From a virus, in the IMG/VR virus record IMGVR_UViG_3300011271_000005, positions 1 through 57,460 of that record: 57,460 bases of DNA; one strand, 5' to 3'. The notes under the pieces were generated by a model. The model ran no database searches. It saw only the letters and a list, made by a program, of their open reading frames with translations, and had not been told where the DNA came from. Each line of letters begins with the position of its first letter. Within the stretch, counting starts at the first letter, position 1. Both the position numbers and the translations under genes were made by a program. Positions 1 through 57,460 of the stretch are shown here, piece by piece.

Positions 1-123
1 ACATTTTGGGATTTAGGTCATTCTGATAAGACTGCTATTTGGTTTGTACAACGTGCTGGTGTTGAATTCAATGTAATTAATTATTATGAAGATAGATTAA
101 AGAAAATACCATTTTATGTTAAA
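1..123. repeat. Terminal direct repeat, left copy (identical to 57338..57460)
   Basis: The first 123 nt (acattttgggatttaggtca...ttttatgttaaa) recur verbatim as the last 123 nt. This implies a circular or circularly permuted genome with 57,337 bp unique length. Confidence 0.95.
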
Positions 124-555
124 GTTTTAAATGATCTTGGTTATAATTATTCTGCCCACAATTTACCTCATGATGGATCAGCAGAAACAGTTTCTAATCT
201 TACTCCTGAAAAGCAATTAAGAAAATCTTTTCCTAACGCTACCATTAAAATTGTTGAGCGTCCTACCAAAAAAGCTATAGGAGTCAATGCAGTTAGGAGT
301 CTTTTTCCTCTTTTAAATTTTGATGAAGAAAAGACTTCAAATGGTTGGCAATGTCTGGCAAGATATGCCTATAACGTTGATGAGGATACAGGAGTATTTA
401 GTAAAGAACCTGCACATGATACACCGTGGTCACATGGCGCTGATGCTTTACAGACGATGGCTTTAAGCATCAAATCTGATGAAAAGAAACCTAATCGAGA
501 TAAAGCTAAGGAAAGAGTTAGACAGCATAACAATAATTGGATGGGAGTTATGTAG
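1..555 (+). CDS. terL: Terminase large subunit, C-terminal (nuclease) part; continuation of 56531..57460 across the junction
   Basis: Frame 1 is open from nt 1 to TAG 553-555. The translation TFWDLGHSDKTAIWFVQRAG... is identical to the end of the ORF that runs off the window at 57460. Confidence 0.85.
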   Translation, partial: TFWDLGHSDKTAIWFVQRAGVEFNVINYYEDRLKKIPFYVKVLNDLGYNYSAHNLPHDGSAETVSNLTPEKQLRKSFPNATIKIVERPTKKAIGVNAVRSLFPLLNFDEEKTSNGWQCLARYAYNVDEDTGVFSKEPAHDTPWSHGADALQTMALSIKSDEKKPNRDKAKERVRQHNNNWMGVM

Positions 556-741
556 ATGGCTTATAATCCTGAATTAGTTGAACAATTGTTAGGTAAAGAA
601 GTTGCTAAATTATTAGATGGAACTATTGAGATAGAATCATCTAATGATGAGTATTATGGAAATTTAAAAGCTGGTGATAAGCTTATTTTTAAATTTAAAA
701 ATGATGGTAATATTCTTCCTAGACAATTTAAAATAGGATGA
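556..741 (+). CDS. Hypothetical protein (61 aa)
   Basis: The ATG directly abuts the terL stop (tagATG). The ORF is in the supplied track. Confidence 0.55.
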   Translation: MAYNPELVEQLLGKEVAKLLDGTIEIESSNDEYYGNLKAGDKLIFKFKNDGNILPRQFKIG

Positions 742-745
742 TTAT

Positions 746-904
746 ATGAATGATCAATATTCAATAGTTGCTTTTATCAAATTATTTCATCCAATACTTT
801 ATAAAGGTGATTTCTATATAAAATCTAAAGTATTTGGTGTGTTAAAAGCTCATACAATAGATGAATTAATTTTAAAATATAATGCTTTAATAGGTGAATT
901 ATGA
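746..904 (+). CDS. Hypothetical protein (52 aa)
   Basis: ATG at 746. Its stop overlaps the endolysin start as ATGA at 901-904. It is below the 60-aa cutoff of the ORF track. Confidence 0.4.
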   Translation: MNDQYSIVAFIKLFHPILYKGDFYIKSKVFGVLKAHTIDELILKYNALIGEL

Positions 905-1356
905 GTCAATGGCCGCATGATGACACAGCTTCTAAGATTAAATTCTTTGGTAAACCCGGAACTAATTTGATTCAATTAACTCCACCTTTTCAAATGTATT
1001 ATGATAAGCATCCTATTAAATCATTAACTGTAAATAAAATGATTGCGACTTCTTTATTGAAAGTATTCACAGAAATTCTAGATCAGTGTGGGCATGATCA
1101 GGTTAAGATTGATGCTTTAGGTGTTAGTAATTATGGTGGATGTTATAACAATCGTTCTATTAGAGGTTCTACTAATATTTCTAATCATGCGTTTGGCGCT
1201 GCTATTGACCTTAATCCTGAAAATAATCCGCTTGGTGGCAAGAAAGGTACGATGTCGCCAATAATTATAGCGGCGTTTGATAAAGAAGGTTGGTTTTGGG
1301 GTGGACGATATAAAGGCAGACTCGATCAAATGCACTACGAAGCGGTTAGTAGATAG
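901..1356 (+). CDS. Endolysin, M15-family zinc peptidase (VanY / L-Ala-D-Glu peptidase type)
   Basis: Zn-ligand motifs SNHAFGAAIDLNP (H-x6-D) and DQMHYE are present. No signal peptide is visible. Confidence 0.75.
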   Translation: MSQWPHDDTASKIKFFGKPGTNLIQLTPPFQMYYDKHPIKSLTVNKMIATSLLKVFTEILDQCGHDQVKIDALGVSNYGGCYNNRSIRGSTNISNHAFGAAIDLNPENNPLGGKKGTMSPIIIAAFDKEGWFWGGRYKGRLDQMHYEAVSR

Positions 1357-1363
1357 ATAAATT

Positions 1364-1771
1364 ATGAATAGATTAAAATATCATCGAATGACAGAATTAG
1401 AAGCTTTTGAAGATAGTTTCATTCCAGAACCTAATAGCGGTTGCTGGCTTTGGTTAGGTTCTGTTTTTAAAAAACGTGGTGGTTATGGAATTTTTAATTT
1501 TGGTAAAAATTTAATGCAACGTGCTCATAGAGTATCTTGGCGACTTTATCGCGATCCTTGGCTCGATAGCAAAACTCATATTTTACATACTTGCGATATT
1601 ACGTGTTGTGTTAATCCAGAACATCTATTTGAAGGTAATCAAGCTTTAAATATGTATGATAAATCTATGAAAGGTCGTCAAGGTCACGCTGAAAGTCATC
1701 CTAAATATAAGCATGGTCGCTATGTTGGTGATAAACAAAATCCAAATTATAAACATCTATTAAATGATTGA
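1364..1771 (+). CDS. HNH homing endonuclease (free-standing)
   Basis: The motif string CWLWLGS..GYG...RAHRVSWRLY...HTCD..CVNPEHL is typical of HNH_3 phage endonucleases. Confidence 0.75.
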   Translation: MNRLKYHRMTELEAFEDSFIPEPNSGCWLWLGSVFKKRGGYGIFNFGKNLMQRAHRVSWRLYRDPWLDSKTHILHTCDITCCVNPEHLFEGNQALNMYDKSMKGRQGHAESHPKYKHGRYVGDKQNPNYKHLLND

Positions 1772-1776
1772 AATAA

Positions 1777-4050
1777 ATGCCCGATATTGATAGTTGGCTA
1801 ACAGAAGATGAAAAGATAGTTCAAGAGGCGCAGCGTCGCTTTAAAAGTTGTGAAGAATGGGAATCCACAGCTTGGACTAACTTTGATTATGATTATAAGT
1901 TTGCCAATGGTGACAGCGTCAATATGTACCAATGGGATAATTGGGTTGTTGGTGATCGGTTAGATAACCAACGGCCTTGTTTAACCATTAATAAAACAAT
2001 GCAACATTGTTTGCAAATTATTAATGATGGGAAGCAGAATAAACCCGGTGTTAATATTCGTCCTGTTGGTGAAGATGCTAGTTTCGAAGCTGCTCAAATT
2101 TATGAAGAAGTAATTAGACATATTGAATATTTATCTAATGCTGAAAATGTTTATGATAAGGCTTCTGAATTTCAAGTCATTGGTGGAATTGGTTATTGGC
2201 GTATCATAACTGATTGGGCTAATAAGTCAAAAGGTTTTGATCAAGAGATTTATTTAAGACCTATCAAACATCCAAAATCAGTCAGACTTGATCCAGATAT
2301 CAATGAAACTGATGGTTCTGATGCTAGATTTGGTTACATATTTAATGATGTTCCAAGAGATTTATACAAATCTGATTATCCTGAATTTGAAGATGTTGGT
2401 GGAAGTGTAGTCTTTCAAACGTCTGATGCTGATGGATGGTATACGAAAGATCATATCCGAGTTTGTGAGTATTTTAGAAAGAATCCTAAAAAAGATAAAT
2501 GGATAGAGTTTGTTTTGCCTCAAACTGGCGAAACTATTGATGGTTATTATTCTGAATTAAAAAAAGATAATCCTGATGCAATAGCGCAATTTGAAGAAAT
2601 CAAAAAACAAGAGAAAAAAGTTCCTCTTGCTGATCGTACAGCGCGCGAACGTACAGTATCTAAGAATAATATCGAATGGTATAAGATAGCTGGCAATACC
2701 ATTATTGATCGTAGACCGTGGCTTGGTGAATATATTCCAATTATTCGTATTGTGGGCATAGAAACTATTATCGATGGTCGGTTAGATAGAAAAGGTCATG
2801 TTAGACCATTACTTGATCCGCAGAGGATATATAATGTAAATTCATCAGCTAATGTAGAATTTGGGGCTTTACAAACTAAATCACCATTTAGAGCCGCTGG
2901 TGATGCGATCGAAGGTTATGAAGAATATTATAAGAACGCTAATCTGAATAATTCATCTTATCTTCCTTTTAATGCTTATGATGACGAAGGTCGTTCTTTA
3001 CCACCTCCTGATAGAATGCCAGCACCACAATCATCACCTGCTTATGTGCAACAGATGCAAATTGCACAAAACGAAATGATGATGGTATCCGGGCAATATC
3101 AAGCTCAGATGGGAGAAAATGAAAATGCTAAATCGGGTATTGCAATTAATGCTAGGCAACGTCAAGGTGACAGAGCGACTTATCACTATATTGACGGCCA
3201 AAGCATTGGTATTCGCAATACTGGTAAACAGCTTATTGATCTTATACCTAAAGTTTACACTAAGAAGCGAGTAATGAGGATTGAAGCTAAAGATGGGACA
3301 ATTTTAAATCTTACTATCGATCCTAATCATACTGAAGCTATGACTAAAGTTCCTGTACCGGAACAACAAGACCCTAATGCTTCTGTGCCCACAGAAAAAG
3401 TATTAGACATTATCTTTAATCCTAATATTGGTAATTATACTGTTGTGTCTGATAGCGGTCCTAGCTTTGCTCCTCTCCGTCAAGAAGCATTTAATGCATT
3501 GACTCAGATTGCAGCACAGAATAAAGAGTTTATGAATATTGGTGGTGATCTTCTTTGGAAGGTTGCAGATTTTCCAGAAGCTCAAGAATTGGCTAGGCGT
3601 TGGAGGCGTATCATTCCACCTAATATTACTGGTGATGCTCCTAATCCACAGCTTACACAAGCCATGCATGATGCATCTAATAAGATTGAACAGCAACTAT
3701 CTATTATTACTAAGCAGACTAAGGAATTGGCTGATAAAGATAGGGAAATGGACCTTAAAGAAGCAGAACTTAAATTGCGAGAAAAAGAAGCTATTGCTAG
3801 AGAAAGTCGTGAAGATTATAGGGCTGAAAATCAAAGAATACAAGCGTTGGGTAATTCTGGTCCTGCTATTACACCAGAACAAATACAACCTGTATTGCAA
3901 CAGCTATTAAAGGGAATGCTGTTAGCTGGCGAGCTTGATCCTGTAAAATTAGCAATTGGTATTCGTGATATTGAGCATAATGCTATGACTAGTGATAAAT
4001 TAGCTCAAATGAATAATAGTGGTGGAGATAATAATGCCCCTGCCGCTTGA
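1777..4050 (+). CDS. Portal protein (P22 gp1-like, long C-terminal coiled-coil barrel)
   Basis: 757 aa, located after terL. The N-terminal and core regions resemble P22-type portals. The C-terminal 120 aa is heptad-like (KELADKDREMDLKEAELKLREKEAIARE). Confidence 0.8.
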   Translation: MPDIDSWLTEDEKIVQEAQRRFKSCEEWESTAWTNFDYDYKFANGDSVNMYQWDNWVVGDRLDNQRPCLTINKTMQHCLQIINDGKQNKPGVNIRPVGEDASFEAAQIYEEVIRHIEYLSNAENVYDKASEFQVIGGIGYWRIITDWANKSKGFDQEIYLRPIKHPKSVRLDPDINETDGSDARFGYIFNDVPRDLYKSDYPEFEDVGGSVVFQTSDADGWYTKDHIRVCEYFRKNPKKDKWIEFVLPQTGETIDGYYSELKKDNPDAIAQFEEIKKQEKKVPLADRTARERTVSKNNIEWYKIAGNTIIDRRPWLGEYIPIIRIVGIETIIDGRLDRKGHVRPLLDPQRIYNVNSSANVEFGALQTKSPFRAAGDAIEGYEEYYKNANLNNSSYLPFNAYDDEGRSLPPPDRMPAPQSSPAYVQQMQIAQNEMMMVSGQYQAQMGENENAKSGIAINARQRQGDRATYHYIDGQSIGIRNTGKQLIDLIPKVYTKKRVMRIEAKDGTILNLTIDPNHTEAMTKVPVPEQQDPNASVPTEKVLDIIFNPNIGNYTVVSDSGPSFAPLRQEAFNALTQIAAQNKEFMNIGGDLLWKVADFPEAQELARRWRRIIPPNITGDAPNPQLTQAMHDASNKIEQQLSIITKQTKELADKDREMDLKEAELKLREKEAIARESREDYRAENQRIQALGNSGPAITPEQIQPVLQQLLKGMLLAGELDPVKLAIGIRDIEHNAMTSDKLAQMNNSGGDNNAPAA

Positions 4051-6388
4051 TACTTCATATGATGCTAGTGGTTATGATCCTAATGGGTTGCCATCTGGTT
4101 TACCAATAGATCAACCACGCATTGATGTATATAGGGGGAATGCTTCTGAAGATGCTACAGCGGAACCTAGTATTGCACAGAAAATAAGTGATACATTTCT
4201 AGGTACTCATGGTCATGAGCGCTATCAACTTTGGCCAGAAAGATTAGTGCGTTCTGCTTTATCAGCACCTCATGATGTTTATAATTCTGAAACACCTTTA
4301 ACAAGTCAAGATTTGATTGCACCTGCTTTGGATATGTCGGCTTTAGCTGGGACAGGCGGCCTCGCTGGTGTAGGTGAAAGCGCTGGGGCTGCAACCCTAG
4401 GGGCTGGTCCTTTTCTTCGTCCTGCATTAAAGTATGAGGGCAAGATTTATAAAGCTCCGATGGGTGGTGAGCATATGGATGCTGTGCCTCCTAACTTACG
4501 AAATGAATTTACCAAGCAAGCTATGAGTGGTGAAGATATCAGTAATTTTAATTTTGGTTTTATGAATCATAAAGGACAATTCTTGAATAGAGAAGATGCT
4601 TTGAAATATGCTATTGATCAGGGATTGATTAGTGAACATAATGCTAAGTTTGGTGCTTTGACTAGTACATTAATGGCAGATAGTAGTAAAGAAGGTGCGG
4701 CTATTGGTGCTTTAGAAAAAAGTCAAAGTCCATTTTATAGTGCATTAGAAAAGAATGTTGCTGATATTAATCAAGCTAAAATGACTGGTGATCAGTGGTT
4801 AGGAACATTATCAAATAAGCCGGGTGTCAAGCCTGAAGAAATGGATTGGACAGGATTAAAGGATTATTTGGCTAGTAAAGGTAAAGAAACGGTTAGTAAG
4901 GATGAAGTGCAAGCGCATTTAAATAGTAATAAGGTTGAGTTGGGGGAAGTAAGGAAAGGCGCTAGTGAGTATCATCAACTTCAATATAAACCTACTTTAG
5001 AAAATCATTTGCGAAATTTTGAAGATATTCTTCCAGCTTTTAAATCTGTAGAAGATATAGCATTAGCTAAAAAACATAATATTCATTTTGCTGAAACTGT
5101 TAAAGGTTATTCTGATAAAGAAGTATTTGATACTGTTCAAACAGCTAAAAAACCTTTAAATTTTCCTGAAAATCTATTTCAAAAATATGATACTAGAGCA
5201 GAAGCAGAAACAGCTAGAAAAGCAGCGGGTGCTGAAAATCATTTAGATGTTAATACAGAGCGTACTAATTCAGATATTAAATATCACTCCTATCAACTTC
5301 CCGGTGGTGAGAATTATAAAGAGACTTTATTAATGTTGCCAACTGAAGGTTATAGAGCAGCAAAAGCAAAAGGTATCTCTGGAAGTAATTTAAAAGAATA
5401 TGAAGGGACTGGAACAGACAATTACAAATCCTCTCATTGGGATGACCCAAACATTCTAGCTCATGTTCGTACTAATGAACGTGATGTTAATGGTAAACCA
5501 TCATTACATGTTGAAGAAATACAGAGTGATTGGCATCAACAGGGAAGGGAAAAAGGGTATAAAAATCCTGAAGAATATCAAGCTAAACAGAATGATTATA
5601 AAAAACAATTGCAAGATATTCAAGCTGAAAGAGCTAAATTAGTTGGAAGTGGAAATGCTATTGATAAGGCAAGATATGAAGAATTACATAATAAAGAAAG
5701 CGTAATAACTGATCAGTATAATGCACTACATGATCAAAATGCTTATGGTGTTCCAAACGCACCATTTAAAAAATCATGGCCTGAATTAGCTATGAAAAGA
5801 ACTATTAGACAAGCTGTTGAAGAAGGTAAGGATAGAGTTAGTTGGACACCGGGAGAAGCACAAGCGGCTAGATATGATTTGAGTAAGCAGGTTGACGCAA
5901 TAGATCATATTAAAAATTCTAATGGTACTTATGATTTAATTGTCAAACCTAAAAATGGTGGTCAAATAGAAAAGTTAGGATTAAAAGAGAACGAATTGTC
6001 TGATATTGTGGGTAAAGAAGTAGCTGAAAAAATTATTAAAGGTGAAGGTGAAAAGTCTCCTGCTAGTAAAATGAAAATGTTATCAGGATTAGATTTAAAA
6101 ATTGGTGGTGAAGGCATGAAAGGCTTTTACGATCAAATGTTACCTAATATAGTTGAAAAGATTGGTAAGAAATATGGTGTGAAGGTTAAGGAAGGTGAAA
6201 CATCTACTGCTGATAAAGGAAATGGTGCATTTGAAAATATTCCAACTGTAAATAATTCAAATCCAGAAAAAGGTACTGCTAAAGTCAAATACTTTGATAT
6301 TCCTGAAAAGATGAAACAAGATGTTTTGAAAAAAAGCTTTGCTTTGTTTTCTAATCCATTACCTATACCCACACAGAGGGAAAAATAA
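4034..6388 (+). CDS. Large post-portal protein (784 aa), function unknown; possibly head-associated or injected
   Basis: ATG 4034 follows ggaga and overlaps the portal end by 17 nt. The ORF track offers a GTG start at 4019 instead. It contains HVEEIQSDWHQQG and PFKKSWPELAMKR strings but no motif I can assign. Confidence 0.6.
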   Translation: MPLPLDTSYDASGYDPNGLPSGLPIDQPRIDVYRGNASEDATAEPSIAQKISDTFLGTHGHERYQLWPERLVRSALSAPHDVYNSETPLTSQDLIAPALDMSALAGTGGLAGVGESAGAATLGAGPFLRPALKYEGKIYKAPMGGEHMDAVPPNLRNEFTKQAMSGEDISNFNFGFMNHKGQFLNREDALKYAIDQGLISEHNAKFGALTSTLMADSSKEGAAIGALEKSQSPFYSALEKNVADINQAKMTGDQWLGTLSNKPGVKPEEMDWTGLKDYLASKGKETVSKDEVQAHLNSNKVELGEVRKGASEYHQLQYKPTLENHLRNFEDILPAFKSVEDIALAKKHNIHFAETVKGYSDKEVFDTVQTAKKPLNFPENLFQKYDTRAEAETARKAAGAENHLDVNTERTNSDIKYHSYQLPGGENYKETLLMLPTEGYRAAKAKGISGSNLKEYEGTGTDNYKSSHWDDPNILAHVRTNERDVNGKPSLHVEEIQSDWHQQGREKGYKNPEEYQAKQNDYKKQLQDIQAERAKLVGSGNAIDKARYEELHNKESVITDQYNALHDQNAYGVPNAPFKKSWPELAMKRTIRQAVEEGKDRVSWTPGEAQAARYDLSKQVDAIDHIKNSNGTYDLIVKPKNGGQIEKLGLKENELSDIVGKEVAEKIIKGEGEKSPASKMKMLSGLDLKIGGEGMKGFYDQMLPNIVEKIGKKYGVKVKEGETSTADKGNGAFENIPTVNNSNPEKGTAKVKYFDIPEKMKQDVLKKSFALFSNPLPIPTQREK

Positions 6389-6389
6389 C

Positions 6390-6551
6390 ATGCCTTTAAA
6401 ACATGGAACTTCAAATAAAACACGTAATGAAAATATTAAAAAAGAAATTCACTCTGGTTTACCGATAAAGCAAGCTGTAGCTATCGGATATAGTGAGCAA
6501 AGAGAAGCAGAGAAAAAGAAAAGAAAAAAGAAAAATAAAGATTGGAAATAA
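6390..6551 (+). CDS. Small basic protein (53 aa) with a Lys-rich tail
   Basis: ATG 6390 lies 1 nt after the upstream stop. Translation is MPLKHGTSNKTRNENIKKEIHSGLPIKQAVAIGYSE...KKKRKKKNK. Confidence 0.5.
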   Translation: MPLKHGTSNKTRNENIKKEIHSGLPIKQAVAIGYSEQREAEKKKRKKKNKDWK

Positions 6552-6552
6552 T

Positions 6553-6987
6553 ATGGATCGCTTACCACGTAGATTTATTAAGCCAGAAAGTATTTTGATT
6601 GAACAGACAGCCTTGAAATTGGCAACTGAATTTTATGAGATTGGCCGTTCTCAAGGACTAACTAGTAAATATAAAACGCATCAGGCTTATGCTAGGCGTC
6701 ACTTAAATGAGTTTGTTCCTAAAGCGGTAGAGCTTTTAATGGATATTTTAGCTAATCCTAAAACGCCACAAGATCAGCGTGATATGATTTTGGATGCCTT
6801 CCTCGAACGTACTAATGACGTTGAACTTTCTGATAGTATTCCTGCGTTTAATAATCCATTTGCTAAAGATTTCGTGTCTGATAAAGTTGTGCCTCAGAAG
6901 CCATTGGTCGGAACTTCACCAAAGAATCGAATTGAAGATTTACCATTAGAACAAATGTTACATTCGAAAGGGAAGTCAGATGGCTAA
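6553..6987 (+). CDS. Hypothetical protein (144 aa)
   Basis: This uses the internal ATG (MDRLPRRF) of track ORF 6493..6987, which begins right after the stop of the previous gene. Confidence 0.55.
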   Translation: MDRLPRRFIKPESILIEQTALKLATEFYEIGRSQGLTSKYKTHQAYARRHLNEFVPKAVELLMDILANPKTPQDQRDMILDAFLERTNDVELSDSIPAFNNPFAKDFVSDKVVPQKPLVGTSPKNRIEDLPLEQMLHSKGKSDG

Positions 6988-7234
6988 GAAAGCAGGATTG
7001 CCGATTAAGAAAGCTGAAGGTCCGACTAAACCAGTTCCGGTTAAGATTGTTCATGATGAATTGGACAATCCTACTATTAGTAAAGATCATGCTGATCGTG
7101 AAAGAAAATATAAAGCAGAAGATGCATTACGGGACTTGGAACGTGCTGAAGGTCATAAACGCGATAAGTCACTAATGTCTGATGTAAAGAAATTGGCTAA
7201 AGATAAGATAAAATCAATTCAAAAGATATGTTGA
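6980..7234 (+). CDS. Hypothetical protein (84 aa)
   Basis: Track ORF with an 8-nt overlap with the upstream gene. The protein is charged and helical-looking. Confidence 0.55.
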   Translation: MAKKAGLPIKKAEGPTKPVPVKIVHDELDNPTISKDHADRERKYKAEDALRDLERAEGHKRDKSLMSDVKKLAKDKIKSIQKIC

Positions 7235-7235
7235 T

Positions 7236-7439
7236 ATGAAGTTCAATAATAAAGAAATATCAGAACTAGAAGATTCAATATTACTTGCTGCAAGAGATCA
7301 GTGTGGGCAAATATTGATTGATCGTGTTGAAGCAGGCAAACATGAAAAATTTAAGAAAATGCCTTTCCCACCTCCTAATCCAAAATTTATCGAAATGAAA
7401 AATGAAATTGAAAACGAAATAAAGAAACGGAAATTGTAA
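7236..7439 (+). CDS. Hypothetical protein (67 aa)
   Basis: Track ORF, tightly packed with its neighbours. Confidence 0.5.
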   Translation: MKFNNKEISELEDSILLAARDQCGQILIDRVEAGKHEKFKKMPFPPPNPKFIEMKNEIENEIKKRKL

Positions 7440-7440
7440 A

Positions 7441-7560
7441 ATGAATATGATTTGTGATGAATGTAAAATTTATAAAGATGATGTTAGATTTAATTATAAT
7501 TATGCTTGTAATTTATGTGTTGAATGTATTGCAAAATTAAATAGGAATTTAAAAAAATGA
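7441..7560 (+). CDS. Zinc-ribbon mini-protein (39 aa)
   Basis: MNMICDECKIYKDD...CNLCVEC contains two CxxC pairs. Its stop overlaps the scaffold ATG (ATGA). Confidence 0.4.
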   Translation: MNMICDECKIYKDDVRFNYNYACNLCVECIAKLNRNLKK

Positions 7561-8456
7561 ATCCATTATTTTTAAAATATTTAAATTCAGTTAAATTATT
7601 TGAAGCTCCTAATGATCAGGGTAAACCTGAAATCAAAGTAGAAAGTGTTGATAATCGTAAAGAAAATGCAAATAAGGATGTAGTGAGTAAAGATGAAGAT
7701 GAAAAGACGGAGGAACAGGAAGAACAAGAGGAAGACGAAGATAATGATGAGAATGAAGATGATACAAATGAAACTGATGATGAAAAGAAATTACGTATAA
7801 CTAAAGAAAAAGAAGAACGTCGTCAAGGTCGCATTCAAAAACGTATTGATAAATTGACTGCTACTGTTGGTAGCAAAGATGCTGAAATCGAAGCGTTAAA
7901 AAAGCAACTTGCTGAAAAGCCTGTTGAAGGATTAACAGAGGAAGAAGTAGAACGCAGAGCAGCTAAGAAGGCTGAAGAATTAGCTGCTGCTAGAGATACT
8001 GATCGTGAGAATAAGGCTTTTCAAAAAACCGCTGATGATTTGATTAAAGCAGCAAATAAAGTTGATAAGGATTTTGAAAAGAAGATTAATGAAGTAGCTG
8101 TTGAAACAGATACCAAAATGCCTAAATATATGGTTGAGATTTTAAGTGATCTTGATCATAAAAATGGTCATGAGATTTTAGCTATGTTAGCTAATGATGA
8201 AGATTTGTATCAGGAAATTTGTGAATTATCTGAAAGACGTATGACGAAACGATTGGATAAAATGTCAGAAGAGTTAAAAGGACGAAATAAAATTAAGCCA
8301 AAAGAAAAGATTATTCCTGATCCGATTGAACCTATTAATGATGGTGGTAATAATAGAGGAAACGTATTACCAAAAAATCCTACTTCTAACATGGAAGAAT
8401 TTGTTAGGATTAGGAATGCTCAGGCTGAAGCTTATAGAAAGAGTAAACTGCGATGA
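7557..8456 (+). CDS. Scaffolding protein
   Basis: 299 aa, positioned upstream of the MCP. It has a poly-acidic tract (EEQEEQEEDEDNDENEDD) followed by long charged coiled-coil-like sequence. Confidence 0.65.
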   Translation: MNPLFLKYLNSVKLFEAPNDQGKPEIKVESVDNRKENANKDVVSKDEDEKTEEQEEQEEDEDNDENEDDTNETDDEKKLRITKEKEERRQGRIQKRIDKLTATVGSKDAEIEALKKQLAEKPVEGLTEEEVERRAAKKAEELAAARDTDRENKAFQKTADDLIKAANKVDKDFEKKINEVAVETDTKMPKYMVEILSDLDHKNGHEILAMLANDEDLYQEICELSERRMTKRLDKMSEELKGRNKIKPKEKIIPDPIEPINDGGNNRGNVLPKNPTSNMEEFVRIRNAQAEAYRKSKLR

Positions 8457-8713
8457 TAAAAGAATGGCCACTATATCAGAGTCATAAAAAAGTCAGAGCT
8501 TTAGAAATTGATAATTTAGAAGTTCATATTGATGAAGGTACGGCCAAATTAACATTTATTGACAAATCTTATAATTCTATAATTATCTCTTTAGCGATGA
8601 TTACTAGATATAAACCTGTATCTGGTGATTTCTATATTGTTTATGAAGATAGTTATGAATCATTTAGTCCGAGAAAAGCATTTCTAGATGGGTATACTAA
8701 GTGCTCTTTTTGA
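8453..8713 (+). CDS. Hypothetical protein (86 aa)
   Basis: Track ORF with an ATGA overlap with the scaffold stop. Confidence 0.5.
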   Translation: MIKEWPLYQSHKKVRALEIDNLEVHIDEGTAKLTFIDKSYNSIIISLAMITRYKPVSGDFYIVYEDSYESFSPRKAFLDGYTKCSF

Positions 8714-8742
8714 GGAAAATCTTTAGATGGTTAAAACAATAC

Positions 8743-8929
8743 TTGACAAATTTTAAAGGTTGAGTTCAAGTGTGATAAATCCGTCTCTGTCCGGTTCATA
8801 GACACTGTAAGTTAAAGCCGCCTTTGTCCGGTAAATGGCACTGAATGCTTGATGAATTGATCGTACCGAGCGCGATCACAAATTAAATTTCATCCCATTC
8901 AGTTTTAAACCCATTTAAGGATCACGGCA
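8743..8929 (+). promoter_or_regulatory. Long GC-enriched leader upstream of the major capsid gene
   Basis: TTGACA at 8743. The direct repeat TGTCCGGT occurs at 8788 and 8825. A hairpin forms from tgatcg/cgatca (8858..8878). SD aagga sits 8 nt before the TTG start. Confidence 0.4.
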
Positions 8930-10174
8930 TTGGCCAATACATATCTCACTATCGACATGATTACGGCAGAGGCTGTCCGCCTTTTCAAAAATAGTAACCT
9001 ATTCGTCATGAATATGGATACTCAATACAGTAATGAGTTTGCTGTAGACGGTGCTAAGATTGGCGATACTCTCCGTATTCGCTTGCCTTCTGACTTCATC
9101 GTTACCAATGGTCCTGCTATGCAGTTGCAGGATAATATTCAACAGTTTACTCGTTTAAGTGTTTCTACTCAATTAAACGTTGCTACGCCTTATACTACTC
9201 ATGAACGTACTATGAGTATTGATAATTGGAATGAACTCACTGGCGCTCCAATGATTAATAACTTAGCCGGTAAGGTTGCTCTTACTGTAATGACTGGTTC
9301 TGAAGGTGGTGTGTGCAACTTCATTAGTAATGTTGATGGTGGTGGTAACATTATCACTCCTGTTTCTGATCAATTCTTACAAGCTAATGCTATCTTAGAT
9401 GATCAAGGAGCATCTATGATGGATAGACGCATTGTTAACCAACCTACTACTGATGCACGTACTACTACCGCATTGCAGGGTTTGCTGAATCCAGTTACGG
9501 AAATCTCTGCTCAATTTCGTTCTGGTATGATGAAGTCAGGACTTGGTTATGATCGTTGGTTCCGCGATCAAACTGTTATTACCCACACTTCAGGTACATA
9601 TAACGGTGCAGCTACTGTAAATGGTGGTAATCAGGTTACTGGTACAGGTGGTGGTAATATCACTGTTAACGCTATTGTCGGTACTTTCAGGAAAGGTGAT
9701 ATTATTACTTTTGGTGGTGTTAATGGTGTTAACCGCACGACTAAGCAATCTCAGGGAACTTTGCGTCAATTTGTTTTAACTGCTGATGTTGCTAATGGTG
9801 CAGTATCGCTTCCTATTTATCCCGGTTTGATTCCTTCTATTACCTTTGTTGCCGGTGGTCCTGATCAGCAATATCAGACTGTCGACGCTTCACCGCTAAA
9901 TGCTGCTACTATTACGATGGTTTCCAAGGCTAGCGAAGTCTATCGTAAGTCGATTGCCTATACTCAGAAGGCAGTCACGATGGCTACCGCTGACCTTGTG
10001 TTGCCCCGTAGGGCAATTGAGGAAGGTGCTAGGGCTAACTATGATGGCATCGCGATGCGTATCATTACCGACTACTTACCATTGTCGGATCAGTTGGCTA
10101 CTCGTGTTGACGTTCTATTCGGATTTTTATATATTCGACCTGAATGGTTATGTGTAGTTGCAGATAAGATCTGA
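8930..10174 (+). CDS. Major capsid protein (P22 coat-protein family)
   Basis: The N-terminus (M)ANTYLTIDMITAEAVRLFKNSNLF...YSNEFAVDGAKIGDTLRIRLP follows the pattern of the P22-coat family. It has a TTG start with an SD and follows the scaffold gene. Confidence 0.8.
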   Translation: MANTYLTIDMITAEAVRLFKNSNLFVMNMDTQYSNEFAVDGAKIGDTLRIRLPSDFIVTNGPAMQLQDNIQQFTRLSVSTQLNVATPYTTHERTMSIDNWNELTGAPMINNLAGKVALTVMTGSEGGVCNFISNVDGGGNIITPVSDQFLQANAILDDQGASMMDRRIVNQPTTDARTTTALQGLLNPVTEISAQFRSGMMKSGLGYDRWFRDQTVITHTSGTYNGAATVNGGNQVTGTGGGNITVNAIVGTFRKGDIITFGGVNGVNRTTKQSQGTLRQFVLTADVANGAVSLPIYPGLIPSITFVAGGPDQQYQTVDASPLNAATITMVSKASEVYRKSIAYTQKAVTMATADLVLPRRAIEEGARANYDGIAMRIITDYLPLSDQLATRVDVLFGFLYIRPEWLCVVADKI

Positions 10175-10193
10175 TGTAAATTTATATTTGACA

Positions 10194-10239
10194 TCTCTCC
10201 AAGTTTGGTGTACATGATGTATACTTTTTCTTGGAGAGA
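10194..10239 (+). promoter_or_regulatory. Hairpin that sequesters the SD of the downstream endonuclease gene
   Basis: Perfect 10-nt arms tctctccaag (10194..10203) and cttggagaga (10230..10239). The 3' arm contains ggagag and the A of ATG 10239. Confidence 0.45.
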
Positions 10240-10931
10240 TGAAAATGGGAAGACCTAGGATTGAAGGAATTTGTTCTACTAAAGATTGTCAAAATTCTAT
10301 TTATAGTAAAGGATTTTGCCAATATCATTATAATAGACACCGTTTAAACAATGATCCTGAAAAAGCTAAAGCTGGTTTAAGAGGCCATCCTCTTTATCAT
10401 CTTTGGTTTGAACGTAAACAAGCAAACTTACTTTGTTGGGAATGGACACATTTTCCATATTTTATAGATGGCGTTAGCCCTAAACCAGAAGGTGAATATT
10501 TTTTAGTTCGGTTAGACGCTACTAAATCTTTTAGTCCTGATAATTTTTTATGGCAATTGCATCTTAAGAGACAAGATGGAGAAAGTAAAAAAGATTGGTG
10601 GGCTAGAAAAAGAGCAGCTAGAGTTTTAGCTAATCCTTCTATGGACAGAGAACGAAATTATAAAAGATTTTTTGGTATTACTATAGAAATATATGAACAA
10701 AAATTTAAAAATCAAAATGGTAAATGTGCAATTTGTAGTGATGAAGAAACATCAGTTGATGGTAAAACAGGATCGATAAGAAGATTGGCTATAGATCATT
10801 GTCATAAATCAAAAGGAATACGAGAGTTACTTTGTTGGCGATGTAATAGCACTTTAGGTAACGTGAATGATGATATTAAACTTCTACATGAAATGATCAA
10901 TTATCTTATTAAACATAAGGAGACGGATTAA
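10239..10931 (+). CDS. Endonuclease VII / HNH-type nuclease (free-standing, after the MCP)
   Basis: The C-terminal string CAICSDEE...LAIDHCHKSKGIRELLCWRCNSTLG is typical of the recombination endonuclease VII fold. The N-terminal part is Cys/His-rich. Confidence 0.65.
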   Translation: MKMGRPRIEGICSTKDCQNSIYSKGFCQYHYNRHRLNNDPEKAKAGLRGHPLYHLWFERKQANLLCWEWTHFPYFIDGVSPKPEGEYFLVRLDATKSFSPDNFLWQLHLKRQDGESKKDWWARKRAARVLANPSMDRERNYKRFFGITIEIYEQKFKNQNGKCAICSDEETSVDGKTGSIRRLAIDHCHKSKGIRELLCWRCNSTLGNVNDDIKLLHEMINYLIKHKETD

Positions 10932-11338
10932 TGTCATTTGAATCTATGGAAGATAAACATGTTCCACCGACATTTCAGCAAGCTACTGCTTCTGCTATGC
11001 CACAATTTGTCAAGAACTTTCAAGCTTATGATGTCGGTAATCCGCATCCCGGTTATGGTACTGACCCAAACATCTTAAATTGTTATGGTCATACCAAATA
11101 TCCTATGTGGGTTACTAAACCCAATCAAGAACAAGTAATTGTTAATAATGAAGATGAAGAAAATGCGACTTTAGGAAAAGAACCTGCTGCATTGCGTGAA
11201 GATGGTCCTACGGTAGAAGAGTATGCTTCTGCTGGTTATAAAGCAGTAAATTATCCTCCAAAGGGATATGCTTCAAAAAGCAGCGATGAAGAAATTAAGG
11301 CTGCTATTGATAAGCAAACTCCTAAGAGTGGATGGTAG
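10931..11338 (+). CDS. Hypothetical protein (135 aa)
   Basis: SD ggaga is followed by ATG. The start overlaps the upstream stop (TAATG). Confidence 0.55.
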   Translation: MSFESMEDKHVPPTFQQATASAMPQFVKNFQAYDVGNPHPGYGTDPNILNCYGHTKYPMWVTKPNQEQVIVNNEDEENATLGKEPAALREDGPTVEEYASAGYKAVNYPPKGYASKSSDEEIKAAIDKQTPKSGW

Positions 11339-11339
11339 T

Positions 11340-11555
11340 TTATTTAATTCTTTCTAAACAACATTCAGGAATTGATACAGCTTGATGAATAAAATCACTA
11401 GTAACATAAACTTCATCAAGCAATACAATATAGCAGTCAACGATATGCCTTGTAGCAACTCCTATGATAGTTCCTTCACGTTCATTAAGTGGATTAAAAC
11501 CAAGCTTTACAAGTTTAACTCTATCGTTTGTTTGCAGATTAAGTTTGTTGAACAT
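11340..11555 (-). CDS. Hypothetical protein (71 aa), the only antisense gene inside the late block
   Basis: It has SD gggag and its own consensus promoter (see 11582..11610). Confidence 0.6.
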   Translation of the reverse strand: MFNKLNLQTNDRVKLVKLGFNPLNEREGTIIGVATRHIVDCYIVLLDEVYVTSDFIHQAVSIPECCLERIK

Positions 11556-11581
11556 TTTAAACTCCCTGAGTTGATAGTGTC

Positions 11582-11610
11582 AATATAAATGGTTCTAACC
11601 ACTGTGTCAA
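11582..11610 (-). promoter_or_regulatory. Sigma70-type promoter for the antisense 71-aa gene
   Basis: On the minus strand the sequence reads TTGACA (11610..11605), a 17-nt spacer, then TATATT (11587..11582). Confidence 0.6.
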
Positions 11611-11629
11611 CTAATAAAATGAGATAATT

Positions 11630-12634
11630 GTGGGAATAACTTCTGAAACTGCACGCGGTATATGTACAATGGCCTTAAAAGAGGCTGGTGTACTTGGAGT
11701 TGGCCAAACAGCGTTATCAGAAGATATAAATGATACATTCACATTATTAAACAGAATGATGGCAACTTGGCAGCGTAAAAGATGGGTTGTCCCATCGCTT
11801 TATGATATTGCTGCTATTGTGAATGGATTGAAATCTAATCCTATTGGTCCAGGTCAATTTTGGAATGCGCAACGTCCTGATAAGATACAAGCCGCTTATT
11901 TTATTCAAAATATACCGGGTAGTTTATCTAGTAATGCAAACGCCGTTAGCTTTCCGCTCATACCTATATTTAGTTATGAAAATTATGCTGCTCTTGCTCT
12001 TAAACAATTACCATCATGGCCGCAATATTTCTTTTATGACAATCAATTTCCTGTCGGCAATGTTTATATTTGGCCTATTCCTGATGCAACTTATGAAGTT
12101 CATTTAATTTTAAAAAGTCCTATTGGATTTACAATTGAATTACAAACTGGTATTATTAGTACAGCTGGTCAATTATATACTAATGGTGTTTATGTCGCAG
12201 TCCCTTTAATCAATCTTACTGGCTTTGGATCAGGAGCGACAGCAAATATTACTGTAACTAGTAATAAAGTTACTGGTGTTGTAATTGATAATCCGGGCGA
12301 TGGCTATAAAATAAATGATCAATTAACAGCAACAGCAGCTAGTATCGGTGGTACCGGTAACGGATTTATTTATACTGTGACTGATGTTACAGATGATTTA
12401 AATGCAGTAATGAATATGCCTCCTGAATATGCTGAAGCGATTCATTATAATTTAACACTTCGTGTTATGAGTATGTATAATTATCCTGCTGATCCATTTA
12501 GATCAGCATTAGCTAAAGGTGCTCTTAACACAATACGTGTTGCAAATGCTCAAATACCAACATTATCTATACCAGCAGCATTAAGGAATGTTCGTGGTAG
12601 TAATTTCTATATATTTAATGCGGATGCGAGATAG
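11630..12634 (+). CDS. Head-completion / tail adaptor protein (P22 gp4-like N-terminal domain plus extra C-terminal domain)
   Basis: ALKEAGVLGVGQTALSEDINDTFTLLNRMMATWQ parallels the P22 gp4 N-terminus (ALRKLGV...DAVDDLEAMMAEW). It has a GTG start. Confidence 0.55.
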   Translation: MGITSETARGICTMALKEAGVLGVGQTALSEDINDTFTLLNRMMATWQRKRWVVPSLYDIAAIVNGLKSNPIGPGQFWNAQRPDKIQAAYFIQNIPGSLSSNANAVSFPLIPIFSYENYAALALKQLPSWPQYFFYDNQFPVGNVYIWPIPDATYEVHLILKSPIGFTIELQTGIISTAGQLYTNGVYVAVPLINLTGFGSGATANITVTSNKVTGVVIDNPGDGYKINDQLTATAASIGGTGNGFIYTVTDVTDDLNAVMNMPPEYAEAIHYNLTLRVMSMYNYPADPFRSALAKGALNTIRVANAQIPTLSIPAALRNVRGSNFYIFNADAR

Positions 12635-12645
12635 GTATATAAATA

Positions 12646-14130
12646 ATGCCTCGTGTTAATTTAGTCGGTTCTGGTTATGCTGGTAAAAGCATTATTGCAA
12701 GTGGACAAGAGACTGTTAACCTTTACGGCGAAGTAAATAGTGCTGATCCTGAAAGTCCTGCTCCTGTAACTTATTATCCTACCCCAGGTACTGATTTATA
12801 CGCTACACCGATTCCTGCAAATTTAAATAAAGTTAGGGCTGAATATAGAACAAGTAGAGGTACAGCTTATTGTGTGATTGGTTCTACTGTTTATATTGTT
12901 ACCGCTATTGGTACATTAATTGTTGTAGGCACAATCGCAAATCTTCCAAGTCAAATATATTTTTCAGATAATGGTCTAGCTGCTGTATTAGTTGATGGTA
13001 CAAATGGTTATGCTATCGATCTTACTACTAATGCGATTGGTCAAATAACCGATCCTAATTTTTATAGTGCTGATTATGTAACACTTTTAGATACTTTTTT
13101 TATATTTAATAGGTCAGGTACGAATCAATTTTTTATTACAGGATCAAATGTTACTTTTACTATGCTTACTACTACCGGAGCATTTGATCCATTAGATATT
13201 GCTGCTAAATCTGGTTTCAGTGATCCTATTGTGGGCATAGTGACCGTTCATCGCGAGCTTGTATTAATTGGACTTCTTACAACTGAAATTTGGATTGGTA
13301 CTGGCGCTGCTGATTTCTTTTTTCAAGAGGTTCAAGGTACTTATGTCAATCATGGTTGTGCTGCTCAGTATTCAATAGCTACACAAGACGTATTAGCATT
13401 TTTCTTACAACAAGATTTACAAGGTAATTGTCTAGTTCTCCAATTACAAGGTTATGATGTTACTGAAATTTCAACACCTCGTATTGTTTCTGAATTTAGA
13501 AAATATGCTACTATTTCTGATGCTATTGGTTTTTGCTTTCAATTAGAAGATCATTCTTATTATGCTATAGTATTTCCAACTGCAAATAAAGGTTGGCTTT
13601 ATGATCTTACAACTAGTGCTAAATTAGGTTTTCCTTTTTGGTCAGAATGGAATTGTACTGATATTAATGGAAATTTAATTAGACCTCGTGCTAATTGTGT
13701 AATGTTTTTTAATAATTTAAATTTAGTTGGTGATTATGAAAATGGAAATATTTTAGAATTAGATATCGATGTTAATACTGATGTAACAACAAATGACGGT
13801 CTATTGCCAATAACCAGAATAAAAACTTTTCCTCATATGCTAGAAAATAATGATCGTGTTACTTATGATCAGTTTCAATGCGATATGGAAGTAGGTACTT
13901 CACAACCTGATGATGATCCACAGATTTCTTTAAGTTGGTCTGATGATAAAGGTAGAACTTATGGAAATCCAGTAATGCAAACATTAGGACAAATAGGAGA
14001 TTATAAAGCTGTTCCATCTTGGAATAGATTAGGAATGGCAAGAGATCGTATTTTTAAATTGAGTTGGTCAAGTAATGTGGTGACTGCTTTAAATGGTGCA
14101 TTCGTTGATCATAGGCCGTCTAGATCATGA
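12646..14130 (+). CDS. Tail hub protein (P22 gp10-like)
   Basis: 494 aa, directly after the gp4-like gene as in P22. Its size and beta-rich composition fit. Confidence 0.5.
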   Translation: MPRVNLVGSGYAGKSIIASGQETVNLYGEVNSADPESPAPVTYYPTPGTDLYATPIPANLNKVRAEYRTSRGTAYCVIGSTVYIVTAIGTLIVVGTIANLPSQIYFSDNGLAAVLVDGTNGYAIDLTTNAIGQITDPNFYSADYVTLLDTFFIFNRSGTNQFFITGSNVTFTMLTTTGAFDPLDIAAKSGFSDPIVGIVTVHRELVLIGLLTTEIWIGTGAADFFFQEVQGTYVNHGCAAQYSIATQDVLAFFLQQDLQGNCLVLQLQGYDVTEISTPRIVSEFRKYATISDAIGFCFQLEDHSYYAIVFPTANKGWLYDLTTSAKLGFPFWSEWNCTDINGNLIRPRANCVMFFNNLNLVGDYENGNILELDIDVNTDVTTNDGLLPITRIKTFPHMLENNDRVTYDQFQCDMEVGTSQPDDDPQISLSWSDDKGRTYGNPVMQTLGQIGDYKAVPSWNRLGMARDRIFKLSWSSNVVTALNGAFVDHRPSRS

Positions 14131-14438
14131 GTAATACTCGCCCAGTTGCTAATACTGATGCTCCTATAGTTGATATTAAAACAGGTAGACTAATTTCACC
14201 TTGGATACAATTCTTTCAACAGTTTGTTCAAAAAGCACCTAAAGTAGTCGATGTTAGTTCTTTATCTCCATATACAGCTAATCAGTTAGGTACATTAATA
14301 ACTACTAATGGAGCAACTGTTCATTTAATTAGAGGAAATATTACTATTATTTTAGGTGCTGGAACATTTATAATTCCGATTAATATTGGTGATACTGTTT
14401 CATGGACTTCTGGTACATTTAAATTTTTGGGGAGTTGA
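14127..14438 (+). CDS. Hypothetical virion protein (103 aa)
   Basis: Track ORF with an ATGA overlap with the upstream gene. Confidence 0.5.
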   Translation: MSNTRPVANTDAPIVDIKTGRLISPWIQFFQQFVQKAPKVVDVSSLSPYTANQLGTLITTNGATVHLIRGNITIILGAGTFIIPINIGDTVSWTSGTFKFLGS

Positions 14439-14439
14439 T

Positions 14440-14883
14440 ATGGAATTAGCAATATCTAAATTAACTCAACGTGATAAAGTATTTATATTTGAATCATGGA
14501 TGAAACAACAGCCACAACTTGATTTAAAAGTAAATCATTATTTTTCTCATGGTGTTTATGCAAGAGAGCTTTTAATTCCTGCTGATACTATTTTAACTGG
14601 CGAAATACATAAATTTACTAATTTAAACATTCTAATTAAAGGTAAAATTAAAGTTTCTATTGGTGATGAAATAGAAATAATCGAAGCTCCATTTATTATT
14701 GTATCACCAGCAGGAACAAAACGAATTGCCCACACAATTACAGATTGTGTATGGATAACAATTCACGGAACGCATGAAACACATGTTGACAAAATTAAAG
14801 AAATATTCATAGCTGATTCTGAAAAAGATTGGCTAAAGTTTTCAAACATTAATCAATTGGAGTTACCGCTTTGGCCTGGGTAG
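14440..14883 (+). CDS. Cupin-fold-like protein (147 aa)
   Basis: Internal ATG 14440 (MELAISK) follows ggggag. The HYFSHGVYARE...G.IH...NIL.KG string resembles a small beta-barrel (cupin). Confidence 0.45.
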   Translation: MELAISKLTQRDKVFIFESWMKQQPQLDLKVNHYFSHGVYARELLIPADTILTGEIHKFTNLNILIKGKIKVSIGDEIEIIEAPFIIVSPAGTKRIAHTITDCVWITIHGTHETHVDKIKEIFIADSEKDWLKFSNINQLELPLWPG

Positions 14884-15566
14884 CGACTGCTATTATTGGC
14901 GCTGGTGTAGTTGGGGCTGCTGGTACAGCTTATGCTGCTAGTAAAGCTTCTGATGCTCAACAGCAAGCTGCTGCTACTGCTGCTAATACTCAATTATCAA
15001 TGTATAATCAGACAAATGCTAATCTTGCACCATATCGCAATATTGGCGGTACTGCTGCAACTCAATTAACTGCTCAACTCCCTGATTTAACTAAACCTAT
15101 TAGTGTTAATCCGCAAGACTTTTTAAATAGTGACCAATATAAATTCTTGCAAACTCAAGGAGAAAGAGCAGTCACTAATTCATCTGCTGCTAGAGGATTA
15201 GGAACATCAGGAGCAGCGTTAAAAGGTGCCGTTGCTTTTGAAAGTGGTTTAAATGCTCAACAATATCAACAGAATTTTCAAAATCAAGTTACTAATCAAA
15301 CAAACGCTTATAATCGTCTTAAGGGATTAGTTGATACTGGTGAAAATGCTGCTGCTCAAACTGGTAATGCTGCTACCGCGACAGGTCAAGGAGTTGCTGC
15401 TTCTCAGACTGCCGCTGGTAATGCGCAAGCCGCTGGTTATAACGCTGCTGGTACAGCAGTAAGTAATGCTGCTAGTAGTGTACCTAGCGCTTTTCTTACT
15501 GCTGGATTATATGGTAAAATGACTGGTAGTGGATCAACTGGTTTACCATTAGCTACAGGAACTTAA
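14871..15566 (+). CDS. Internal virion / ejection-like protein with an N-terminal TM helix
   Basis: TTG start 6 nt after ggag. The N-terminus is WVATAIIGAGVVGAAGTAYAA and the rest is Ala/Gln/Asn-rich. Its position corresponds to P22 gp7/gp20/gp16. Confidence 0.5.
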   Translation: MAWVATAIIGAGVVGAAGTAYAASKASDAQQQAAATAANTQLSMYNQTNANLAPYRNIGGTAATQLTAQLPDLTKPISVNPQDFLNSDQYKFLQTQGERAVTNSSAARGLGTSGAALKGAVAFESGLNAQQYQQNFQNQVTNQTNAYNRLKGLVDTGENAAAQTGNAATATGQGVAASQTAAGNAQAAGYNAAGTAVSNAASSVPSAFLTAGLYGKMTGSGSTGLPLATGT

Positions 15567-15567
15567 T

Positions 15568-16902
15568 ATGGCTGGTTTAGATGTTGATACTTCATCGTAT
15601 CCACGTCCTGTAGCGCCTCCTAATGCGCTAGATACGATGGGTAAGGTTATTGATATTCAGCGTGGGCAACAAGGATTACAAAGTAATGCGTTAACTATCG
15701 ATAAACAAAAGCTTGATTTAGTTAATCAGAGATATGGCGAATTCGTTAAAACACTAACTGGATTAAGAAATGATCCTGATTTAAATGAAGATAAATTAAG
15801 AAATTGGGCACAAACACAAGTAAAATTAGGTTATGTTACTCCTGAAATGGCTGGTCAATTTATTAATCAATTACCGCCAACACAAGGAATGAAACCAGAT
15901 GAATCTAGGAAAGCATTAATAGGTAATATTGATACCAATCTAACTCATGCCGCAACACTTAAAGAAGCAATAGATTATCATTCTGGTCAACAACAGGGAT
16001 TAGATACAGGAGCAGCTATTCAACCTGTAGCAGTTAGTCCTAAATTCGGTATTGGCTCAACTGGTTTACCGATACAAAAACAACCGGCTCCGGGGACTAC
16101 TGGTGTTGATGTTAATAATAATCCAGCGTTTCAACCTCCTGTTCCTAATGCTGTTAATATGCCTCCTGCTGCTCCGGGTTCTGTTAATTTACCTATGGCT
16201 GGCAGACCTGCCCTATCACCTGTTGTACGTTCTCCCATAGTTCAACAATTTCCTGCGCAGCCAGTACCTCAACCTCAATCATTTACTCCCGGCCCTCCTG
16301 TCAATTATTCAGAAGGCCAAAAAGCCTATAATGAGGATCAGGCTCTAGCTACACAAAAGCTTACGGCTATTAAACCTGCGCTCTTGGCTTTAGATAAAAT
16401 TCCTGATTTGAGATCAGGACCGGGAACTAAACTTTGGAATGATGCTGTTGCAGGATTAAAAGCTAATGGCATTGTTTCAATAAGTACTAAAGATGATCCT
16501 ACAGCAGTGTATCAAGAGGTTAATAAATATCTTCACCAATATTTAAAAGGTCGTGGCGGTCGTTCTGATGCTGATTTAGCTGCTGCTGAAGAAAGTAGTC
16601 CTAACCCTGGTACTCAAATTAATCCAGCGTTATTAAAACTTACTCAAACTGCCGTAGCTCAAGATCGTATTGAAGCAGCAAGAGCGAATGCTTTTAAAGG
16701 TGCTGATTATCAAAATTATAATAAACATCGTTCAACATTTCCTGCTGCTATGGATGAAAGAGCATTTATTGTTGATAAAATGACACCAGAACAAAAGCAA
16801 GATTTGGCTAAAGAAATTCAAAAAATGAAGCCTGCTGAAAAGCAAAGATTTATGAAATCATTACGCACTTATGAAGAAACTGGCGTAGGTGCTCAACAAT
16901 GA
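15568..16902 (+). CDS. Internal virion / ejection-like protein (444 aa)
   Basis: It has a Pro/Gln-rich centre. The call rests on its position between the hub and the fibre. Confidence 0.45.
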   Translation: MAGLDVDTSSYPRPVAPPNALDTMGKVIDIQRGQQGLQSNALTIDKQKLDLVNQRYGEFVKTLTGLRNDPDLNEDKLRNWAQTQVKLGYVTPEMAGQFINQLPPTQGMKPDESRKALIGNIDTNLTHAATLKEAIDYHSGQQQGLDTGAAIQPVAVSPKFGIGSTGLPIQKQPAPGTTGVDVNNNPAFQPPVPNAVNMPPAAPGSVNLPMAGRPALSPVVRSPIVQQFPAQPVPQPQSFTPGPPVNYSEGQKAYNEDQALATQKLTAIKPALLALDKIPDLRSGPGTKLWNDAVAGLKANGIVSISTKDDPTAVYQEVNKYLHQYLKGRGGRSDADLAAAEESSPNPGTQINPALLKLTQTAVAQDRIEAARANAFKGADYQNYNKHRSTFPAAMDERAFIVDKMTPEQKQDLAKEIQKMKPAEKQRFMKSLRTYEETGVGAQQ

Positions 16903-18728
16903 ATGATGAAGATATTTTAGATAAATATGATTTATTACCTAAGTCTAATGTTCCTAAAAAAGCAATGATTGAAAGTGATGAACTGTTATCTAAATATGGT
17001 CTTACTCCATCTGAAGAAGTACCAGTTTCTAAAGATCAAAAATGGTGGCAAGGATTAAATGCAGATACTTCGTATGAAGGCGTTGCTAAGCGTTTCGGTA
17101 TTGGTATTGCTCGCGGCGCAAAAGATGTTTTAGATACAGGTGCTCATGATTTAGCTAGTGCTACTTCATATGTAGCTAATAAAATATTACCTGAAAATAT
17201 TGCTAGTAAAATTAGTCAAAATGCTGAAGCTACTAAGTCTGAAGATATCGCAGGACAAAAAGCGATAACTCAAGAATATGAAAATTCTCCTGCTTTTAAT
17301 ATCGGTCGTCCAGTTGGTCAAATAGCCGCTACTTTACCTATCATGCCCACAAGTGCTATGACTGGAATTGCAACAGCAGCTAAAGCCTTGCCCACAATTA
17401 ATGCTGCTGGTGTTAAAGTTGTTGCTCCATTTGTAAATAGAGCCATTGCTGCTAGTGGTCAAGGTGCGTTAGGTGGTGCTATTGTTGGTGGAGCAACTTC
17501 ATCAGTAAATGATAAATCTTTAGCTGAAAATGTCGGTGAAGGTGCTTTAACTGGAGCAATTGCCGGACCCGCTCTTACTGCTGCAACTAGTGTGGGCAAA
17601 GGTATTAGTAGAACTTTGCTTAATTCTATTTCTCCTGAAAGGGCAGCGTTAGCTCAAAAAGCTGCTCAACACGGTATTGATTTAGATGCAAGTCAAGTTT
17701 CTGAAAGTCCATTATTTAAAAAATATAATCAAGTTAGTGGTTGGTTACCATTTTCAGGAGCACAAAAAGCATCTGATAAACAAATAGGACAATTTACTAA
17801 AGCTGTGTCAAATACATTTGGTGAAAATGCAGAAAATATTACACCTAAAGTTATTCAATCAGCTAAGAAACGTATTGGTAGCGATTACGATACTGTAGCA
17901 GCTAATACTAAAATAAATGCTGATAATCAATTAGTACAAGATTTATCTAAAGTTTATCATCAAGCTGATTTAATGTTAACTCCTGATCAGTTTAAAGTTT
18001 TTCAAAAACAATTAATGAATGTTACTGGAAAATTTGCTAATGGTGAAATGCCCGGTGAAGTTTGGCAAGGTTTGCGTAAGACTACCGAACCATTAAGCTC
18101 TATTGCAAATTCTAATAAGAATACAACTCTTGGACAATCAGTAAAAGCTTTAAAAGTTGCAGTAGATAGTGCTTTTAATCGTTCTGCTCCACAAGATATG
18201 CAGTCATTATTAAATCAAGCTAATAATCAATATAAAGCTTTAAAAACAATAGAAAAGCTTGCTAATAGTAGTGATGAAGGTCAAGTTAGTCCATTACGAT
18301 TAATGCAAAAAGTAGTAGCTAATCCTTATGGCGGGAAGTTAGCATCTGGAAAATTAGGTGAATTAGCAGATATAGGAAAAGCTTTCTTTCCAACACCAGC
18401 AGATAGTGGGACACCATTAGGTGAAATAGTTGCTAATAAAGTTGGAAGTGCTGTAGCAACTCCTATTAGTGCTGGACTTGCAGGTGTACACGCTTTAGCT
18501 AGTGGTGGTTTTGTATTACCAACTGCTGAAGCAGCAGGAGGTGTAGTTTTAAATAGAGTTTTAAGAAGTTCTGCTAATTCTAATGTTGTAAAAAATGCTA
18601 TTATTAAAAAAGGTTTAGGCTCTAATTATGGGTTTTTAGATCAAGCCGCAGAAAAAGCTGTTCCATATTCTTCACTTATGTTAAAGAAGCGTGAAAATTC
18701 TAATCGACTTCCCATCCAATCAGAGTAA
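16899..18728 (+). CDS. Internal virion / ejection-like protein (609 aa)
   Basis: ATGA overlap with the upstream gene. It contains Gly/Ala-rich hydrophobic stretches (GALGGAIVGGATSS). The call is positional. Confidence 0.45.
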   Translation: MNDEDILDKYDLLPKSNVPKKAMIESDELLSKYGLTPSEEVPVSKDQKWWQGLNADTSYEGVAKRFGIGIARGAKDVLDTGAHDLASATSYVANKILPENIASKISQNAEATKSEDIAGQKAITQEYENSPAFNIGRPVGQIAATLPIMPTSAMTGIATAAKALPTINAAGVKVVAPFVNRAIAASGQGALGGAIVGGATSSVNDKSLAENVGEGALTGAIAGPALTAATSVGKGISRTLLNSISPERAALAQKAAQHGIDLDASQVSESPLFKKYNQVSGWLPFSGAQKASDKQIGQFTKAVSNTFGENAENITPKVIQSAKKRIGSDYDTVAANTKINADNQLVQDLSKVYHQADLMLTPDQFKVFQKQLMNVTGKFANGEMPGEVWQGLRKTTEPLSSIANSNKNTTLGQSVKALKVAVDSAFNRSAPQDMQSLLNQANNQYKALKTIEKLANSSDEGQVSPLRLMQKVVANPYGGKLASGKLGELADIGKAFFPTPADSGTPLGEIVANKVGSAVATPISAGLAGVHALASGGFVLPTAEAAGGVVLNRVLRSSANSNVVKNAIIKKGLGSNYGFLDQAAEKAVPYSSLMLKKRENSNRLPIQSE

Positions 18729-18832
18729 AAATTAAACCTCTTAAGAATCCTATTATACAAATAATTATTATAAATTTAAAATCAATATGATTTTGAAATA
18801 TTATACAAACTGCTAACCAAGTGATCCAAAAC

Positions 18833-21436
18833 ATGATTAAAGCCATTTTTAAAACCTTTTTACTATCATTGACGATTATCTCGCAAGTTCATTTTGCTTA
18901 TGCGCAAACGGCTAGCATACTTCCTCCTGCAAAGACAACTTTTTTTGATTCTAATGGAAATCCTTTAACATCTGGAACTGTAGAAAGTTACATTCCATCG
19001 ACTACTACTCACAAAACAACTTGGCAAGATGCTGCTGAAACTATTCCTAATTTAAATCCTCTTACATTAGATGCTGCTGGAAGAACTTTACTTCTAGGTT
19101 CTGGCTCATATCGCCAAGTTGTTAAAGATAGAGATGGTAATTTAATTTGGGATCAAGTTACATCATCAACTGGAAGTGGGAGTGGTGGAGGTTCGACTGC
19201 TACAGGTGATGGCGATCTTGTGGGCACAATTAAGCCTTGGGCTGGTATTAGTGCTCCAAATCAATATATGTTTACTTATGGACAAACATTAAATAGAATT
19301 ACGTTTTCTGCTTTATTTAACGCGATCACTTCTACACAAGCTGTATTTTGTACTTCTGGTAATCCAACATTAACAGGATTAAGCGACACTACTAATTTTT
19401 GGATTGGTATGTCAGTAGAAACCTCTTGTGTTCCTGCTGGTTTTACTACTATTATTTCAAAAACATCTTCTTCTGTTACATTAGCTGTAAATGCAAACAC
19501 TACAGTAAATACTAGTATTATATTTTTTCCTTGGGGGAATGGAAATCATTCTACTACTTTTACATTACCAGATTTTAGAGGATTGATTCCTGTTGGTAAT
19601 AATATTATGGGTGGTGTTGCTAGTAGTAATATTAATGATACTTATTTTGGTTCTCAGAGTGCTAGTTCTGCTGGTGGTCAAGGTGGTAGTTCGAGTGCTA
19701 CATTGCTATTAGGAAATCTTCCTAATAGCGCCTTAGTTATTTCAGATACAAGAGTGTGGCGAACTTTAGCGAATAATGGTGCCGGTAATAATGGAACAGG
19801 GCTTGTTAATACCAATACATCAGCATCCGGTACTAATTATAACGCAGTGAGTCAAAACAGCGGAGGAGGTATTAATCTTCCAATTGAAATTGGAAGTGGA
19901 TCGATTAGTGGAACATTGGGAGGTTCATCGACAGCATTCGGTATTATTCAGCCATCTAAAACTATTAATTATATTATCAAAGTTACACCAGATGCTAATT
20001 CTGCTACTGCTTCTGGTGTAACAGATTTAAATGGAATGACGGGTAGTGTTGCTTGTGGCCAAGGATTAACTTGTACAGGTAATACAATTGCTGTTACTAT
20101 AGTTGGTGGAGTGACTTCTTTAGGAGGTCAAACTGGAGTTTTAACTTGCGGAGTAGGTATAACTTGTTCTGGTTCTAGTATCAGTGCTACGGTTTCTAGT
20201 GTTTTTACTCGTACAGGTGCTATTGTAGCTGCGTCTGGTGATTATAATGCTGGTCAAATAACCTATACTCCAGTCGGAACAGGCGGAGTAGCTACAACGG
20301 ACAAGGCGATTCTAGATCGAACTGTCTGGGCCAATGACTACGGTGCGGCCTGTAATGGTGCGGGTAATGACGCCACTGCGTTTCAAAATGCAATTAACCA
20401 AGGCCAGACCGCTGGCCTATCTGTTCGCTGGACCGGCGTTTGTCTCATTAACTCAGGTCTATCGATAACGACATCTATTGATTTTGGCGGGCCGGGAAAC
20501 GGTGGGGCCTTTGGAATACAGCCTAGACTAGTCGTTACTTCTGCTAGTGTACTTGGTATTACAATCACTACTAATTCAACCGCCCCAGTCTATCTTCATG
20601 ACTTTGGGGTAACATACTCCCCCGCAGCTAATGCCGGAGTTGCCGCGATCACTGTCACTGGCACTGCGGCCAACGAAAATTCGGGCTCTAAATTTGAGCG
20701 CCTAACGTTGAACGGTGGCATTGCCATCGGTATCGACTTTGTAAAAGCTTCTCTGTGGACGCTTTCAAATTCACAAATTGTTTCTTCTAATTCTGGTGGC
20801 ACCGCCATTCGCGTCGCCAATGGCAACAACGGCGATTCCGGCGATAGCACTATCTATAGCAGCACTATCCAGCAGACTGGTGGGGCAGGTATTGGAATTG
20901 CTTGGAACAGTTCTGGTGGACTGCGGATCGAGAATAACAAAATCCTTGGTTCCACCATGGCCAATGGCATTTCGATTAATCTTGCCAACGGAGTTAACAC
21001 ATCCGACATCTTCATTGTTGGGAATAGCATCGAAGGACTGACTACTTCAGGAATTGGAGTCAATCTAACCAGAGCAGGTACGACCGGTGGATTAAACCAC
21101 GTAATCATCGGCCATAATGAACTTGGTGGCGGTCAAGTTTGCGTCTCGGTTCCGACAGATGTTAATGGTACTTGGATCAACAATATAAACATCACAGGAA
21201 ATTCTTGCCAAGTTGTCAACTCTTCAAGCGCCGTTGGATTCAACATTGTCGCTGTTATTGGCGGGGCAGTGGTCATGAACAATTCTGTATGGGCAACTGG
21301 TGCTGGGACAAATCAAGTGGCGATCATGGGTGCCTTTGGTACTGCTGCTAACTGTGTGGAAGGCTACAACACGAAAATCGGTACGTTCGCGCCATCGACC
21401 AATAGCGGTACATGCACAACAGTAGCACCATTCTAG
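18833..21436 (+). CDS. Tail fibre / tailspike: N-terminal fibre motif, phage-tail-collar domain, C-terminal right-handed beta-helix (pectate-lyase-like)
   Basis: Motifs seen: FFDSNGNPLTSGTVESY...LDAAGR; collar motifs GTIKPWAG..P..Y.F.YGQTL...F.ALFNAI and FTLPDFRGLIPVG; three (V/T)xxLxGxTG linkers; DYGAACNGAGNDATAFQNAI and NNxI repeats. The N-terminus MIKAIFKTFLLSLTIISQVHFAYA resembles a signal peptide. Confidence 0.8.
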   Translation: MIKAIFKTFLLSLTIISQVHFAYAQTASILPPAKTTFFDSNGNPLTSGTVESYIPSTTTHKTTWQDAAETIPNLNPLTLDAAGRTLLLGSGSYRQVVKDRDGNLIWDQVTSSTGSGSGGGSTATGDGDLVGTIKPWAGISAPNQYMFTYGQTLNRITFSALFNAITSTQAVFCTSGNPTLTGLSDTTNFWIGMSVETSCVPAGFTTIISKTSSSVTLAVNANTTVNTSIIFFPWGNGNHSTTFTLPDFRGLIPVGNNIMGGVASSNINDTYFGSQSASSAGGQGGSSSATLLLGNLPNSALVISDTRVWRTLANNGAGNNGTGLVNTNTSASGTNYNAVSQNSGGGINLPIEIGSGSISGTLGGSSTAFGIIQPSKTINYIIKVTPDANSATASGVTDLNGMTGSVACGQGLTCTGNTIAVTIVGGVTSLGGQTGVLTCGVGITCSGSSISATVSSVFTRTGAIVAASGDYNAGQITYTPVGTGGVATTDKAILDRTVWANDYGAACNGAGNDATAFQNAINQGQTAGLSVRWTGVCLINSGLSITTSIDFGGPGNGGAFGIQPRLVVTSASVLGITITTNSTAPVYLHDFGVTYSPAANAGVAAITVTGTAANENSGSKFERLTLNGGIAIGIDFVKASLWTLSNSQIVSSNSGGTAIRVANGNNGDSGDSTIYSSTIQQTGGAGIGIAWNSSGGLRIENNKILGSTMANGISINLANGVNTSDIFIVGNSIEGLTTSGIGVNLTRAGTTGGLNHVIIGHNELGGGQVCVSVPTDVNGTWINNINITGNSCQVVNSSSAVGFNIVAVIGGAVVMNNSVWATGAGTNQVAIMGAFGTAANCVEGYNTKIGTFAPSTNSGTCTTVAPF

Positions 21437-21449
21437 AAAGGAAAGTATC

Positions 21450-21578
21450 ATGTTTGTTATAACTGGAATTCTATTTGCGTTGCTGCTCATTGGGCGATTT
21501 TTTTATAAAGCTAAACAATATCGAGATGAGCGCATTTATCGAACTACGGTAACACGCATCACGAGAGCCGTTAAATGA
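21450..21578 (+). CDS. Small membrane protein (42 aa)
   Basis: SD aaagga. The translation MFVITGILFALLLIGRFFYKAK is one TM helix followed by a basic tail. Confidence 0.4.
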   Translation: MFVITGILFALLLIGRFFYKAKQYRDERIYRTTVTRITRAVK

Positions 21579-21602
21579 TGGATATTTAAAATTCGGTGCT
21601 TC

Positions 21603-21875
21603 ATGAAACTTGTTTGGATTATATTATTATTTTTTATTAATATTTTGATAATATTGGTTTTATTATTAATATTTAATCCAATACAATACGCTAATCTTGC
21701 TCAAACTGCTATTTTACAAGAATATGTAAATGTTTACTGCATTGATTCAGAAGAAGCGCATAAGAATAAAGTTAAATTTGCAGCACAAGGTGCGTTAATG
21801 TCTAGACTTACTATAGGAACTGGTTTAGGTTCCATCGCATTGTTAGAATACGCCAAATGTAAAATTTCACATTAG
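21603..21875 (+). CDS. Membrane protein (90 aa), holin/lysis-accessory candidate
   Basis: N-terminal TM helix WIILLFFINILIILVLLLIF. Confidence 0.45.
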   Translation: MKLVWIILLFFINILIILVLLLIFNPIQYANLAQTAILQEYVNVYCIDSEEAHKNKVKFAAQGALMSRLTIGTGLGSIALLEYAKCKISH

Positions 21876-21888
21876 AGGAATTTTTAAA

Positions 21889-22266
21889 ATGCCCACAATT
21901 ACGCCTCTTGGTTGGATTGGTATTATTATTTTATTTAATAGTACTCTTTTAGGTGGAGCTAGTCAACTTGGTGATTTAGCTTTAAGTCCTGTTATCGTAA
22001 AGGCTATTCTAGCAGTAGCTACATTAGGAAATGGTTTTCTCGGTGGATTGGTAACTATGTTTTCAACTTCTGCTAATATGGTTAAATCTATTGATCAGGG
22101 AACTATGGTTAAAGCTGTGCGCTCAATGCCCGGTATTGAAGATATTGTTGTAAATGCTAAAGCTACTCCTACCTTAGCTGCTATGGCTGTTGATCCTAGC
22201 GAACCTAAAATTAGTTCCATTGATAGCGATAAGTTTAAAATCCAAGCTATCGCTAAGAATGGTTAA
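21889..22266 (+). CDS. Multi-TM membrane protein (125 aa), holin candidate
   Basis: There are two to three hydrophobic segments (GWIGIIILFNSTLLGG, VIVKAILAVATLGNGFLGGLVTMF) followed by a hydrophilic tail. Confidence 0.45.
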   Translation: MPTITPLGWIGIIILFNSTLLGGASQLGDLALSPVIVKAILAVATLGNGFLGGLVTMFSTSANMVKSIDQGTMVKAVRSMPGIEDIVVNAKATPTLAAMAVDPSEPKISSIDSDKFKIQAIAKNG

Positions 22267-22271
22267 TTAAA

Positions 22272-22589
22272 GTGACAGATGTTACTCGTGTCGAGCGCAT
22301 ACCTGCAATCATGCAACAGCTTGAGCATTTAACAGCTAGCGTTCAAAGGCTGGAAGGCCTGATCGTGCGTGAGATTCAAGAATTGAAGTCCGAGCAAATT
22401 GCAGATTTGCGACGGCAAAATGAACGTTTAGCTGATGATCAGCGGCGTGCATGGGAAGCAATCAGAACACTTGAAAATAGAGGTAATCAATATTATGGTA
22501 GTATGAAAACGGCTCATACTATTACAGCTACAATAAGTGCATTAATTGGCGGTAGTATCGCAGCAGTGATAGCTAAATTCGTCCATTAA
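22272..22589 (+). CDS. Coiled-coil protein with a C-terminal TM anchor (105 aa)
   Basis: GTG start. It has heptad-like charged sequence and ends TISALIGGSIAAVIAKFVH. It is noticeably GC-richer (29/60 at 22321..22380). Confidence 0.45.
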   Translation: MTDVTRVERIPAIMQQLEHLTASVQRLEGLIVREIQELKSEQIADLRRQNERLADDQRRAWEAIRTLENRGNQYYGSMKTAHTITATISALIGGSIAAVIAKFVH

Positions 22590-22758
22590 GAATAATTGAA
22601 TATGAACTATCGCCAGCGCTTGCATCTATTTGTGTATTGATTCGTTCTTGTATTTCAATATCACTTATGTGCTTAGAATATTTTGGATCATTACTTGAAT
22701 AATAATCGCGTTGACCTTTCCAATATGGAATAGGCATATTAGTATTTTTCCGTTTCAT
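22573..22758 (-). CDS. Hypothetical protein (61 aa), last gene of the leftward operon
   Basis: Track ORF. It converges with 22272..22589 and overlaps it by 17 nt. Confidence 0.45.
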   Translation of the reverse strand: MKRKNTNMPIPYWKGQRDYYSSNDPKYSKHISDIEIQERINTQIDASAGDSSYSIILNGRI

Positions 22759-22942
22759 ATTTATCTTTTATATTAGCAAGAAAATATTTTCCAACGCCTT
22801 CAGCGTTTAACAATTCATTATAAGTATCTTTTGATACATCTTTATACTCGTACCAACAACCTTTACAGAATTTTAATTTGAGTAGCTTTTCAGCTTCATC
22901 ATATTCTATTTCGCTGATCATAGATGACTTAATTGTGGACAT
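22739..22942 (-). CDS. KTSC-domain-like protein
   Basis: ISEIEYDEAEKLLKLKF..G.WYEYKDVSKDTYNELLNAEGVGKYF matches the KTSC domain pattern. The start is taken at the MSTIK ATG. Confidence 0.55.
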   Translation of the reverse strand: MSTIKSSMISEIEYDEAEKLLKLKFCKGCWYEYKDVSKDTYNELLNAEGVGKYFLANIKDKYETEKY

Positions 22943-23126
22943 ATTATGATCCAATATAAAATATCATAAGTATAAACATTCCTCCAATACAAAAACCAAT
23001 AAATAGCCAACCGATATTTTCTTTTGTCATTTTATCATTTCCTCGTTAAAAATTCAAATATAATACACCAAATACTTTTAATGATCGGTGATTCTAAATG
23101 CTCAGGTTGCCATTTTTGATATTTTC

Positions 23127-23318
23127 TCATTTGTGTAACAGCTTCCATTCTTTAATAGCTGCATGATTTAAACGTAATGCAATTGGATCACCATGCTTAT
23201 TAACAATAAAATGTGAATTTGCTTTTAGATGAAGCTTCCAAATATCATCATTCTCATTAGCAGCAGCTGATGTAGGAAACAATATAAGCTTAAGCATCAT
23301 GATAATCATATATCTCAT
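23127..23318 (-). CDS. Small secreted protein (63 aa)
   Basis: The N-terminus MRYMIIMMLKLILFPTSAAA/NE looks like a signal peptide. Confidence 0.45.
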   Translation of the reverse strand: MRYMIIMMLKLILFPTSAAANENDDIWKLHLKANSHFIVNKHGDPIALRLNHAAIKEWKLLHK

Positions 23319-23340
23319 ATTTATTTATTTCCTTATTAAA

Positions 23341-23368
23341 TTGAACGGGACTTCTATATCCCGTTCAA
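23341..23368 (-). terminator. Hairpin downstream of the OMP gene
   Basis: Perfect 10-bp arms ttgaacggga/tcccgttcaa with an 8-nt loop. It has only a short T-run. Confidence 0.45.
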
Positions 23369-23391
23369 TAATATTTGTCAATAGCTATATT

Positions 23392-24051
23392 TTAGAAGTG
23401 TCTATTGAGTTCCAGTAATACCAGACTAGTTGCGGGCACGCCCTGCTGTGCTGGCGCGTAAAGGTAGCTTACGTCGGAAGTCCAGCCCGCTGCGATCACA
23501 GTTTCCGCACCAACGCCATTTACCCACATATTAACGCCTTTGCGTTGCATACCACCGAACCGAAAATAAGGTGTCGTGGCTGCGAAGAAATTGGCAGGAA
23601 CGACCAATGGAATAGGTGACTGTGATGGTGTTACTACCGCTGACTGTGTCGATGGGAAGAAGTTATATCCTAACTTGATGGTCTCCAAGCCTACAAACTT
23701 AGAACCATGCTGGTTGACAACTGGCAAAGTCGCGCTGGTATTGGTGATGAATTCATAGCCTAAGCTCAAATCAAGAGCAGCGAACCAATTGCCGTTCCAG
23801 AACTGATATCCACCCTGCGCTTTAAGAATGCCACCAGCAGCAAATACCGAACCATTAATGCCACTACCAACAATATCAGCATTACTGCCATCACCAGCGA
23901 CACCAAAACCTGCATACCAACCGCTACAGCTACCAGCAGCACACGAACTTGCTGAAAGATATGGCGTGGCTTTAACAGGAAGATCGGCGGCTAAAGCAGG
24001 TGAAGCAAGTAAGGAAAGAGCTCCAATTAACGCGATAAACAGCTTTTTCAT
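23392..24051 (-). CDS. Outer-membrane beta-barrel protein (Omp25/Omp31/RopB-like or Lom/Ail-like moron)
   Basis: Signal peptide MKKLFIALIGALSLLASPALA/ADLPVKA. It shows alternating aromatic/Gly beta-strand patterns (GWYAGFGVAG, GGYQFWNG, LSLGYEF, IKLGYNFF). The C-terminal residue is Phe (LELNRHF). Strong SD aggag. GC-rich island. Confidence 0.75.
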   Translation of the reverse strand: MKKLFIALIGALSLLASPALAADLPVKATPYLSASSCAAGSCSGWYAGFGVAGDGSNADIVGSGINGSVFAAGGILKAQGGYQFWNGNWFAALDLSLGYEFITNTSATLPVVNQHGSKFVGLETIKLGYNFFPSTQSAVVTPSQSPIPLVVPANFFAATTPYFRFGGMQRKGVNMWVNGVGAETVIAAGWTSDVSYLYAPAQQGVPATSLVLLELNRHF

Positions 24052-24138
24052 ATTTTAAACTCCTATTAAGGGAATTGTTAGCTTATGATAGAATGGATTG
24101 ATTGAAAACATACCCACAATAATTTAGGTTGAGTGTTG

Positions 24139-26073
24139 CTAAAAGAACACGATTTGCTCCGCTTTCTTATAATATCCGATATCCGTTAATATTCCCTTAG
24201 TCTTATTTATATAATATTCATAATCAATTAAATCTTCTGGAAATTCATTAGGTAAATCTTGTAATGGCATAGCTCCGTCTGTATCTGGTACTTTGTTTCC
24301 TGATAAAATATAATTAATAGTTCCATAACATTTTTTATAATAAGCAAACCGCACTACTTTTCCGAGATAGTTTCCGTCCTTATGTGCTCCACCTTTTACA
24401 TTTCTAATCACTACAAATCGTGTAATATCACAACAATTTTGTATGGTTTGTTCGATCGAGATTCCTGATGCAAGAAAATAAGTAATTGCATCAGAACAAA
24501 TAAGCATATTTGGATTATTGTCAAGTTGCGTGCCACTCTGACTTCCTTTTTCGCTAAAAGGTCCCTTTATCTTCACTTCACCATCATTCTTTACAGCGAA
24601 GTATGCATTTACGTCCCTTGCATAATATTTCGTATATTCAGCATCTTCTAATACAAATCCTGTCATTTTTTCCCAATATTTAACCCAATATTTTAATTTT
24701 TCTTCATTTTCTTCTTTATAATAGACAACCAATCCGTCTGTGTTAGCTGATATAATTTCCATTCCTTGACAAGTTAACATTTCAGCAAGCATAAGAATTA
24801 ATAATTGACCTGTTAAATTCATATGAACAGTATTCCAAGGTGAATACATTTTAGACCATGGATCGGACCATTTGCCAGATACACCATTCAAGAAAATCTT
24901 TAATCCTTTATCTCTAGTGAATAGCTTTAATCTTTTTGCATCTTCTCTATCAAATTTAAATTTCTTATAGACAGTTAAAAAGTTTGGTCCCATTGCAATC
25001 GGCATTAATTCTAGATTGATGATGGCGTTAGGATAATAGCTTCTAACATCAATATCTTTTATCTTCCATCCATCTTTAGCTTCATATGCTTTGCATTTAT
25101 CTTTTGAATGTAAACCACCAATACCTAAATTATAATAGTTTGCTCCTATTTGTGCAGGTTTTTCTAATTCTTTTGGTGAAGCTATTCTTCCATCATGATC
25201 GATTTTAAAATTTATCCGCTTGACTTTTTCTAATAGCTTTTGCATTTGCGAAGTTGCAAATCTGATATATTGTGGGCATCGATATTTAAATGTTGTTCCT
25301 ATTTCTATTTCAGGACGTTTGACATATTTTCCATTTAATTTTGATACTTCTTGAGCAATAACCGCTTCTGCCATTTGAGCATCAGACTTGCTCATAAGGT
25401 CTAGATTATATTCGATAGAGATAGATTCTCTTAATTGAAGTCTCTCTTTACAAAATCTAAATATTTGATCAGTTACATCTAAATCATTACAATTATATTC
25501 TTGAACAATTTTTATCTGTTCATTGCTTAGTGACTGATCATCAGGAAATGGTAAGTCCTGAATACGTGGTGAATGTAACCTAGCTCCATAAAGTTTCAAT
25601 GAACCTTTTAACGGGCATACATTAAAAAGGTCTATATGTTGTCTTGGTTGAAGTTTATAACATTTGAAATTAAAATCTTTTTCTACCTCTTCTTTTCGTT
25701 TTCCATATCTTATTAAAGCATCAGCAATATCTTTTAAAAATGCTGGATCACGATTTATATAACTAGCCCATAATATAACAAGATCAAAAGTGATAGAGTT
25801 AAATCCCACAGATCGGTAAGAATTAAGAATCCAACTAAGCATGTAAGGATTAAAATCGTTGTCAAGACGGATATAATTATTTGATTGAACATGTTTAAAT
25901 CCAGCTAAATAATAATTTGGAAAAATTTCAATATCTAGAATAATATCATCACCAGCATGTGAACGAATTTCATTTTCAGTCATATATTTTCTAGGGAGAT
26001 ATTCGCGCGGAATATATGGCTTTAATTGAATGCCTTTGCCCACAATTATTTGGTTATCTGAATTTAGGAGCAT
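24139..26073 (-). CDS. DNA polymerase, family B with 3'-5' exonuclease domain
   Basis: ExoI is DIEIFPN, ExoII is NSITFDLVIL and ExoIII is YNCNDLDVTD. Pol motif A is DVRSYYPNAI, motif B is KIFLNGVSGKW and motif C is NTDGLVV. Confidence 0.85.
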   Translation of the reverse strand: MLLNSDNQIIVGKGIQLKPYIPREYLPRKYMTENEIRSHAGDDIILDIEIFPNYYLAGFKHVQSNNYIRLDNDFNPYMLSWILNSYRSVGFNSITFDLVILWASYINRDPAFLKDIADALIRYGKRKEEVEKDFNFKCYKLQPRQHIDLFNVCPLKGSLKLYGARLHSPRIQDLPFPDDQSLSNEQIKIVQEYNCNDLDVTDQIFRFCKERLQLRESISIEYNLDLMSKSDAQMAEAVIAQEVSKLNGKYVKRPEIEIGTTFKYRCPQYIRFATSQMQKLLEKVKRINFKIDHDGRIASPKELEKPAQIGANYYNLGIGGLHSKDKCKAYEAKDGWKIKDIDVRSYYPNAIINLELMPIAMGPNFLTVYKKFKFDREDAKRLKLFTRDKGLKIFLNGVSGKWSDPWSKMYSPWNTVHMNLTGQLLILMLAEMLTCQGMEIISANTDGLVVYYKEENEEKLKYWVKYWEKMTGFVLEDAEYTKYYARDVNAYFAVKNDGEVKIKGPFSEKGSQSGTQLDNNPNMLICSDAITYFLASGISIEQTIQNCCDITRFVVIRNVKGGAHKDGNYLGKVVRFAYYKKCYGTINYILSGNKVPDTDGAMPLQDLPNEFPEDLIDYEYYINKTKGILTDIGYYKKAEQIVFF

Positions 26074-26349
26074 TTAATCTTCTTCATAACTAATACGTAA
26101 TACTTCAGATACTAACTCAATCATTTGTTGTTTAATAGTACGCAATTCATCAGCCATTTCATAACATTCGCGTTCCTCTGGTTTTGGACCGGGGCGAATT
26201 ATTTGATTGATAGTCGTATCTATGCATACTGTTACAATTTTATTAGCTAACTTATTTCTAGCTTTTGTTCGCGCACTTTTAATTGATGCCTCACGAAGCT
26301 TTTGTTGTTCTTCAGATATATAATATGGAGACCCACGACTAAAACCCAT
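26074..26349 (-). CDS. Hypothetical protein (91 aa)
   Basis: Track ORF that abuts the PolB start. Confidence 0.5.
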   Translation of the reverse strand: MGFSRGSPYYISEEQQKLREASIKSARTKARNKLANKIVTVCIDTTINQIIRPGPKPEERECYEMADELRTIKQQMIELVSEVLRISYEED

Positions 26350-26352
26350 TTC

Positions 26353-27333
26353 TTAAATCCTTCCTGCTACAGCCCCTCTAACACCATCTCCCATAAACAT
26401 CATCATCATGTGATTACCGTTATGCGGTACTAAAAAATCAACAGTCTTAATCAACGGTTTTATAACTTTCATCTGCTTTATATTCAATGTTGGTCCTTGT
26501 GGCAATCCATAAACTTCATAATTCGCACCTTTTCTTTCTTCATCATGCGAAAGCATCTTATTACTCATACATCTAACAAATCCATCTTCGCTAAACTTCT
26601 CTAGAGCATCAATAGCATTATAGAAATCTTCAGGGATATTGTGGGCATTTATTTTTCTATCTAATATTTTATTAATATCTGGCCATTGTTCTGCGAAATG
26701 TTGAGTTTTAATCCATGACTTATCCTCATAATGAAATGTACATGATGATTTGCTATAGCCAAATCCGACAAGCTTCTTAGTATTATTTATTAATGGTTCG
26801 ATTAATGTTTTTGGTAGCGTTAAATTAGGTGGTAAATCTATACCATGAAAATGCTGTATGATTACTTTTCGATCGGTGGCAGTTACAGTGCCATTGTGGA
26901 TTAATACGGAGGCTGTCACGACGCTATTTTCGTCAAGGGCTAGAGGTGCCACAGCAACAAGGGAAACCTTCAGGCGGTCATCTAATGAGGCTACAGGGGG
27001 ATCAGGGAAAGCGCCTTGTAAATCTTCAGGAGGTATACAAGGGATTACGGCTTTAAACCGACCTCCTTTGATTTCAAGAGTGTGAGGTAGCTGTGTGATC
27101 GAAAAAGACGTTCCGCATTTAGCTAAAGCCTCTCGCATTAATAAACCGTTGGGAGCGGCGATCAAATCTTCAACGATAGGTTCTCCAATCGAGAGAATAC
27201 CATTTGTTGCAGTACACCAATTATTTTTAAGTAGAACATGACGTTCTAATATTGAGCCATCATCCTTAAGGATGTTTGATAGTATCTTTAAAGATGATAG
27301 TAGTTGGCTATCGATTTTGATTGGACGTTTCAT
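26353..27333 (-). CDS. Sliding-clamp (DnaN-like) candidate
   Basis: About 326 aa and adjacent to PolB. TATDRKVII (compare ATDGHRL) and EQWPDINKIL (compare YPDY..VIP) fit DnaN. The start is taken at MKRPIKI (27333) because a coupled upstream ORF ends at 27335. Confidence 0.5.
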   Translation of the reverse strand: MKRPIKIDSQLLSSLKILSNILKDDGSILERHVLLKNNWCTATNGILSIGEPIVEDLIAAPNGLLMREALAKCGTSFSITQLPHTLEIKGGRFKAVIPCIPPEDLQGAFPDPPVASLDDRLKVSLVAVAPLALDENSVVTASVLIHNGTVTATDRKVIIQHFHGIDLPPNLTLPKTLIEPLINNTKKLVGFGYSKSSCTFHYEDKSWIKTQHFAEQWPDINKILDRKINAHNIPEDFYNAIDALEKFSEDGFVRCMSNKMLSHDEERKGANYEVYGLPQGPTLNIKQMKVIKPLIKTVDFLVPHNGNHMMMMFMGDGVRGAVAGRI

Positions 27334-27334
27334 G

Positions 27335-27511
27335 TTAGAACGGGATAAACTCGTGAAATTGGCACCCATTGACTATCGTTTTAGCTGGTGGTCTTTGTTT
27401 GAACTTTTCACATATTTCTTTTTGTTCTTGCCAACGCATACATTGTAAGCAACTTCTATCTTGTGCCCATTTTTTAAATGTTTTGATTAGGTCTTCATCA
27501 AAATTCGGCAT
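27335..27511 (-). CDS. Cys-containing mini-protein (58 aa)
   Basis: MPNFDEDLIKTFKKWAQDRSCLQCMRWQEQKEICEKF. The ATG lies inside the helicase 3' end and the stop lies 1 nt before the clamp ATG. Confidence 0.35.
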   Translation of the reverse strand: MPNFDEDLIKTFKKWAQDRSCLQCMRWQEQKEICEKFKQRPPAKTIVNGCQFHEFIPF

Positions 27512-29099
27512 TTAATATCTCCGGATAATTGCGGCCTTTTACCATACGATTTACATGTACGCGAATTTTTCTAGGTTGCCTCAATTCACTAGCATAAGAT
27601 ATAGCCTCAGTGGCAGTTAAAGGAATATCTCTATTGCTGCGAACGCGCCACCAATTAGCAAAAAACGATCTATTCTTAGATTGTGGGAATACGAATTCTT
27701 TGAAGTTATTCATACCACTGAAATAAGTTATTGCGAGGTATTCAGGTTTATCAGCTTTTTGATGCTTCTTATAGATTACATGATTGACATCAAAGTAGTC
27801 AATAATTAATGCTTCTGGTGTTTTAATTAATTCTTCAGTTCCAGCATGTTCAACGATTTTAACTTGAAATTCGAATGGATGACCGCAAGCATCACATTTT
27901 CTAGCTGATATATGATTGTAGACACCACAAGCATCGCATATTTTTATAGGTAAGTCACCAACTTTATTACCTTTTTTATTAGGAATGATTGGATCATTTA
28001 CACAACCAAGTCGAGGAATATTATTAGCATGGTCTAATACAAGGCAGTTCAATTTTCCTGTTTCTGGTGATAGACGCATTCCGCGTCCATATTTTTGTAT
28101 ATGCAATACAATACTCATAGTTGGTCTAAGATCATCAATTAAATCTACTGCAGGATGATCAAGGCCGGTAGTAAGCTTTGAATAGCTAGAAATTGCGCGT
28201 AATTCTAAATTCTTATGTGCTTTTAATGCAGCGTTATTATATTCAGGTTTTTGTTTTGAATGAACACTTGCGCATTGAATGCCTAGTTTTCCTAACATTT
28301 CTGCTATGTGATTTGAGTGATCTATTCCACTAGCAAATATAAGCCATGAACATCTATTTTGTCCATAGTAAACAGTTTCTTGTAAAGCTTTCCAAGTTAT
28401 TTCGGCTCTATCAACCTCATGTTGTAATTGATTTTGTACAAATTCACCGCGTTGAACATCAACATTTGAAACACTTAATTTAGTTATTCTTGATTGAGGA
28501 ACTAAAGGACATAAAAATTTATCTTCTAAAAGCTTATTGAAACCTTTCATATCAGTCATATCATAAATGATATCAGTGAACAAACCATCTTCAATCAAAA
28601 GACCTTGGCCCATACGAAATTTAGTCGCTGTTAATGCTATTATTTTAACATTAGGATTTATTCTTTTCATGACAGCAAAGAATTTTAAATATTGTGAATT
28701 TTCATCTTGTGATACTAAATGGCCTTCATCTACAAAGATTACGTCACGATGGCCAAATGCCTCTGCTATTTTAATCATGCTCTGTATTCCACCGAAAATT
28801 ATCGGCGCTAAAATATCACGCTTTTTTAATCCGGCCGAATGTATTCCTATCGGAGCGTTTGCCCACACTTCTAACATCTTGGTAGCATTTTGAGTGATAA
28901 GGACCGAGACGTGCGTTATTACAAGGAATCTTTGATTAGGCCATTGCTTTAGTACTTTTTCAATAAATATTGCTGGGATTATTGATTTACCGGATGCTGT
29001 AGGCAAAGCTATTATTGGATTGCCTTTGCCACCATTCATAAAGTAATGGTAAATGGCGTCAACTGCTTCGCTCTGATACCATCTTGGCTCAATTGGCAT
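27498..29099 (-). CDS. SF2 (DEAD/DEAH-box, ResIII-type) DNA helicase with a zinc ribbon
   Basis: Walker A is LPTASGKS and motif II is VDEGH. ALTATKF and GRGMR are also present. The CDACGVYNHISARKCDACG zinc ribbon is present. Confidence 0.8.
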   Translation of the reverse strand: MPIEPRWYQSEAVDAIYHYFMNGGKGNPIIALPTASGKSIIPAIFIEKVLKQWPNQRFLVITHVSVLITQNATKMLEVWANAPIGIHSAGLKKRDILAPIIFGGIQSMIKIAEAFGHRDVIFVDEGHLVSQDENSQYLKFFAVMKRINPNVKIIALTATKFRMGQGLLIEDGLFTDIIYDMTDMKGFNKLLEDKFLCPLVPQSRITKLSVSNVDVQRGEFVQNQLQHEVDRAEITWKALQETVYYGQNRCSWLIFASGIDHSNHIAEMLGKLGIQCASVHSKQKPEYNNAALKAHKNLELRAISSYSKLTTGLDHPAVDLIDDLRPTMSIVLHIQKYGRGMRLSPETGKLNCLVLDHANNIPRLGCVNDPIIPNKKGNKVGDLPIKICDACGVYNHISARKCDACGHPFEFQVKIVEHAGTEELIKTPEALIIDYFDVNHVIYKKHQKADKPEYLAITYFSGMNNFKEFVFPQSKNRSFFANWWRVRSNRDIPLTATEAISYASELRQPRKIRVHVNRMVKGRNYPEILNAEF

Positions 29100-29129
29100 T
29101 AAAAATTCTCCAATAATAGCGAGGTATTA

Positions 29130-29552
29130 TCATAATTGATCTAATAATTCATTTTTAGTTAAACAAATTTTATTAGCCATTAGATACATTAGTTCAGGCT
29201 CTTCTAAGTTAGGCATATAAATTAATAAACGTTTATTAGCTCCATTAAAATAGCCAGCTTCTATGTGAGCGGAGGGTCCACAAGGAAGAATTAAAACACA
29301 TGTATCAGCCCATTGCATAGCTCTATAATCTGCAATAAAACCAAATGCTGCGTCTGGAGTTCCTTCTAATAGTTCTACATATTTTTCTTTGGTCCAAGAT
29401 TGCCATTCTTTATCCATATGTGCCCATTGAAATCCTGCTTTAATTGGAGGATTTCTAAAATCATAGACTTCATGTCCATTATTTCTAAGTATAGCTACAA
29501 TATGAGGTTGTTCTTCATTTCTCCAACTTGACGCAGCATAAATTCTAGCCAT
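29130..29552 (-). CDS. Nucleoside 2-deoxyribosyltransferase-like protein (tentative)
   Basis: 140 aa. MARIYAASSW... and SAHIEAGYFNGANKRLLIY resemble this Rossmann-like family. The assignment is weak. Confidence 0.3.
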   Translation of the reverse strand: MARIYAASSWRNEEQPHIVAILRNNGHEVYDFRNPPIKAGFQWAHMDKEWQSWTKEKYVELLEGTPDAAFGFIADYRAMQWADTCVLILPCGPSAHIEAGYFNGANKRLLIYMPNLEEPELMYLMANKICLTKNELLDQL

Positions 29553-29567
29553 TACTTTTTCCTTTGT

Positions 29568-30407
29568 TTAAATTGGTTGCCATTCATTACACCCAATCTT
29601 GACGAATTCAGATGGTATAATACCAAACTTATTACAAATCCAGTTAGCATTTTCAGTAGCTTTAGAATTTTTACAACTACGGCAATTCTTTTGAGGCAAT
29701 GCTTCGTAATGACATACATCTATGAAAGCACAAAACTTACATTCCCAATAGGCCGGATTATCACTAATGCGTGGTGGAGGCTCAACAGCAGTAATGATTT
29801 CTTCTGCTTTGCGTTCTAATGCCTTTCCTCTTTCCCAATCAAGTTTTATTACTGTAACCTGTATATCATCGTCATTCTTATTTTCAGGAAAGTAAAGACC
29901 ATATTGGATTTGCATCTTTTCGCCATAACCGTTCATTTGGTCAAAATGTTTTGGCTTTGAAATCTGCAAACCTTTTTCAACATAATGAACAAATGATTTT
30001 GTATTATGTGTTTTACATTCTAATATCATCGGTATATCAGGATACCAAGGTGTAAAGACAACACCATCACAGCTACCTCCATAATGGCCCATGACACCGG
30101 AAACTCTAAATTGTTTTCCATCATTATCAAATCTATTTACTTTACAGCCAATTCCTTCAAGATAATTAATATATCTTTCTTCTTCACGATGACCACGAGC
30201 AAATAATCGTAACATGCGACCGTCATGTTTTTCAAATGCAAACCATCTAAATTTATAATAAAGCTTACGTTTACAATCTTCGCCTATTTCAGATATACCT
30301 AAATGTGTTCTTGGTTCTGATTTATGATTATTGATTGACCATTCTTCTAGAGCGGTTTCAATGTTGGTTTCTAATTCTTGTAGTTGAATGTGGATGAGGT
30401 CAGTCAT
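29568..30407 (-). CDS. PD-(D/E)XK exonuclease, Cas4-like with Cys cluster
   Basis: GSCDGVV...MILECKT is a D...ExK motif. The C-terminal CKFCAFIDVC plus an N-terminal Cys matches a Cas4-type 4-Cys arrangement. Confidence 0.7.
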   Translation of the reverse strand: MTDLIHIQLQELETNIETALEEWSINNHKSEPRTHLGISEIGEDCKRKLYYKFRWFAFEKHDGRMLRLFARGHREEERYINYLEGIGCKVNRFDNDGKQFRVSGVMGHYGGSCDGVVFTPWYPDIPMILECKTHNTKSFVHYVEKGLQISKPKHFDQMNGYGEKMQIQYGLYFPENKNDDDIQVTVIKLDWERGKALERKAEEIITAVEPPPRISDNPAYWECKFCAFIDVCHYEALPQKNCRSCKNSKATENANWICNKFGIIPSEFVKIGCNEWQPI

Positions 30408-30417
30408 TATTCACCAT

Positions 30418-30467
30418 TAAAAATAAAAGCTCTGCTATACGACCAATATCAGTCTCTATAGCAGAGC
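30418..30467 (-). terminator. Intrinsic terminator/attenuator between the SSB-like and exonuclease genes
   Basis: Perfect 11-bp arms gctctgctata/tatagcagagc with a 17-nt loop. On the minus strand it is followed by TTTTATTTTT. Confidence 0.65.
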
Positions 30468-30496
30468 GAGTTGTTACGTCCTAGTAAATATAATAG

Positions 30497-31090
30497 TTAC
30501 GACCATGGCGGTTTTTCAGATGTAGCACCTTGCTGCCAACTACCAGTAGGCTTATCTTGAGAAGCCGCATTACCTCCCCAATTATGCTGTACAGCAGGCT
30601 TTTCAGTAGTTTGTTGCTGTTGACCAAATCCACTTGTTTGCTGTGACGGGGCAGGCCCTTTACCCGGCTCATTACCGCTTACATCATAAATCTTTTTGAT
30701 TTCAACATATCCCCCTTCAGGCTTATCGGCAGATGGTTCTTGACCAGCTTGAAAGCCAACATCCATTAAGCCTTTACCACCTCGCAATGCAGCACCATCA
30801 TTCTTGAAATCAATTTGAATAATACCTGTTGCATGACAAAGAGCAGATAATTGACCAACAGAAATATCTACAGCTTGTTTACTATCATTCCATAGATTAT
30901 AATTATTTCTAATTGATCCAGCAGGAGAAGTAAAGATTACTTCAAAATACTTCTTTCCTCCACCATCTTTTACATCCTTAATATCAGTTCCAGTAATAGT
31001 AAATGGAAATTTATTACCGGGAGGATGTTTACCACTAACTTGACGTGGCTCATGTTGCTGTGCGTTAAACGTGGCGTCCATAGGTGCCAT
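30497..31090 (-). CDS. ssDNA-binding protein candidate (DUF669-like)
   Basis: 197 aa, downstream of a Sak4-like ATPase as in many phage recombination modules. It has a Gly/Gln/Pro-rich tail. Confidence 0.45.
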   Translation of the reverse strand: MAPMDATFNAQQHEPRQVSGKHPPGNKFPFTITGTDIKDVKDGGGKKYFEVIFTSPAGSIRNNYNLWNDSKQAVDISVGQLSALCHATGIIQIDFKNDGAALRGGKGLMDVGFQAGQEPSADKPEGGYVEIKKIYDVSGNEPGKGPAPSQQTSGFGQQQQTTEKPAVQHNWGGNAASQDKPTGSWQQGATSEKPPWS

Positions 31091-31092
31091 TA

Positions 31093-31239
31093 TTATAAAC
31101 TCCTTAGTAGTTTGTTGAGATAGGTGATACGTTCTCGAATTAATATTTTTAGATTATCGGTCGCGATTTGGATTTCTGATTTTTTATACGGTCCTATTTT
31201 TACTTCTAATTTTCTACCTCGCTTCTTTGGTTTTACCAT
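31093..31239 (-). CDS. Small basic protein (48 aa)
   Basis: MVKPKKRGRKLEVKIG... Both ends overlap their neighbours (ATGGTAA and TAATAATG). Confidence 0.35.
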   Translation of the reverse strand: MVKPKKRGRKLEVKIGPYKKSEIQIATDNLKILIRERITYLNKLLRSL

Positions 31240-31457
31240 TCGTTATTTTCCTTTTTAATAATATTAATTGTAGGTGGTTCAAATTGTTGTGGGACGGATC
31301 GCGCATCACCTTCAATTTCAGGTGTATCCCTATTTAGACGCTTAGTTAATGCATGAATACGTTCTGAAGTTTCAGTGTCATATGTGGTAGATTGTTTATG
31401 ATGATCAATCAATGCTTTCAATTCATCTTCATTCACAGTTAATTTAAAAGTCTTCAT
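31233..31457 (-). CDS. Hypothetical protein (74 aa)
   Basis: This uses the internal ATG (MKTFKLTVNEDE) of track ORF 31233..31538. It starts 1 nt after the stop of 31459..31665. Confidence 0.5.
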   Translation of the reverse strand: MKTFKLTVNEDELKALIDHHKQSTTYDTETSERIHALTKRLNRDTPEIEGDARSVPQQFEPPTINIIKKENNEW

Positions 31458-31458
31458 T

Positions 31459-31665
31459 TTAGATTTCCTCGAAATTATCAGCGAAGTATTGTGCTGCCAC
31501 AAGCCATTGATCATTATGATTTTTAGGATTGCGTGCAATCATGTCACCAATTTTAGGTGAGCCTGCTTTTACATCTTCAGAAGAAACACTCACGTTAAGC
31601 ATTTCTTCATTATTTTTATATGGACGCATTTCAGCAATTTGTGTTCGTCGATATTGTTTAAACAT
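31459..31665 (-). CDS. Hypothetical protein (68 aa)
   Basis: Track ORF, tightly coupled to its neighbours. Confidence 0.5.
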   Translation of the reverse strand: MFKQYRRTQIAEMRPYKNNEEMLNVSVSSEDVKAGSPKIGDMIARNPKNHNDQWLVAAQYFADNFEEI

Positions 31666-31868
31666 TACCAGTTTTTCTTCCTCTTATTTGTGGGTAGATT
31701 ATTTCCTTTAATAAAATCTTCAAATTTCTTAGCCGCACTCACAATATCATCTGCATTATATACAACTTTACCATCAGTATCATAAGCTTGCCCACAATTA
31801 GACTTGATAGCTAATTCAATAGCTGCTGATCTAATTGAAAGATCTCGAGTATTATCTTTTTCAGTCAT
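31665..31868 (-). CDS. Hypothetical protein (67 aa)
   Basis: Track ORF. Confidence 0.5.
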   Translation of the reverse strand: MTEKDNTRDLSIRSAAIELAIKSNCGQAYDTDGKVVYNADDIVSAAKKFEDFIKGNNLPTNKRKKNW

Positions 31869-31870
31869 TT

Positions 31871-32056
31871 TTATTCCTTTATTTTATCTGCAAGAAAATG
31901 TAATGCTGCTGATAATTCATTCATAGTAAATGGTTTTCCTAATTTTAAATATTTTTCTGTGCCATCTTCTGATGTAACTAAAATTAAAAGTTGTGTTTCA
32001 TCTTTTTGAACAGCAGGATAGTGAAAATCAGCAGAAAACCATTTGACATTGCTCAT
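31871..32056 (-). CDS. Hypothetical protein (61 aa)
   Basis: Track ORF with an ATGA-type overlap with the ATPase gene. Confidence 0.5.
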   Translation of the reverse strand: MSNVKWFSADFHYPAVQKDETQLLILVTSEDGTEKYLKLGKPFTMNELSAALHFLADKIKE

Positions 32057-32712
32057 TGTAACATTTTCCTTACTAATTTTCCAAAGTCTGCGGGTTCGAA
32101 GTCTGCTAAAGTCCCTGTTCTATTACGCGCTATCACATCAATACTAGGATTACATTGGAATGCTAATTGTTCTCCAATGTTAGGAATTGGCACACGAGCT
32201 AAACGCAAAATACCGTCATATAAATGTGGAATAGCTGTAGGTAAATAACGGCCTGGAAATGATGGCCTACGTTTACCGTCGCTAGTTAATTCTTCTTTAG
32301 CAATAAGATAAAGATGTTTTTCTTTAGTATAATAAAGTCGCTTAAGATAAAGCATCACATATTCAGCCATATCTCCATATTGAGCTAATCCATGCTTACT
32401 CGTGCTTTCATCAAGCGCAATGTCGCACATTTGACTTGTACTATCAATAGCTAATGTATCGAAATTTTTACTTTCAGATGAATGTTCAAACCATTTCATA
32501 AATTCGTCTATACGAGCTTTAGTTGGTGCCACCCATGTTGGGACAGTACTATTTTTCATTGATAACAAACCCGGTTCTGTAGCTAATAATACTGGTCTAG
32601 GTGCAGATGATACAATAGGTGTTTTTCCGGTACCAGGACCACCATAAATTATGCATTTGGCTCCAAACTGAATAGCAAAATTTCGTGCTGGTTTAAGGTC
32701 AGATTGATTCAT
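32053..32712 (-). CDS. Sak4-like / AAA_24-type recombination ATPase (RecA paralogue)
   Basis: Walker A is IIYGGPGTGKTP. Its size (219 aa) and its context with a DUF669-like gene fit. Confidence 0.7.
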   Translation of the reverse strand: MNQSDLKPARNFAIQFGAKCIIYGGPGTGKTPIVSSAPRPVLLATEPGLLSMKNSTVPTWVAPTKARIDEFMKWFEHSSESKNFDTLAIDSTSQMCDIALDESTSKHGLAQYGDMAEYVMLYLKRLYYTKEKHLYLIAKEELTSDGKRRPSFPGRYLPTAIPHLYDGILRLARVPIPNIGEQLAFQCNPSIDVIARNRTGTLADFEPADFGKLVRKMLQ

Positions 32713-33260
32713 TTTAATTTCTTTTTAGGTTCCTTGATTTCTAGTGTTGGAGTTGCTGGTGTAATAGTCATGAAATTACTAACTTCTTTTAAAGCATTTT
32801 TAGCAAATTCACTACCTTTTTCTGCATCTTCTTGTAGTTGTCGGTATTCAGTAAGCAGAAAATTTGGCTGCCAACTCACTAATCTTTCAGCAACAAATTT
32901 ACCTTCATTACCGAGCTTTTCAATACGCTCTAAGCCAGCCCAAACAAGATCATTATCGTTATCTAATTTATAGTTATATTTATTATTAACTTTAAGATCA
33001 AATTCATTTCCAAGAGCTATTGTGTTCATACCTTCTTTAGCTTCAGGTACAAATACTTTAGCAACAAGTTTGCGTAACGTCATTTCTTTTTCTTTATAAT
33101 TATCAAGCCTAGTTTTACTATGTTGATGAAGCATAAGTAATCCATTTTTATCCATAGGAAAATTATTAATAATTAATTGGCGTTCAATTTCTTCAGTCAA
33201 CCATTCCGGTTTAAAGCTAGGCTGTTGAGCTTCAATTGATTGTGACCATGAGTTATTCAT
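32709..33260 (-). CDS. Hypothetical protein (183 aa), recombination-module accessory
   Basis: Track ORF, coupled to the ATPase gene. Confidence 0.5.
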   Translation of the reverse strand: MNNSWSQSIEAQQPSFKPEWLTEEIERQLIINNFPMDKNGLLMLHQHSKTRLDNYKEKEMTLRKLVAKVFVPEAKEGMNTIALGNEFDLKVNNKYNYKLDNDNDLVWAGLERIEKLGNEGKFVAERLVSWQPNFLLTEYRQLQEDAEKGSEFAKNALKEVSNFMTITPATPTLEIKEPKKKLK

Positions 33261-33792
33261 AATTTATTATTCCTTTTACTTCTCTTTTAAGCTCAAGTTT
33301 TCTTGTTGAATTATCCATCATTTTCTTATGAGATTTTCTTTGAGCTAAAGACATTCTATCTTTTATTTCTTGTGATCTTTTCTTTCCAGTATTTGCTAAT
33401 GCTGTTCTGGCTACAGCTTCAGGATTTCTTTTTGTTCCTTTATAACGTTCTGACTGTTTCTTTTTAAATTTTTCTGTATGCTTTGTTCCTAATCTACTAC
33501 CAGCTACAGGCGATAAATTAAATCCAAATTCTGGATTACCTGTGCTTAACCAATCAATCCAAAATTGTTCTTTTGTTAATAATTCATTTTTCTTGCAATG
33601 TTCAATTATTTCAAATTTGAAATTCGTCATTTCATGTTTATTATAAGCACGTTGTAAATATTTATTGTCATGTTGATTTAATCTTAAATCAGATTTATGA
33701 ACTCTCCATCTATGGTCAAACCATACAGCACTTCCAATATATACTTTATTGGTAATTAAACAAGTAATTTTATAAATTCCAGTATTTACCAT
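33253..33792 (-). CDS. GIY-YIG homing endonuclease (free-standing)
   Basis: GIYKITCLITNKVYIGSA contains GIY...YIG. It has a basic C-terminal DNA-binding-like half. Confidence 0.8.
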   Translation of the reverse strand: MVNTGIYKITCLITNKVYIGSAVWFDHRWRVHKSDLRLNQHDNKYLQRAYNKHEMTNFKFEIIEHCKKNELLTKEQFWIDWLSTGNPEFGFNLSPVAGSRLGTKHTEKFKKKQSERYKGTKRNPEAVARTALANTGKKRSQEIKDRMSLAQRKSHKKMMDNSTRKLELKREVKGIINYE

Positions 33793-34100
33793 TTGTTATT
33801 ACCAGCTAATAATTTAGCAGTCATACTTTCCTCTTGTTTTTCAATTTTTTGTTCGATAACTTTAATTTCTTCTTTATCAATTATTTCTTGAGTGCTATTA
33901 ATTCTACCAGATCTATCAAATAACATAGCTATTTTGAAGTCAACCAAATCCAATAGAGCATCATCGTCGCTGCACCATTTATCCATTCCAGCAATATTAG
34001 TGTGGGCATTAAGATAGACTTTCCTCATATCAGTACGAATTGATTGATAAATAGTACGATCTTCAATTGAAAGGGATTTGTAGAGTTGACGTATATCCAT
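33786..34100 (-). CDS. Hypothetical protein (104 aa)
   Basis: Track ORF with SD aagga. Confidence 0.5.
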   Translation of the reverse strand: MDIRQLYKSLSIEDRTIYQSIRTDMRKVYLNAHTNIAGMDKWCSDDDALLDLVDFKIAMLFDRSGRINSTQEIIDKEEIKVIEQKIEKQEESMTAKLLAGNNKW

Positions 34101-34110
34101 TTGTTATTCC

Positions 34111-34233
34111 TTATTGTTTAATGTAGCATTCAAGGCATAATACTTTATTGAACAAATTTTTATCCATTGTATATAGTGTAAATTCTTTTTTACAATTAGG
34201 ACAAATGGATTTATCTTTAAAACTAAGTTTCAT
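34111..34233 (-). CDS. Zinc-ribbon mini-protein (40 aa)
   Basis: MKLSFKDKSICPNCKKEF...LCLECYIKQ. The start overlaps the upstream stop (TAATG). Confidence 0.35.
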   Translation of the reverse strand: MKLSFKDKSICPNCKKEFTLYTMDKNLFNKVLCLECYIKQ

Positions 34234-34406
34234 TATAATTGCTCTAACAATAATTCAGCTAATTTCTTAGCTATCGTATAAATATCATTATTTTCAAGAT
34301 CATTAGGAATAGATAACATAGCTTCTTTAAGACCTAATGCTTTTACTATATCTGATGTTAAAATTAAAGTATTAGTAGGATCATATATTATATATAATTG
34401 ACTCAT
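34233..34406 (-). CDS. Hypothetical protein (57 aa)
   Basis: ATGA overlap with the upstream ORF. It is below the track cutoff. Confidence 0.35.
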   Translation of the reverse strand: MSQLYIIYDPTNTLILTSDIVKALGLKEAMLSIPNDLENNDIYTIAKKLAELLLEQL

Positions 34407-34627
34407 GGTAATTCGATCCGTTCATATTCCATATTTAACCAAGCCATTCTAATAAAGTCACATTCTTCTTCAGCTTCACGCCATCGCTGTTTCCAGCTAG
34501 CAATTTCCATACGATAGCGAAGTTCATTCTGCTTTTTTAGTTGGTAGATCAGTGTTAAAGCTAATGTGAATGACCATTTAAGACCTTTTGTGAGTCGAAA
34601 GCTATCTGCTCCCTTTTTCCTTGTCAA
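34403..34627 (-). CDS. Hypothetical protein (74 aa), first ORF of the leftward operon; start uncertain
   Basis: It has only a TTG start, which coincides with a TTGACA hexamer. It is translationally coupled to the next ORF. Confidence 0.35.
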   Translation of the reverse strand: MTRKKGADSFRLTKGLKWSFTLALTLIYQLKKQNELRYRMEIASWKQRWREAEEECDFIRMAWLNMEYERIELP

Positions 34628-34632
34628 GCCTC

Positions 34633-34662
34633 TTGCTAAAAAATAAGTTTCAAGTCTATACT
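34633..34662 (+). promoter_or_regulatory. Rightward early promoter in the divergent control region
   Basis: TTGCTA (34633), an 18-nt spacer, then TATACT (34657), preceded by GTC. A minus-strand TTGACA lies 5 bp away. Confidence 0.55.
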
Positions 34663-34694
34663 TTACTAAATTTGCTTCAAGGAATTAAAAATCA

Positions 34695-34904
34695 ATGATG
34701 AATCAAGAGCTTAAGCTTAAGGCTAAGACTTTAGAACTTTTTTATAAACTTCCTCGCCATGTGAAAAGTAGCGAAATAACCGCTGCCACAGGCCTTACTA
34801 ACTCGTGGCTTTGTGATTTCACCAGAGGACGAATAAAAAGTCCTAATGTTGATTATGTAGAAAAACTCTATATATTTCTCGCTAAAAAACCATTAGATTT
34901 ATAA
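34695..34904 (+). CDS. HTH DNA-binding protein (Cro/CI-like regulator candidate)
   Basis: SSEITAATGLTNSWLCDFTRGRIKSP is helix-turn-helix-like. It is the first gene of the rightward operon. Confidence 0.55.
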   Translation: MMNQELKLKAKTLELFYKLPRHVKSSEITAATGLTNSWLCDFTRGRIKSPNVDYVEKLYIFLAKKPLDL

Positions 34905-34920
34905 TAATGCCCACAATATA

Positions 34921-37224
34921 ATGGGCGGGGCATATATGAATAATTTTGATAATATTCCGATGGAAATGCGGGAGTATAAACAGTGGTGTGTTTGGAAGTA
35001 TATAGATAAAGGTAGACCAAAATTAGATAAGGTTCCATATAAAGCAGATGGATATCCACTGTCGCCAACTGATCCTAGTGATTGGATGACATGGGCTCAG
35101 GTGATGACGCTCGCTCCGATGTATGATGGCATCGGATTTATATTTCATTCGTCATGTCCATTTGCATTTATAGATTTAGATAATGCTGATGGCGATCTTG
35201 ATATGCAGAAGCTTCAAATTAAAATATTTAAAGAATTTGATAGCTATTCTGAATATAGTCCGTCTGGTAAAGGATTGCACATTATTATCAAAGGATCAAT
35301 TCCAGAAGGTAAAAATTACGGTGGAGTAGAACTTTATTCTAATGGTCGTTTTGGTACTATGACTGGCAATGTATTTGCTAATAAACCTATTGTAGAACGT
35401 CATAATCTATTAAATCAATTATACAATCAATTGAATGAAAAATTTGGTCGTCTCAATAACAATTCTAATTTTAATGTTCCTGATATTGAAGAAACTCAAA
35501 CTGATGAAACATTATTAGAATTAGCATTTAAACATAACTCAGAAAAATTTATTCCGTTATCATTAGGAGAATGGCAAGGAAAATATCCTTCACAATCTGA
35601 AGCTGATCAGGCTTATATGAATATTATTGCTGCTTATACTGATAACAGAAATCAAGTTATTCGCATATATTCAAAGTCAAAATTAGCTAAAACTGATAAA
35701 AAGCGTACAACACAGTATTATTTAAATAAAACAGTCAATACAGCTTTCGATCAAAAGATTCCTGATATAGTTTTTAATGGATATGAAAAATATTCTGGTC
35801 CCGTAGCTCAGCGGTCAGAGCCAATCGCTCATAACGGTTTGGTCGCAGGTTCAAATCCTGTCGGGACTACCAACACTCAAGATGCTATAATTCCTCCATT
35901 TGGTTTATTAGGTGAAATAGCTCAATTTATTTATAGCGCAGCACCTAGACAAATACCTGAAATAGCTATTGGGGGAGCTATAGGTTTAATGGCTGGTATT
36001 TGTGGACGTGCATTTAATATTAATGGAACAGGTTTGAATCAATATGTTCTATGTCTAGCAACAACAGGTATGGGAAAAGAAGCAGCGGCTTCAGGTATAG
36101 ATAAAATCATAAATGAAGTTCAAAAGCAGATTCCTGTTGCTTCTGAATTTATTGGACCTAGTGAAATTGCATCAGGACAGGCATTAATAAAATATGTATC
36201 AAATAAATCTCAATCATTTGTTTCTATCATTGGTGAATTTGGTATTAGATTACAAATTATGTCTGACTTACGGGCAAATAGCTCAGAAAGAACATTACGT
36301 AAAGTATTATTACAACTTTATCAAAAATCTGGTCATGATGATGTTCTTAGATCATCAGCTTATGCTGATAAAGAAAAAAATACTAATGATGTCTCAGCAC
36401 CAGCATTTTCAATTCTCGCTGAAAGCACTCCTGAAACTGTTTATGAAACAGCTAATGAAAATATGATAACTGATGGTTTATTACCTAGGTTTATTATTTT
36501 AGAGTATAAAGGTAAGCGTCAATATCTAAATAAAAATCATTACAATATCAGACCATCAAAAAATCTTGTAGATAATATTGCTGATTTGATGGCTAAAGCT
36601 AAAATGCTAATGGCTAAAAGAGAAGTTATTCAGATAAAGTTGGATGAAGAAGTTATTAAATTGTTTACTAATTATGATAAAGAAACAACAGATGATATGA
36701 ATTTAAAAGATGCTCATAAAGCTATTAAAGAATTATGGAACAGAGCCGATTTAAAAGTGCTTAAGCTAGCTGGACTTGTAGCAATAGGTATTAATATGAA
36801 TGATCCTGTTGTAACAAAGTATGAATTTGATTGGGCGCGTAATATTATAGAAAGTGGTATTCATGCTCTTTCAAAGAAGTTTGAAAGCGGTGAAGTTGGC
36901 ATTAATAGTAATGAACTTAAACAAGTAGAAGAATTGACACGCATTCTTAAAGAATATGTGGAAAAAGATTTTCAATATGTTTCTAAATATAAAGCAACAC
37001 AATCTTTACATATTTCTAAAATTATATGCAATACTTATCTTAGTTTAAGATTAACTAAAATGGCTGCATTTAGAAATGATAAAGTTGGTGGGACTAACGC
37101 TTTGAAAAGAACAATACAAATTATGATAGATAACGGTATTCTTAAATTAGCTGGAGGTTTAGATTTTCAAAATAGACATAAAATTACTGGTAAAGCTTAT
37201 TATATAAATATAAATAGCATTTAG
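34921..37224 (+). CDS. Primase-polymerase (AEP/PrimPol N-terminal domain) fused to a P-loop helicase-like C-terminal domain; contains an in-frame tRNA
   Basis: YKQWCVWKY...KVPYKADG...DWMTWAQV...GIGFIF...FIDLDNADGD...GKGLHIII is PrimPol-like. The C-terminal half has LATTGMGKEAA (Walker A-like). The single 767-codon frame is open through 35797..35872. Confidence 0.75.
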   Translation: MGGAYMNNFDNIPMEMREYKQWCVWKYIDKGRPKLDKVPYKADGYPLSPTDPSDWMTWAQVMTLAPMYDGIGFIFHSSCPFAFIDLDNADGDLDMQKLQIKIFKEFDSYSEYSPSGKGLHIIIKGSIPEGKNYGGVELYSNGRFGTMTGNVFANKPIVERHNLLNQLYNQLNEKFGRLNNNSNFNVPDIEETQTDETLLELAFKHNSEKFIPLSLGEWQGKYPSQSEADQAYMNIIAAYTDNRNQVIRIYSKSKLAKTDKKRTTQYYLNKTVNTAFDQKIPDIVFNGYEKYSGPVAQRSEPIAHNGLVAGSNPVGTTNTQDAIIPPFGLLGEIAQFIYSAAPRQIPEIAIGGAIGLMAGICGRAFNINGTGLNQYVLCLATTGMGKEAAASGIDKIINEVQKQIPVASEFIGPSEIASGQALIKYVSNKSQSFVSIIGEFGIRLQIMSDLRANSSERTLRKVLLQLYQKSGHDDVLRSSAYADKEKNTNDVSAPAFSILAESTPETVYETANENMITDGLLPRFIILEYKGKRQYLNKNHYNIRPSKNLVDNIADLMAKAKMLMAKREVIQIKLDEEVIKLFTNYDKETTDDMNLKDAHKAIKELWNRADLKVLKLAGLVAIGINMNDPVVTKYEFDWARNIIESGIHALSKKFESGEVGINSNELKQVEELTRILKEYVEKDFQYVSKYKATQSLHISKIICNTYLSLRLTKMAAFRNDKVGGTNALKRTIQIMIDNGILKLAGGLDFQNRHKITGKAYYININSI
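35797..35872 (+). tRNA. tRNA with CAU anticodon (elongator Met or Ile2 type), CCA encoded
   Basis: Hand-folded cloverleaf. The acceptor stem is ggtcccg/cgggact and the D arm is gctc-agcggtca-gagc. The anticodon arm is aatcg-ctCATaa-cggtt and the T arm is gcagg-ttcaaat-cctgt. The discriminator is A, followed by CCA. There is no 3xGC initiator signature. Confidence 0.85.
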
Positions 37225-37493
37225 GATGGTTAGTACGTTCAAGGCGCTTCGTAGTATGGTACTAAGTATTTGAAATCTATATACTATTGGCAAAAAAGTA
37301 TGCTTAGGAATAGTATGCCTCTAAAATACACATACATACACCCCCCTCCCCCCTCCCCCTCCCCCCCCTAATATTTAATTCTTCTATACTATACATACTA
37401 TTATATTATATATAAGAGAAACAAAGACTTAGCTAACCTAAGACCTAAACTAAAGTGGACTATGGAACCTAAACATAAAAATGGAGGTTGAAA
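37225..37493. other. Non-coding region with short AGTATG/ATAC(T/A) repeats flanking a C-tract; origin or packaging-site candidate
   Basis: AGTATG(G/C) occurs at 37253, 37297 and 37312. catacataca and tatactatacatactat flank the tract. An AT-only stretch spans 37369..37415. No ORF is present. Confidence 0.35.
37341..37368. repeat. Polypyrimidine C-tract C6-T-C6-T-C5-T-C8 (minus strand G8-A-G5-A-G6-A-G6)
   Basis: Read directly as cccccctcccccctccccctcccccccc. Its four C/G runs with 1-nt loops fit the G-quadruplex / i-motif rule. Confidence 0.9.
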
Positions 37494-37577
37494 ATGTCAA
37501 AAGTTTATGATAGAATGTGTGCAGTTAAGCCAGAAATTCGTGATATCTTGTGGGCATATAAAAAAGCAATAATTTAA
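37494..37577 (+). CDS. Small ORF (27 aa), possibly extended by a -1 shift at an A6 run
   Basis: SD ggagg. The sequence is MSKVYDRMCAVKPEIRDILWAYKKAII. The -1 frame is open from 37562 to TGA 37658-37660. Confidence 0.3.
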   Translation: MSKVYDRMCAVKPEIRDILWAYKKAII

Positions 37578-37656
37578 ATAGAGCTATTGACGAAATTGGG
37601 CAACTGCTAGATGATGTTTTGGATTATGCTATATATTTTGATACAAAGGATATCAA

Positions 37657-37857
37657 ATGAATAACCTAATTCACCGTTCATGTTCTAATTGTATTTATTG
37701 GCATGATGTTAAAGTTATTAGAAATGGATTGGTTGAAGCTATATGTGAAAAAGAAGAACTTAAATATACTCAAGGCAGCAATAAGTGTGGGCAATGGAAG
37801 AAGTTGAAATATTATTATAGTATAATATATGATGAAATGGAAAAGGATTATAGATGA
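37657..37857 (+). CDS. Cys-rich small protein (66 aa)
   Basis: Track ORF containing CSNCIYW...C...CGQW. Confidence 0.5.
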   Translation: MNNLIHRSCSNCIYWHDVKVIRNGLVEAICEKEELKYTQGSNKCGQWKKLKYYYSIIYDEMEKDYR

Positions 37858-38072
37858 AAAAACCATTATCAAATAATCGTTTAAACTGGCGTGATCCAAA
37901 CATGCCGGTGCTGCGATATGGAAAAGTAAATGGAGTTATAGGTACTCATGAAGTTAGTGTTAGCGATATAACGAATTATTATAAGGCTAAGTTAGAACAA
38001 GTTGGTTGGCAAATGCCTGATTGGTGTGAGGATGAGACCTACGATCTTCGTTCTGTTCGCCGTAGAAGGTAG
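37854..38072 (+). CDS. Hypothetical protein (72 aa)
   Basis: Track ORF with an ATGA overlap. Confidence 0.5.
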   Translation: MKKPLSNNRLNWRDPNMPVLRYGKVNGVIGTHEVSVSDITNYYKAKLEQVGWQMPDWCEDETYDLRSVRRRR

Positions 38073-38259
38073 CTAGGATTAAATAGGAGATTCGTTGGTG
38101 CGTCTAATTCGATTTTGGCTATCCTATCCTACCTCAGATTTTGATTAGCTCCTTGAGCTGGACAAATAGTGAACAAACAAAATGCGATTTATTTTAAAAT
38201 AATTCTTGATATAGTGGAAATAACATATAGATTAGTATCATCAGATAGGAGATAGCGAA

Positions 38260-38415
38260 ATGAATGATCAAGATATTATAGTTAAAGAAGATATGCACGC
38301 TCCGTATGAATGGTATATTGCTACGATTGGCGATTATGATCTTGATTGCAGTTATGGTTCCGGTCGTACACCATTGGCAGCAATTGTGGATTTGCTTGAT
38401 CAAATTGAGGATTGA
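38260..38415 (+). CDS. Hypothetical protein (51 aa)
   Basis: SD aggag is followed by ATG 38260. It is co-oriented with the operon and is preferred over the antisense track ORF 38194..38457. Confidence 0.45.
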   Translation: MNDQDIIVKEDMHAPYEWYIATIGDYDLDCSYGSGRTPLAAIVDLLDQIED

Positions 38416-38501
38416 CTTTCTCGAAAATCGTCGGTACGCCGCGCATACATGCCGCACTGCACAAAACTGCGCTAGCTCTTTTTAATTTGTAAAAATTAGA
38501 C

Positions 38502-38530
38502 TTGACTTTCTCATTTTCTCAGATTATCTA
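38502..38530 (+). promoter_or_regulatory. Sigma70-type promoter
   Basis: TTGACT, a 17-nt spacer, then TATCTA. Confidence 0.45.
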
Positions 38531-38560
38531 ATCTTTACAAATTAATTAAGGATTATGTAA

Positions 38561-38800
38561 ATGATTGAGTTTTTTGATAAATCAGTCGAAACGTTTGAAA
38601 GTTCTACTAAATTAAAACAAATTAAACAAATCGATAAACGTTGGGAAACTACTGAAATTGGGCGATCTTTTTCTATTCCTATAAATAAAGCTAATCTGGC
38701 TCAATTGCGTCATAAATGCTGGGCTGTAAAAAAGAAATCAGGAAAGCATTTTAGAGCAGTACAGCATGAAAATTGTTATGAAATAGGGAGATTAAAATAA
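38561..38800 (+). CDS. Hypothetical protein (79 aa)
   Basis: Track ORF. Confidence 0.5.
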   Translation: MIEFFDKSVETFESSTKLKQIKQIDKRWETTEIGRSFSIPINKANLAQLRHKCWAVKKKSGKHFRAVQHENCYEIGRLK

Positions 38801-38801
38801 A

Positions 38802-38963
38802 ATGGTAGTCGTTAATCGCCGTCCAGTTAAGCCTTTTTATCAGGAACGTTTAGCTGTTGAGGATATCAATTTGATTATTAACGCTTTGGAAGGTAAGCTA
38901 TTGGATTGTAGTAATACTAGGCTTCAAATGCTTATTGAGAAGTTAAAAAGGATGATAAAATGA
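38802..38963 (+). CDS. Hypothetical protein (53 aa)
   Basis: The ATG lies 1 nt after the upstream stop. Its stop overlaps the next ATG (ATGA). Confidence 0.4.
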   Translation: MVVVNRRPVKPFYQERLAVEDINLIINALEGKLLDCSNTRLQMLIEKLKRMIK

Positions 38964-39145
38964 TAGGATTTATGTATTGTGAAGTATATAAATATGAAAC
39001 TTTTGCTATGGCTGAAGATGGTAATATTTGGAGATTTTATTTTGATTATGGTCAAATACCATATATGCAGAAATGTATTGGAAATGAACCAGAGTTCGTA
39101 ACTATTTTTGCTTTATTGCGAGCTAAAATGAATTTGTATCGTTAA
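38960..39145 (+). CDS. Hypothetical protein (61 aa)
   Basis: Track ORF. Confidence 0.5.
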   Translation: MIGFMYCEVYKYETFAMAEDGNIWRFYFDYGQIPYMQKCIGNEPEFVTIFALLRAKMNLYR

Positions 39146-39156
39146 AGGATGATGAG

Positions 39157-39321
39157 ATGATTAATGATGCTGCTTTGCTATTGATTTTAAGTAATCAGGC
39201 TGTTATACTACAAGCTCTTAGGTTTGTTATTAAAGATAACGAAAATGTGCAAGTTTTGCTTAATAAAACTTGTGAAAATACAGAAAGATTTATAGAAACC
39301 AATATTGACAAGTCAGAATAA
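39157..39321 (+). CDS. Hypothetical protein (54 aa)
   Basis: ATG 39157 is preceded by aaagga. It is below the track cutoff. Confidence 0.4.
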   Translation: MINDAALLLILSNQAVILQALRFVIKDNENVQVLLNKTCENTERFIETNIDKSE

Positions 39322-39332
39322 CCGTCTATATT
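39305..39332 (+). promoter_or_regulatory. Sigma70-type promoter (CGTC-TATA subclass)
   Basis: TTGACA, a 16-nt spacer ending in ccgtc, then TATATT. Confidence 0.6.
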
Positions 39333-39359
39333 GTGGATAACAGCTTTGGAGAAGGCAAA

Positions 39360-39557
39360 ATGAAAATCACTAATATCACTGTTCTAATTTCTACAGGAGT
39401 TGATAAGGTTTGCTTACATACAGATATTGCTGAACCTTGTTGGCCAAATAAAGGATTTTGTACACTTATGGCTTTTGCTCCACAAGAAGGTGGAGAGAAA
39501 TTCGCACGTGAAAACTTTCCTGATGTAGAAATTAAGGTAATGGATTTGCGAACATGA
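39360..39557 (+). CDS. Hypothetical protein (65 aa)
   Basis: ATG 39360 follows ggagaagg. The track start at 39333 would lie upstream of the predicted transcription start. Confidence 0.5.
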   Translation: MKITNITVLISTGVDKVCLHTDIAEPCWPNKGFCTLMAFAPQEGGEKFARENFPDVEIKVMDLRT

Positions 39558-39931
39558 TAGATATTGTCACTTATCAGTCGCAAAGTTGCCAGCGCGAAGA
39601 TTTAGAGTGGCTTGCTTACATTGTTCTCCCTAATGGCGAATATTGGGGAGTACGCTTTAATGGCGCTACTGAGGAAATCGCTAGGTTAAAAGCGATGGCT
39701 CGGTGGAATAAAGAACGAGAGAAGAATAAGCATCATGATCTTGTTCCTGCATTATTAAATAAGCAGCAAGAAAATGATCATTGGGCTGCTCTCATTGCTG
39801 CTCCTAGTCATCATTTCACTGGTAAAATATGGATGAGAAACGCTGAAGGTGAGCTTAAGCGTATAGCATTGACTGAAATTGAAATGTATGAGAAGAATGG
39901 ATATCGGCGTTCGAGACCGAGAAGTAAATAA
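39554..39931 (+). CDS. Hypothetical protein (125 aa)
   Basis: Track ORF with an ATGA overlap. Confidence 0.55.
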   Translation: MIDIVTYQSQSCQREDLEWLAYIVLPNGEYWGVRFNGATEEIARLKAMARWNKEREKNKHHDLVPALLNKQQENDHWAALIAAPSHHFTGKIWMRNAEGELKRIALTEIEMYEKNGYRRSRPRSK

Positions 39932-39955
39932 TTTAAAAATAATTGCATTTTGTTA

Positions 39956-39984
39956 TTGACTTGAATACTGTGAGCGTCTATAAT
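39956..39984 (+). promoter_or_regulatory. Sigma70-type promoter (CGTC-TATA subclass)
   Basis: TTGACT, a 17-nt spacer ending in gcgtc, then TATAAT. Confidence 0.65.
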
Positions 39985-40012
39985 TATGTTTATCAGCAAC
40001 TGAGATAGCAAA

Positions 40013-40225
40013 ATGAAACATCAGGCACTTAAGGACTTGGAAAAGATTGAGCGCAAGGCTTGGAATGTTAAGGCGAAAGGTTCTGAGGTTGACATGTGCT
40101 CGGTGTTTGGTCAGGAAGGAAAGCTTTATAAGGCATGGTGTAAGGCAGCGGATGATTGCAGGAGCTATCGCGAAGCTCATGGATTGTTGGGAATGAATTG
40201 GAAACAGATTGTTAACGCAGAATAA
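40013..40225 (+). CDS. Hypothetical protein (70 aa)
   Basis: Track ORF downstream of the promoter. Confidence 0.55.
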   Translation: MKHQALKDLEKIERKAWNVKAKGSEVDMCSVFGQEGKLYKAWCKAADDCRSYREAHGLLGMNWKQIVNAE

Positions 40226-40490
40226 AATAGAATTATGGCAGAGAGTGGCCTATTCGGCCACTTTTCTGCGTTCTATCGGTTGGCAAGATGCTGGTAAGAA
40301 ATGCTCTGCGCGCGGTGTTGTAATGAGCTTTGAAGATGACTTAGCTTTAATAAAATGGATCGATGGCTATAAAAGTTATGTGAATAAATTTAATTTAGTG
40401 AATATAGATCAGCGAGGTGGTTTACATGCTGATACAGAAAAGTCACAGATTTATGGATATAATGAAAGTTATAAAAGATATGACATATAA
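40209..40490 (+). CDS. Hypothetical protein; start uncertain (TTG 40209 or ATG 40320)
   Basis: Track ORF. The first in-frame ATG is at codon 38. Confidence 0.4.
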   Translation: MLTQNKIELWQRVAYSATFLRSIGWQDAGKKCSARGVVMSFEDDLALIKWIDGYKSYVNKFNLVNIDQRGGLHADTEKSQIYGYNESYKRYDI

Positions 40491-40501
40491 AGGAATATGA
40501 A

Positions 40502-40735
40502 ATGAGCACAAATCTTTATTGGAGACCAAATCAACCTGTTAAAAAGTATAATGCTGGTCCTGATGCTGGATTGAAATGGGCATTGGAAAAGCGATATGGT
40601 TTAGGTGTTAATATTAATATGACTGATAATCATCTTGAATATTTGCGTGGATTAGCTGATGCTGATGTTAAAGGTGCACAAGATTTGATAGATGCTATTG
40701 AAAAATATGATAAAATACAGGTATTTACAGAATGA
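40502..40735 (+). CDS. Hypothetical protein (77 aa)
   Basis: Track ORF with SD aagga. Confidence 0.55.
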   Translation: MSTNLYWRPNQPVKKYNAGPDAGLKWALEKRYGLGVNINMTDNHLEYLRGLADADVKGAQDLIDAIEKYDKIQVFTE

Positions 40736-40809
40736 ATCCTTGGTCATTAGCAATAGCAATATCAATTTGCTTGTGGATAATTATTTTTAAAATTGCTGGC
40801 ATTATATAG

Positions 40810-40838
40810 TTGACATGGATAATATAAGCGGTTATAAC
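40810..40838 (+). promoter_or_regulatory. Sigma70-type promoter
   Basis: TTGACA, a 17-nt spacer, then TATAAC. Confidence 0.55.
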
Positions 40839-40867
40839 ACTGATATCAACACAATGGAGAATGAAAA

Positions 40868-41200
40868 ATGAAATTAGATAAGATCAAGTTTGCCGTTTTG
40901 ATTAATTATATCGGTAGACAGTTTGCTATCACGCTTTCAAATGCTGAAATGCATGATATTGATGACATAATTGATATTGATGTTCCTGAAGCTAATTGTA
41001 CTAGTGGTGAGGATGTTAATCGTTTAATGGCTTTGATGACTGAAGGTACGCGTAAGATTGAAGCCATTAAGGTATACCGCAACATTACTAGTTGTGGCCT
41101 TAAGGAAAGTAAAGATGCTGTTGAGATGTATTGGGTGAATAAGCCTGCGTATAATGCAAATTATCATACTACTGATCGAAGCTTTTTACCATACAAATAA
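40868..41200 (+). CDS. Protein with a ribosomal L7/L12 C-terminal-domain-like segment
   Basis: KIEAIKVYRNITSCGLKESKDAVEMY parallels the L7/L12 CTD core (K..VIK.VR..TGLGLKEAKDLVE). Confidence 0.45.
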   Translation: MKLDKIKFAVLINYIGRQFAITLSNAEMHDIDDIIDIDVPEANCTSGEDVNRLMALMTEGTRKIEAIKVYRNITSCGLKESKDAVEMYWVNKPAYNANYHTTDRSFLPYK

Positions 41201-41208
41201 TAGCTATT

Positions 41209-41238
41209 GACAACCTAGCTTTAACCGGCTAGGTTGTC
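41209..41238. promoter_or_regulatory. Perfect 11-bp inverted repeat overlapping a TTGACA hexamer (operator or RNA hairpin)
   Basis: Arms gacaacctagc and gctaggttgtc are separated by 8 nt. TTGACA lies at 41207..41212. Confidence 0.45.
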
Positions 41239-41241
41239 GAT

Positions 41242-41334
41242 GACTACCGGACAACAATTACCTGTATCGGGCCTAGCTGTCGAGTGCCATAGAATTTAAG
41301 GATCGCGCCTTAAATGTCAGACAGACGGTAGTTT
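41242..41334 (+). other. GC-enriched structured untranslated element (possible leader or small RNA)
   Basis: The closing stem pairs actaccg (41243) with cggtagt (41326) and is followed by TTTT. An inner 8-bp hairpin forms from atttaagg/ccttaaat (41294..41315). It contains ACCGGACA, the complement of the TGTCCGGT repeats upstream of the MCP. Confidence 0.3.
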
Positions 41335-41355
41335 TCAACTGTTGGAGAACAGATT

Positions 41356-41523
41356 ATGACTAAATCCCAAATGTTTCTAGAAGCTCATAAGCAAGCCAAG
41401 ATCGATCAAAAGCGATTTGGTGGTGATTATCGCCGTCGCTTTGGTAATGCTTTGTGCGGTTTTTATGCGATTAGTGGTGGCTTTCGTGGTATTGATATTG
41501 TTGATGGGAGGATTTGGGCATGA
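41356..41523 (+). CDS. Hypothetical protein (55 aa)
   Basis: SD ggaga is followed by ATG 41356. It is below the track cutoff. Confidence 0.4.
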   Translation: MTKSQMFLEAHKQAKIDQKRFGGDYRRRFGNALCGFYAISGGFRGIDIVDGRIWA

Positions 41524-41602
41524 ATAAATCTGAAATGGCTTTTGAATTCATTAGCGTGCTATTTATCATCATTATTTGGTCCTCTTATTGGGTGGTGTTG
41601 CT

Positions 41603-41782
41603 ATGAATAAGGAAGAAAAAGAATTGTTGTTAAGTGTCGCGCGAATTTTACGTTCGCATATGTCAGATCATTATAATGCTGATTTTAAATATTTGCATGA
41701 TGACTTAAAAATGTTACAACTGGTTTTAGAGCCTTTTGAAAGTAATATTGTTGATTTACATCCTAATGGTGAAAAACGATGA
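41603..41782 (+). CDS. Hypothetical protein (59 aa)
   Basis: This uses the internal ATG (MNKEEKELL) of track ORF 41576..41782, coupled to an upstream micro-ORF. Confidence 0.45.
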   Translation: MNKEEKELLLSVARILRSHMSDHYNADFKYLHDDLKMLQLVLEPFESNIVDLHPNGEKR

Positions 41783-42006
41783 AACTTCGTATTCAAGCAC
41801 AATACATGCAAATTGGTGATATTGTGGGCAGTGGTGAAAAGGTTGTGGATATTGTTAGAGTTAGCATTCATTTTCCTAGTTCTAAAATCATGGTGACGCT
41901 AAACAATGATGTTCGCAATAGAACTAGTTATTGGAATAAATACACAACTGTTAGTGTTGATCGTGAGGATTTGCCGAAAGCTAATAATGCATCATATTAT
42001 AGTTAG
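41779..42006 (+). CDS. Hypothetical protein (75 aa)
   Basis: Track ORF with an ATGA overlap. Confidence 0.5.
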   Translation: MKLRIQAQYMQIGDIVGSGEKVVDIVRVSIHFPSSKIMVTLNNDVRNRTSYWNKYTTVSVDREDLPKANNASYYS

Positions 42007-42015
42007 GAATGAATT

Positions 42016-42267
42016 ATGAAGATTATATCTAAAACTTGGCGAGATGAAATGCCTTTTGAAACTATTAAAGATGCTGTACAGGATGCTTTAACTCCTGCTG
42101 CTTATAGTTATGATGGTCAAATTGAAGGTCTTAATGCTAAGATTGAAAAGCTTCAAGAAATGGTTGCAACTTTAATTGATTGCTTGTATGGTGAGGCTCA
42201 ATATAGAAGTCCTAAGGCTGATCAACTTAGAGATATTCTTGGTTACGGATATGAGGTAGAAGAATGA
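42016..42267 (+). CDS. Hypothetical protein (83 aa)
   Basis: Track ORF with SD agga. Confidence 0.5.
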   Translation: MKIISKTWRDEMPFETIKDAVQDALTPAAYSYDGQIEGLNAKIEKLQEMVATLIDCLYGEAQYRSPKADQLRDILGYGYEVEE

Positions 42268-42443
42268 CAAATGATGAAAAGTTAATCATATTAGCGACAG
42301 CTAGAGAGTTAGGTTTTGCTTATAGCAATGATGGAAAGCTGACTTGTACATTAGATCAGCTTTGTGCATTTAGCGTTAATGTGGCTGCTTCAACAACAGA
42401 ACAAATCATAGAAGCTTTTAGTGGGGTAAAAAATGACAAATGA
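42264..42443 (+). CDS. Hypothetical protein (59 aa)
   Basis: ATGA overlap with the upstream gene. It shares its first 16 nt with the next gene. Confidence 0.4.
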   Translation: MTNDEKLIILATARELGFAYSNDGKLTCTLDQLCAFSVNVAASTTEQIIEAFSGVKNDK

Positions 42444-42621
42444 TGAAATCAATCAATTGTTACAAGATATCGAAGTTAAATGTAATGATGCTATTGATAA
42501 ACTTATACCATTGAGGCAAGCTAGCACTAATGGTAGAAAATATAAGCTAGGATATGTGATTAAGAAGTTAGAAATTATTATTGGCGCTTGTCATAGAGGA
42601 ATGGATAAGATAAATGATTAA
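42433..42621 (+). CDS. Hypothetical protein (62 aa)
   Basis: Track ORF. Confidence 0.5.
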   Translation: MTNDEINQLLQDIEVKCNDAIDKLIPLRQASTNGRKYKLGYVIKKLEIIIGACHRGMDKIND

Positions 42622-42725
42622 TAAAATAGATTTACTTATAATTATAGTTGGATTAGTTTGGATACCATTAGTTATTATTTCTTATCAATTAACTAAAATT
42701 GAAAAATAATTACAAAAAATATTGC

Positions 42726-42754
42726 TTGACAAAATAGAGCAAAGCTAATATAGT
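42726..42754 (+). promoter_or_regulatory. Sigma70-type promoter
   Basis: TTGACA, a 17-nt spacer, then TATAGT. Confidence 0.6.
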
Positions 42755-42786
42755 TTAATTATTAACAACCATTGGAGAATGGAATT

Positions 42787-43584
42787 ATGGCTAAAACTAC
42801 TGGAATTGCTCAATTTAGTCAAGGTAAAAGCGAGGTGTTTAAGATTGATCCTCGTTTGCTGGTTATCGAAATTAATTGGAATACTCGTGACGATAGTGCT
42901 GAATTGCTGGAGCATATTGATCAGCTAGCTCAATCGATTGCTGAAATTGGTGTACGTAAACCTATTGAAATTAAGCTTATTGATGGTAAACTGATTGTTC
43001 GAGATGGTCATTGTCGTACTCGTGCTGTGATGCGAGCCATTGAACATTATAAGGCTAATATCAAAACTGTTCCTGTTATTAGTGTTGATCGCTATGCTAA
43101 TGACGCTGATTTAATTCTTAATCAGGTTATCAGCAATTCTGGTAAGCCTTTGACAATCATGGAAGAAGCTCGTGTTTATAAGAAGTTGCTTGACATGGGT
43201 TGGCAACAAGGTGATATTGCTAAAAAGGTTGGCAAATCCAATGGTCGAATTAGCCAAATTCTCTCCTTGCTTGAAATGCCCGCTTCTGTACAGGCTCAGG
43301 TGAGCGCTGGTGCGGTTTCCGCTTCGCTGGCACAATCGGTAGTCAAAGCTGCTGAAACGCCTGCACAGGCTTCTCAGGCTCTTACAGAGGCGGTCGCGGT
43401 TGCTAAGAAGGAAGGACGAAAAGTAAAACCATCGGATGTTGGTAATAAGAATGGAATGACTGTAATTAAAGATGCGTTTGAGAATAGTGAGATTGATAAT
43501 AGCGAGGAAGATAAAGAGGGTATTGTTTTTATCACAATGCCGTTAGAGGATTTTCAGAAGATAAGAGAATTGTTGAAGCTTTAA
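42787..43584 (+). CDS. ParB-like (ParB/Srx N-terminal domain plus HTH) protein
   Basis: RKPIEIKLIDGKLIVRDGHCRTRA is a ParB-type box. QGDIAKKVGKSNGRISQILSLLEMP is an HTH. ATG 42787 follows ggaga. Confidence 0.7.
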   Translation: MAKTTGIAQFSQGKSEVFKIDPRLLVIEINWNTRDDSAELLEHIDQLAQSIAEIGVRKPIEIKLIDGKLIVRDGHCRTRAVMRAIEHYKANIKTVPVISVDRYANDADLILNQVISNSGKPLTIMEEARVYKKLLDMGWQQGDIAKKVGKSNGRISQILSLLEMPASVQAQVSAGAVSASLAQSVVKAAETPAQASQALTEAVAVAKKEGRKVKPSDVGNKNGMTVIKDAFENSEIDNSEEDKEGIVFITMPLEDFQKIRELLKL

Positions 43585-43681
43585 TCTGCTAGTGGTGTCG
43601 CAGCGCGGTAACGCCTCTGATAACAATCATGCGCTCATATAGATGGAGCATAGGAATCATCTTAGGAAACAGAGGGACCAG

Positions 43682-43897
43682 ATGGATAAAGTAACGTTTA
43701 ATTATTTAACTGATGAAGAGCCTATGAAGTTTGATGCTCATTCAGTTATCACTAAAGATACAATCTACACCTACATTGGTATGGATTTTGGCTATAATGA
43801 TAAAACTAGTTATTGGATTTATGATCCTAGAACAGATGAGCATCACGAAATCACTAAAGAAGAATATGATAGAGTGATGAAATGTCAAAGGAAATGA
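43682..43897 (+). CDS. Hypothetical protein (71 aa; alternative start 43643)
   Basis: ATG 43682 follows gaggga. It is in the frame of track ORF 43643..43897. Confidence 0.45.
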   Translation: MDKVTFNYLTDEEPMKFDAHSVITKDTIYTYIGMDFGYNDKTSYWIYDPRTDEHHEITKEEYDRVMKCQRK

Positions 43898-43901
43898 ACA
43901 G

Positions 43902-44075
43902 ATGAGTGATTGGGAAGCAATTAAAAAGCAATTAGAGTCAATCGCTATTAGTCTTAAACGAATTGCTGATAGTTTAGAAAATAAAGAACTTCCTGAAATG
44001 ACTATGAAAGAATGTATTAAATGGATGGAAGAAAATAGTGGTATTACTGATGCTATGAGAGGTATCAAGGAATGA
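43902..44075 (+). CDS. Hypothetical protein (57 aa)
   Basis: Co-oriented and coupled (ATGA) with the next gene. It is preferred over the antisense track ORF 43742..44098. Confidence 0.4.
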   Translation: MSDWEAIKKQLESIAISLKRIADSLENKELPEMTMKECIKWMEENSGITDAMRGIKE

Positions 44076-44314
44076 TTATAGCTGTAATATTGTTGCAATT
44101 AATTCAATATGGTGGTTCTCCGATGTGGGATCGCGGACCTAATCCAGAATATCGCAGGGAACGCCAATTTCCGGTTTATCCACCTCCTAGGCGATATGGA
44201 CCACAATTTGTACCATGTATAGGTGCTGGCGATTGTCAAGGACCAAACAGAGGCTATCAAGGTCGTCCAAGATTTGAGCCACCTCCGCGATATGACGATG
44301 AATGGGAAGAATGA
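44072..44314 (+). CDS. Pro/Arg-rich small protein (80 aa)
   Basis: Track ORF containing PPPRRYGPQF...PPPRYDDEWEE. Confidence 0.45.
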   Translation: MIIAVILLQLIQYGGSPMWDRGPNPEYRRERQFPVYPPPRRYGPQFVPCIGAGDCQGPNRGYQGRPRFEPPPRYDDEWEE

Positions 44315-44694
44315 TAACTCCTGAACAAATAGCAGGTGAAACCGAAACTTCACAACAACGTGCGGTTATGGTATGGGCAGCACTTCAACAAAATAAATAT
44401 TTAAAATGGTTACATGCTATTCCTAATGCTAATAGTCATAAACAAGTGGCTGAAGGTGTTCGTGCTGGTATAGCTGATTTATTTTTACCTGTACCAATAC
44501 AAACTCAATGGGCTAAAATGTATGCTGGTCTTTACATTGAATTAAAAACTGAAAAACGACGTAAAGAAAAAAATGGTGGATTGAGTGAAGATCAGATAGA
44601 ATTTGGTAAATATGCTATTGACATCGGTTATCAATGGTATGTATGTTATGGATGGGAAGAAGCTAAAGATAGAATATTGGAATACTTAGCATGA
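44302..44694 (+). CDS. VRR-NUC domain nuclease
   Basis: GIADLFLPVP...GLYIELKTEK...LSEDQIEFGKYAIDIGYQWYVCYGWEEA fits the PD-(D/E)XK VRR-NUC pattern. Confidence 0.7.
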   Translation: MGRMITPEQIAGETETSQQRAVMVWAALQQNKYLKWLHAIPNANSHKQVAEGVRAGIADLFLPVPIQTQWAKMYAGLYIELKTEKRRKEKNGGLSEDQIEFGKYAIDIGYQWYVCYGWEEAKDRILEYLA

Positions 44695-44864
44695 AATTAG
44701 ATTTGATTGATATAGCTGTTCAAATTAAAGGTGAAACTAAATATGCTTATCGTATTTATGATGGCAAAAAGACTGATTGGGTTCCTAAGTCACAAGTAGA
44801 GAATAATGATGATGGAACCTTTACTATGCCTCTTTGGCTTGCTCAAGATAAAGGTTTTATTTGA
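44691..44864 (+). CDS. Hypothetical protein (57 aa)
   Basis: ATGA overlap with the upstream gene. It is below the track cutoff. Confidence 0.4.
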   Translation: MKLDLIDIAVQIKGETKYAYRIYDGKKTDWVPKSQVENNDDGTFTMPLWLAQDKGFI

Positions 44865-44865
44865 A

Positions 44866-45036
44866 ATGACACTAGAACATCGTTTAGTTCGCTGCAAGGT
44901 CTATCGTGAGGAAGCTTTGAAACAGCCACGAGTTAATAAGCTTTATATTGAAGATTTGGATCTTTCTATTGCTATGTTTGAACAGGCTTGTGTTAATCCA
45001 TCAATACAACATGGATGGGTTGACAGTGATGAGTAA
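44866..45036 (+). CDS. Hypothetical protein (56 aa)
   Basis: This uses the internal ATG (MTLEHRL) of track ORF 44806..45036, 1 nt after the upstream stop. Confidence 0.4.
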   Translation: MTLEHRLVRCKVYREEALKQPRVNKLYIEDLDLSIAMFEQACVNPSIQHGWVDSDE

Positions 45037-45157
45037 TTATATTTACTATTGTCCTTATTATGGACTTGAACATTTGATGCTTTTGAAGCAAGGATGGAGA
45101 GAGCATCATTGTTTATTTATTGATGGTGAAGTGTGGATAAAGGTGTGTAGGGAGTAG
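45029..45157 (+). CDS. Hypothetical protein (42 aa)
   Basis: This uses the internal ATG (MSNYIYYC) of track ORF 44948..45157 and overlaps the upstream stop. Confidence 0.3.
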   Translation: MSNYIYYCPYYGLEHLMLLKQGWREHHCLFIDGEVWIKVCRE

Positions 45158-45197
45158 AAAATGCCATTATTAGACTATCTTGTAAAGGAATAAGAAA

Positions 45198-45323
45198 ATG
45201 CTAAAGTGTTCTAATTGTGGTTGTGATTTAACTGAAGATAACAATAGTTATGCTGATTATCTTTGTGACGACTGTTATGAAGACGAGCAGGATGATATTG
45301 AAGATGAAGAAGATAATGAATGA
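45198..45323 (+). CDS. Zinc-ribbon mini-protein with an acidic tail (41 aa)
   Basis: MLKCSNCGC...LCDDCYEDEQDDIEDEEDNE. SD aagga. Confidence 0.4.
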   Translation: MLKCSNCGCDLTEDNNSYADYLCDDCYEDEQDDIEDEEDNE

Positions 45324-45544
45324 GTTGGTCTAGAGAAGAAATATCAAGATTGTGTAAATATTATTTGATCATGTCTAGTGATCAACTTGTTAAAGAATTT
45401 GCACCAAGACCATTAAAACAAATTCAAAATAAAGCATCTAAACTTAAAATTGCTAGAAAGAAAATGGGATATAATTGGCGTAAAATATGTAATGAACATA
45501 AACCTACAATTATTTTGACACAAGTTGTCCCAAGGGAGAAATAA
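45320..45544 (+). CDS. Myb/SANT-like DNA-binding protein candidate (74 aa)
   Basis: MSWSREEISRLCKYY...IQNKASKLKI resembles the W..eE...L pattern. Confidence 0.4.
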   Translation: MSWSREEISRLCKYYLIMSSDQLVKEFAPRPLKQIQNKASKLKIARKKMGYNWRKICNEHKPTIILTQVVPREK

Positions 45545-45717
45545 TGTATTTCGTTTGGCTAAAAGGTCTTCATGGCTCAGAGTCTCAATTGTGGGCAGAT
45601 GATTTTATTGATAATCAATTAATTAAAAAAGCTGTGTTCAAGAAAAAGTTATCAGAAGCGGAACAAACATTATCGTTGGATGATTTAGCTATGAAATATG
45701 AGAAGGATAAATCATGA
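45544..45717 (+). CDS. Hypothetical protein (57 aa)
   Basis: The start overlaps the upstream stop (TAATG). It has an ATGA overlap downstream. Confidence 0.4.
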   Translation: MYFVWLKGLHGSESQLWADDFIDNQLIKKAVFKKKLSEAEQTLSLDDLAMKYEKDKS

Positions 45718-45911
45718 CTGATTTAATTAAAGAACTCGCTGCTGATGCATTTGAAAAGCAAGAACGTGTTCGCATGTTGGAAATGATGAGTACGCCGATT
45801 GACTATGAAGCTAGGAAAGCAGCATTCGTTCAATTAGCTGAAGCTTGTGCATCTGCTGAAGCAGCAAAAAAGAAATTAGATAATTATGCAACATCAAATA
45901 AGTCAATATAA
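45714..45911 (+). CDS. Hypothetical protein (65 aa)
   Basis: Track ORF. Confidence 0.5.
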   Translation: MTDLIKELAADAFEKQERVRMLEMMSTPIDYEARKAAFVQLAEACASAEAAKKKLDNYATSNKSI

Positions 45912-46089
45912 AGACGGTTATCAAACTATTCGCTTTTGTTGTATATGCAGCAAAGAAGGTATCGATCTAGCCTCGCCTTGCATACCTTACGCAACAAAAT
46001 GTCTTATTTGTGGGCATACTGTTTTCTCGAATGAGCCTTGTAAGAATTGTCAATCGATTAGTAAAAAGTTTAAATTTGCTAAATCATAA
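45886..46089 (+). CDS. Cys-rich zinc-finger-like protein (67 aa)
   Basis: Track ORF containing CCICS...C...CLICGH...CKNC. Confidence 0.45.
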   Translation: MQHQISQYKDGYQTIRFCCICSKEGIDLASPCIPYATKCLICGHTVFSNEPCKNCQSISKKFKFAKS

Positions 46090-46090
46090 C

Positions 46091-46119
46091 TTGACAGACA
46101 AAACTCTAGAATTTAAATA
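46091..46119 (+). promoter_or_regulatory. Sigma70-type promoter
   Basis: TTGACA, a 17-nt spacer, then TAAATA. Confidence 0.5.
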
Positions 46120-46159
46120 GATTTCATTGGATTTAACCAATTTAAAAAGGAACTTAAAC

Positions 46160-46825
46160 ATGAATTTGGAAGTTTTGCGAGCCGTAGCAAATGCGACTGC
46201 GGCTAATTCTGTTATGTATGTAACTGCGGCTGAAGGCAAGCCTCTTGCTGAAGCTGGTTTGATTTCTGTTGATTTTAATCATCGCGATCCAAATGATCCT
46301 AATAAGGTTGCAGCACATGTAACTGATAAGGGTGTATATGCTCTTACAGGCTCTAATGGTGTTCATAAGTCTGCTATTGTTATTCCACCTCATAGTTCTA
46401 CCTTTACTATTCAGAAGGGCGGAATTGAATTGCCGAAGGTTGAACGTGGCTTTAAAAAGGGCTTTGGTGGAGGCGGTCGTGCTGCCAAGTATGATTTTGA
46501 AGCTATGGAAGTTGGTGATTTCTTTTTCGTTGCCAATTCAGAAGTTAAGAATGGTGACGCTGCAAAGACCTTGGGAAGTGCTGCTGGTTCTGCTAATCAG
46601 CGCTTTGCTGTAGGTACTGGTGAAAAGGAAACTGTGCAGCGTGCAAAGCGTGGTACTGATCATAAAGCTATTAAAGGTCATGATGGCAAGAACGTGATGG
46701 AAACTGTTGAAGTGGAAAAGAAGAATTTCACTAAGAAGTTTGTTGTGCGTCCTGTTAAGGCAAATGTTGAGTATGGCGCATTCACTGCTCCTGCTGATGG
46801 TGCAGTGGTTCATCGTTCGGTTTGA
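46160..46825 (+). CDS. Hypothetical protein (221 aa) forming its own promoter-to-terminator unit
   Basis: ATG 46160 follows aagga. The track TTG start at 46127 would coincide with the predicted transcription start. A strong terminator follows. Confidence 0.6.
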   Translation: MNLEVLRAVANATAANSVMYVTAAEGKPLAEAGLISVDFNHRDPNDPNKVAAHVTDKGVYALTGSNGVHKSAIVIPPHSSTFTIQKGGIELPKVERGFKKGFGGGGRAAKYDFEAMEVGDFFFVANSEVKNGDAAKTLGSAAGSANQRFAVGTGEKETVQRAKRGTDHKAIKGHDGKNVMETVEVEKKNFTKKFVVRPVKANVEYGAFTAPADGAVVHRSV

Positions 46826-46833
46826 TAAGATAG

Positions 46834-46858
46834 GGCGGGAAGAAATTCCCGCCTTTTT
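46834..46858 (+). terminator. Rho-independent terminator
   Basis: ggcgggaa-gaaa-ttcccgcc (8-bp stem, GNRA-type loop) followed by TTTTT. Confidence 0.85.
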
Positions 46859-46872
46859 AATTAGGAATTGAA

Positions 46873-47061
46873 ATGCCCACATATGATATAAATGGTAATG
46901 AAATTGAACCTCTCACTGCTGAAGAATTTGCTGCTATTCTATGGCCGGGAATGTTTAAACCGGGTTGGCGTGATAGAGAAGTTTGGTTTCAAGAACATTG
47001 TTATTGTTTAAATAAGGCTGAAGAATTATTAAAGATTGTTGAAGTTAGGTATAAAAAGTGA
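46873..47061 (+). CDS. Hypothetical protein (62 aa)
   Basis: Track ORF with SD aggaa. Confidence 0.5.
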   Translation: MPTYDINGNEIEPLTAEEFAAILWPGMFKPGWRDREVWFQEHCYCLNKAEELLKIVEVRYKK

Positions 47062-47237
47062 ATGAACCTTGGCGAGATCAAAATAAATATATCATAGGGG
47101 CTAATGTAAAATGTTTGGGATGTGGAGTATCTTGTCATAAAACGTGTTGGGGTAAATGGTGTTATGAATGTAATGTAAAAAGAATTGAAAGAATTAATAA
47201 ATCATTTAAAAATTTGATTGAAAATAATCATGAGTAA
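47058..47237 (+). CDS. Zinc-ribbon mini-protein (58 aa, GTG start)
   Basis: ...KCLGCGVSCHKTCWGKWCYECN... GTGA overlap with the upstream stop. Confidence 0.35.
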   Translation: MNEPWRDQNKYIIGANVKCLGCGVSCHKTCWGKWCYECNVKRIERINKSFKNLIENNHE

Positions 47238-47469
47238 ATATAAGAATGGGGTCGAAAACCTTCCTTTACGTCAAATAAACACTCATTGTCCTATCATTGT
47301 TATTGTGACTGATTTAACTACTGATGAAATAGTGCAGACTATTGAACTTGATTATGCTAAGGTTGATGATAGAAAACATTTGGGACGTTTAAGTTTTTGG
47401 TGCATATCGAATAGTCATAGCGTAGAAACTATGAGTAAAGCTGATGCTGAAAAGGAAAATATTTCGTGA
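47230..47469 (+). CDS. Hypothetical protein (79 aa)
   Basis: This uses the internal ATG (MSKYKNG) of track ORF 47218..47469. Confidence 0.5.
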   Translation: MSKYKNGVENLPLRQINTHCPIIVIVTDLTTDEIVQTIELDYAKVDDRKHLGRLSFWCISNSHSVETMSKADAEKENIS

Positions 47470-47535
47470 GTTGTTTCGCATGGTTTCTTTTATTCTTAAA
47501 TATAGCAATTTATATAATTATTTGGGTATATAAAA

Positions 47536-47760
47536 ATGAAAAATAGTCAATATATTAATCAAATGAATGTGAATATTAGTGAAATGGTGAGATTAACATT
47601 TAATGAGCAAATGCCACAAAATAATAATGAAATTCAACATATTATTACTTTATCTATGCATTTTGAATTTTTAAAAGAAATGCATAGGACTATTGGTGAT
47701 ACATTAAATAGTCATATGGAAATGATTGCTAATATGAGTAAGAACAGAGAAATGAATTAA
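47536..47760 (+). CDS. Hypothetical protein (74 aa)
   Basis: Track ORF. Confidence 0.5.
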   Translation: MKNSQYINQMNVNISEMVRLTFNEQMPQNNNEIQHIITLSMHFEFLKEMHRTIGDTLNSHMEMIANMSKNREMN

Positions 47761-47768
47761 GTCTATCG

Positions 47769-47852
47769 GCTCTCATGGTGGAACGGGTAGACACTAGAGA
47801 CTTAAAATCTCTTGCTTATAGCGTACAGGTTCGAATCCTGTTGAGAGCACCA
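47769..47852 (+). tRNA. tRNA-Leu (anticodon UAA), type II with long variable arm, CCA encoded
   Basis: Hand-folded. The acceptor stem is gctctca/tgagagc. The D stem is 3 bp with a GG loop. The anticodon arm is agaga-ctTAAaa-tctct. The variable arm is tgcttatagcgt. The T arm is acagg-ttcgaat-cctgt, followed by A-CCA. Confidence 0.85.
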
Positions 47853-47872
47853 TAAATAGCAGTTGACATTGA

Positions 47873-47901
47873 TATGACTACCGTCTATAAACAGTCTTGT
47901 C
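47873..47901 (+). promoter_or_regulatory. Sigma70-type promoter (CGTC-TATA subclass)
   Basis: TTGACA, a 17-nt spacer ending in ccgtc, then TATAAA. Confidence 0.6.
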
Positions 47902-47941
47902 ATCAAATGATGGCAGGCTGTTTGATATTGGAGAATGTAAC

Positions 47942-48103
47942 ATGAGCAATGAAATGTATAAGGCATTTGATGAAGCTATGCAGTCTTTGGAACGTCTTGA
48001 GGCTCTTACCAGACGTGAGCACGGTAATGCTCATAAACGAGTACATGACGTATATGTGAACCTTGATATTGTTCAAGACAAGTTGCTTGGAAATATAGCT
48101 TGA
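47942..48103 (+). CDS. Hypothetical protein (53 aa)
   Basis: ATG 47942 follows ggaga. The track TTG start at 47897 lies inside the -10 box. Confidence 0.45.
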   Translation: MSNEMYKAFDEAMQSLERLEALTRREHGNAHKRVHDVYVNLDIVQDKLLGNIA

Positions 48104-48194
48104 CGATCACTGATTGATCGTATAGGCTTTCTTTATCGACTGGAGCAAATGCCCAATTATCTCCAACGATATTATTTCAGCACCTAAATTATTT

Positions 48195-48226
48195 GGCCTA
48201 GCTTCTTGAATGGAGCTAGGCCTTTT
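48195..48226 (+). terminator. Rho-independent terminator ending the early operon
   Basis: ggcctagct / agctaggcc (9-bp stem, 10-nt loop) followed by TTTT. Confidence 0.7.
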
Positions 48227-48234
48227 GCTATGAT
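48206..48234 (+). promoter_or_regulatory. Promoter nested in the terminator, aimed at the TerS-like gene
   Basis: TTGAAT lies in the hairpin loop. The 17-nt spacer includes the 3' arm. TATGAT ends 6 nt before ATG 48241. Confidence 0.45.
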
Positions 48235-48240
48235 CGTAAA

Positions 48241-48864
48241 ATGCAATCGCCCAAACCAACCATATTTGATGCTAGAAATGTCGCGCCTTGGGTTGTCAGC
48301 GAGCCTCAACAGCTATCGTCTTTATGGGGTTCAAATGTTCAATCTCAACCATCACCAAAGCCTGATTTTGCTGACAATGACGAGCTTAAGAAAGCATTTG
48401 GAATTGAATTAGGGCGTGGCTTGGATACCTTCAATGCTGGATTGAAAGTATTTGACGAGGTGATGCCTAAAGCATTGTGGGCAAGTGTAAATTGGGCAAA
48501 AGACCCTATAGTTATTGCTTCTCGTGATGCTTATATAATTACGTTAAAAAAAGCAGCTAAACCGCTTGACAAAGAGGAACTTTTAGCAGAGGTTTTGGAA
48601 CAATCGCGATTCGCACCTGAATTTAAAGATAAAGCTTCACTTTTAAAATTATATTCTGATATTGCTGGTTACACTGGTAAGATTGCGATAGATGCTTCCA
48701 CTAATACAACAAACAATACTCAAAATAACAATCTTACTAAAATAGTTTTAGTTAAAGGTTCACAAGAGCCAGTTTCGAATAACAATAAAGCTCCTGATAT
48801 GAATAATCAATCAAAAATACAAAATAGCTTGCCCAATCTTAAGTTGGTTGGAGGCTTACGGTAG
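48241..48864 (+). CDS. Terminase small subunit candidate
   Basis: 207 aa. The pattern ...WAKDPIVIASRDAYI...LDKEELLAEVLEQSR...KDKASLLKLYSDIAGYTGK is typical of TerS central/oligomerisation regions. It is the first gene after the early terminator. Confidence 0.45.
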   Translation: MQSPKPTIFDARNVAPWVVSEPQQLSSLWGSNVQSQPSPKPDFADNDELKKAFGIELGRGLDTFNAGLKVFDEVMPKALWASVNWAKDPIVIASRDAYIITLKKAAKPLDKEELLAEVLEQSRFAPEFKDKASLLKLYSDIAGYTGKIAIDASTNTTNNTQNNNLTKIVLVKGSQEPVSNNNKAPDMNNQSKIQNSLPNLKLVGGLR

Positions 48865-48894
48865 TATTTTTGATTAACCCATGGAGCAAAAGAT

Positions 48895-50385
48895 ATGCGA
48901 AAGAAACTTGGTATTGCAGTATTAGCAATTATTGCTAGTGCTAGTGTTGCATATGCTGCTGGCGTATGGAACGGACTTCCGATTGTTGGTGATCCCGGTA
49001 ACACGGTTTGTCTTGATTTTGGTAGCACTCCTGCTACTACGCCGGGTAACTGTAACCAGTTTAGTCCTGCTGGTCCTACTGGTTTGACTGGTAACGAGCT
49101 TATTCCTACTGATACTGGCCAGCAGAATCCAGCTACGGTGTATATCCCAGCATCGTTGCTTGGTAGTTCTGTCAATCGTTTGATTGGTGGTGATATGACC
49201 ACTAATCTTAATCAGCGTCCTAGCACTGTTAAAGGTGTTGCTTCGCTAGCAACGTTATCTCCAACTGCTGCTGTGATTACGGCTGATCGTTGGTGGACAA
49301 TTGCTCCTGCTGCTGGTGTTACTGTTACTATCGATAGCACCGCTGCTACTGCTGTTATTCCGGGTTTAAGTAATACTAAAGCGCTTCGTTTAGCTCGTAC
49401 TACCTCTGGCGCTGCTGGTATTATGTGCATTGGTCAAACGCTTGATGCTGCTGCTTCTCAGCCGCTTATTGGTAATAACGCTGTATTTTCGTTCTGGGAA
49501 TCCAACGGCCCGGCTCAATCTGCAACTGCTGGTAACTTCACTGTAAACGTTGATTATACGTCTGCTGCTGATGCTGTTGCTACTCAGGCAACGCTTGGCT
49601 TTGCTGGTGCTAATGGTTCGCTATTTGCACTTGGTGATGTAGGCTTGCTTTCTGCTGGCCCTACTAATATGACTCGTGCTATTGCTGGCTTCTCTGCTGG
49701 TACCACTGGTACGGTAACTGCTGGTGTTGCAATGATTGCTGGCTCTACGACTTGGAAACGATATGGTGTTTATGCACCAATTCCGATTAACATTCCCGGT
49801 ACTACTATGCCAGTTACGAGTGTTAGTGTTTCGATTTGCTTCGCTCCGATTCTTACTACTGCTATTACTACGGATTGGATTGAAGTTAACGGTATGCAGT
49901 TAGAAGCTAAGCCTCCTGCTACCAGCGTTACAAATCCAATTGTTAGTGTTCTTGCTCCTAATGGTGTTACTGCTCCTAGTGCTTTTGAACGTCGCTCTGC
50001 GGCATTTGAACAGACATTATCACAGTACTATTGGTATTATAACTTTGAAAGTCAGGTTGCTGGTGGTATTACTACTGTTGCAAGCTGTACAGATGTCACT
50101 ACTGCTCTTGCTAATTGTTGGTTTCAATTTCCTGTTAACATGCGCATTGCTCCAAATGTAAAGTACACTGCTGGTTTTCAAGCATTTACTACAACTGCCT
50201 ATAGTGCTGTTGGCGCATGTACTGCTTTGGCTGCATCAACATCATATGTGACTGTTCCATCTACTACTGGTGCTTTAGCGGCTTGTACAGCTGCTTTAAC
50301 TCCTGCTGCTGGAACTGCTAATAGTTTAACCGCATTAGGCACCGCGTCCTCCACCGGTATTATTTCAGCCTCGGCGGAACCGTAG
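48895..50385 (+). CDS. Exported Ala/Thr/Gly-rich protein A (496 aa), unknown function
   Basis: SD ggag. Signal peptide MRKKLGIAVLAIIASASVAYA/AG. The mature part has few charged residues and contains LIGGDMTTNLNQRP...ITADRWW. Confidence 0.65.
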   Translation: MRKKLGIAVLAIIASASVAYAAGVWNGLPIVGDPGNTVCLDFGSTPATTPGNCNQFSPAGPTGLTGNELIPTDTGQQNPATVYIPASLLGSSVNRLIGGDMTTNLNQRPSTVKGVASLATLSPTAAVITADRWWTIAPAAGVTVTIDSTAATAVIPGLSNTKALRLARTTSGAAGIMCIGQTLDAAASQPLIGNNAVFSFWESNGPAQSATAGNFTVNVDYTSAADAVATQATLGFAGANGSLFALGDVGLLSAGPTNMTRAIAGFSAGTTGTVTAGVAMIAGSTTWKRYGVYAPIPINIPGTTMPVTSVSVSICFAPILTTAITTDWIEVNGMQLEAKPPATSVTNPIVSVLAPNGVTAPSAFERRSAAFEQTLSQYYWYYNFESQVAGGITTVASCTDVTTALANCWFQFPVNMRIAPNVKYTAGFQAFTTTAYSAVGACTALAASTSYVTVPSTTGALAACTAALTPAAGTANSLTALGTASSTGIISASAEP

Positions 50386-50416
50386 GATTTAATCTGAAAC
50401 AGAAAGGATTAAACCT

Positions 50417-50839
50417 ATGCCCTTAACTCTTCCGAGTAAACAAGTCAGACAATACACCACTTCTAAACAGTTAATTGGCGGTGATGATTTTAACGGAATC
50501 GTCGCTCAATTAAATTCATCAGCGGTTGGTATCACTGCTGGTGTTGGTGGTGGTTCTGCTAATGCTGTTGCACTAGCTAATGCTTTTAATACTATATCAA
50601 CGGTCGCTAGTGCCAATGATAGTGTAAAACTTCCAAAAGGTTTTGCTGGTTTGGAAGTCAGTATTGCCAATCAAGCCGCAGCTAACTCACTTCAAGTATT
50701 TACTTCTAGTAAAGGCCTTATCAATAATACTGATGGTGTCGCTACTGGAGTAGCTTTAGCTGCTAGTCAAACATCATATACATTATATTCGTGTTTTAGA
50801 ATAGATGCTACTAATGGTGAAATTTGGTTATCTAAGTAA
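50417..50839 (+). CDS. Cassette protein B (140 aa), no signal peptide
   Basis: SD aaagga. The protein is Ala/Gly/Ser-rich. A terminator follows. Confidence 0.6.
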   Translation: MPLTLPSKQVRQYTTSKQLIGGDDFNGIVAQLNSSAVGITAGVGGGSANAVALANAFNTISTVASANDSVKLPKGFAGLEVSIANQAAANSLQVFTSSKGLINNTDGVATGVALAASQTSYTLYSCFRIDATNGEIWLSK

Positions 50840-50853
50840 TTACTCCCCAGACT

Positions 50854-50884
50854 TGCCCCGGTGCAGAAGCCGGGGCATCTTTTT
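50854..50884 (+). terminator. Rho-independent terminator inside the cassette
   Basis: tgccccgg / ccggggca (8-bp stem, 8-nt loop) followed by TCTTTTT. It lies inside the N-terminal extension of track ORF 50805..51335, which argues against that extension. Confidence 0.75.
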
Positions 50885-50897
50885 AGGAATAAGTTTT

Positions 50898-51335
50898 ATG
50901 AAGAAATTATTAGTACATATTGTAGCATTATTTTTATTACTTTGCCCACAATTAGCTTTAGCTGCTAATGCATTTTTAGCTGATTCTAAAATTAAAATTA
51001 CATCTATTATTGTAGCTAATAACACGACTGCTGTTGTAATTAGCACTACACAATCAACTGTTTATTCAGTAGATGCTTTTAACAATGCTGGTGCGATTGC
51101 TTATGTAAAATTATATAACGCATCAACTGGTACTTGTGGTACTGGAACTCCGCAAGCTCGTTATATGATTCCATTTGGGGCTAGTTCCTCTGGTGGCGGA
51201 TTTAATGTTTCAAATATTAACGGCGATGCTTATGCTAATGGAATTGTGATGTGTATTACTACTGGTATAGCAGATACTGATATTGTTGCTCCGAGCTCTA
51301 ATGCTTATATTGTCAATATTCATTATAAGAATTAA
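50898..51335 (+). CDS. Exported protein C (145 aa)
   Basis: SD agga. Signal peptide MKKLLVHIVALFLLLCPQLALA/AN. It shares a TG(T/A)TCG(T/A)GT-containing segment with 51530..52216. Confidence 0.65.
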   Translation: MKKLLVHIVALFLLLCPQLALAANAFLADSKIKITSIIVANNTTAVVISTTQSTVYSVDAFNNAGAIAYVKLYNASTGTCGTGTPQARYMIPFGASSSGGGFNVSNINGDAYANGIVMCITTGIADTDIVAPSSNAYIVNIHYKN

Positions 51336-51518
51336 ATGAAAACCATTTTAACAGCCATTCTTATCATTAGTGTGGGCATAGTGACTGCTTACGCTGGTGG
51401 TTTTTCTATGCTTCATGTTGGCTCTGCTGATGGTAATGGTGGCGGAGGTGGTGGTTGTTCTAACCAACTTGATTTTTCACAAGCTTGTAATTCTCAGTAT
51501 ATACCGATTATTCATTAA
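51336..51518 (+). CDS. Exported Gly-rich peptide D (60 aa)
   Basis: The ATG abuts the upstream stop. Signal peptide MKTILTAILIISVGIVTAYA/GG. The roughly 40-aa mature part has GNGGGGGGC and two Cys. Confidence 0.5.
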   Translation: MKTILTAILIISVGIVTAYAGGFSMLHVGSADGNGGGGGGCSNQLDFSQACNSQYIPIIH

Positions 51519-51529
51519 AGGATAGCACA

Positions 51530-52216
51530 ATGTTTAAAAAGCTTCTGCTAACAATCGCATTCTCGTTAGTTGCGAGCAGTGCATTTGCGGTATGTGGTGC
51601 TATCCCATTAACTATTAAAGATGCTAGTGCAGCAACTCAAAACATATCATCTGCTACTGCTGCTGATGGTAATTGTAAAACTTATATAGACGCTGATACT
51701 GCTTCACAAATTCATACCGATTTGACTGCATCTATTCCTGCCGGTGCTAATTTAATTGGTAAAATTGGTATTGATCAGACTACACCGGGAACAACTAATG
51801 CTGTAGCAGTCACAGCTGGTACTAATCGCATTGGTTATGTTACTGATGATCCTTGTAGCAATGCTAGTTCGAAACTATATAAGCCCATTAGTATAACAAC
51901 CGCTACCACAACCAATATTATTACTGGGACTGCTGCAAAGATAATATATATTTGTCAGCTTTTTCTAACTTCTGCCGCAGCAGATAATATTGCGGTTATC
52001 GAAGGAACTACAGGAGCTACGTGTGGTGCTGGTACCGCAGGTGTAATAGGTGGCACAACTGCAACCAATGGGCTTAACTTTGCGGCCAATGGTGGCGTGT
52101 CAATTGGTAATGGCGCTGCTAATATTGCGCGAACAGCTACTGTCAATAATGATATTTGTTTGATTACGTCAGCGTCTACTCCGCTTGCTGGAGGTATCAC
52201 TTATGCTGTGCAATAA
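51530..52216 (+). CDS. Exported protein E (228 aa), apparent paralogue of C
   Basis: SD aagga. Signal peptide MFKKLLLTIAFSLVASSAFA/VC. The protein is Thr/Ala/Gly-rich. Confidence 0.65.
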   Translation: MFKKLLLTIAFSLVASSAFAVCGAIPLTIKDASAATQNISSATAADGNCKTYIDADTASQIHTDLTASIPAGANLIGKIGIDQTTPGTTNAVAVTAGTNRIGYVTDDPCSNASSKLYKPISITTATTTNIITGTAAKIIYICQLFLTSAAADNIAVIEGTTGATCGAGTAGVIGGTTATNGLNFAANGGVSIGNGAANIARTATVNNDICLITSASTPLAGGITYAVQ

Positions 52217-52217
52217 A

Positions 52218-53144
52218 ATGAAAAGTCTTTTTATTGTTCTAATGCTATTTTTACTTCCAATATCGGCTGAAGCCGCAACTTGTTTTTGGGTCGGTGGTGT
52301 CGGTACTTGGAGTACGGCTAATGCTGCGTCATGGTCATCTTCTACTGGAGGTGCTGGGAGTACTTGTGCTGCGACTGGTGGTATTCCAAAGCAAGCGGCT
52401 GATACAGCTACGTTTGATGGAGCGTCTGGTGGTGGAACCGTTACTGTTGATACAACTATTAACGGTGTGACGCTCACTCAGATTACAATGGGTGCATTTA
52501 CAGGCACGCTTGATTTCAGCATTAATAATCCAAGTGTGACCATGGCGGTGATGTCTATAAGTGGAGCTGGCACACGGACTGTGAAGCTGGGAAGTGGTAC
52601 GTTCACGCTCACGTCGAATAATACCAGCAATATGTTCGATGCATCTACGATCACAGGATTAACCCTTACGGCCGGAACGTCCACAATAAATTTCGCTCCA
52701 TCTAGCGCACCCAATGGCTCATGGGGATTAGCGAGTGGTGGATTGAATGGCGCAAACGCACTCAACAATGTTACGTTTACATTTGGATCAAGCTCCGCAG
52801 TGCGAAATGCTTTCATTACTGGAAGCAACACGATTAACGTGCTGACTGTGGGAGCCAATGTTGCATTACAGCCTAATTCAAATACGACGCAAATTTTAAC
52901 CTCTCTTATAATCGGGGGTACTAGTTCTCTTCAGACGATGCTGGGAGGGGCAGCTTCAACGCCTGCGATCATTAGTATAGCGACAGGTACAATCAACTTA
53001 AGTTGGGCTGGAATTCGAGCTGTAACCTTCACAGGAGGGGCGACATTCATAGCGGCGAACTCTTTTGATCTAGGCAATAATAGCGGAATTACGATTACTG
53101 GACCTGCAGGTGGCGCTGGTGGTGGCCATATCATCGGCGGGTAA
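52218..53144 (+). CDS. Exported beta-helix-like protein F (308 aa)
   Basis: ATG 52218 lies 1 nt after the upstream stop. Signal peptide MKSLFIVLMLFLLPISAEA/AT. CFWVGGVGTWSTANAASW and repeated G-T-x-T-L-T strings resemble autotransporter-type beta strands. Confidence 0.6.
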   Translation: MKSLFIVLMLFLLPISAEAATCFWVGGVGTWSTANAASWSSSTGGAGSTCAATGGIPKQAADTATFDGASGGGTVTVDTTINGVTLTQITMGAFTGTLDFSINNPSVTMAVMSISGAGTRTVKLGSGTFTLTSNNTSNMFDASTITGLTLTAGTSTINFAPSSAPNGSWGLASGGLNGANALNNVTFTFGSSSAVRNAFITGSNTINVLTVGANVALQPNSNTTQILTSLIIGGTSSLQTMLGGAASTPAIISIATGTINLSWAGIRAVTFTGGATFIAANSFDLGNNSGITITGPAGGAGGGHIIGG

Positions 53145-53150
53145 AATACA

Positions 53151-56100
53151 GTGAAAATTTCTCGTCGAAGTTTTGTTCACGGTGCCTGTACAATTGCTGC
53201 AGTCTCATTAAGACCAAATCCTGTTGAAGCATGGTTTCATGGTATGCCTATCATATCGCCGGGCCATTCAGTTCTCAACGCGAACTTCGCTGCTGATCAG
53301 TATTTGAATATCGCCAAGGGATTCACCGTTTCTCTTTCTGGAACGATGACGCCAGCAAGTCTAAATGCGGATCAATATCCGACCGGGATTATCCCGAACA
53401 CCTATGGTGGGAACACCGGATCGAGCGGAATCGATCCATCGTATTTTGGGCACTATACGATCGCTTGGACTGGCGTATCGGCTTTCACGGTAGCCGGAAA
53501 GCCCGTCATCATTTACAATGGTGGCACTTTTGCGGGTTTGGGCGGCGCTTCTGGCGTCGTTCAAAACAATGTCACCATCGGAACGACAGCTAACCCAAGC
53601 GTTGAGTTGGCTGTTGGCGCGCTGATCACCAGCGTGACCACGAGCGGCGGCGGTCTTGTTCAGTTTGGAACGACGACTGGTTTCTGGGGCAACTTCGCTA
53701 CCGGCACGAATGTTAAACTTAATAATCTGACGGGCCTTCCGGCTGGCCCGAATGCCGATGGATCGTGGACGGCGACCAAGGTCGACAATCAGACCTTCAC
53801 ACTCAACGGCTCTGCGGCGTTCGCTGGATTGGTCAGCATCAACACCTCCGGGACGGTCGGAGTAAACACGGAGGCTATCGCCAGCGTCACACAATTCGCT
53901 TTCACTTGGAATCCAACGTTCTCCGCTGTAAATGTCACCCACAATTTCAGCAATTTCATCTTCTGCAACACTGCAAATCTGACTGACCTTAACGCCGGGT
54001 TGCAGCTTAGCCGTCCCTGCATTGCGACAATCAAAGCGGTCAACCCGCGCTATGTCCGCTTCATGGACGCGATGGCGACGCAGGGATTGGTTTCGAACTT
54101 CGCGAGCAAGGCTCCGAGCACCTCCATGGTATGGGGCGCTTTGAGATTTGATCCCACATATTATGGTGGCACGACCGCCGGATCGGCTGATGCCTATACC
54201 TGCTCGAACCCCTCCGCTTCCGGAGGCGGCGCCTATGTAGATGGCGAAACCGTCACAGTCTATGTGGACCGATCGAGCACGACGACCAGCCCGACACTCA
54301 ATGTAAGCGGGCGCGGCGCAGCGAAAATCTTTTCGCGATCGATGCAAAATCTGGTCATGAACATAACTAGTACGGGAGTCAAGAACGCCGCTCTGACCTC
54401 CATATCCGGCTCTGGGACCACAGCTACGGCGACGACCACGGCGCCACACGGATTGACCAACGGCGATCAGTTCGGGATGACGATCGCCGGAGTGACACCC
54501 AGCACCTTTAACGGAACGGTTCTCTGCACCGTCACGGGCGCAAGCACGTTTACCTATCCGAACACGACCAGCGGTGCGGCTTCGGTTGCGGGCAACTATT
54601 CGGTCAATACACGGATCGGTGACATCCTCACCTTCACGTTCACCAATGCCGATTTTGGAACTTATGCTCCGACATATATCGTACAGAGCACCGATCTCAG
54701 CATCGACACCCTTGGTGGACATATAGGCGGCAGTGTCGGTTCGCTTAACGCCGATCTCACCTTAACCGGCAGCGGAATATTTGTTCAGAACAGCGGCGGT
54801 GGATATCTTCCGGTCAATTGCAGGACTGCCACGACATGCGCATTTGGTGTTTCCGGATCGACAATTGAAGCATGCAGCCCCGGCACGATGTCGGGAATCA
54901 CCCAATCTGGAACAGTTGGCTTTCTGACCATCAACACCGCTGCCACCTTTATCTACAATACGCTTTTGGGCGGCTTCATCTTTATTGGCGTCGGCGGTGT
55001 CACCTGCGGCGTTCCGCTGGAATACATCTATGAGATATGCACCAGGGCGAATGCTGGAGCGTGGGTTTGCTTGAACGTTATTTACACTCAGGCTGCGACG
55101 GTCTCTCTCGGTGCAGCCATGGCAACAAATCTGCCGGGGCTTCCGGTGGTCTGCGAGTATAGTAACGAGGTCTGGAATTTCGGCGAATTCCCGGTTACTC
55201 AGTGCAACGGTCTTGCTGCATGCATTGGATTTGGGACTTCGGGCGGCGGCTACATGGATTTCTACGGTCTGCGCACGGCTCAATTGTTGCCCGCGTTCGC
55301 TTCAGGCTGGACCGGCACCGGAAGACCCATCAACACGACAGCGGCGGGTAGAGACCTTGAATTAGTAAATGCCATGACTCCGCTGGAAGGGAGCGGAGGC
55401 TTTACAGGTCAAATGGTGCCGCTGCGCTGGAACGGCGGATGTCTGTCGCCTACTCCGATTGTTGCCACGGGCTCTATCACCGCGACGACATTGACCATGG
55501 CCGTTTCCGCAGGAGCCGTACCCAGGTGCGGAATGCAGGTTACAGGATCGGGCGTGACCGCTGGAACTGTGATAACCAAGGTGGTCAGCGGTACACAATT
55601 CACGGTCAACAATTCGCAGTCCGTCGCCAGCACGACGATTACGATCACTAATCCGCTCTACTCCGCACTCAGCGGCCCCGGCGGCACGGCATCATCGACA
55701 GCGTACAATGCTTTTCCGACGCGCCCGATTGATCTGGTGGACGGGACGTCTTACGCAACCTATGTTCAAGGGGCGCTGGCAGCGAATAACGCCAGCTCAT
55801 GGACTGGCACGCAATCGTTCTACAATACCCTGTTTCAGGCCAGCGCGGACTATGCCAGTGGCATCCCGGCATCGATGGCGAGTGCCATTACGGCTTGGAG
55901 CAATGACATCAGGGATGGCACGAAGAACGGAATTCGCAGCAGTGCGGGGATGTCTTCTTTCCTCGGAGTGACGAATGCCGCCGGAGGCAATAACTTTCTT
56001 CCGGGATGGGAAGCCAAAGTCGCCGTCTATGATGGCGCAAGGCCGAGTGGAAAGACAAACCTGAGCGTCAGGTGTTACGAAGGGATGATTCCGCAACAAT

Positions 56101-56459
56101 CGATGTCCAATAGTGATGGCGGCGTTAACCTAACCACTAGCGTCACCGACATGACAAACAAATTCAATGGCAACGCTTGGGTTCTCTCTCCAACCTACGG
56201 AGCAAGCAACGACGCTGTAGCGTTGAACATGGTCACTCTTGCGCTGGCCTATAAGAATGATCCGCAACTTGCTGCTGATCAGTTATACTTTTGGAACCAA
56301 CAAAAGGCCATTCATGTAAATCGGCCATTCAGCGGCGGCCAATTCGGTATCGAGGGAGGTAGTTCTAGCACATGGGCACTTTATCCGGGTGGCTTGACGT
56401 CAACACCATGGCAAAACTTGACCGGGCAAGCGCAGTACAATGCATTGAATGTCAATTAA
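53151..56459 (+). CDS. Giant GC-rich protein G (1102 aa): twin-arginine-type signal, fibre-like middle, possible glycoside-hydrolase-like C-terminal region
   Basis: GTG start. MKISRRSFVHGACTIAAVSLRPNPVEA/W carries an SRRxF motif, an h-region and AxA. The fibre-like strings are TLNVSGRGAAKI and TAPHGLTNGDQFGMTIAGV..FNGT..TV...TFTY. The C-terminal region has VVCEYSNEVWNF (NE motif). Coherent codon usage is seen only in this frame. Confidence 0.7.
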   Translation: MKISRRSFVHGACTIAAVSLRPNPVEAWFHGMPIISPGHSVLNANFAADQYLNIAKGFTVSLSGTMTPASLNADQYPTGIIPNTYGGNTGSSGIDPSYFGHYTIAWTGVSAFTVAGKPVIIYNGGTFAGLGGASGVVQNNVTIGTTANPSVELAVGALITSVTTSGGGLVQFGTTTGFWGNFATGTNVKLNNLTGLPAGPNADGSWTATKVDNQTFTLNGSAAFAGLVSINTSGTVGVNTEAIASVTQFAFTWNPTFSAVNVTHNFSNFIFCNTANLTDLNAGLQLSRPCIATIKAVNPRYVRFMDAMATQGLVSNFASKAPSTSMVWGALRFDPTYYGGTTAGSADAYTCSNPSASGGGAYVDGETVTVYVDRSSTTTSPTLNVSGRGAAKIFSRSMQNLVMNITSTGVKNAALTSISGSGTTATATTTAPHGLTNGDQFGMTIAGVTPSTFNGTVLCTVTGASTFTYPNTTSGAASVAGNYSVNTRIGDILTFTFTNADFGTYAPTYIVQSTDLSIDTLGGHIGGSVGSLNADLTLTGSGIFVQNSGGGYLPVNCRTATTCAFGVSGSTIEACSPGTMSGITQSGTVGFLTINTAATFIYNTLLGGFIFIGVGGVTCGVPLEYIYEICTRANAGAWVCLNVIYTQAATVSLGAAMATNLPGLPVVCEYSNEVWNFGEFPVTQCNGLAACIGFGTSGGGYMDFYGLRTAQLLPAFASGWTGTGRPINTTAAGRDLELVNAMTPLEGSGGFTGQMVPLRWNGGCLSPTPIVATGSITATTLTMAVSAGAVPRCGMQVTGSGVTAGTVITKVVSGTQFTVNNSQSVASTTITITNPLYSALSGPGGTASSTAYNAFPTRPIDLVDGTSYATYVQGALAANNASSWTGTQSFYNTLFQASADYASGIPASMASAITAWSNDIRDGTKNGIRSSAGMSSFLGVTNAAGGNNFLPGWEAKVAVYDGARPSGKTNLSVRCYEGMIPQQSMSNSDGGVNLTTSVTDMTNKFNGNAWVLSPTYGASNDAVALNMVTLALAYKNDPQLAADQLYFWNQQKAIHVNRPFSGGQFGIEGGSSSTWALYPGGLTSTPWQNLTGQAQYNALNVN

Positions 56460-56530
56460 CTTTTAAGAGTTTAAATAATAAATGCAATTACAAGATAACA
56501 CAATAGAATTTCCTGAGCGTAAGGAGGTGC

Positions 56531-57460
56531 ATGGTGGAGCAAATTATCGAGTTCCCTGATAAATTAGCCTTCTTATTATTTGAAAGTGCTCGTTTAAAAA
56601 TACCTTGGGGCGGTCGTGGTGCTGGCAAAACTGAGAATATTTGTCGTGCATTAATTCTATTATCTCGTACTAAAAAGCTTCGTATTCTTTGTGGTCGTGA
56701 ATTTCAAAATTCTATTGATGAAAGCGTCAAAGCAACCATTGAAGCTAATATTGAAGAGTTAGGATTAAGTGATGATTTTTATATAACTAAAAAACAAATC
56801 ATTTGTAGGTCTACAGGCTCACGTTTTATTTTTATGGGCTTGCGTTATAATATCAGTAAAATTAAATCAATGGGCCGAATCGATATTTGTTGGATTGAAG
56901 AAGCTGATAAAACTTCTGCTAATACATTAGATAAATTATTTCCTACTATTCGTGGTCGTTCTGATTTAGAAGAAGATAAAGGTGGTCCGTTTGGCGATGG
57001 TCCGGAAATATGGATGAGCTTCAATCCAGATTTAGAAGATGATGAAGTATATAAGCGATATGTTTTAAATCAAATTAAATATGCTCCTGAATATGTCAAT
57101 GGTAAGCGATATGCTATTGTAGCTAAAGTTAATTATTGGGATAATAAATGGTTTCCTCCTGATCTTAAGATGGAAATGGAGGTTATGCGTAATGCTAGTC
57201 AAGATAAATATCTTCAAGTGTGGGAAGGCCATGTTAAACAGATTTTAGAAGGCTCTATTTATGCAGAAGAATTACAAGAAGTACTTAAGAATAGTCGTCG
57301 AAAGCATGTTCCTCATGATCCTAATAAACCAGTATTAACATTTTGGGATTTAGGTCATTCTGATAAGACTGCTATTTGGTTTGTACAACGTGCTGGTGTT
57401 GAATTCAATGTAATTAATTATTATGAAGATAGATTAAAGAAAATACCATTTTATGTTAAA
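56531..57460 (+). CDS. terL: Terminase large subunit, N-terminal (ATPase) part; the ORF runs off the window and continues at 124..555
   Basis: SD aaggagg is followed by ATG 56531. Walker A is PWGGRGAGKT. CWIEEAD looks like Walker B. There is no stop before 57460. The joined gene is 1362 nt. Confidence 0.85.
   Translation, partial: MVEQIIEFPDKLAFLLFESARLKIPWGGRGAGKTENICRALILLSRTKKLRILCGREFQNSIDESVKATIEANIEELGLSDDFYITKKQIICRSTGSRFIFMGLRYNISKIKSMGRIDICWIEEADKTSANTLDKLFPTIRGRSDLEEDKGGPFGDGPEIWMSFNPDLEDDEVYKRYVLNQIKYAPEYVNGKRYAIVAKVNYWDNKWFPPDLKMEMEVMRNASQDKYLQVWEGHVKQILEGSIYAEELQEVLKNSRRKHVPHDPNKPVLTFWDLGHSDKTAIWFVQRAGVEFNVINYYEDRLKKIPFYVK
57338..57460. repeat. Terminal direct repeat, right copy (identical to 1..123)
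   Basis: Verbatim identity over 123 nt. Confidence 0.95.

Follow-up and report, generated by a model that had tools for sequence, protein, structure and literature searches.

The seven genes that lie between the two terminase genes of a P22-like podovirus have about an even chance of being their lineage's set for host-glycan recognition and depolymerization, routed via the periplasm. Assembly of tailed-phage virions is regarded as a wholly cytoplasmic process, and for annotation pipelines a signal peptide speaks against a protein being structural or receptor-binding. In six of the seven genes (all but the second) the product starts with a signal peptide of Sec or Tat type. The canonical tailspike, encoded outside the cassette, also bears one, and the puzzle therefore covers all of this phage's receptor-binding proteins. 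Fibre-, spike- and depolymerase-like proteins with such leaders form an environmentally widespread set.

Gene layout around the terminase genes

The window, i.e. the whole stretch of 57,460 nts that was analysed, closes into a circular genome; its ends overlap by 123 bp, which leaves 57,337 unique bp. Because of this closure, the large terminase subunit gene, terL (56531..57460; 453 aa; Terminase_3 at 2.5e-35, phrog_3717 at 1.9e-46), crosses the window end and continues to its stop at 555, and the block 48895-56459 makes up 13.2% of the genome, close to the share first estimated. The small subunit gene, terS (48241..48864; phrog_5334 at 1.7e-8), is 5′ of the block. Between the two are seven densely packed co-oriented ORFs, c1 to c7, on the + strand as are all features given here with coordinates, and placed as in the initial annotation, whose identification of both flanking genes is borne out by the profile matches. 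Its view that they had been inserted into a normally adjacent terS-terL pair was not supported. In every related phage found, c1 is upstream of terL and at least c1 keeps terS and terL apart; the arrangement is typical of the lineage.

A unit of terS, c1 and c2 is bounded on its 5′ side by a terminator-like hairpin ahead of terS (48195..48222; 11-bp stem with 7 G-C pairs and a T tract); in this unit c1 (48895..50385) encodes 496 aa, and c2 (50417..50839) encodes 140 aa with one Cys and without a signal peptide. A second hairpin, which resembles an intrinsic terminator (50854..50877; 9-bp stem with 7 G-C pairs, TCTTTTT tail), is in the gap between c2 and c3 and divides the cassette into two genes and five, as had been proposed. 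Downstream of it are c3 (50898..51335; 145 aa), c4 (51336..51518; 60 aa), c5 (51530..52216; 228 aa), c6 (52218..53144; 308 aa) and c7 (53151..56459; 1102 aa, GTG start), separated by gaps of 0–11 nts. For c6 the start was taken as 52218 and not as the 52242 of the deposited gene call; it gives c6 a full signal peptide and is 1 nt past the c5 stop. None of the seven cassette proteins matched a PADLOC model of anti-phage defence. The neck genes are P22-like (P22_portal, Ad3, Hc3 and ejection proteins, then the tailspike), with the tailspike gene (18833..21436) in the position of P22 gp9.

Signal-like N-termini and cysteine content

Signals were called by rule-based tests together with conservation in homologues. 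The Sec test asks for a positive n-region, an uncharged hydrophobic h-region of 7–15 residues and small residues at −3 and −1, and c1, c3, c4, c5, c6 and the tailspike pass on all three counts. The Tat test asks for an (S/T)-R-R-x-F-L-K motif, a mildly hydrophobic h-region and an AxA site; c7 passes, its N-terminus (MKISRRSFVHGACTIAAVSLRPNPVEA/W) containing S-R-R-S-F-V, which comes close to the Tat consensus and is kept in orthologues (SRRSFV, TRRRFL, SRRDFI). The six cassette N-termini, which read exactly as first reported, each have a positive n-region, an uncharged hydrophobic core of 10–14 residues and an AxA-type site. Tat profiles gave no Pfam match at E ≤ 0.01 and no NCBIfam match at E ≤ 1, a result to be read with the fact that these models are very short and that HMMER filters drop weak hits (the curated models are PF10518 and TIGR01409). 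The lipobox L-[AS]-[GA]-C is absent from c1 and from c3 to c7.

A signal-like N-terminus is present in 113 of 120 c1 homologues and in 114 of 120 c5 homologues, and within the c1 family the signal is the least conserved segment, with a consensus fraction of 0.40 versus 0.82 in the jelly roll. Among 142 members of the c7 family, 53 have a Tat leader, 30 a Sec leader and 59 none, and canonical Tat leaders (SRRxF[IVL]) and Sec leaders freely replace each other among orthologues. The genes beside c7 homologues in five other phages encode, with few exceptions, proteins that have Sec or Tat leaders, among them a SASA esterase, a protein of pectate-lyase fold and a GH5 cellulase (Pfam 2.8e-36). For the clustering of six signal genes in one run of seven, where there are eight such genes in ~80, the position-corrected P is ~5e-5. 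Judged from sequence, the cassette signals look like genuine export signals, with orthologues switching between the Tat and Sec types.

The tailspike starts with a 24-aa signal-like extension (MIKAIFKTFLLSLTIISQVHFAYA/QT), which went unnoticed in the initial annotation. With tblastn, residues 1-113 found the tailspikes of PBR31, X14, PAE2 and P4282, and residues 33-113 match the N-domains of cultured-phage tailspikes that start without an extension; those of X14 and PAE2 begin at the particle-binding domain itself. A Collar domain is also present (1.2e-9). An extension of 19–27 aa is kept in 9 of 9 clade members, conserved in sequence and not in character alone, and is absent from a distant relative and from the cultured homologues.

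All of the mature signal-bearing proteins have an even number of Cys residues (c1 8, c3 2, c4 2, c5 6, c6 2, c7 16 and the tailspike 12), as do 109 of 113 c1-family members and 108 of 114 c5-family members, the totals for the latter including the Cys of an A-F-A-[AV]-C near the cleavage site. The Cys content of six of the seven signal-bearing proteins is 1.4–5%, that of c6 is 0.69%, and that of the other phage proteins pooled is 0.37%. A control showed that tailspikes of cultured phages, which have no signal, are Cys-rich too (10, 12 and 7 Cys); disulfides could therefore form after release, and the argument from Cys is weakened. The composition of the mature parts is as originally described, rich in Ala, Gly, Thr, Ser and Asn (12.9, 12.4, 13.8, 9.0 and 7.2%) and poor in charge (D+E+K+R 7.0%, versus 22.5% in the phage's other proteins).

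The c1 protein, the c3-c7 module and c7

Structure prediction and Foldseek, which the initial annotation had recommended, indicate a tail-fibre fold with carbohydrate-binding jelly rolls for c1. A Sec-type signal (residues 1-21) and a conserved Cys-loop N-terminal module (~22-93) are followed by a CenC/CBM-type jelly roll (~94-340) and a C-terminal beta-sandwich (369-496). Against BFVD the AF2 model (pLDDT 77) matched phage tail fibres, including those of BcepNazgul, FoX4, Atu_ph04 and cyanophages, at E 5e-22 to 1e-10 and TM 0.45-0.7 over alignments of 420-480 columns; among PDB structures it matched jelly rolls of the CBM4/22/30 type. The c1 sequence itself had no match in PHROG, Pfam, NCBIfam or PDB, and none by tblastn in 50,697 GenBank phage records. 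The initial annotation would have abandoned export if close homologues were established as cytoplasmically assembled fibres. What was found agrees with this only in part: a match at the level of fold for c1 and, outside the cassette, homology for the tailspike, and those homologues are without the signal.

The c1 family has >230 homologues at 55-80% identity and, across phages of 35-63% GC, is conserved far above terL or portal, which is atypical for a receptor-binding protein. It is nevertheless modular, as its N-terminal 74 aa are common to a protein with a different C-terminal domain. In two related loci (L007/L008) a terS homologue, 52% identical, is immediately upstream of c1 and a c2 homologue, 41% identical, is immediately after it. 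No family in PHROG, Pfam or NCBIfam matched c2, for which position, taken by itself, suggests a fibre chaperone or accessory protein.

As its recurrence in unrelated phages shows, c3-c7 is a mobile five-gene module. Elsewhere it adjoins tailspikes, lysis genes, or O-antigen acyl- or glycosyltransferases, which points to proteins of receptor-binding nature, the genes for which sit likewise. The small mature c3 has two Cys residues, and a homologue 64% identical has the equal module position in L047. Mature c4 is a 40-aa Gly-rich peptide with a Cys-x9-Cys loop at its end, and its C-terminal motif, GC..(L)DFSQACNS.Y, is kept at the equal module position in L042 (67%), L048, L052 and L056. In c5, of which there are at least 293 homologues, a variable middle with an IGKxGIDQTTPGTTN motif precedes a conserved C-terminal domain with four Cys. 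The product of c6 (GC3 0.37) is a Gly/Thr/Ser/Asn-rich repetitive protein, with homologues, 31-45% identical, directly after c5-like genes in L042, L043, L044, L046, L048, L052 and L056.

The last gene of the module stands apart in composition. Its GC3 is 0.60, versus 0.12-0.28, a sign of horizontal transfer such as genes for receptor-binding proteins typically undergo; an orthologue 64% identical is in a temperate phage of 57% GC. On this sequence evidence c7 is a recent acquisition from a foreign source. The Tat-type signal (1-27) is followed by a beta-rich N-terminal half, and the C-terminal region (~596-1099) is of alternating beta/alpha character with an inserted small beta domain; the AF2 model (pLDDT 72) does not predict a beta-helix. 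In the TIM barrel of clan GH-A, an Asn-Glu acid/base is at the end of strand 4 and the nucleophile Glu at the end of strand 7. The c7 family has invariant residues, N672-E673 and E977, at strand ends of the alternating beta/alpha region. Foldseek against PDB gave GH79, GH5 and GH39 at E ~1 only, a PDB profile search found nothing and hhalign against a GH5 was negative (probability 0.1). For the C-terminal half a (beta/alpha)8 glycosidase is probable, the basis being the invariant residues and the secondary-structure pattern only. The family comprises 4268 clusters, with members that have Tat, Sec or no signal. Ten members were sampled and no Pfam model covering the catalytic half was found, two of the ten having unrelated or sub-threshold matches elsewhere only. 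The c7 catalytic domain represents a large uncharacterised candidate glycosidase family, and the c1, c5 and c7 families are all without a Pfam, PHROG or NCBIfam model.

A proposed periplasmic route and its alternatives

In the proposed mechanism the cassette genes, in two units (terS-c1-c2 and a translationally coupled mobile c3-c7 ending in the multi-domain c7), would be expressed late, alongside the packaging genes. The c1 and c3-c6 proteins would pass the inner membrane via Sec, and c7 would fold beforehand and pass via Tat. Signal peptidase would then cut off the leaders, and the Cys-rich mature proteins would acquire disulfides in the periplasm. There they would encounter host surface polysaccharide during its synthesis, and the most likely course is that they would bind and cut it, so stripping or masking the receptor on the infected cell and on debris. 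After breach of the membrane by the holin, finished tails might be joined by the tailspike and c1, and perhaps by a c3-c7 complex. Action in the periplasm gains plausibility from WceF, a bacterial tailspike-like EPS hydrolase exported by Tat and described below. Crossing of the inner membrane, it should be said, puts proteins in the periplasm and not on the cell surface. Three explanations had been offered at the outset (envelope or surface remodelling, a secreted adhesin/depolymerase set, and fibres with uncleaved N-termini); the evidence points to the last two in combination, although the signals look like genuine ones for export.

A stronger form of this mechanism is tentative and on the whole doubtful. 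The receptor-binding proteins, tailspike included, would be exported by Sec or Tat, fold and be oxidized in the periplasm, and be mounted on DNA-filled particles of cytoplasmic origin only at lysis, when the holin joins the two compartments, having earlier acted on the infected cell as receptor-destroying enzymes. If true, virion completion would span two cellular compartments. On docking in either form, P22 tailspikes reportedly attach to spike-less particles in vitro (Israel, Anderson and Levine, in 1967), and a search of the literature found no precedent for loading of periplasmic proteins onto cytoplasmic virions.

That the cassette proteins are solely free exported effectors is possible though somewhat unlikely; they would have arisen from fibre genes, would work as lectins and glycanases in the periplasm or at the surface, and would never be part of the virion. 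By destroying or masking the infected cell's receptor they would prevent superinfection and re-adsorption to debris, or they would loosen capsule/EPS for release as an accessory arm of lysis. The genuine look of both kinds of leader favours this, as does the siting of the module in L003 and L004, where it is interleaved with or beside holin, endolysin and spanin-like genes. Searches of c3-c7 with PHROG/Pfam-type profiles and tblastn found no recognisable particle-binding domain, the extreme conservation of c1 would be less expected with a strain-specific receptor than with a ligand that many hosts share, and WceF and a signal-bearing esterase of Xanthomonas phage PBR31, both described below, are precedents. 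However, it leaves unexplained the leader on the tailspike, the genome's only classical receptor-binding protein and one with a conserved particle-binding domain. It also fits poorly with the fibre-like modularity of c1, in which a conserved N-terminal module has swapped distal domains, and with the c5 domain belonging elsewhere to tail-module proteins: in L049/L057 it ends signal-less proteins of 754/787 aa, encoded between Ad3-like and Hc3-like tail genes. The case for no export at all, with the N-termini being uncleaved structural or membrane helices of cytoplasmic fibres, or with late export negligible and oxidation following release, is improbable. To our knowledge all tailed-phage virions assemble in the cytoplasm, and virion proteins are what the tail-fibre fold and the homology to tailspikes imply; the sequence conservation of the tailspike leader, the equally Cys-rich signal-less tailspikes and the 42% of c7-family members without a leader point the same way. 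Against it, hydrophobic cores of the length seen here followed by AxA sites are typical of cleaved signals and unlike anchors, homologous tailspikes function without the extension, and plainly secretory enzymes in these loci (GH5, SASA esterase) bear such leaders. The twin-arginine motif, for which we know of no role other than Tat targeting, is in 53 of the 142 c7-family members and interchanges with Sec-type leaders.

Very improbable is host-benefit cargo (morons or auxiliary metabolic genes), i.e. bacterial secreted carbohydrate-active proteins carried for lysogenic conversion or nutrient acquisition. The foreign GC3 of c7 and c6 would suit it, as would an Omp25/31-like outer-membrane-protein gene with foreign GC3 elsewhere in the genome, the several related loci that are in temperate phages and adjoin integrases, and the signal peptides borne by ~5% of prophage CAZymes (PMC13507307). 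Yet c1 belongs to the core genes of the lineage and has a tail-fibre fold, the genes are co-oriented and closely coupled to late genes and form no autonomous cassette, and the homologue contexts recovered for c1, c5 and c7 were phage contigs only (185,579 species genomes gave a single match, to an entire phage contig that had been binned into a MAG).

Should the proteins be exported and reach the virion, a new assembly route would be at hand; should they be exported and stay free, they would be a widespread undescribed class of phage periplasmic effectors for receptor destruction or as a release aid. Either way, predictors of receptor-binding proteins and depolymerases miss such proteins, and their biotechnological expression probably needs periplasmic, disulfide-forming conditions.

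Comparison with known systems

As in P22/Sf6-type podoviruses, a P22-like neck is followed by a tailspike with an N-domain homologous to those of cultured phages, conserved N-terminal modules have swapped distal domains, and in temperate relatives the loci adjoin O-antigen-modifying genes and integrases. Unlike in those phages, every receptor-binding-type protein here bears a Sec or Tat leader, the extra fibre-like genes are between terS and terL and not at the end of the late operon, c1 is conserved above core genes, and sequence families gave no matches. Branched systems with multiple receptor-binding proteins are known from G7C (gp63.1/gp66), CBA120 (TSP1-4) and K1-5 (adaptor). By analogy, the cassette may likewise combine several depolymerase or fibre proteins encoded together, a conserved adaptor and exchangeable enzymatic parts, but the proteins of those phages are cytoplasmic and have recognisable docking domains, two features that did not turn up in the cassette.

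Exported phage proteins include SAR endolysins, spanins and the superinfection-exclusion lipoproteins Llp and Cor. Another is gp40 of Xanthomonas phage PBR31, a signal-bearing SGNH esterase that is encoded beside lysis genes, is proposed to aid lysis and resembles tail-associated hydrolases (PMC10975493). All are late or accessory proteins sent to the envelope by host Sec, a feature that the cassette would share. Each of them, however, is a lone small protein that serves lysis or exclusion, whereas the set here has 6-7 members, the longest of 1102 aa, with fibre folds, no lipobox and the tailspike itself among them. WceF of Pantoea stewartii is a Tat-exported trimeric EPS hydrolase of tailspike fold with a cleavable signal, proposed to act on polysaccharide in periplasmic transfer or in the matrix, maybe on the growing chain (PMC7949094). 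It is a chromosomal single gene of beta-helix fold in an EPS biosynthesis cluster, unlike the phage-borne multi-gene module, whose c7 is not predicted to be a beta-helix and has no detected sequence similarity to it. Common to both is a tailspike-like, putatively glycan-processing protein with a Tat signal.

Genome layout and the genes between terS and terL

The window holds a complete, circularly closed phage genome of 57,337 unique bp with an exact 123-bp terminal repeat (1-123 = 57338-57460), and terL spans the circular junction (56531 to 555). The neck is P22-type, with portal (1777-4050), adaptor Ad3 (11630-12634) and head-closure Hc3 (12646-14130) genes; genes for the major capsid protein (8930-10174) and an ejection protein (16899-18728) are also present. 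The nearest cultured relatives by portal, Pseudomonas phage PAE2 (44% identity) and Acetobacter phage phiAX1 (37%), are distant. A contig of 57,227 bp binned into a MAG (GCA_009772415.1) is nearly identical in sequence to the window.

Both terS (48241-48864) and terL were confirmed, and the seven co-oriented genes that the initial annotation placed between them (c1-c7, 48895-56459, + strand) are there exactly as it stated. The gaps within c3-c7 are only 0-11 nt. There are terminator-like hairpins upstream of terS (48195-48222) and between c2 and c3 (50854-50877), and the layout is therefore terS-c1-c2 in one unit and c3-c4-c5-c6-c7-terL and onwards in another. The region has no megablast match among phages. 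[A gene for a DUF7303 protein (2.4e-31; 46127-46825, +) precedes the tRNA-Leu gene and the terS unit; it is 62% conserved in the contig L007 and is followed by a bidirectional terminator-like hairpin at 46832-46855.]

Export signals and the leader of the tailspike

The N-termini of c1, c3, c4, c5 and c6 are textbook Sec-type, and that of c7 has S-R-R-S-F-V followed by a mild hydrophobic stretch and VEA/W, so the six export signals noted earlier, five Sec-type and one Tat-type, can be read in the sequence. By a crude scan over all ORFs, only two other real genes in the window have N-termini of this type: the 871-aa tailspike ORF (18821-21436) and a minus-strand gene for a 219-aa protein. The probability of six signal-bearing genes in a run of seven is about 5e-5. 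A signal-like N-terminus is kept in 113 of 120 homologues of c1 and in 114 of 120 of c5 (from at least 293 known for the latter). Within the c1 family conservation is lowest in the signal region (consensus fraction 0.40 versus 0.82 in the core), the pattern expected of a signal peptide. The leaders of c7 orthologues are either canonical Tat (MKVSRRSFVHAGC..., MITRRRFLLGS..., MKISRRDFIHAGC...) or plain Sec. Of 142 long proteins in the wider family, 53 have a Tat-like leader, 30 a Sec-like one and 59 neither. Such swapping of Tat and Sec leaders is hard to explain unless export is the selected property, and so it supports the signals being real. Short Tat profile models gave no match to the cassette proteins. 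From the leaders we infer export of the cassette proteins, and that these proteins are adapted for it is well supported.

The tailspike (18833-21436, +), of 871 aa, is in the position of P22 gp9 and has a tail-collar domain. Its residues 33-113 are homologous to the tailspikes of the cultured podophages PBR31, X14, PAE2 and P4282, which start right at this N-terminal domain, without a leader. In the window the domain is preceded by a signal-like leader of 24 aa, and the extra leader, MxxIFKTFxLSLxxIAxVHFAYA/Q, is shared with nine clade orthologues whose C-terminal parts differ; the tailspike of a distant relative lacks it. With leaders on the cassette proteins and the tailspike alike, all receptor-binding-type proteins of the clade carry them. 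Of the leader-bearing proteins, it is the tailspike that has to be present on the particle. A signal-less isoform made by internal initiation was considered and rejected, there being no Met close to the cleavage site of either c1 or the tailspike, though a TTG within the h-region of the latter may serve as an internal start.

The mature cassette proteins are, as the initial annotation described, rich in Ala, Gly, Thr, Ser and Asn and poor in charged residues (7% charged versus 22.5% in the phage's other proteins). After predicted cleavage the six signal-bearing cassette proteins and the tailspike have 8, 2, 2, 6, 2, 16 and 12 cysteines, all even numbers. Cys makes up 1.4-5% of the residues in six of these seven, 0.69% in c6 and 0.37% elsewhere in the phage, and the ejection proteins have none. 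Counts are also even in 109 of 113 members of the c1 family, 108 of 114 of the c5 family and all 7 tailspike orthologues. This pattern fits disulfide-bonded extracytoplasmic proteins. However, as proof of periplasmic folding it is weakened by a control: tailspikes of cultured phages that lack a signal are also Cys-rich (10, 12 and 7 Cys), so that oxidation could occur after release, and the even counts are retained only as consistent evidence.

Several features of leaders in relatives may be mentioned here. About a dozen signal-less members of the c7 family (P0280, P0302, P0311, P0269, P0284, P0300 and others) share a short motif, MGILLLG.. or MTVGLLSFA.., directly before the conserved mature N-terminus, and it may be an alternative, non-export tag. 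In the high-GC relatives L002, L003, L004, L006 and L008, and in the tailspikes of L017-L032, the residue that follows predicted cleavage (AxA/Q) is very often Gln. This recalls the 'Q-rule' described for exported proteins of Bacteroidetes (PMC10653852). In two contigs a small ORF directly upstream of the c1 homologue (L012 8848-9420, L010 8705-9073) has a Tat-like leader (RRS[IV]...AxA) joined to a duplicate of the ~70 N-terminal residues of the major capsid protein.

Predicted functions and distribution of the cassette

None of c1-c7 has a match in Pfam, PHROGs, NCBIfam or PADLOC, nor in PDB by sequence or profile; searching the GenBank phages by tblastn with c1 and c7 also gave nothing useful. 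The AlphaFold2 model of c1 (48895-50385; pLDDT 77, 61-sequence alignment) has strong full-length Foldseek matches among viral models to phage tail-fibre and 'CenC-like carbohydrate-binding' proteins (E 5e-22 to 1e-10, TM up to 0.70), and in PDB it matches jelly rolls of the CBM4/22/30 type. Residues 1-74, the signal and a Cys-loop module, are 42% identical to part of a 222-aa protein of contig L047 whose C-terminal domain is different; this is fibre-like modularity. There are more than 230 homologues of c1 (55-80% identity) on phage-sized contigs, upstream of terL in every recovered locus; in L009 and L013 the two genes are adjacent. Between phages that span 35 to 63% GC, c1 is 62-70% identical while terL, portal and capsid are only 31-51% identical, which is unusual for a receptor-binding protein. 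A search of 185,579 species genomes with c1 gave a single match, which is an entire phage contig within a MAG bin; the cassette genes are phage, not host, genes. The signal-less c2 (50417-50839) has a 41% identical homologue after c1 in L007 and L008.

The c3-c7 type of gene order is a mobile module. The order, a small signal protein, a c4-like peptide, a c5-like and a c6-like protein and one or two large signal/Tat proteins, recurs in many viral contigs. In L047 and L052 its place is the same as in the window, between terS and terL; in the temperate phage L042 it adjoins a GT2 gene and integrase, and in L043, a phage with a tail terminator and E217-type tail genes, an acyltransferase. It is also present in L044, L046, L048, L050, L051, L053, L054/L055 and L056. 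The conserved C-terminal domain of c5 (51530-52216) also ends signal-less proteins of 754/787 aa in L049/L057, whose genes have an Ad3-like tail gene on one side and an Hc3-like one on the other. A resemblance by eye between c3 (50898-51335) and the C-terminal half of c5 was not upheld as paralogy (BLASTP E = 0.24). GC3 is 0.37 in c6 (52218-53144) and 0.60 in c7, versus 0.12-0.28 for the genome. This value for c7, together with its best orthologue (64% identical) being in a temperate phage of 57% GC, indicates that c7 was acquired recently.

In the model of c7 (53151-56459; AlphaFold2 pLDDT 72) the N-terminal half is beta-rich; beta and alpha elements alternate in the C-terminal half, into which a small beta domain is inserted. 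The invariant residues N672-E673 and E977 lie at predicted strand ends, as in clan GH-A glycosidases. Whole-chain Foldseek against PDB is dominated by the small inserted domain (E1 FCCH, phage Bridgette), with weak GH-A matches next. c7 was not assigned to GH-A for want of a significant structural or profile match, hhalign of the family against the signal-bearing GH5 cellulase that is the last gene of the L008 cassette being negative. c7 is a probable glycosidase. Its family comprises 4268 clusters, and in the members sampled the catalytic half has no Pfam domain. Homologues lie where late operons end, and next to them are a pectate-lyase-fold protein, a SASA esterase or lysis genes; almost all of the neighbours have Sec or Tat leaders. 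A proposed distant homologue, P0019 of L059, was discarded, as the short match (7-9% of the query) is in an unrelated structural protein and is probably to a small domain. [In the deposited MAG contig, L001, which is 110 bp shorter than the unique sequence of the window, c7 is frameshifted or truncated (1004 aa versus 1102 aa). The discrepancy, in the 3' end of c7 (about 56150-56459 in the window, 13008-13193 in L001), is due either to population heterogeneity or to assembly error.]

Assembly, alternatives and host

That c1-c7 is this lineage's module of host-glycan recognition and predicted depolymerase proteins is well supported. In one reading its fibre-type proteins would be mounted onto tails once the membrane has been opened by the holin. 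Mounting at lysis is plausible, since P22 tailspikes can join particles in vitro; the signal-bearing tailspike favours it, if not for all the proteins then for the spike and c1. There is a substantial, though less than even, chance that the finding reflects a categorically new assembly route. A reading in which the N-termini stay uncleaved and the proteins assemble in the cytoplasm is disfavoured by the Tat motifs, the AxA sites and the shortness of the hydrophobic cores. So is that of moron or auxiliary genes, given the occurrence of the genes in phages only and their coupling within the operon.

The alternative to mounting is that the products are free effectors only, periplasmic or surface proteins that make release easier or else strip away or mask the receptor. 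In its favour, c3-c7 lack docking domains and c1 is extremely conserved, and WceF (PMC7949094) and PBR31 gp40 (PMC10975493) are analogues. Loci for phage receptor-binding proteins are already known, as are individual exported phage proteins, and signals were found on 5% of prophage CAZymes in one survey (PMC13507307). Literature searches yielded no precedent for signal-bearing tail fibres or tailspikes, no lineage with Sec/Tat leaders on its entire receptor-binding repertoire including the tailspike, and no conserved multi-gene exported fibre-like module.

Just after the tailspike, 21603-22589 (+) encodes a 90-aa transmembrane protein, then a 125-aa multi-transmembrane protein that by eye resembles a 120-aa protein from the lysis region of L003, and a coiled-coil protein of 105 aa with a transmembrane segment at its C-terminus. 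The three genes are likely a holin or lysis cassette; no o-spanin lipoprotein was seen, and the signal-less M15 endolysin (901-1356) is separate from them. Two HNH/endonuclease VII-type genes in the structural module, one between endolysin and portal (1364-1771, +) and one after the capsid gene (10239-10931, +), are likely homing endonucleases.

The minus-strand 219-aa protein (23392-24051) has a signal peptide, a C-terminal Phe and a weak OMP_b-brl match (1.7e-3), and by eye is Omp25/31-like. Its gene, with a GC3 of 0.42 (genome 0.12-0.28) and no plasmid match, is probably a moron for an outer-membrane protein and so suggests that the host is a diderm, perhaps an alphaproteobacterium.
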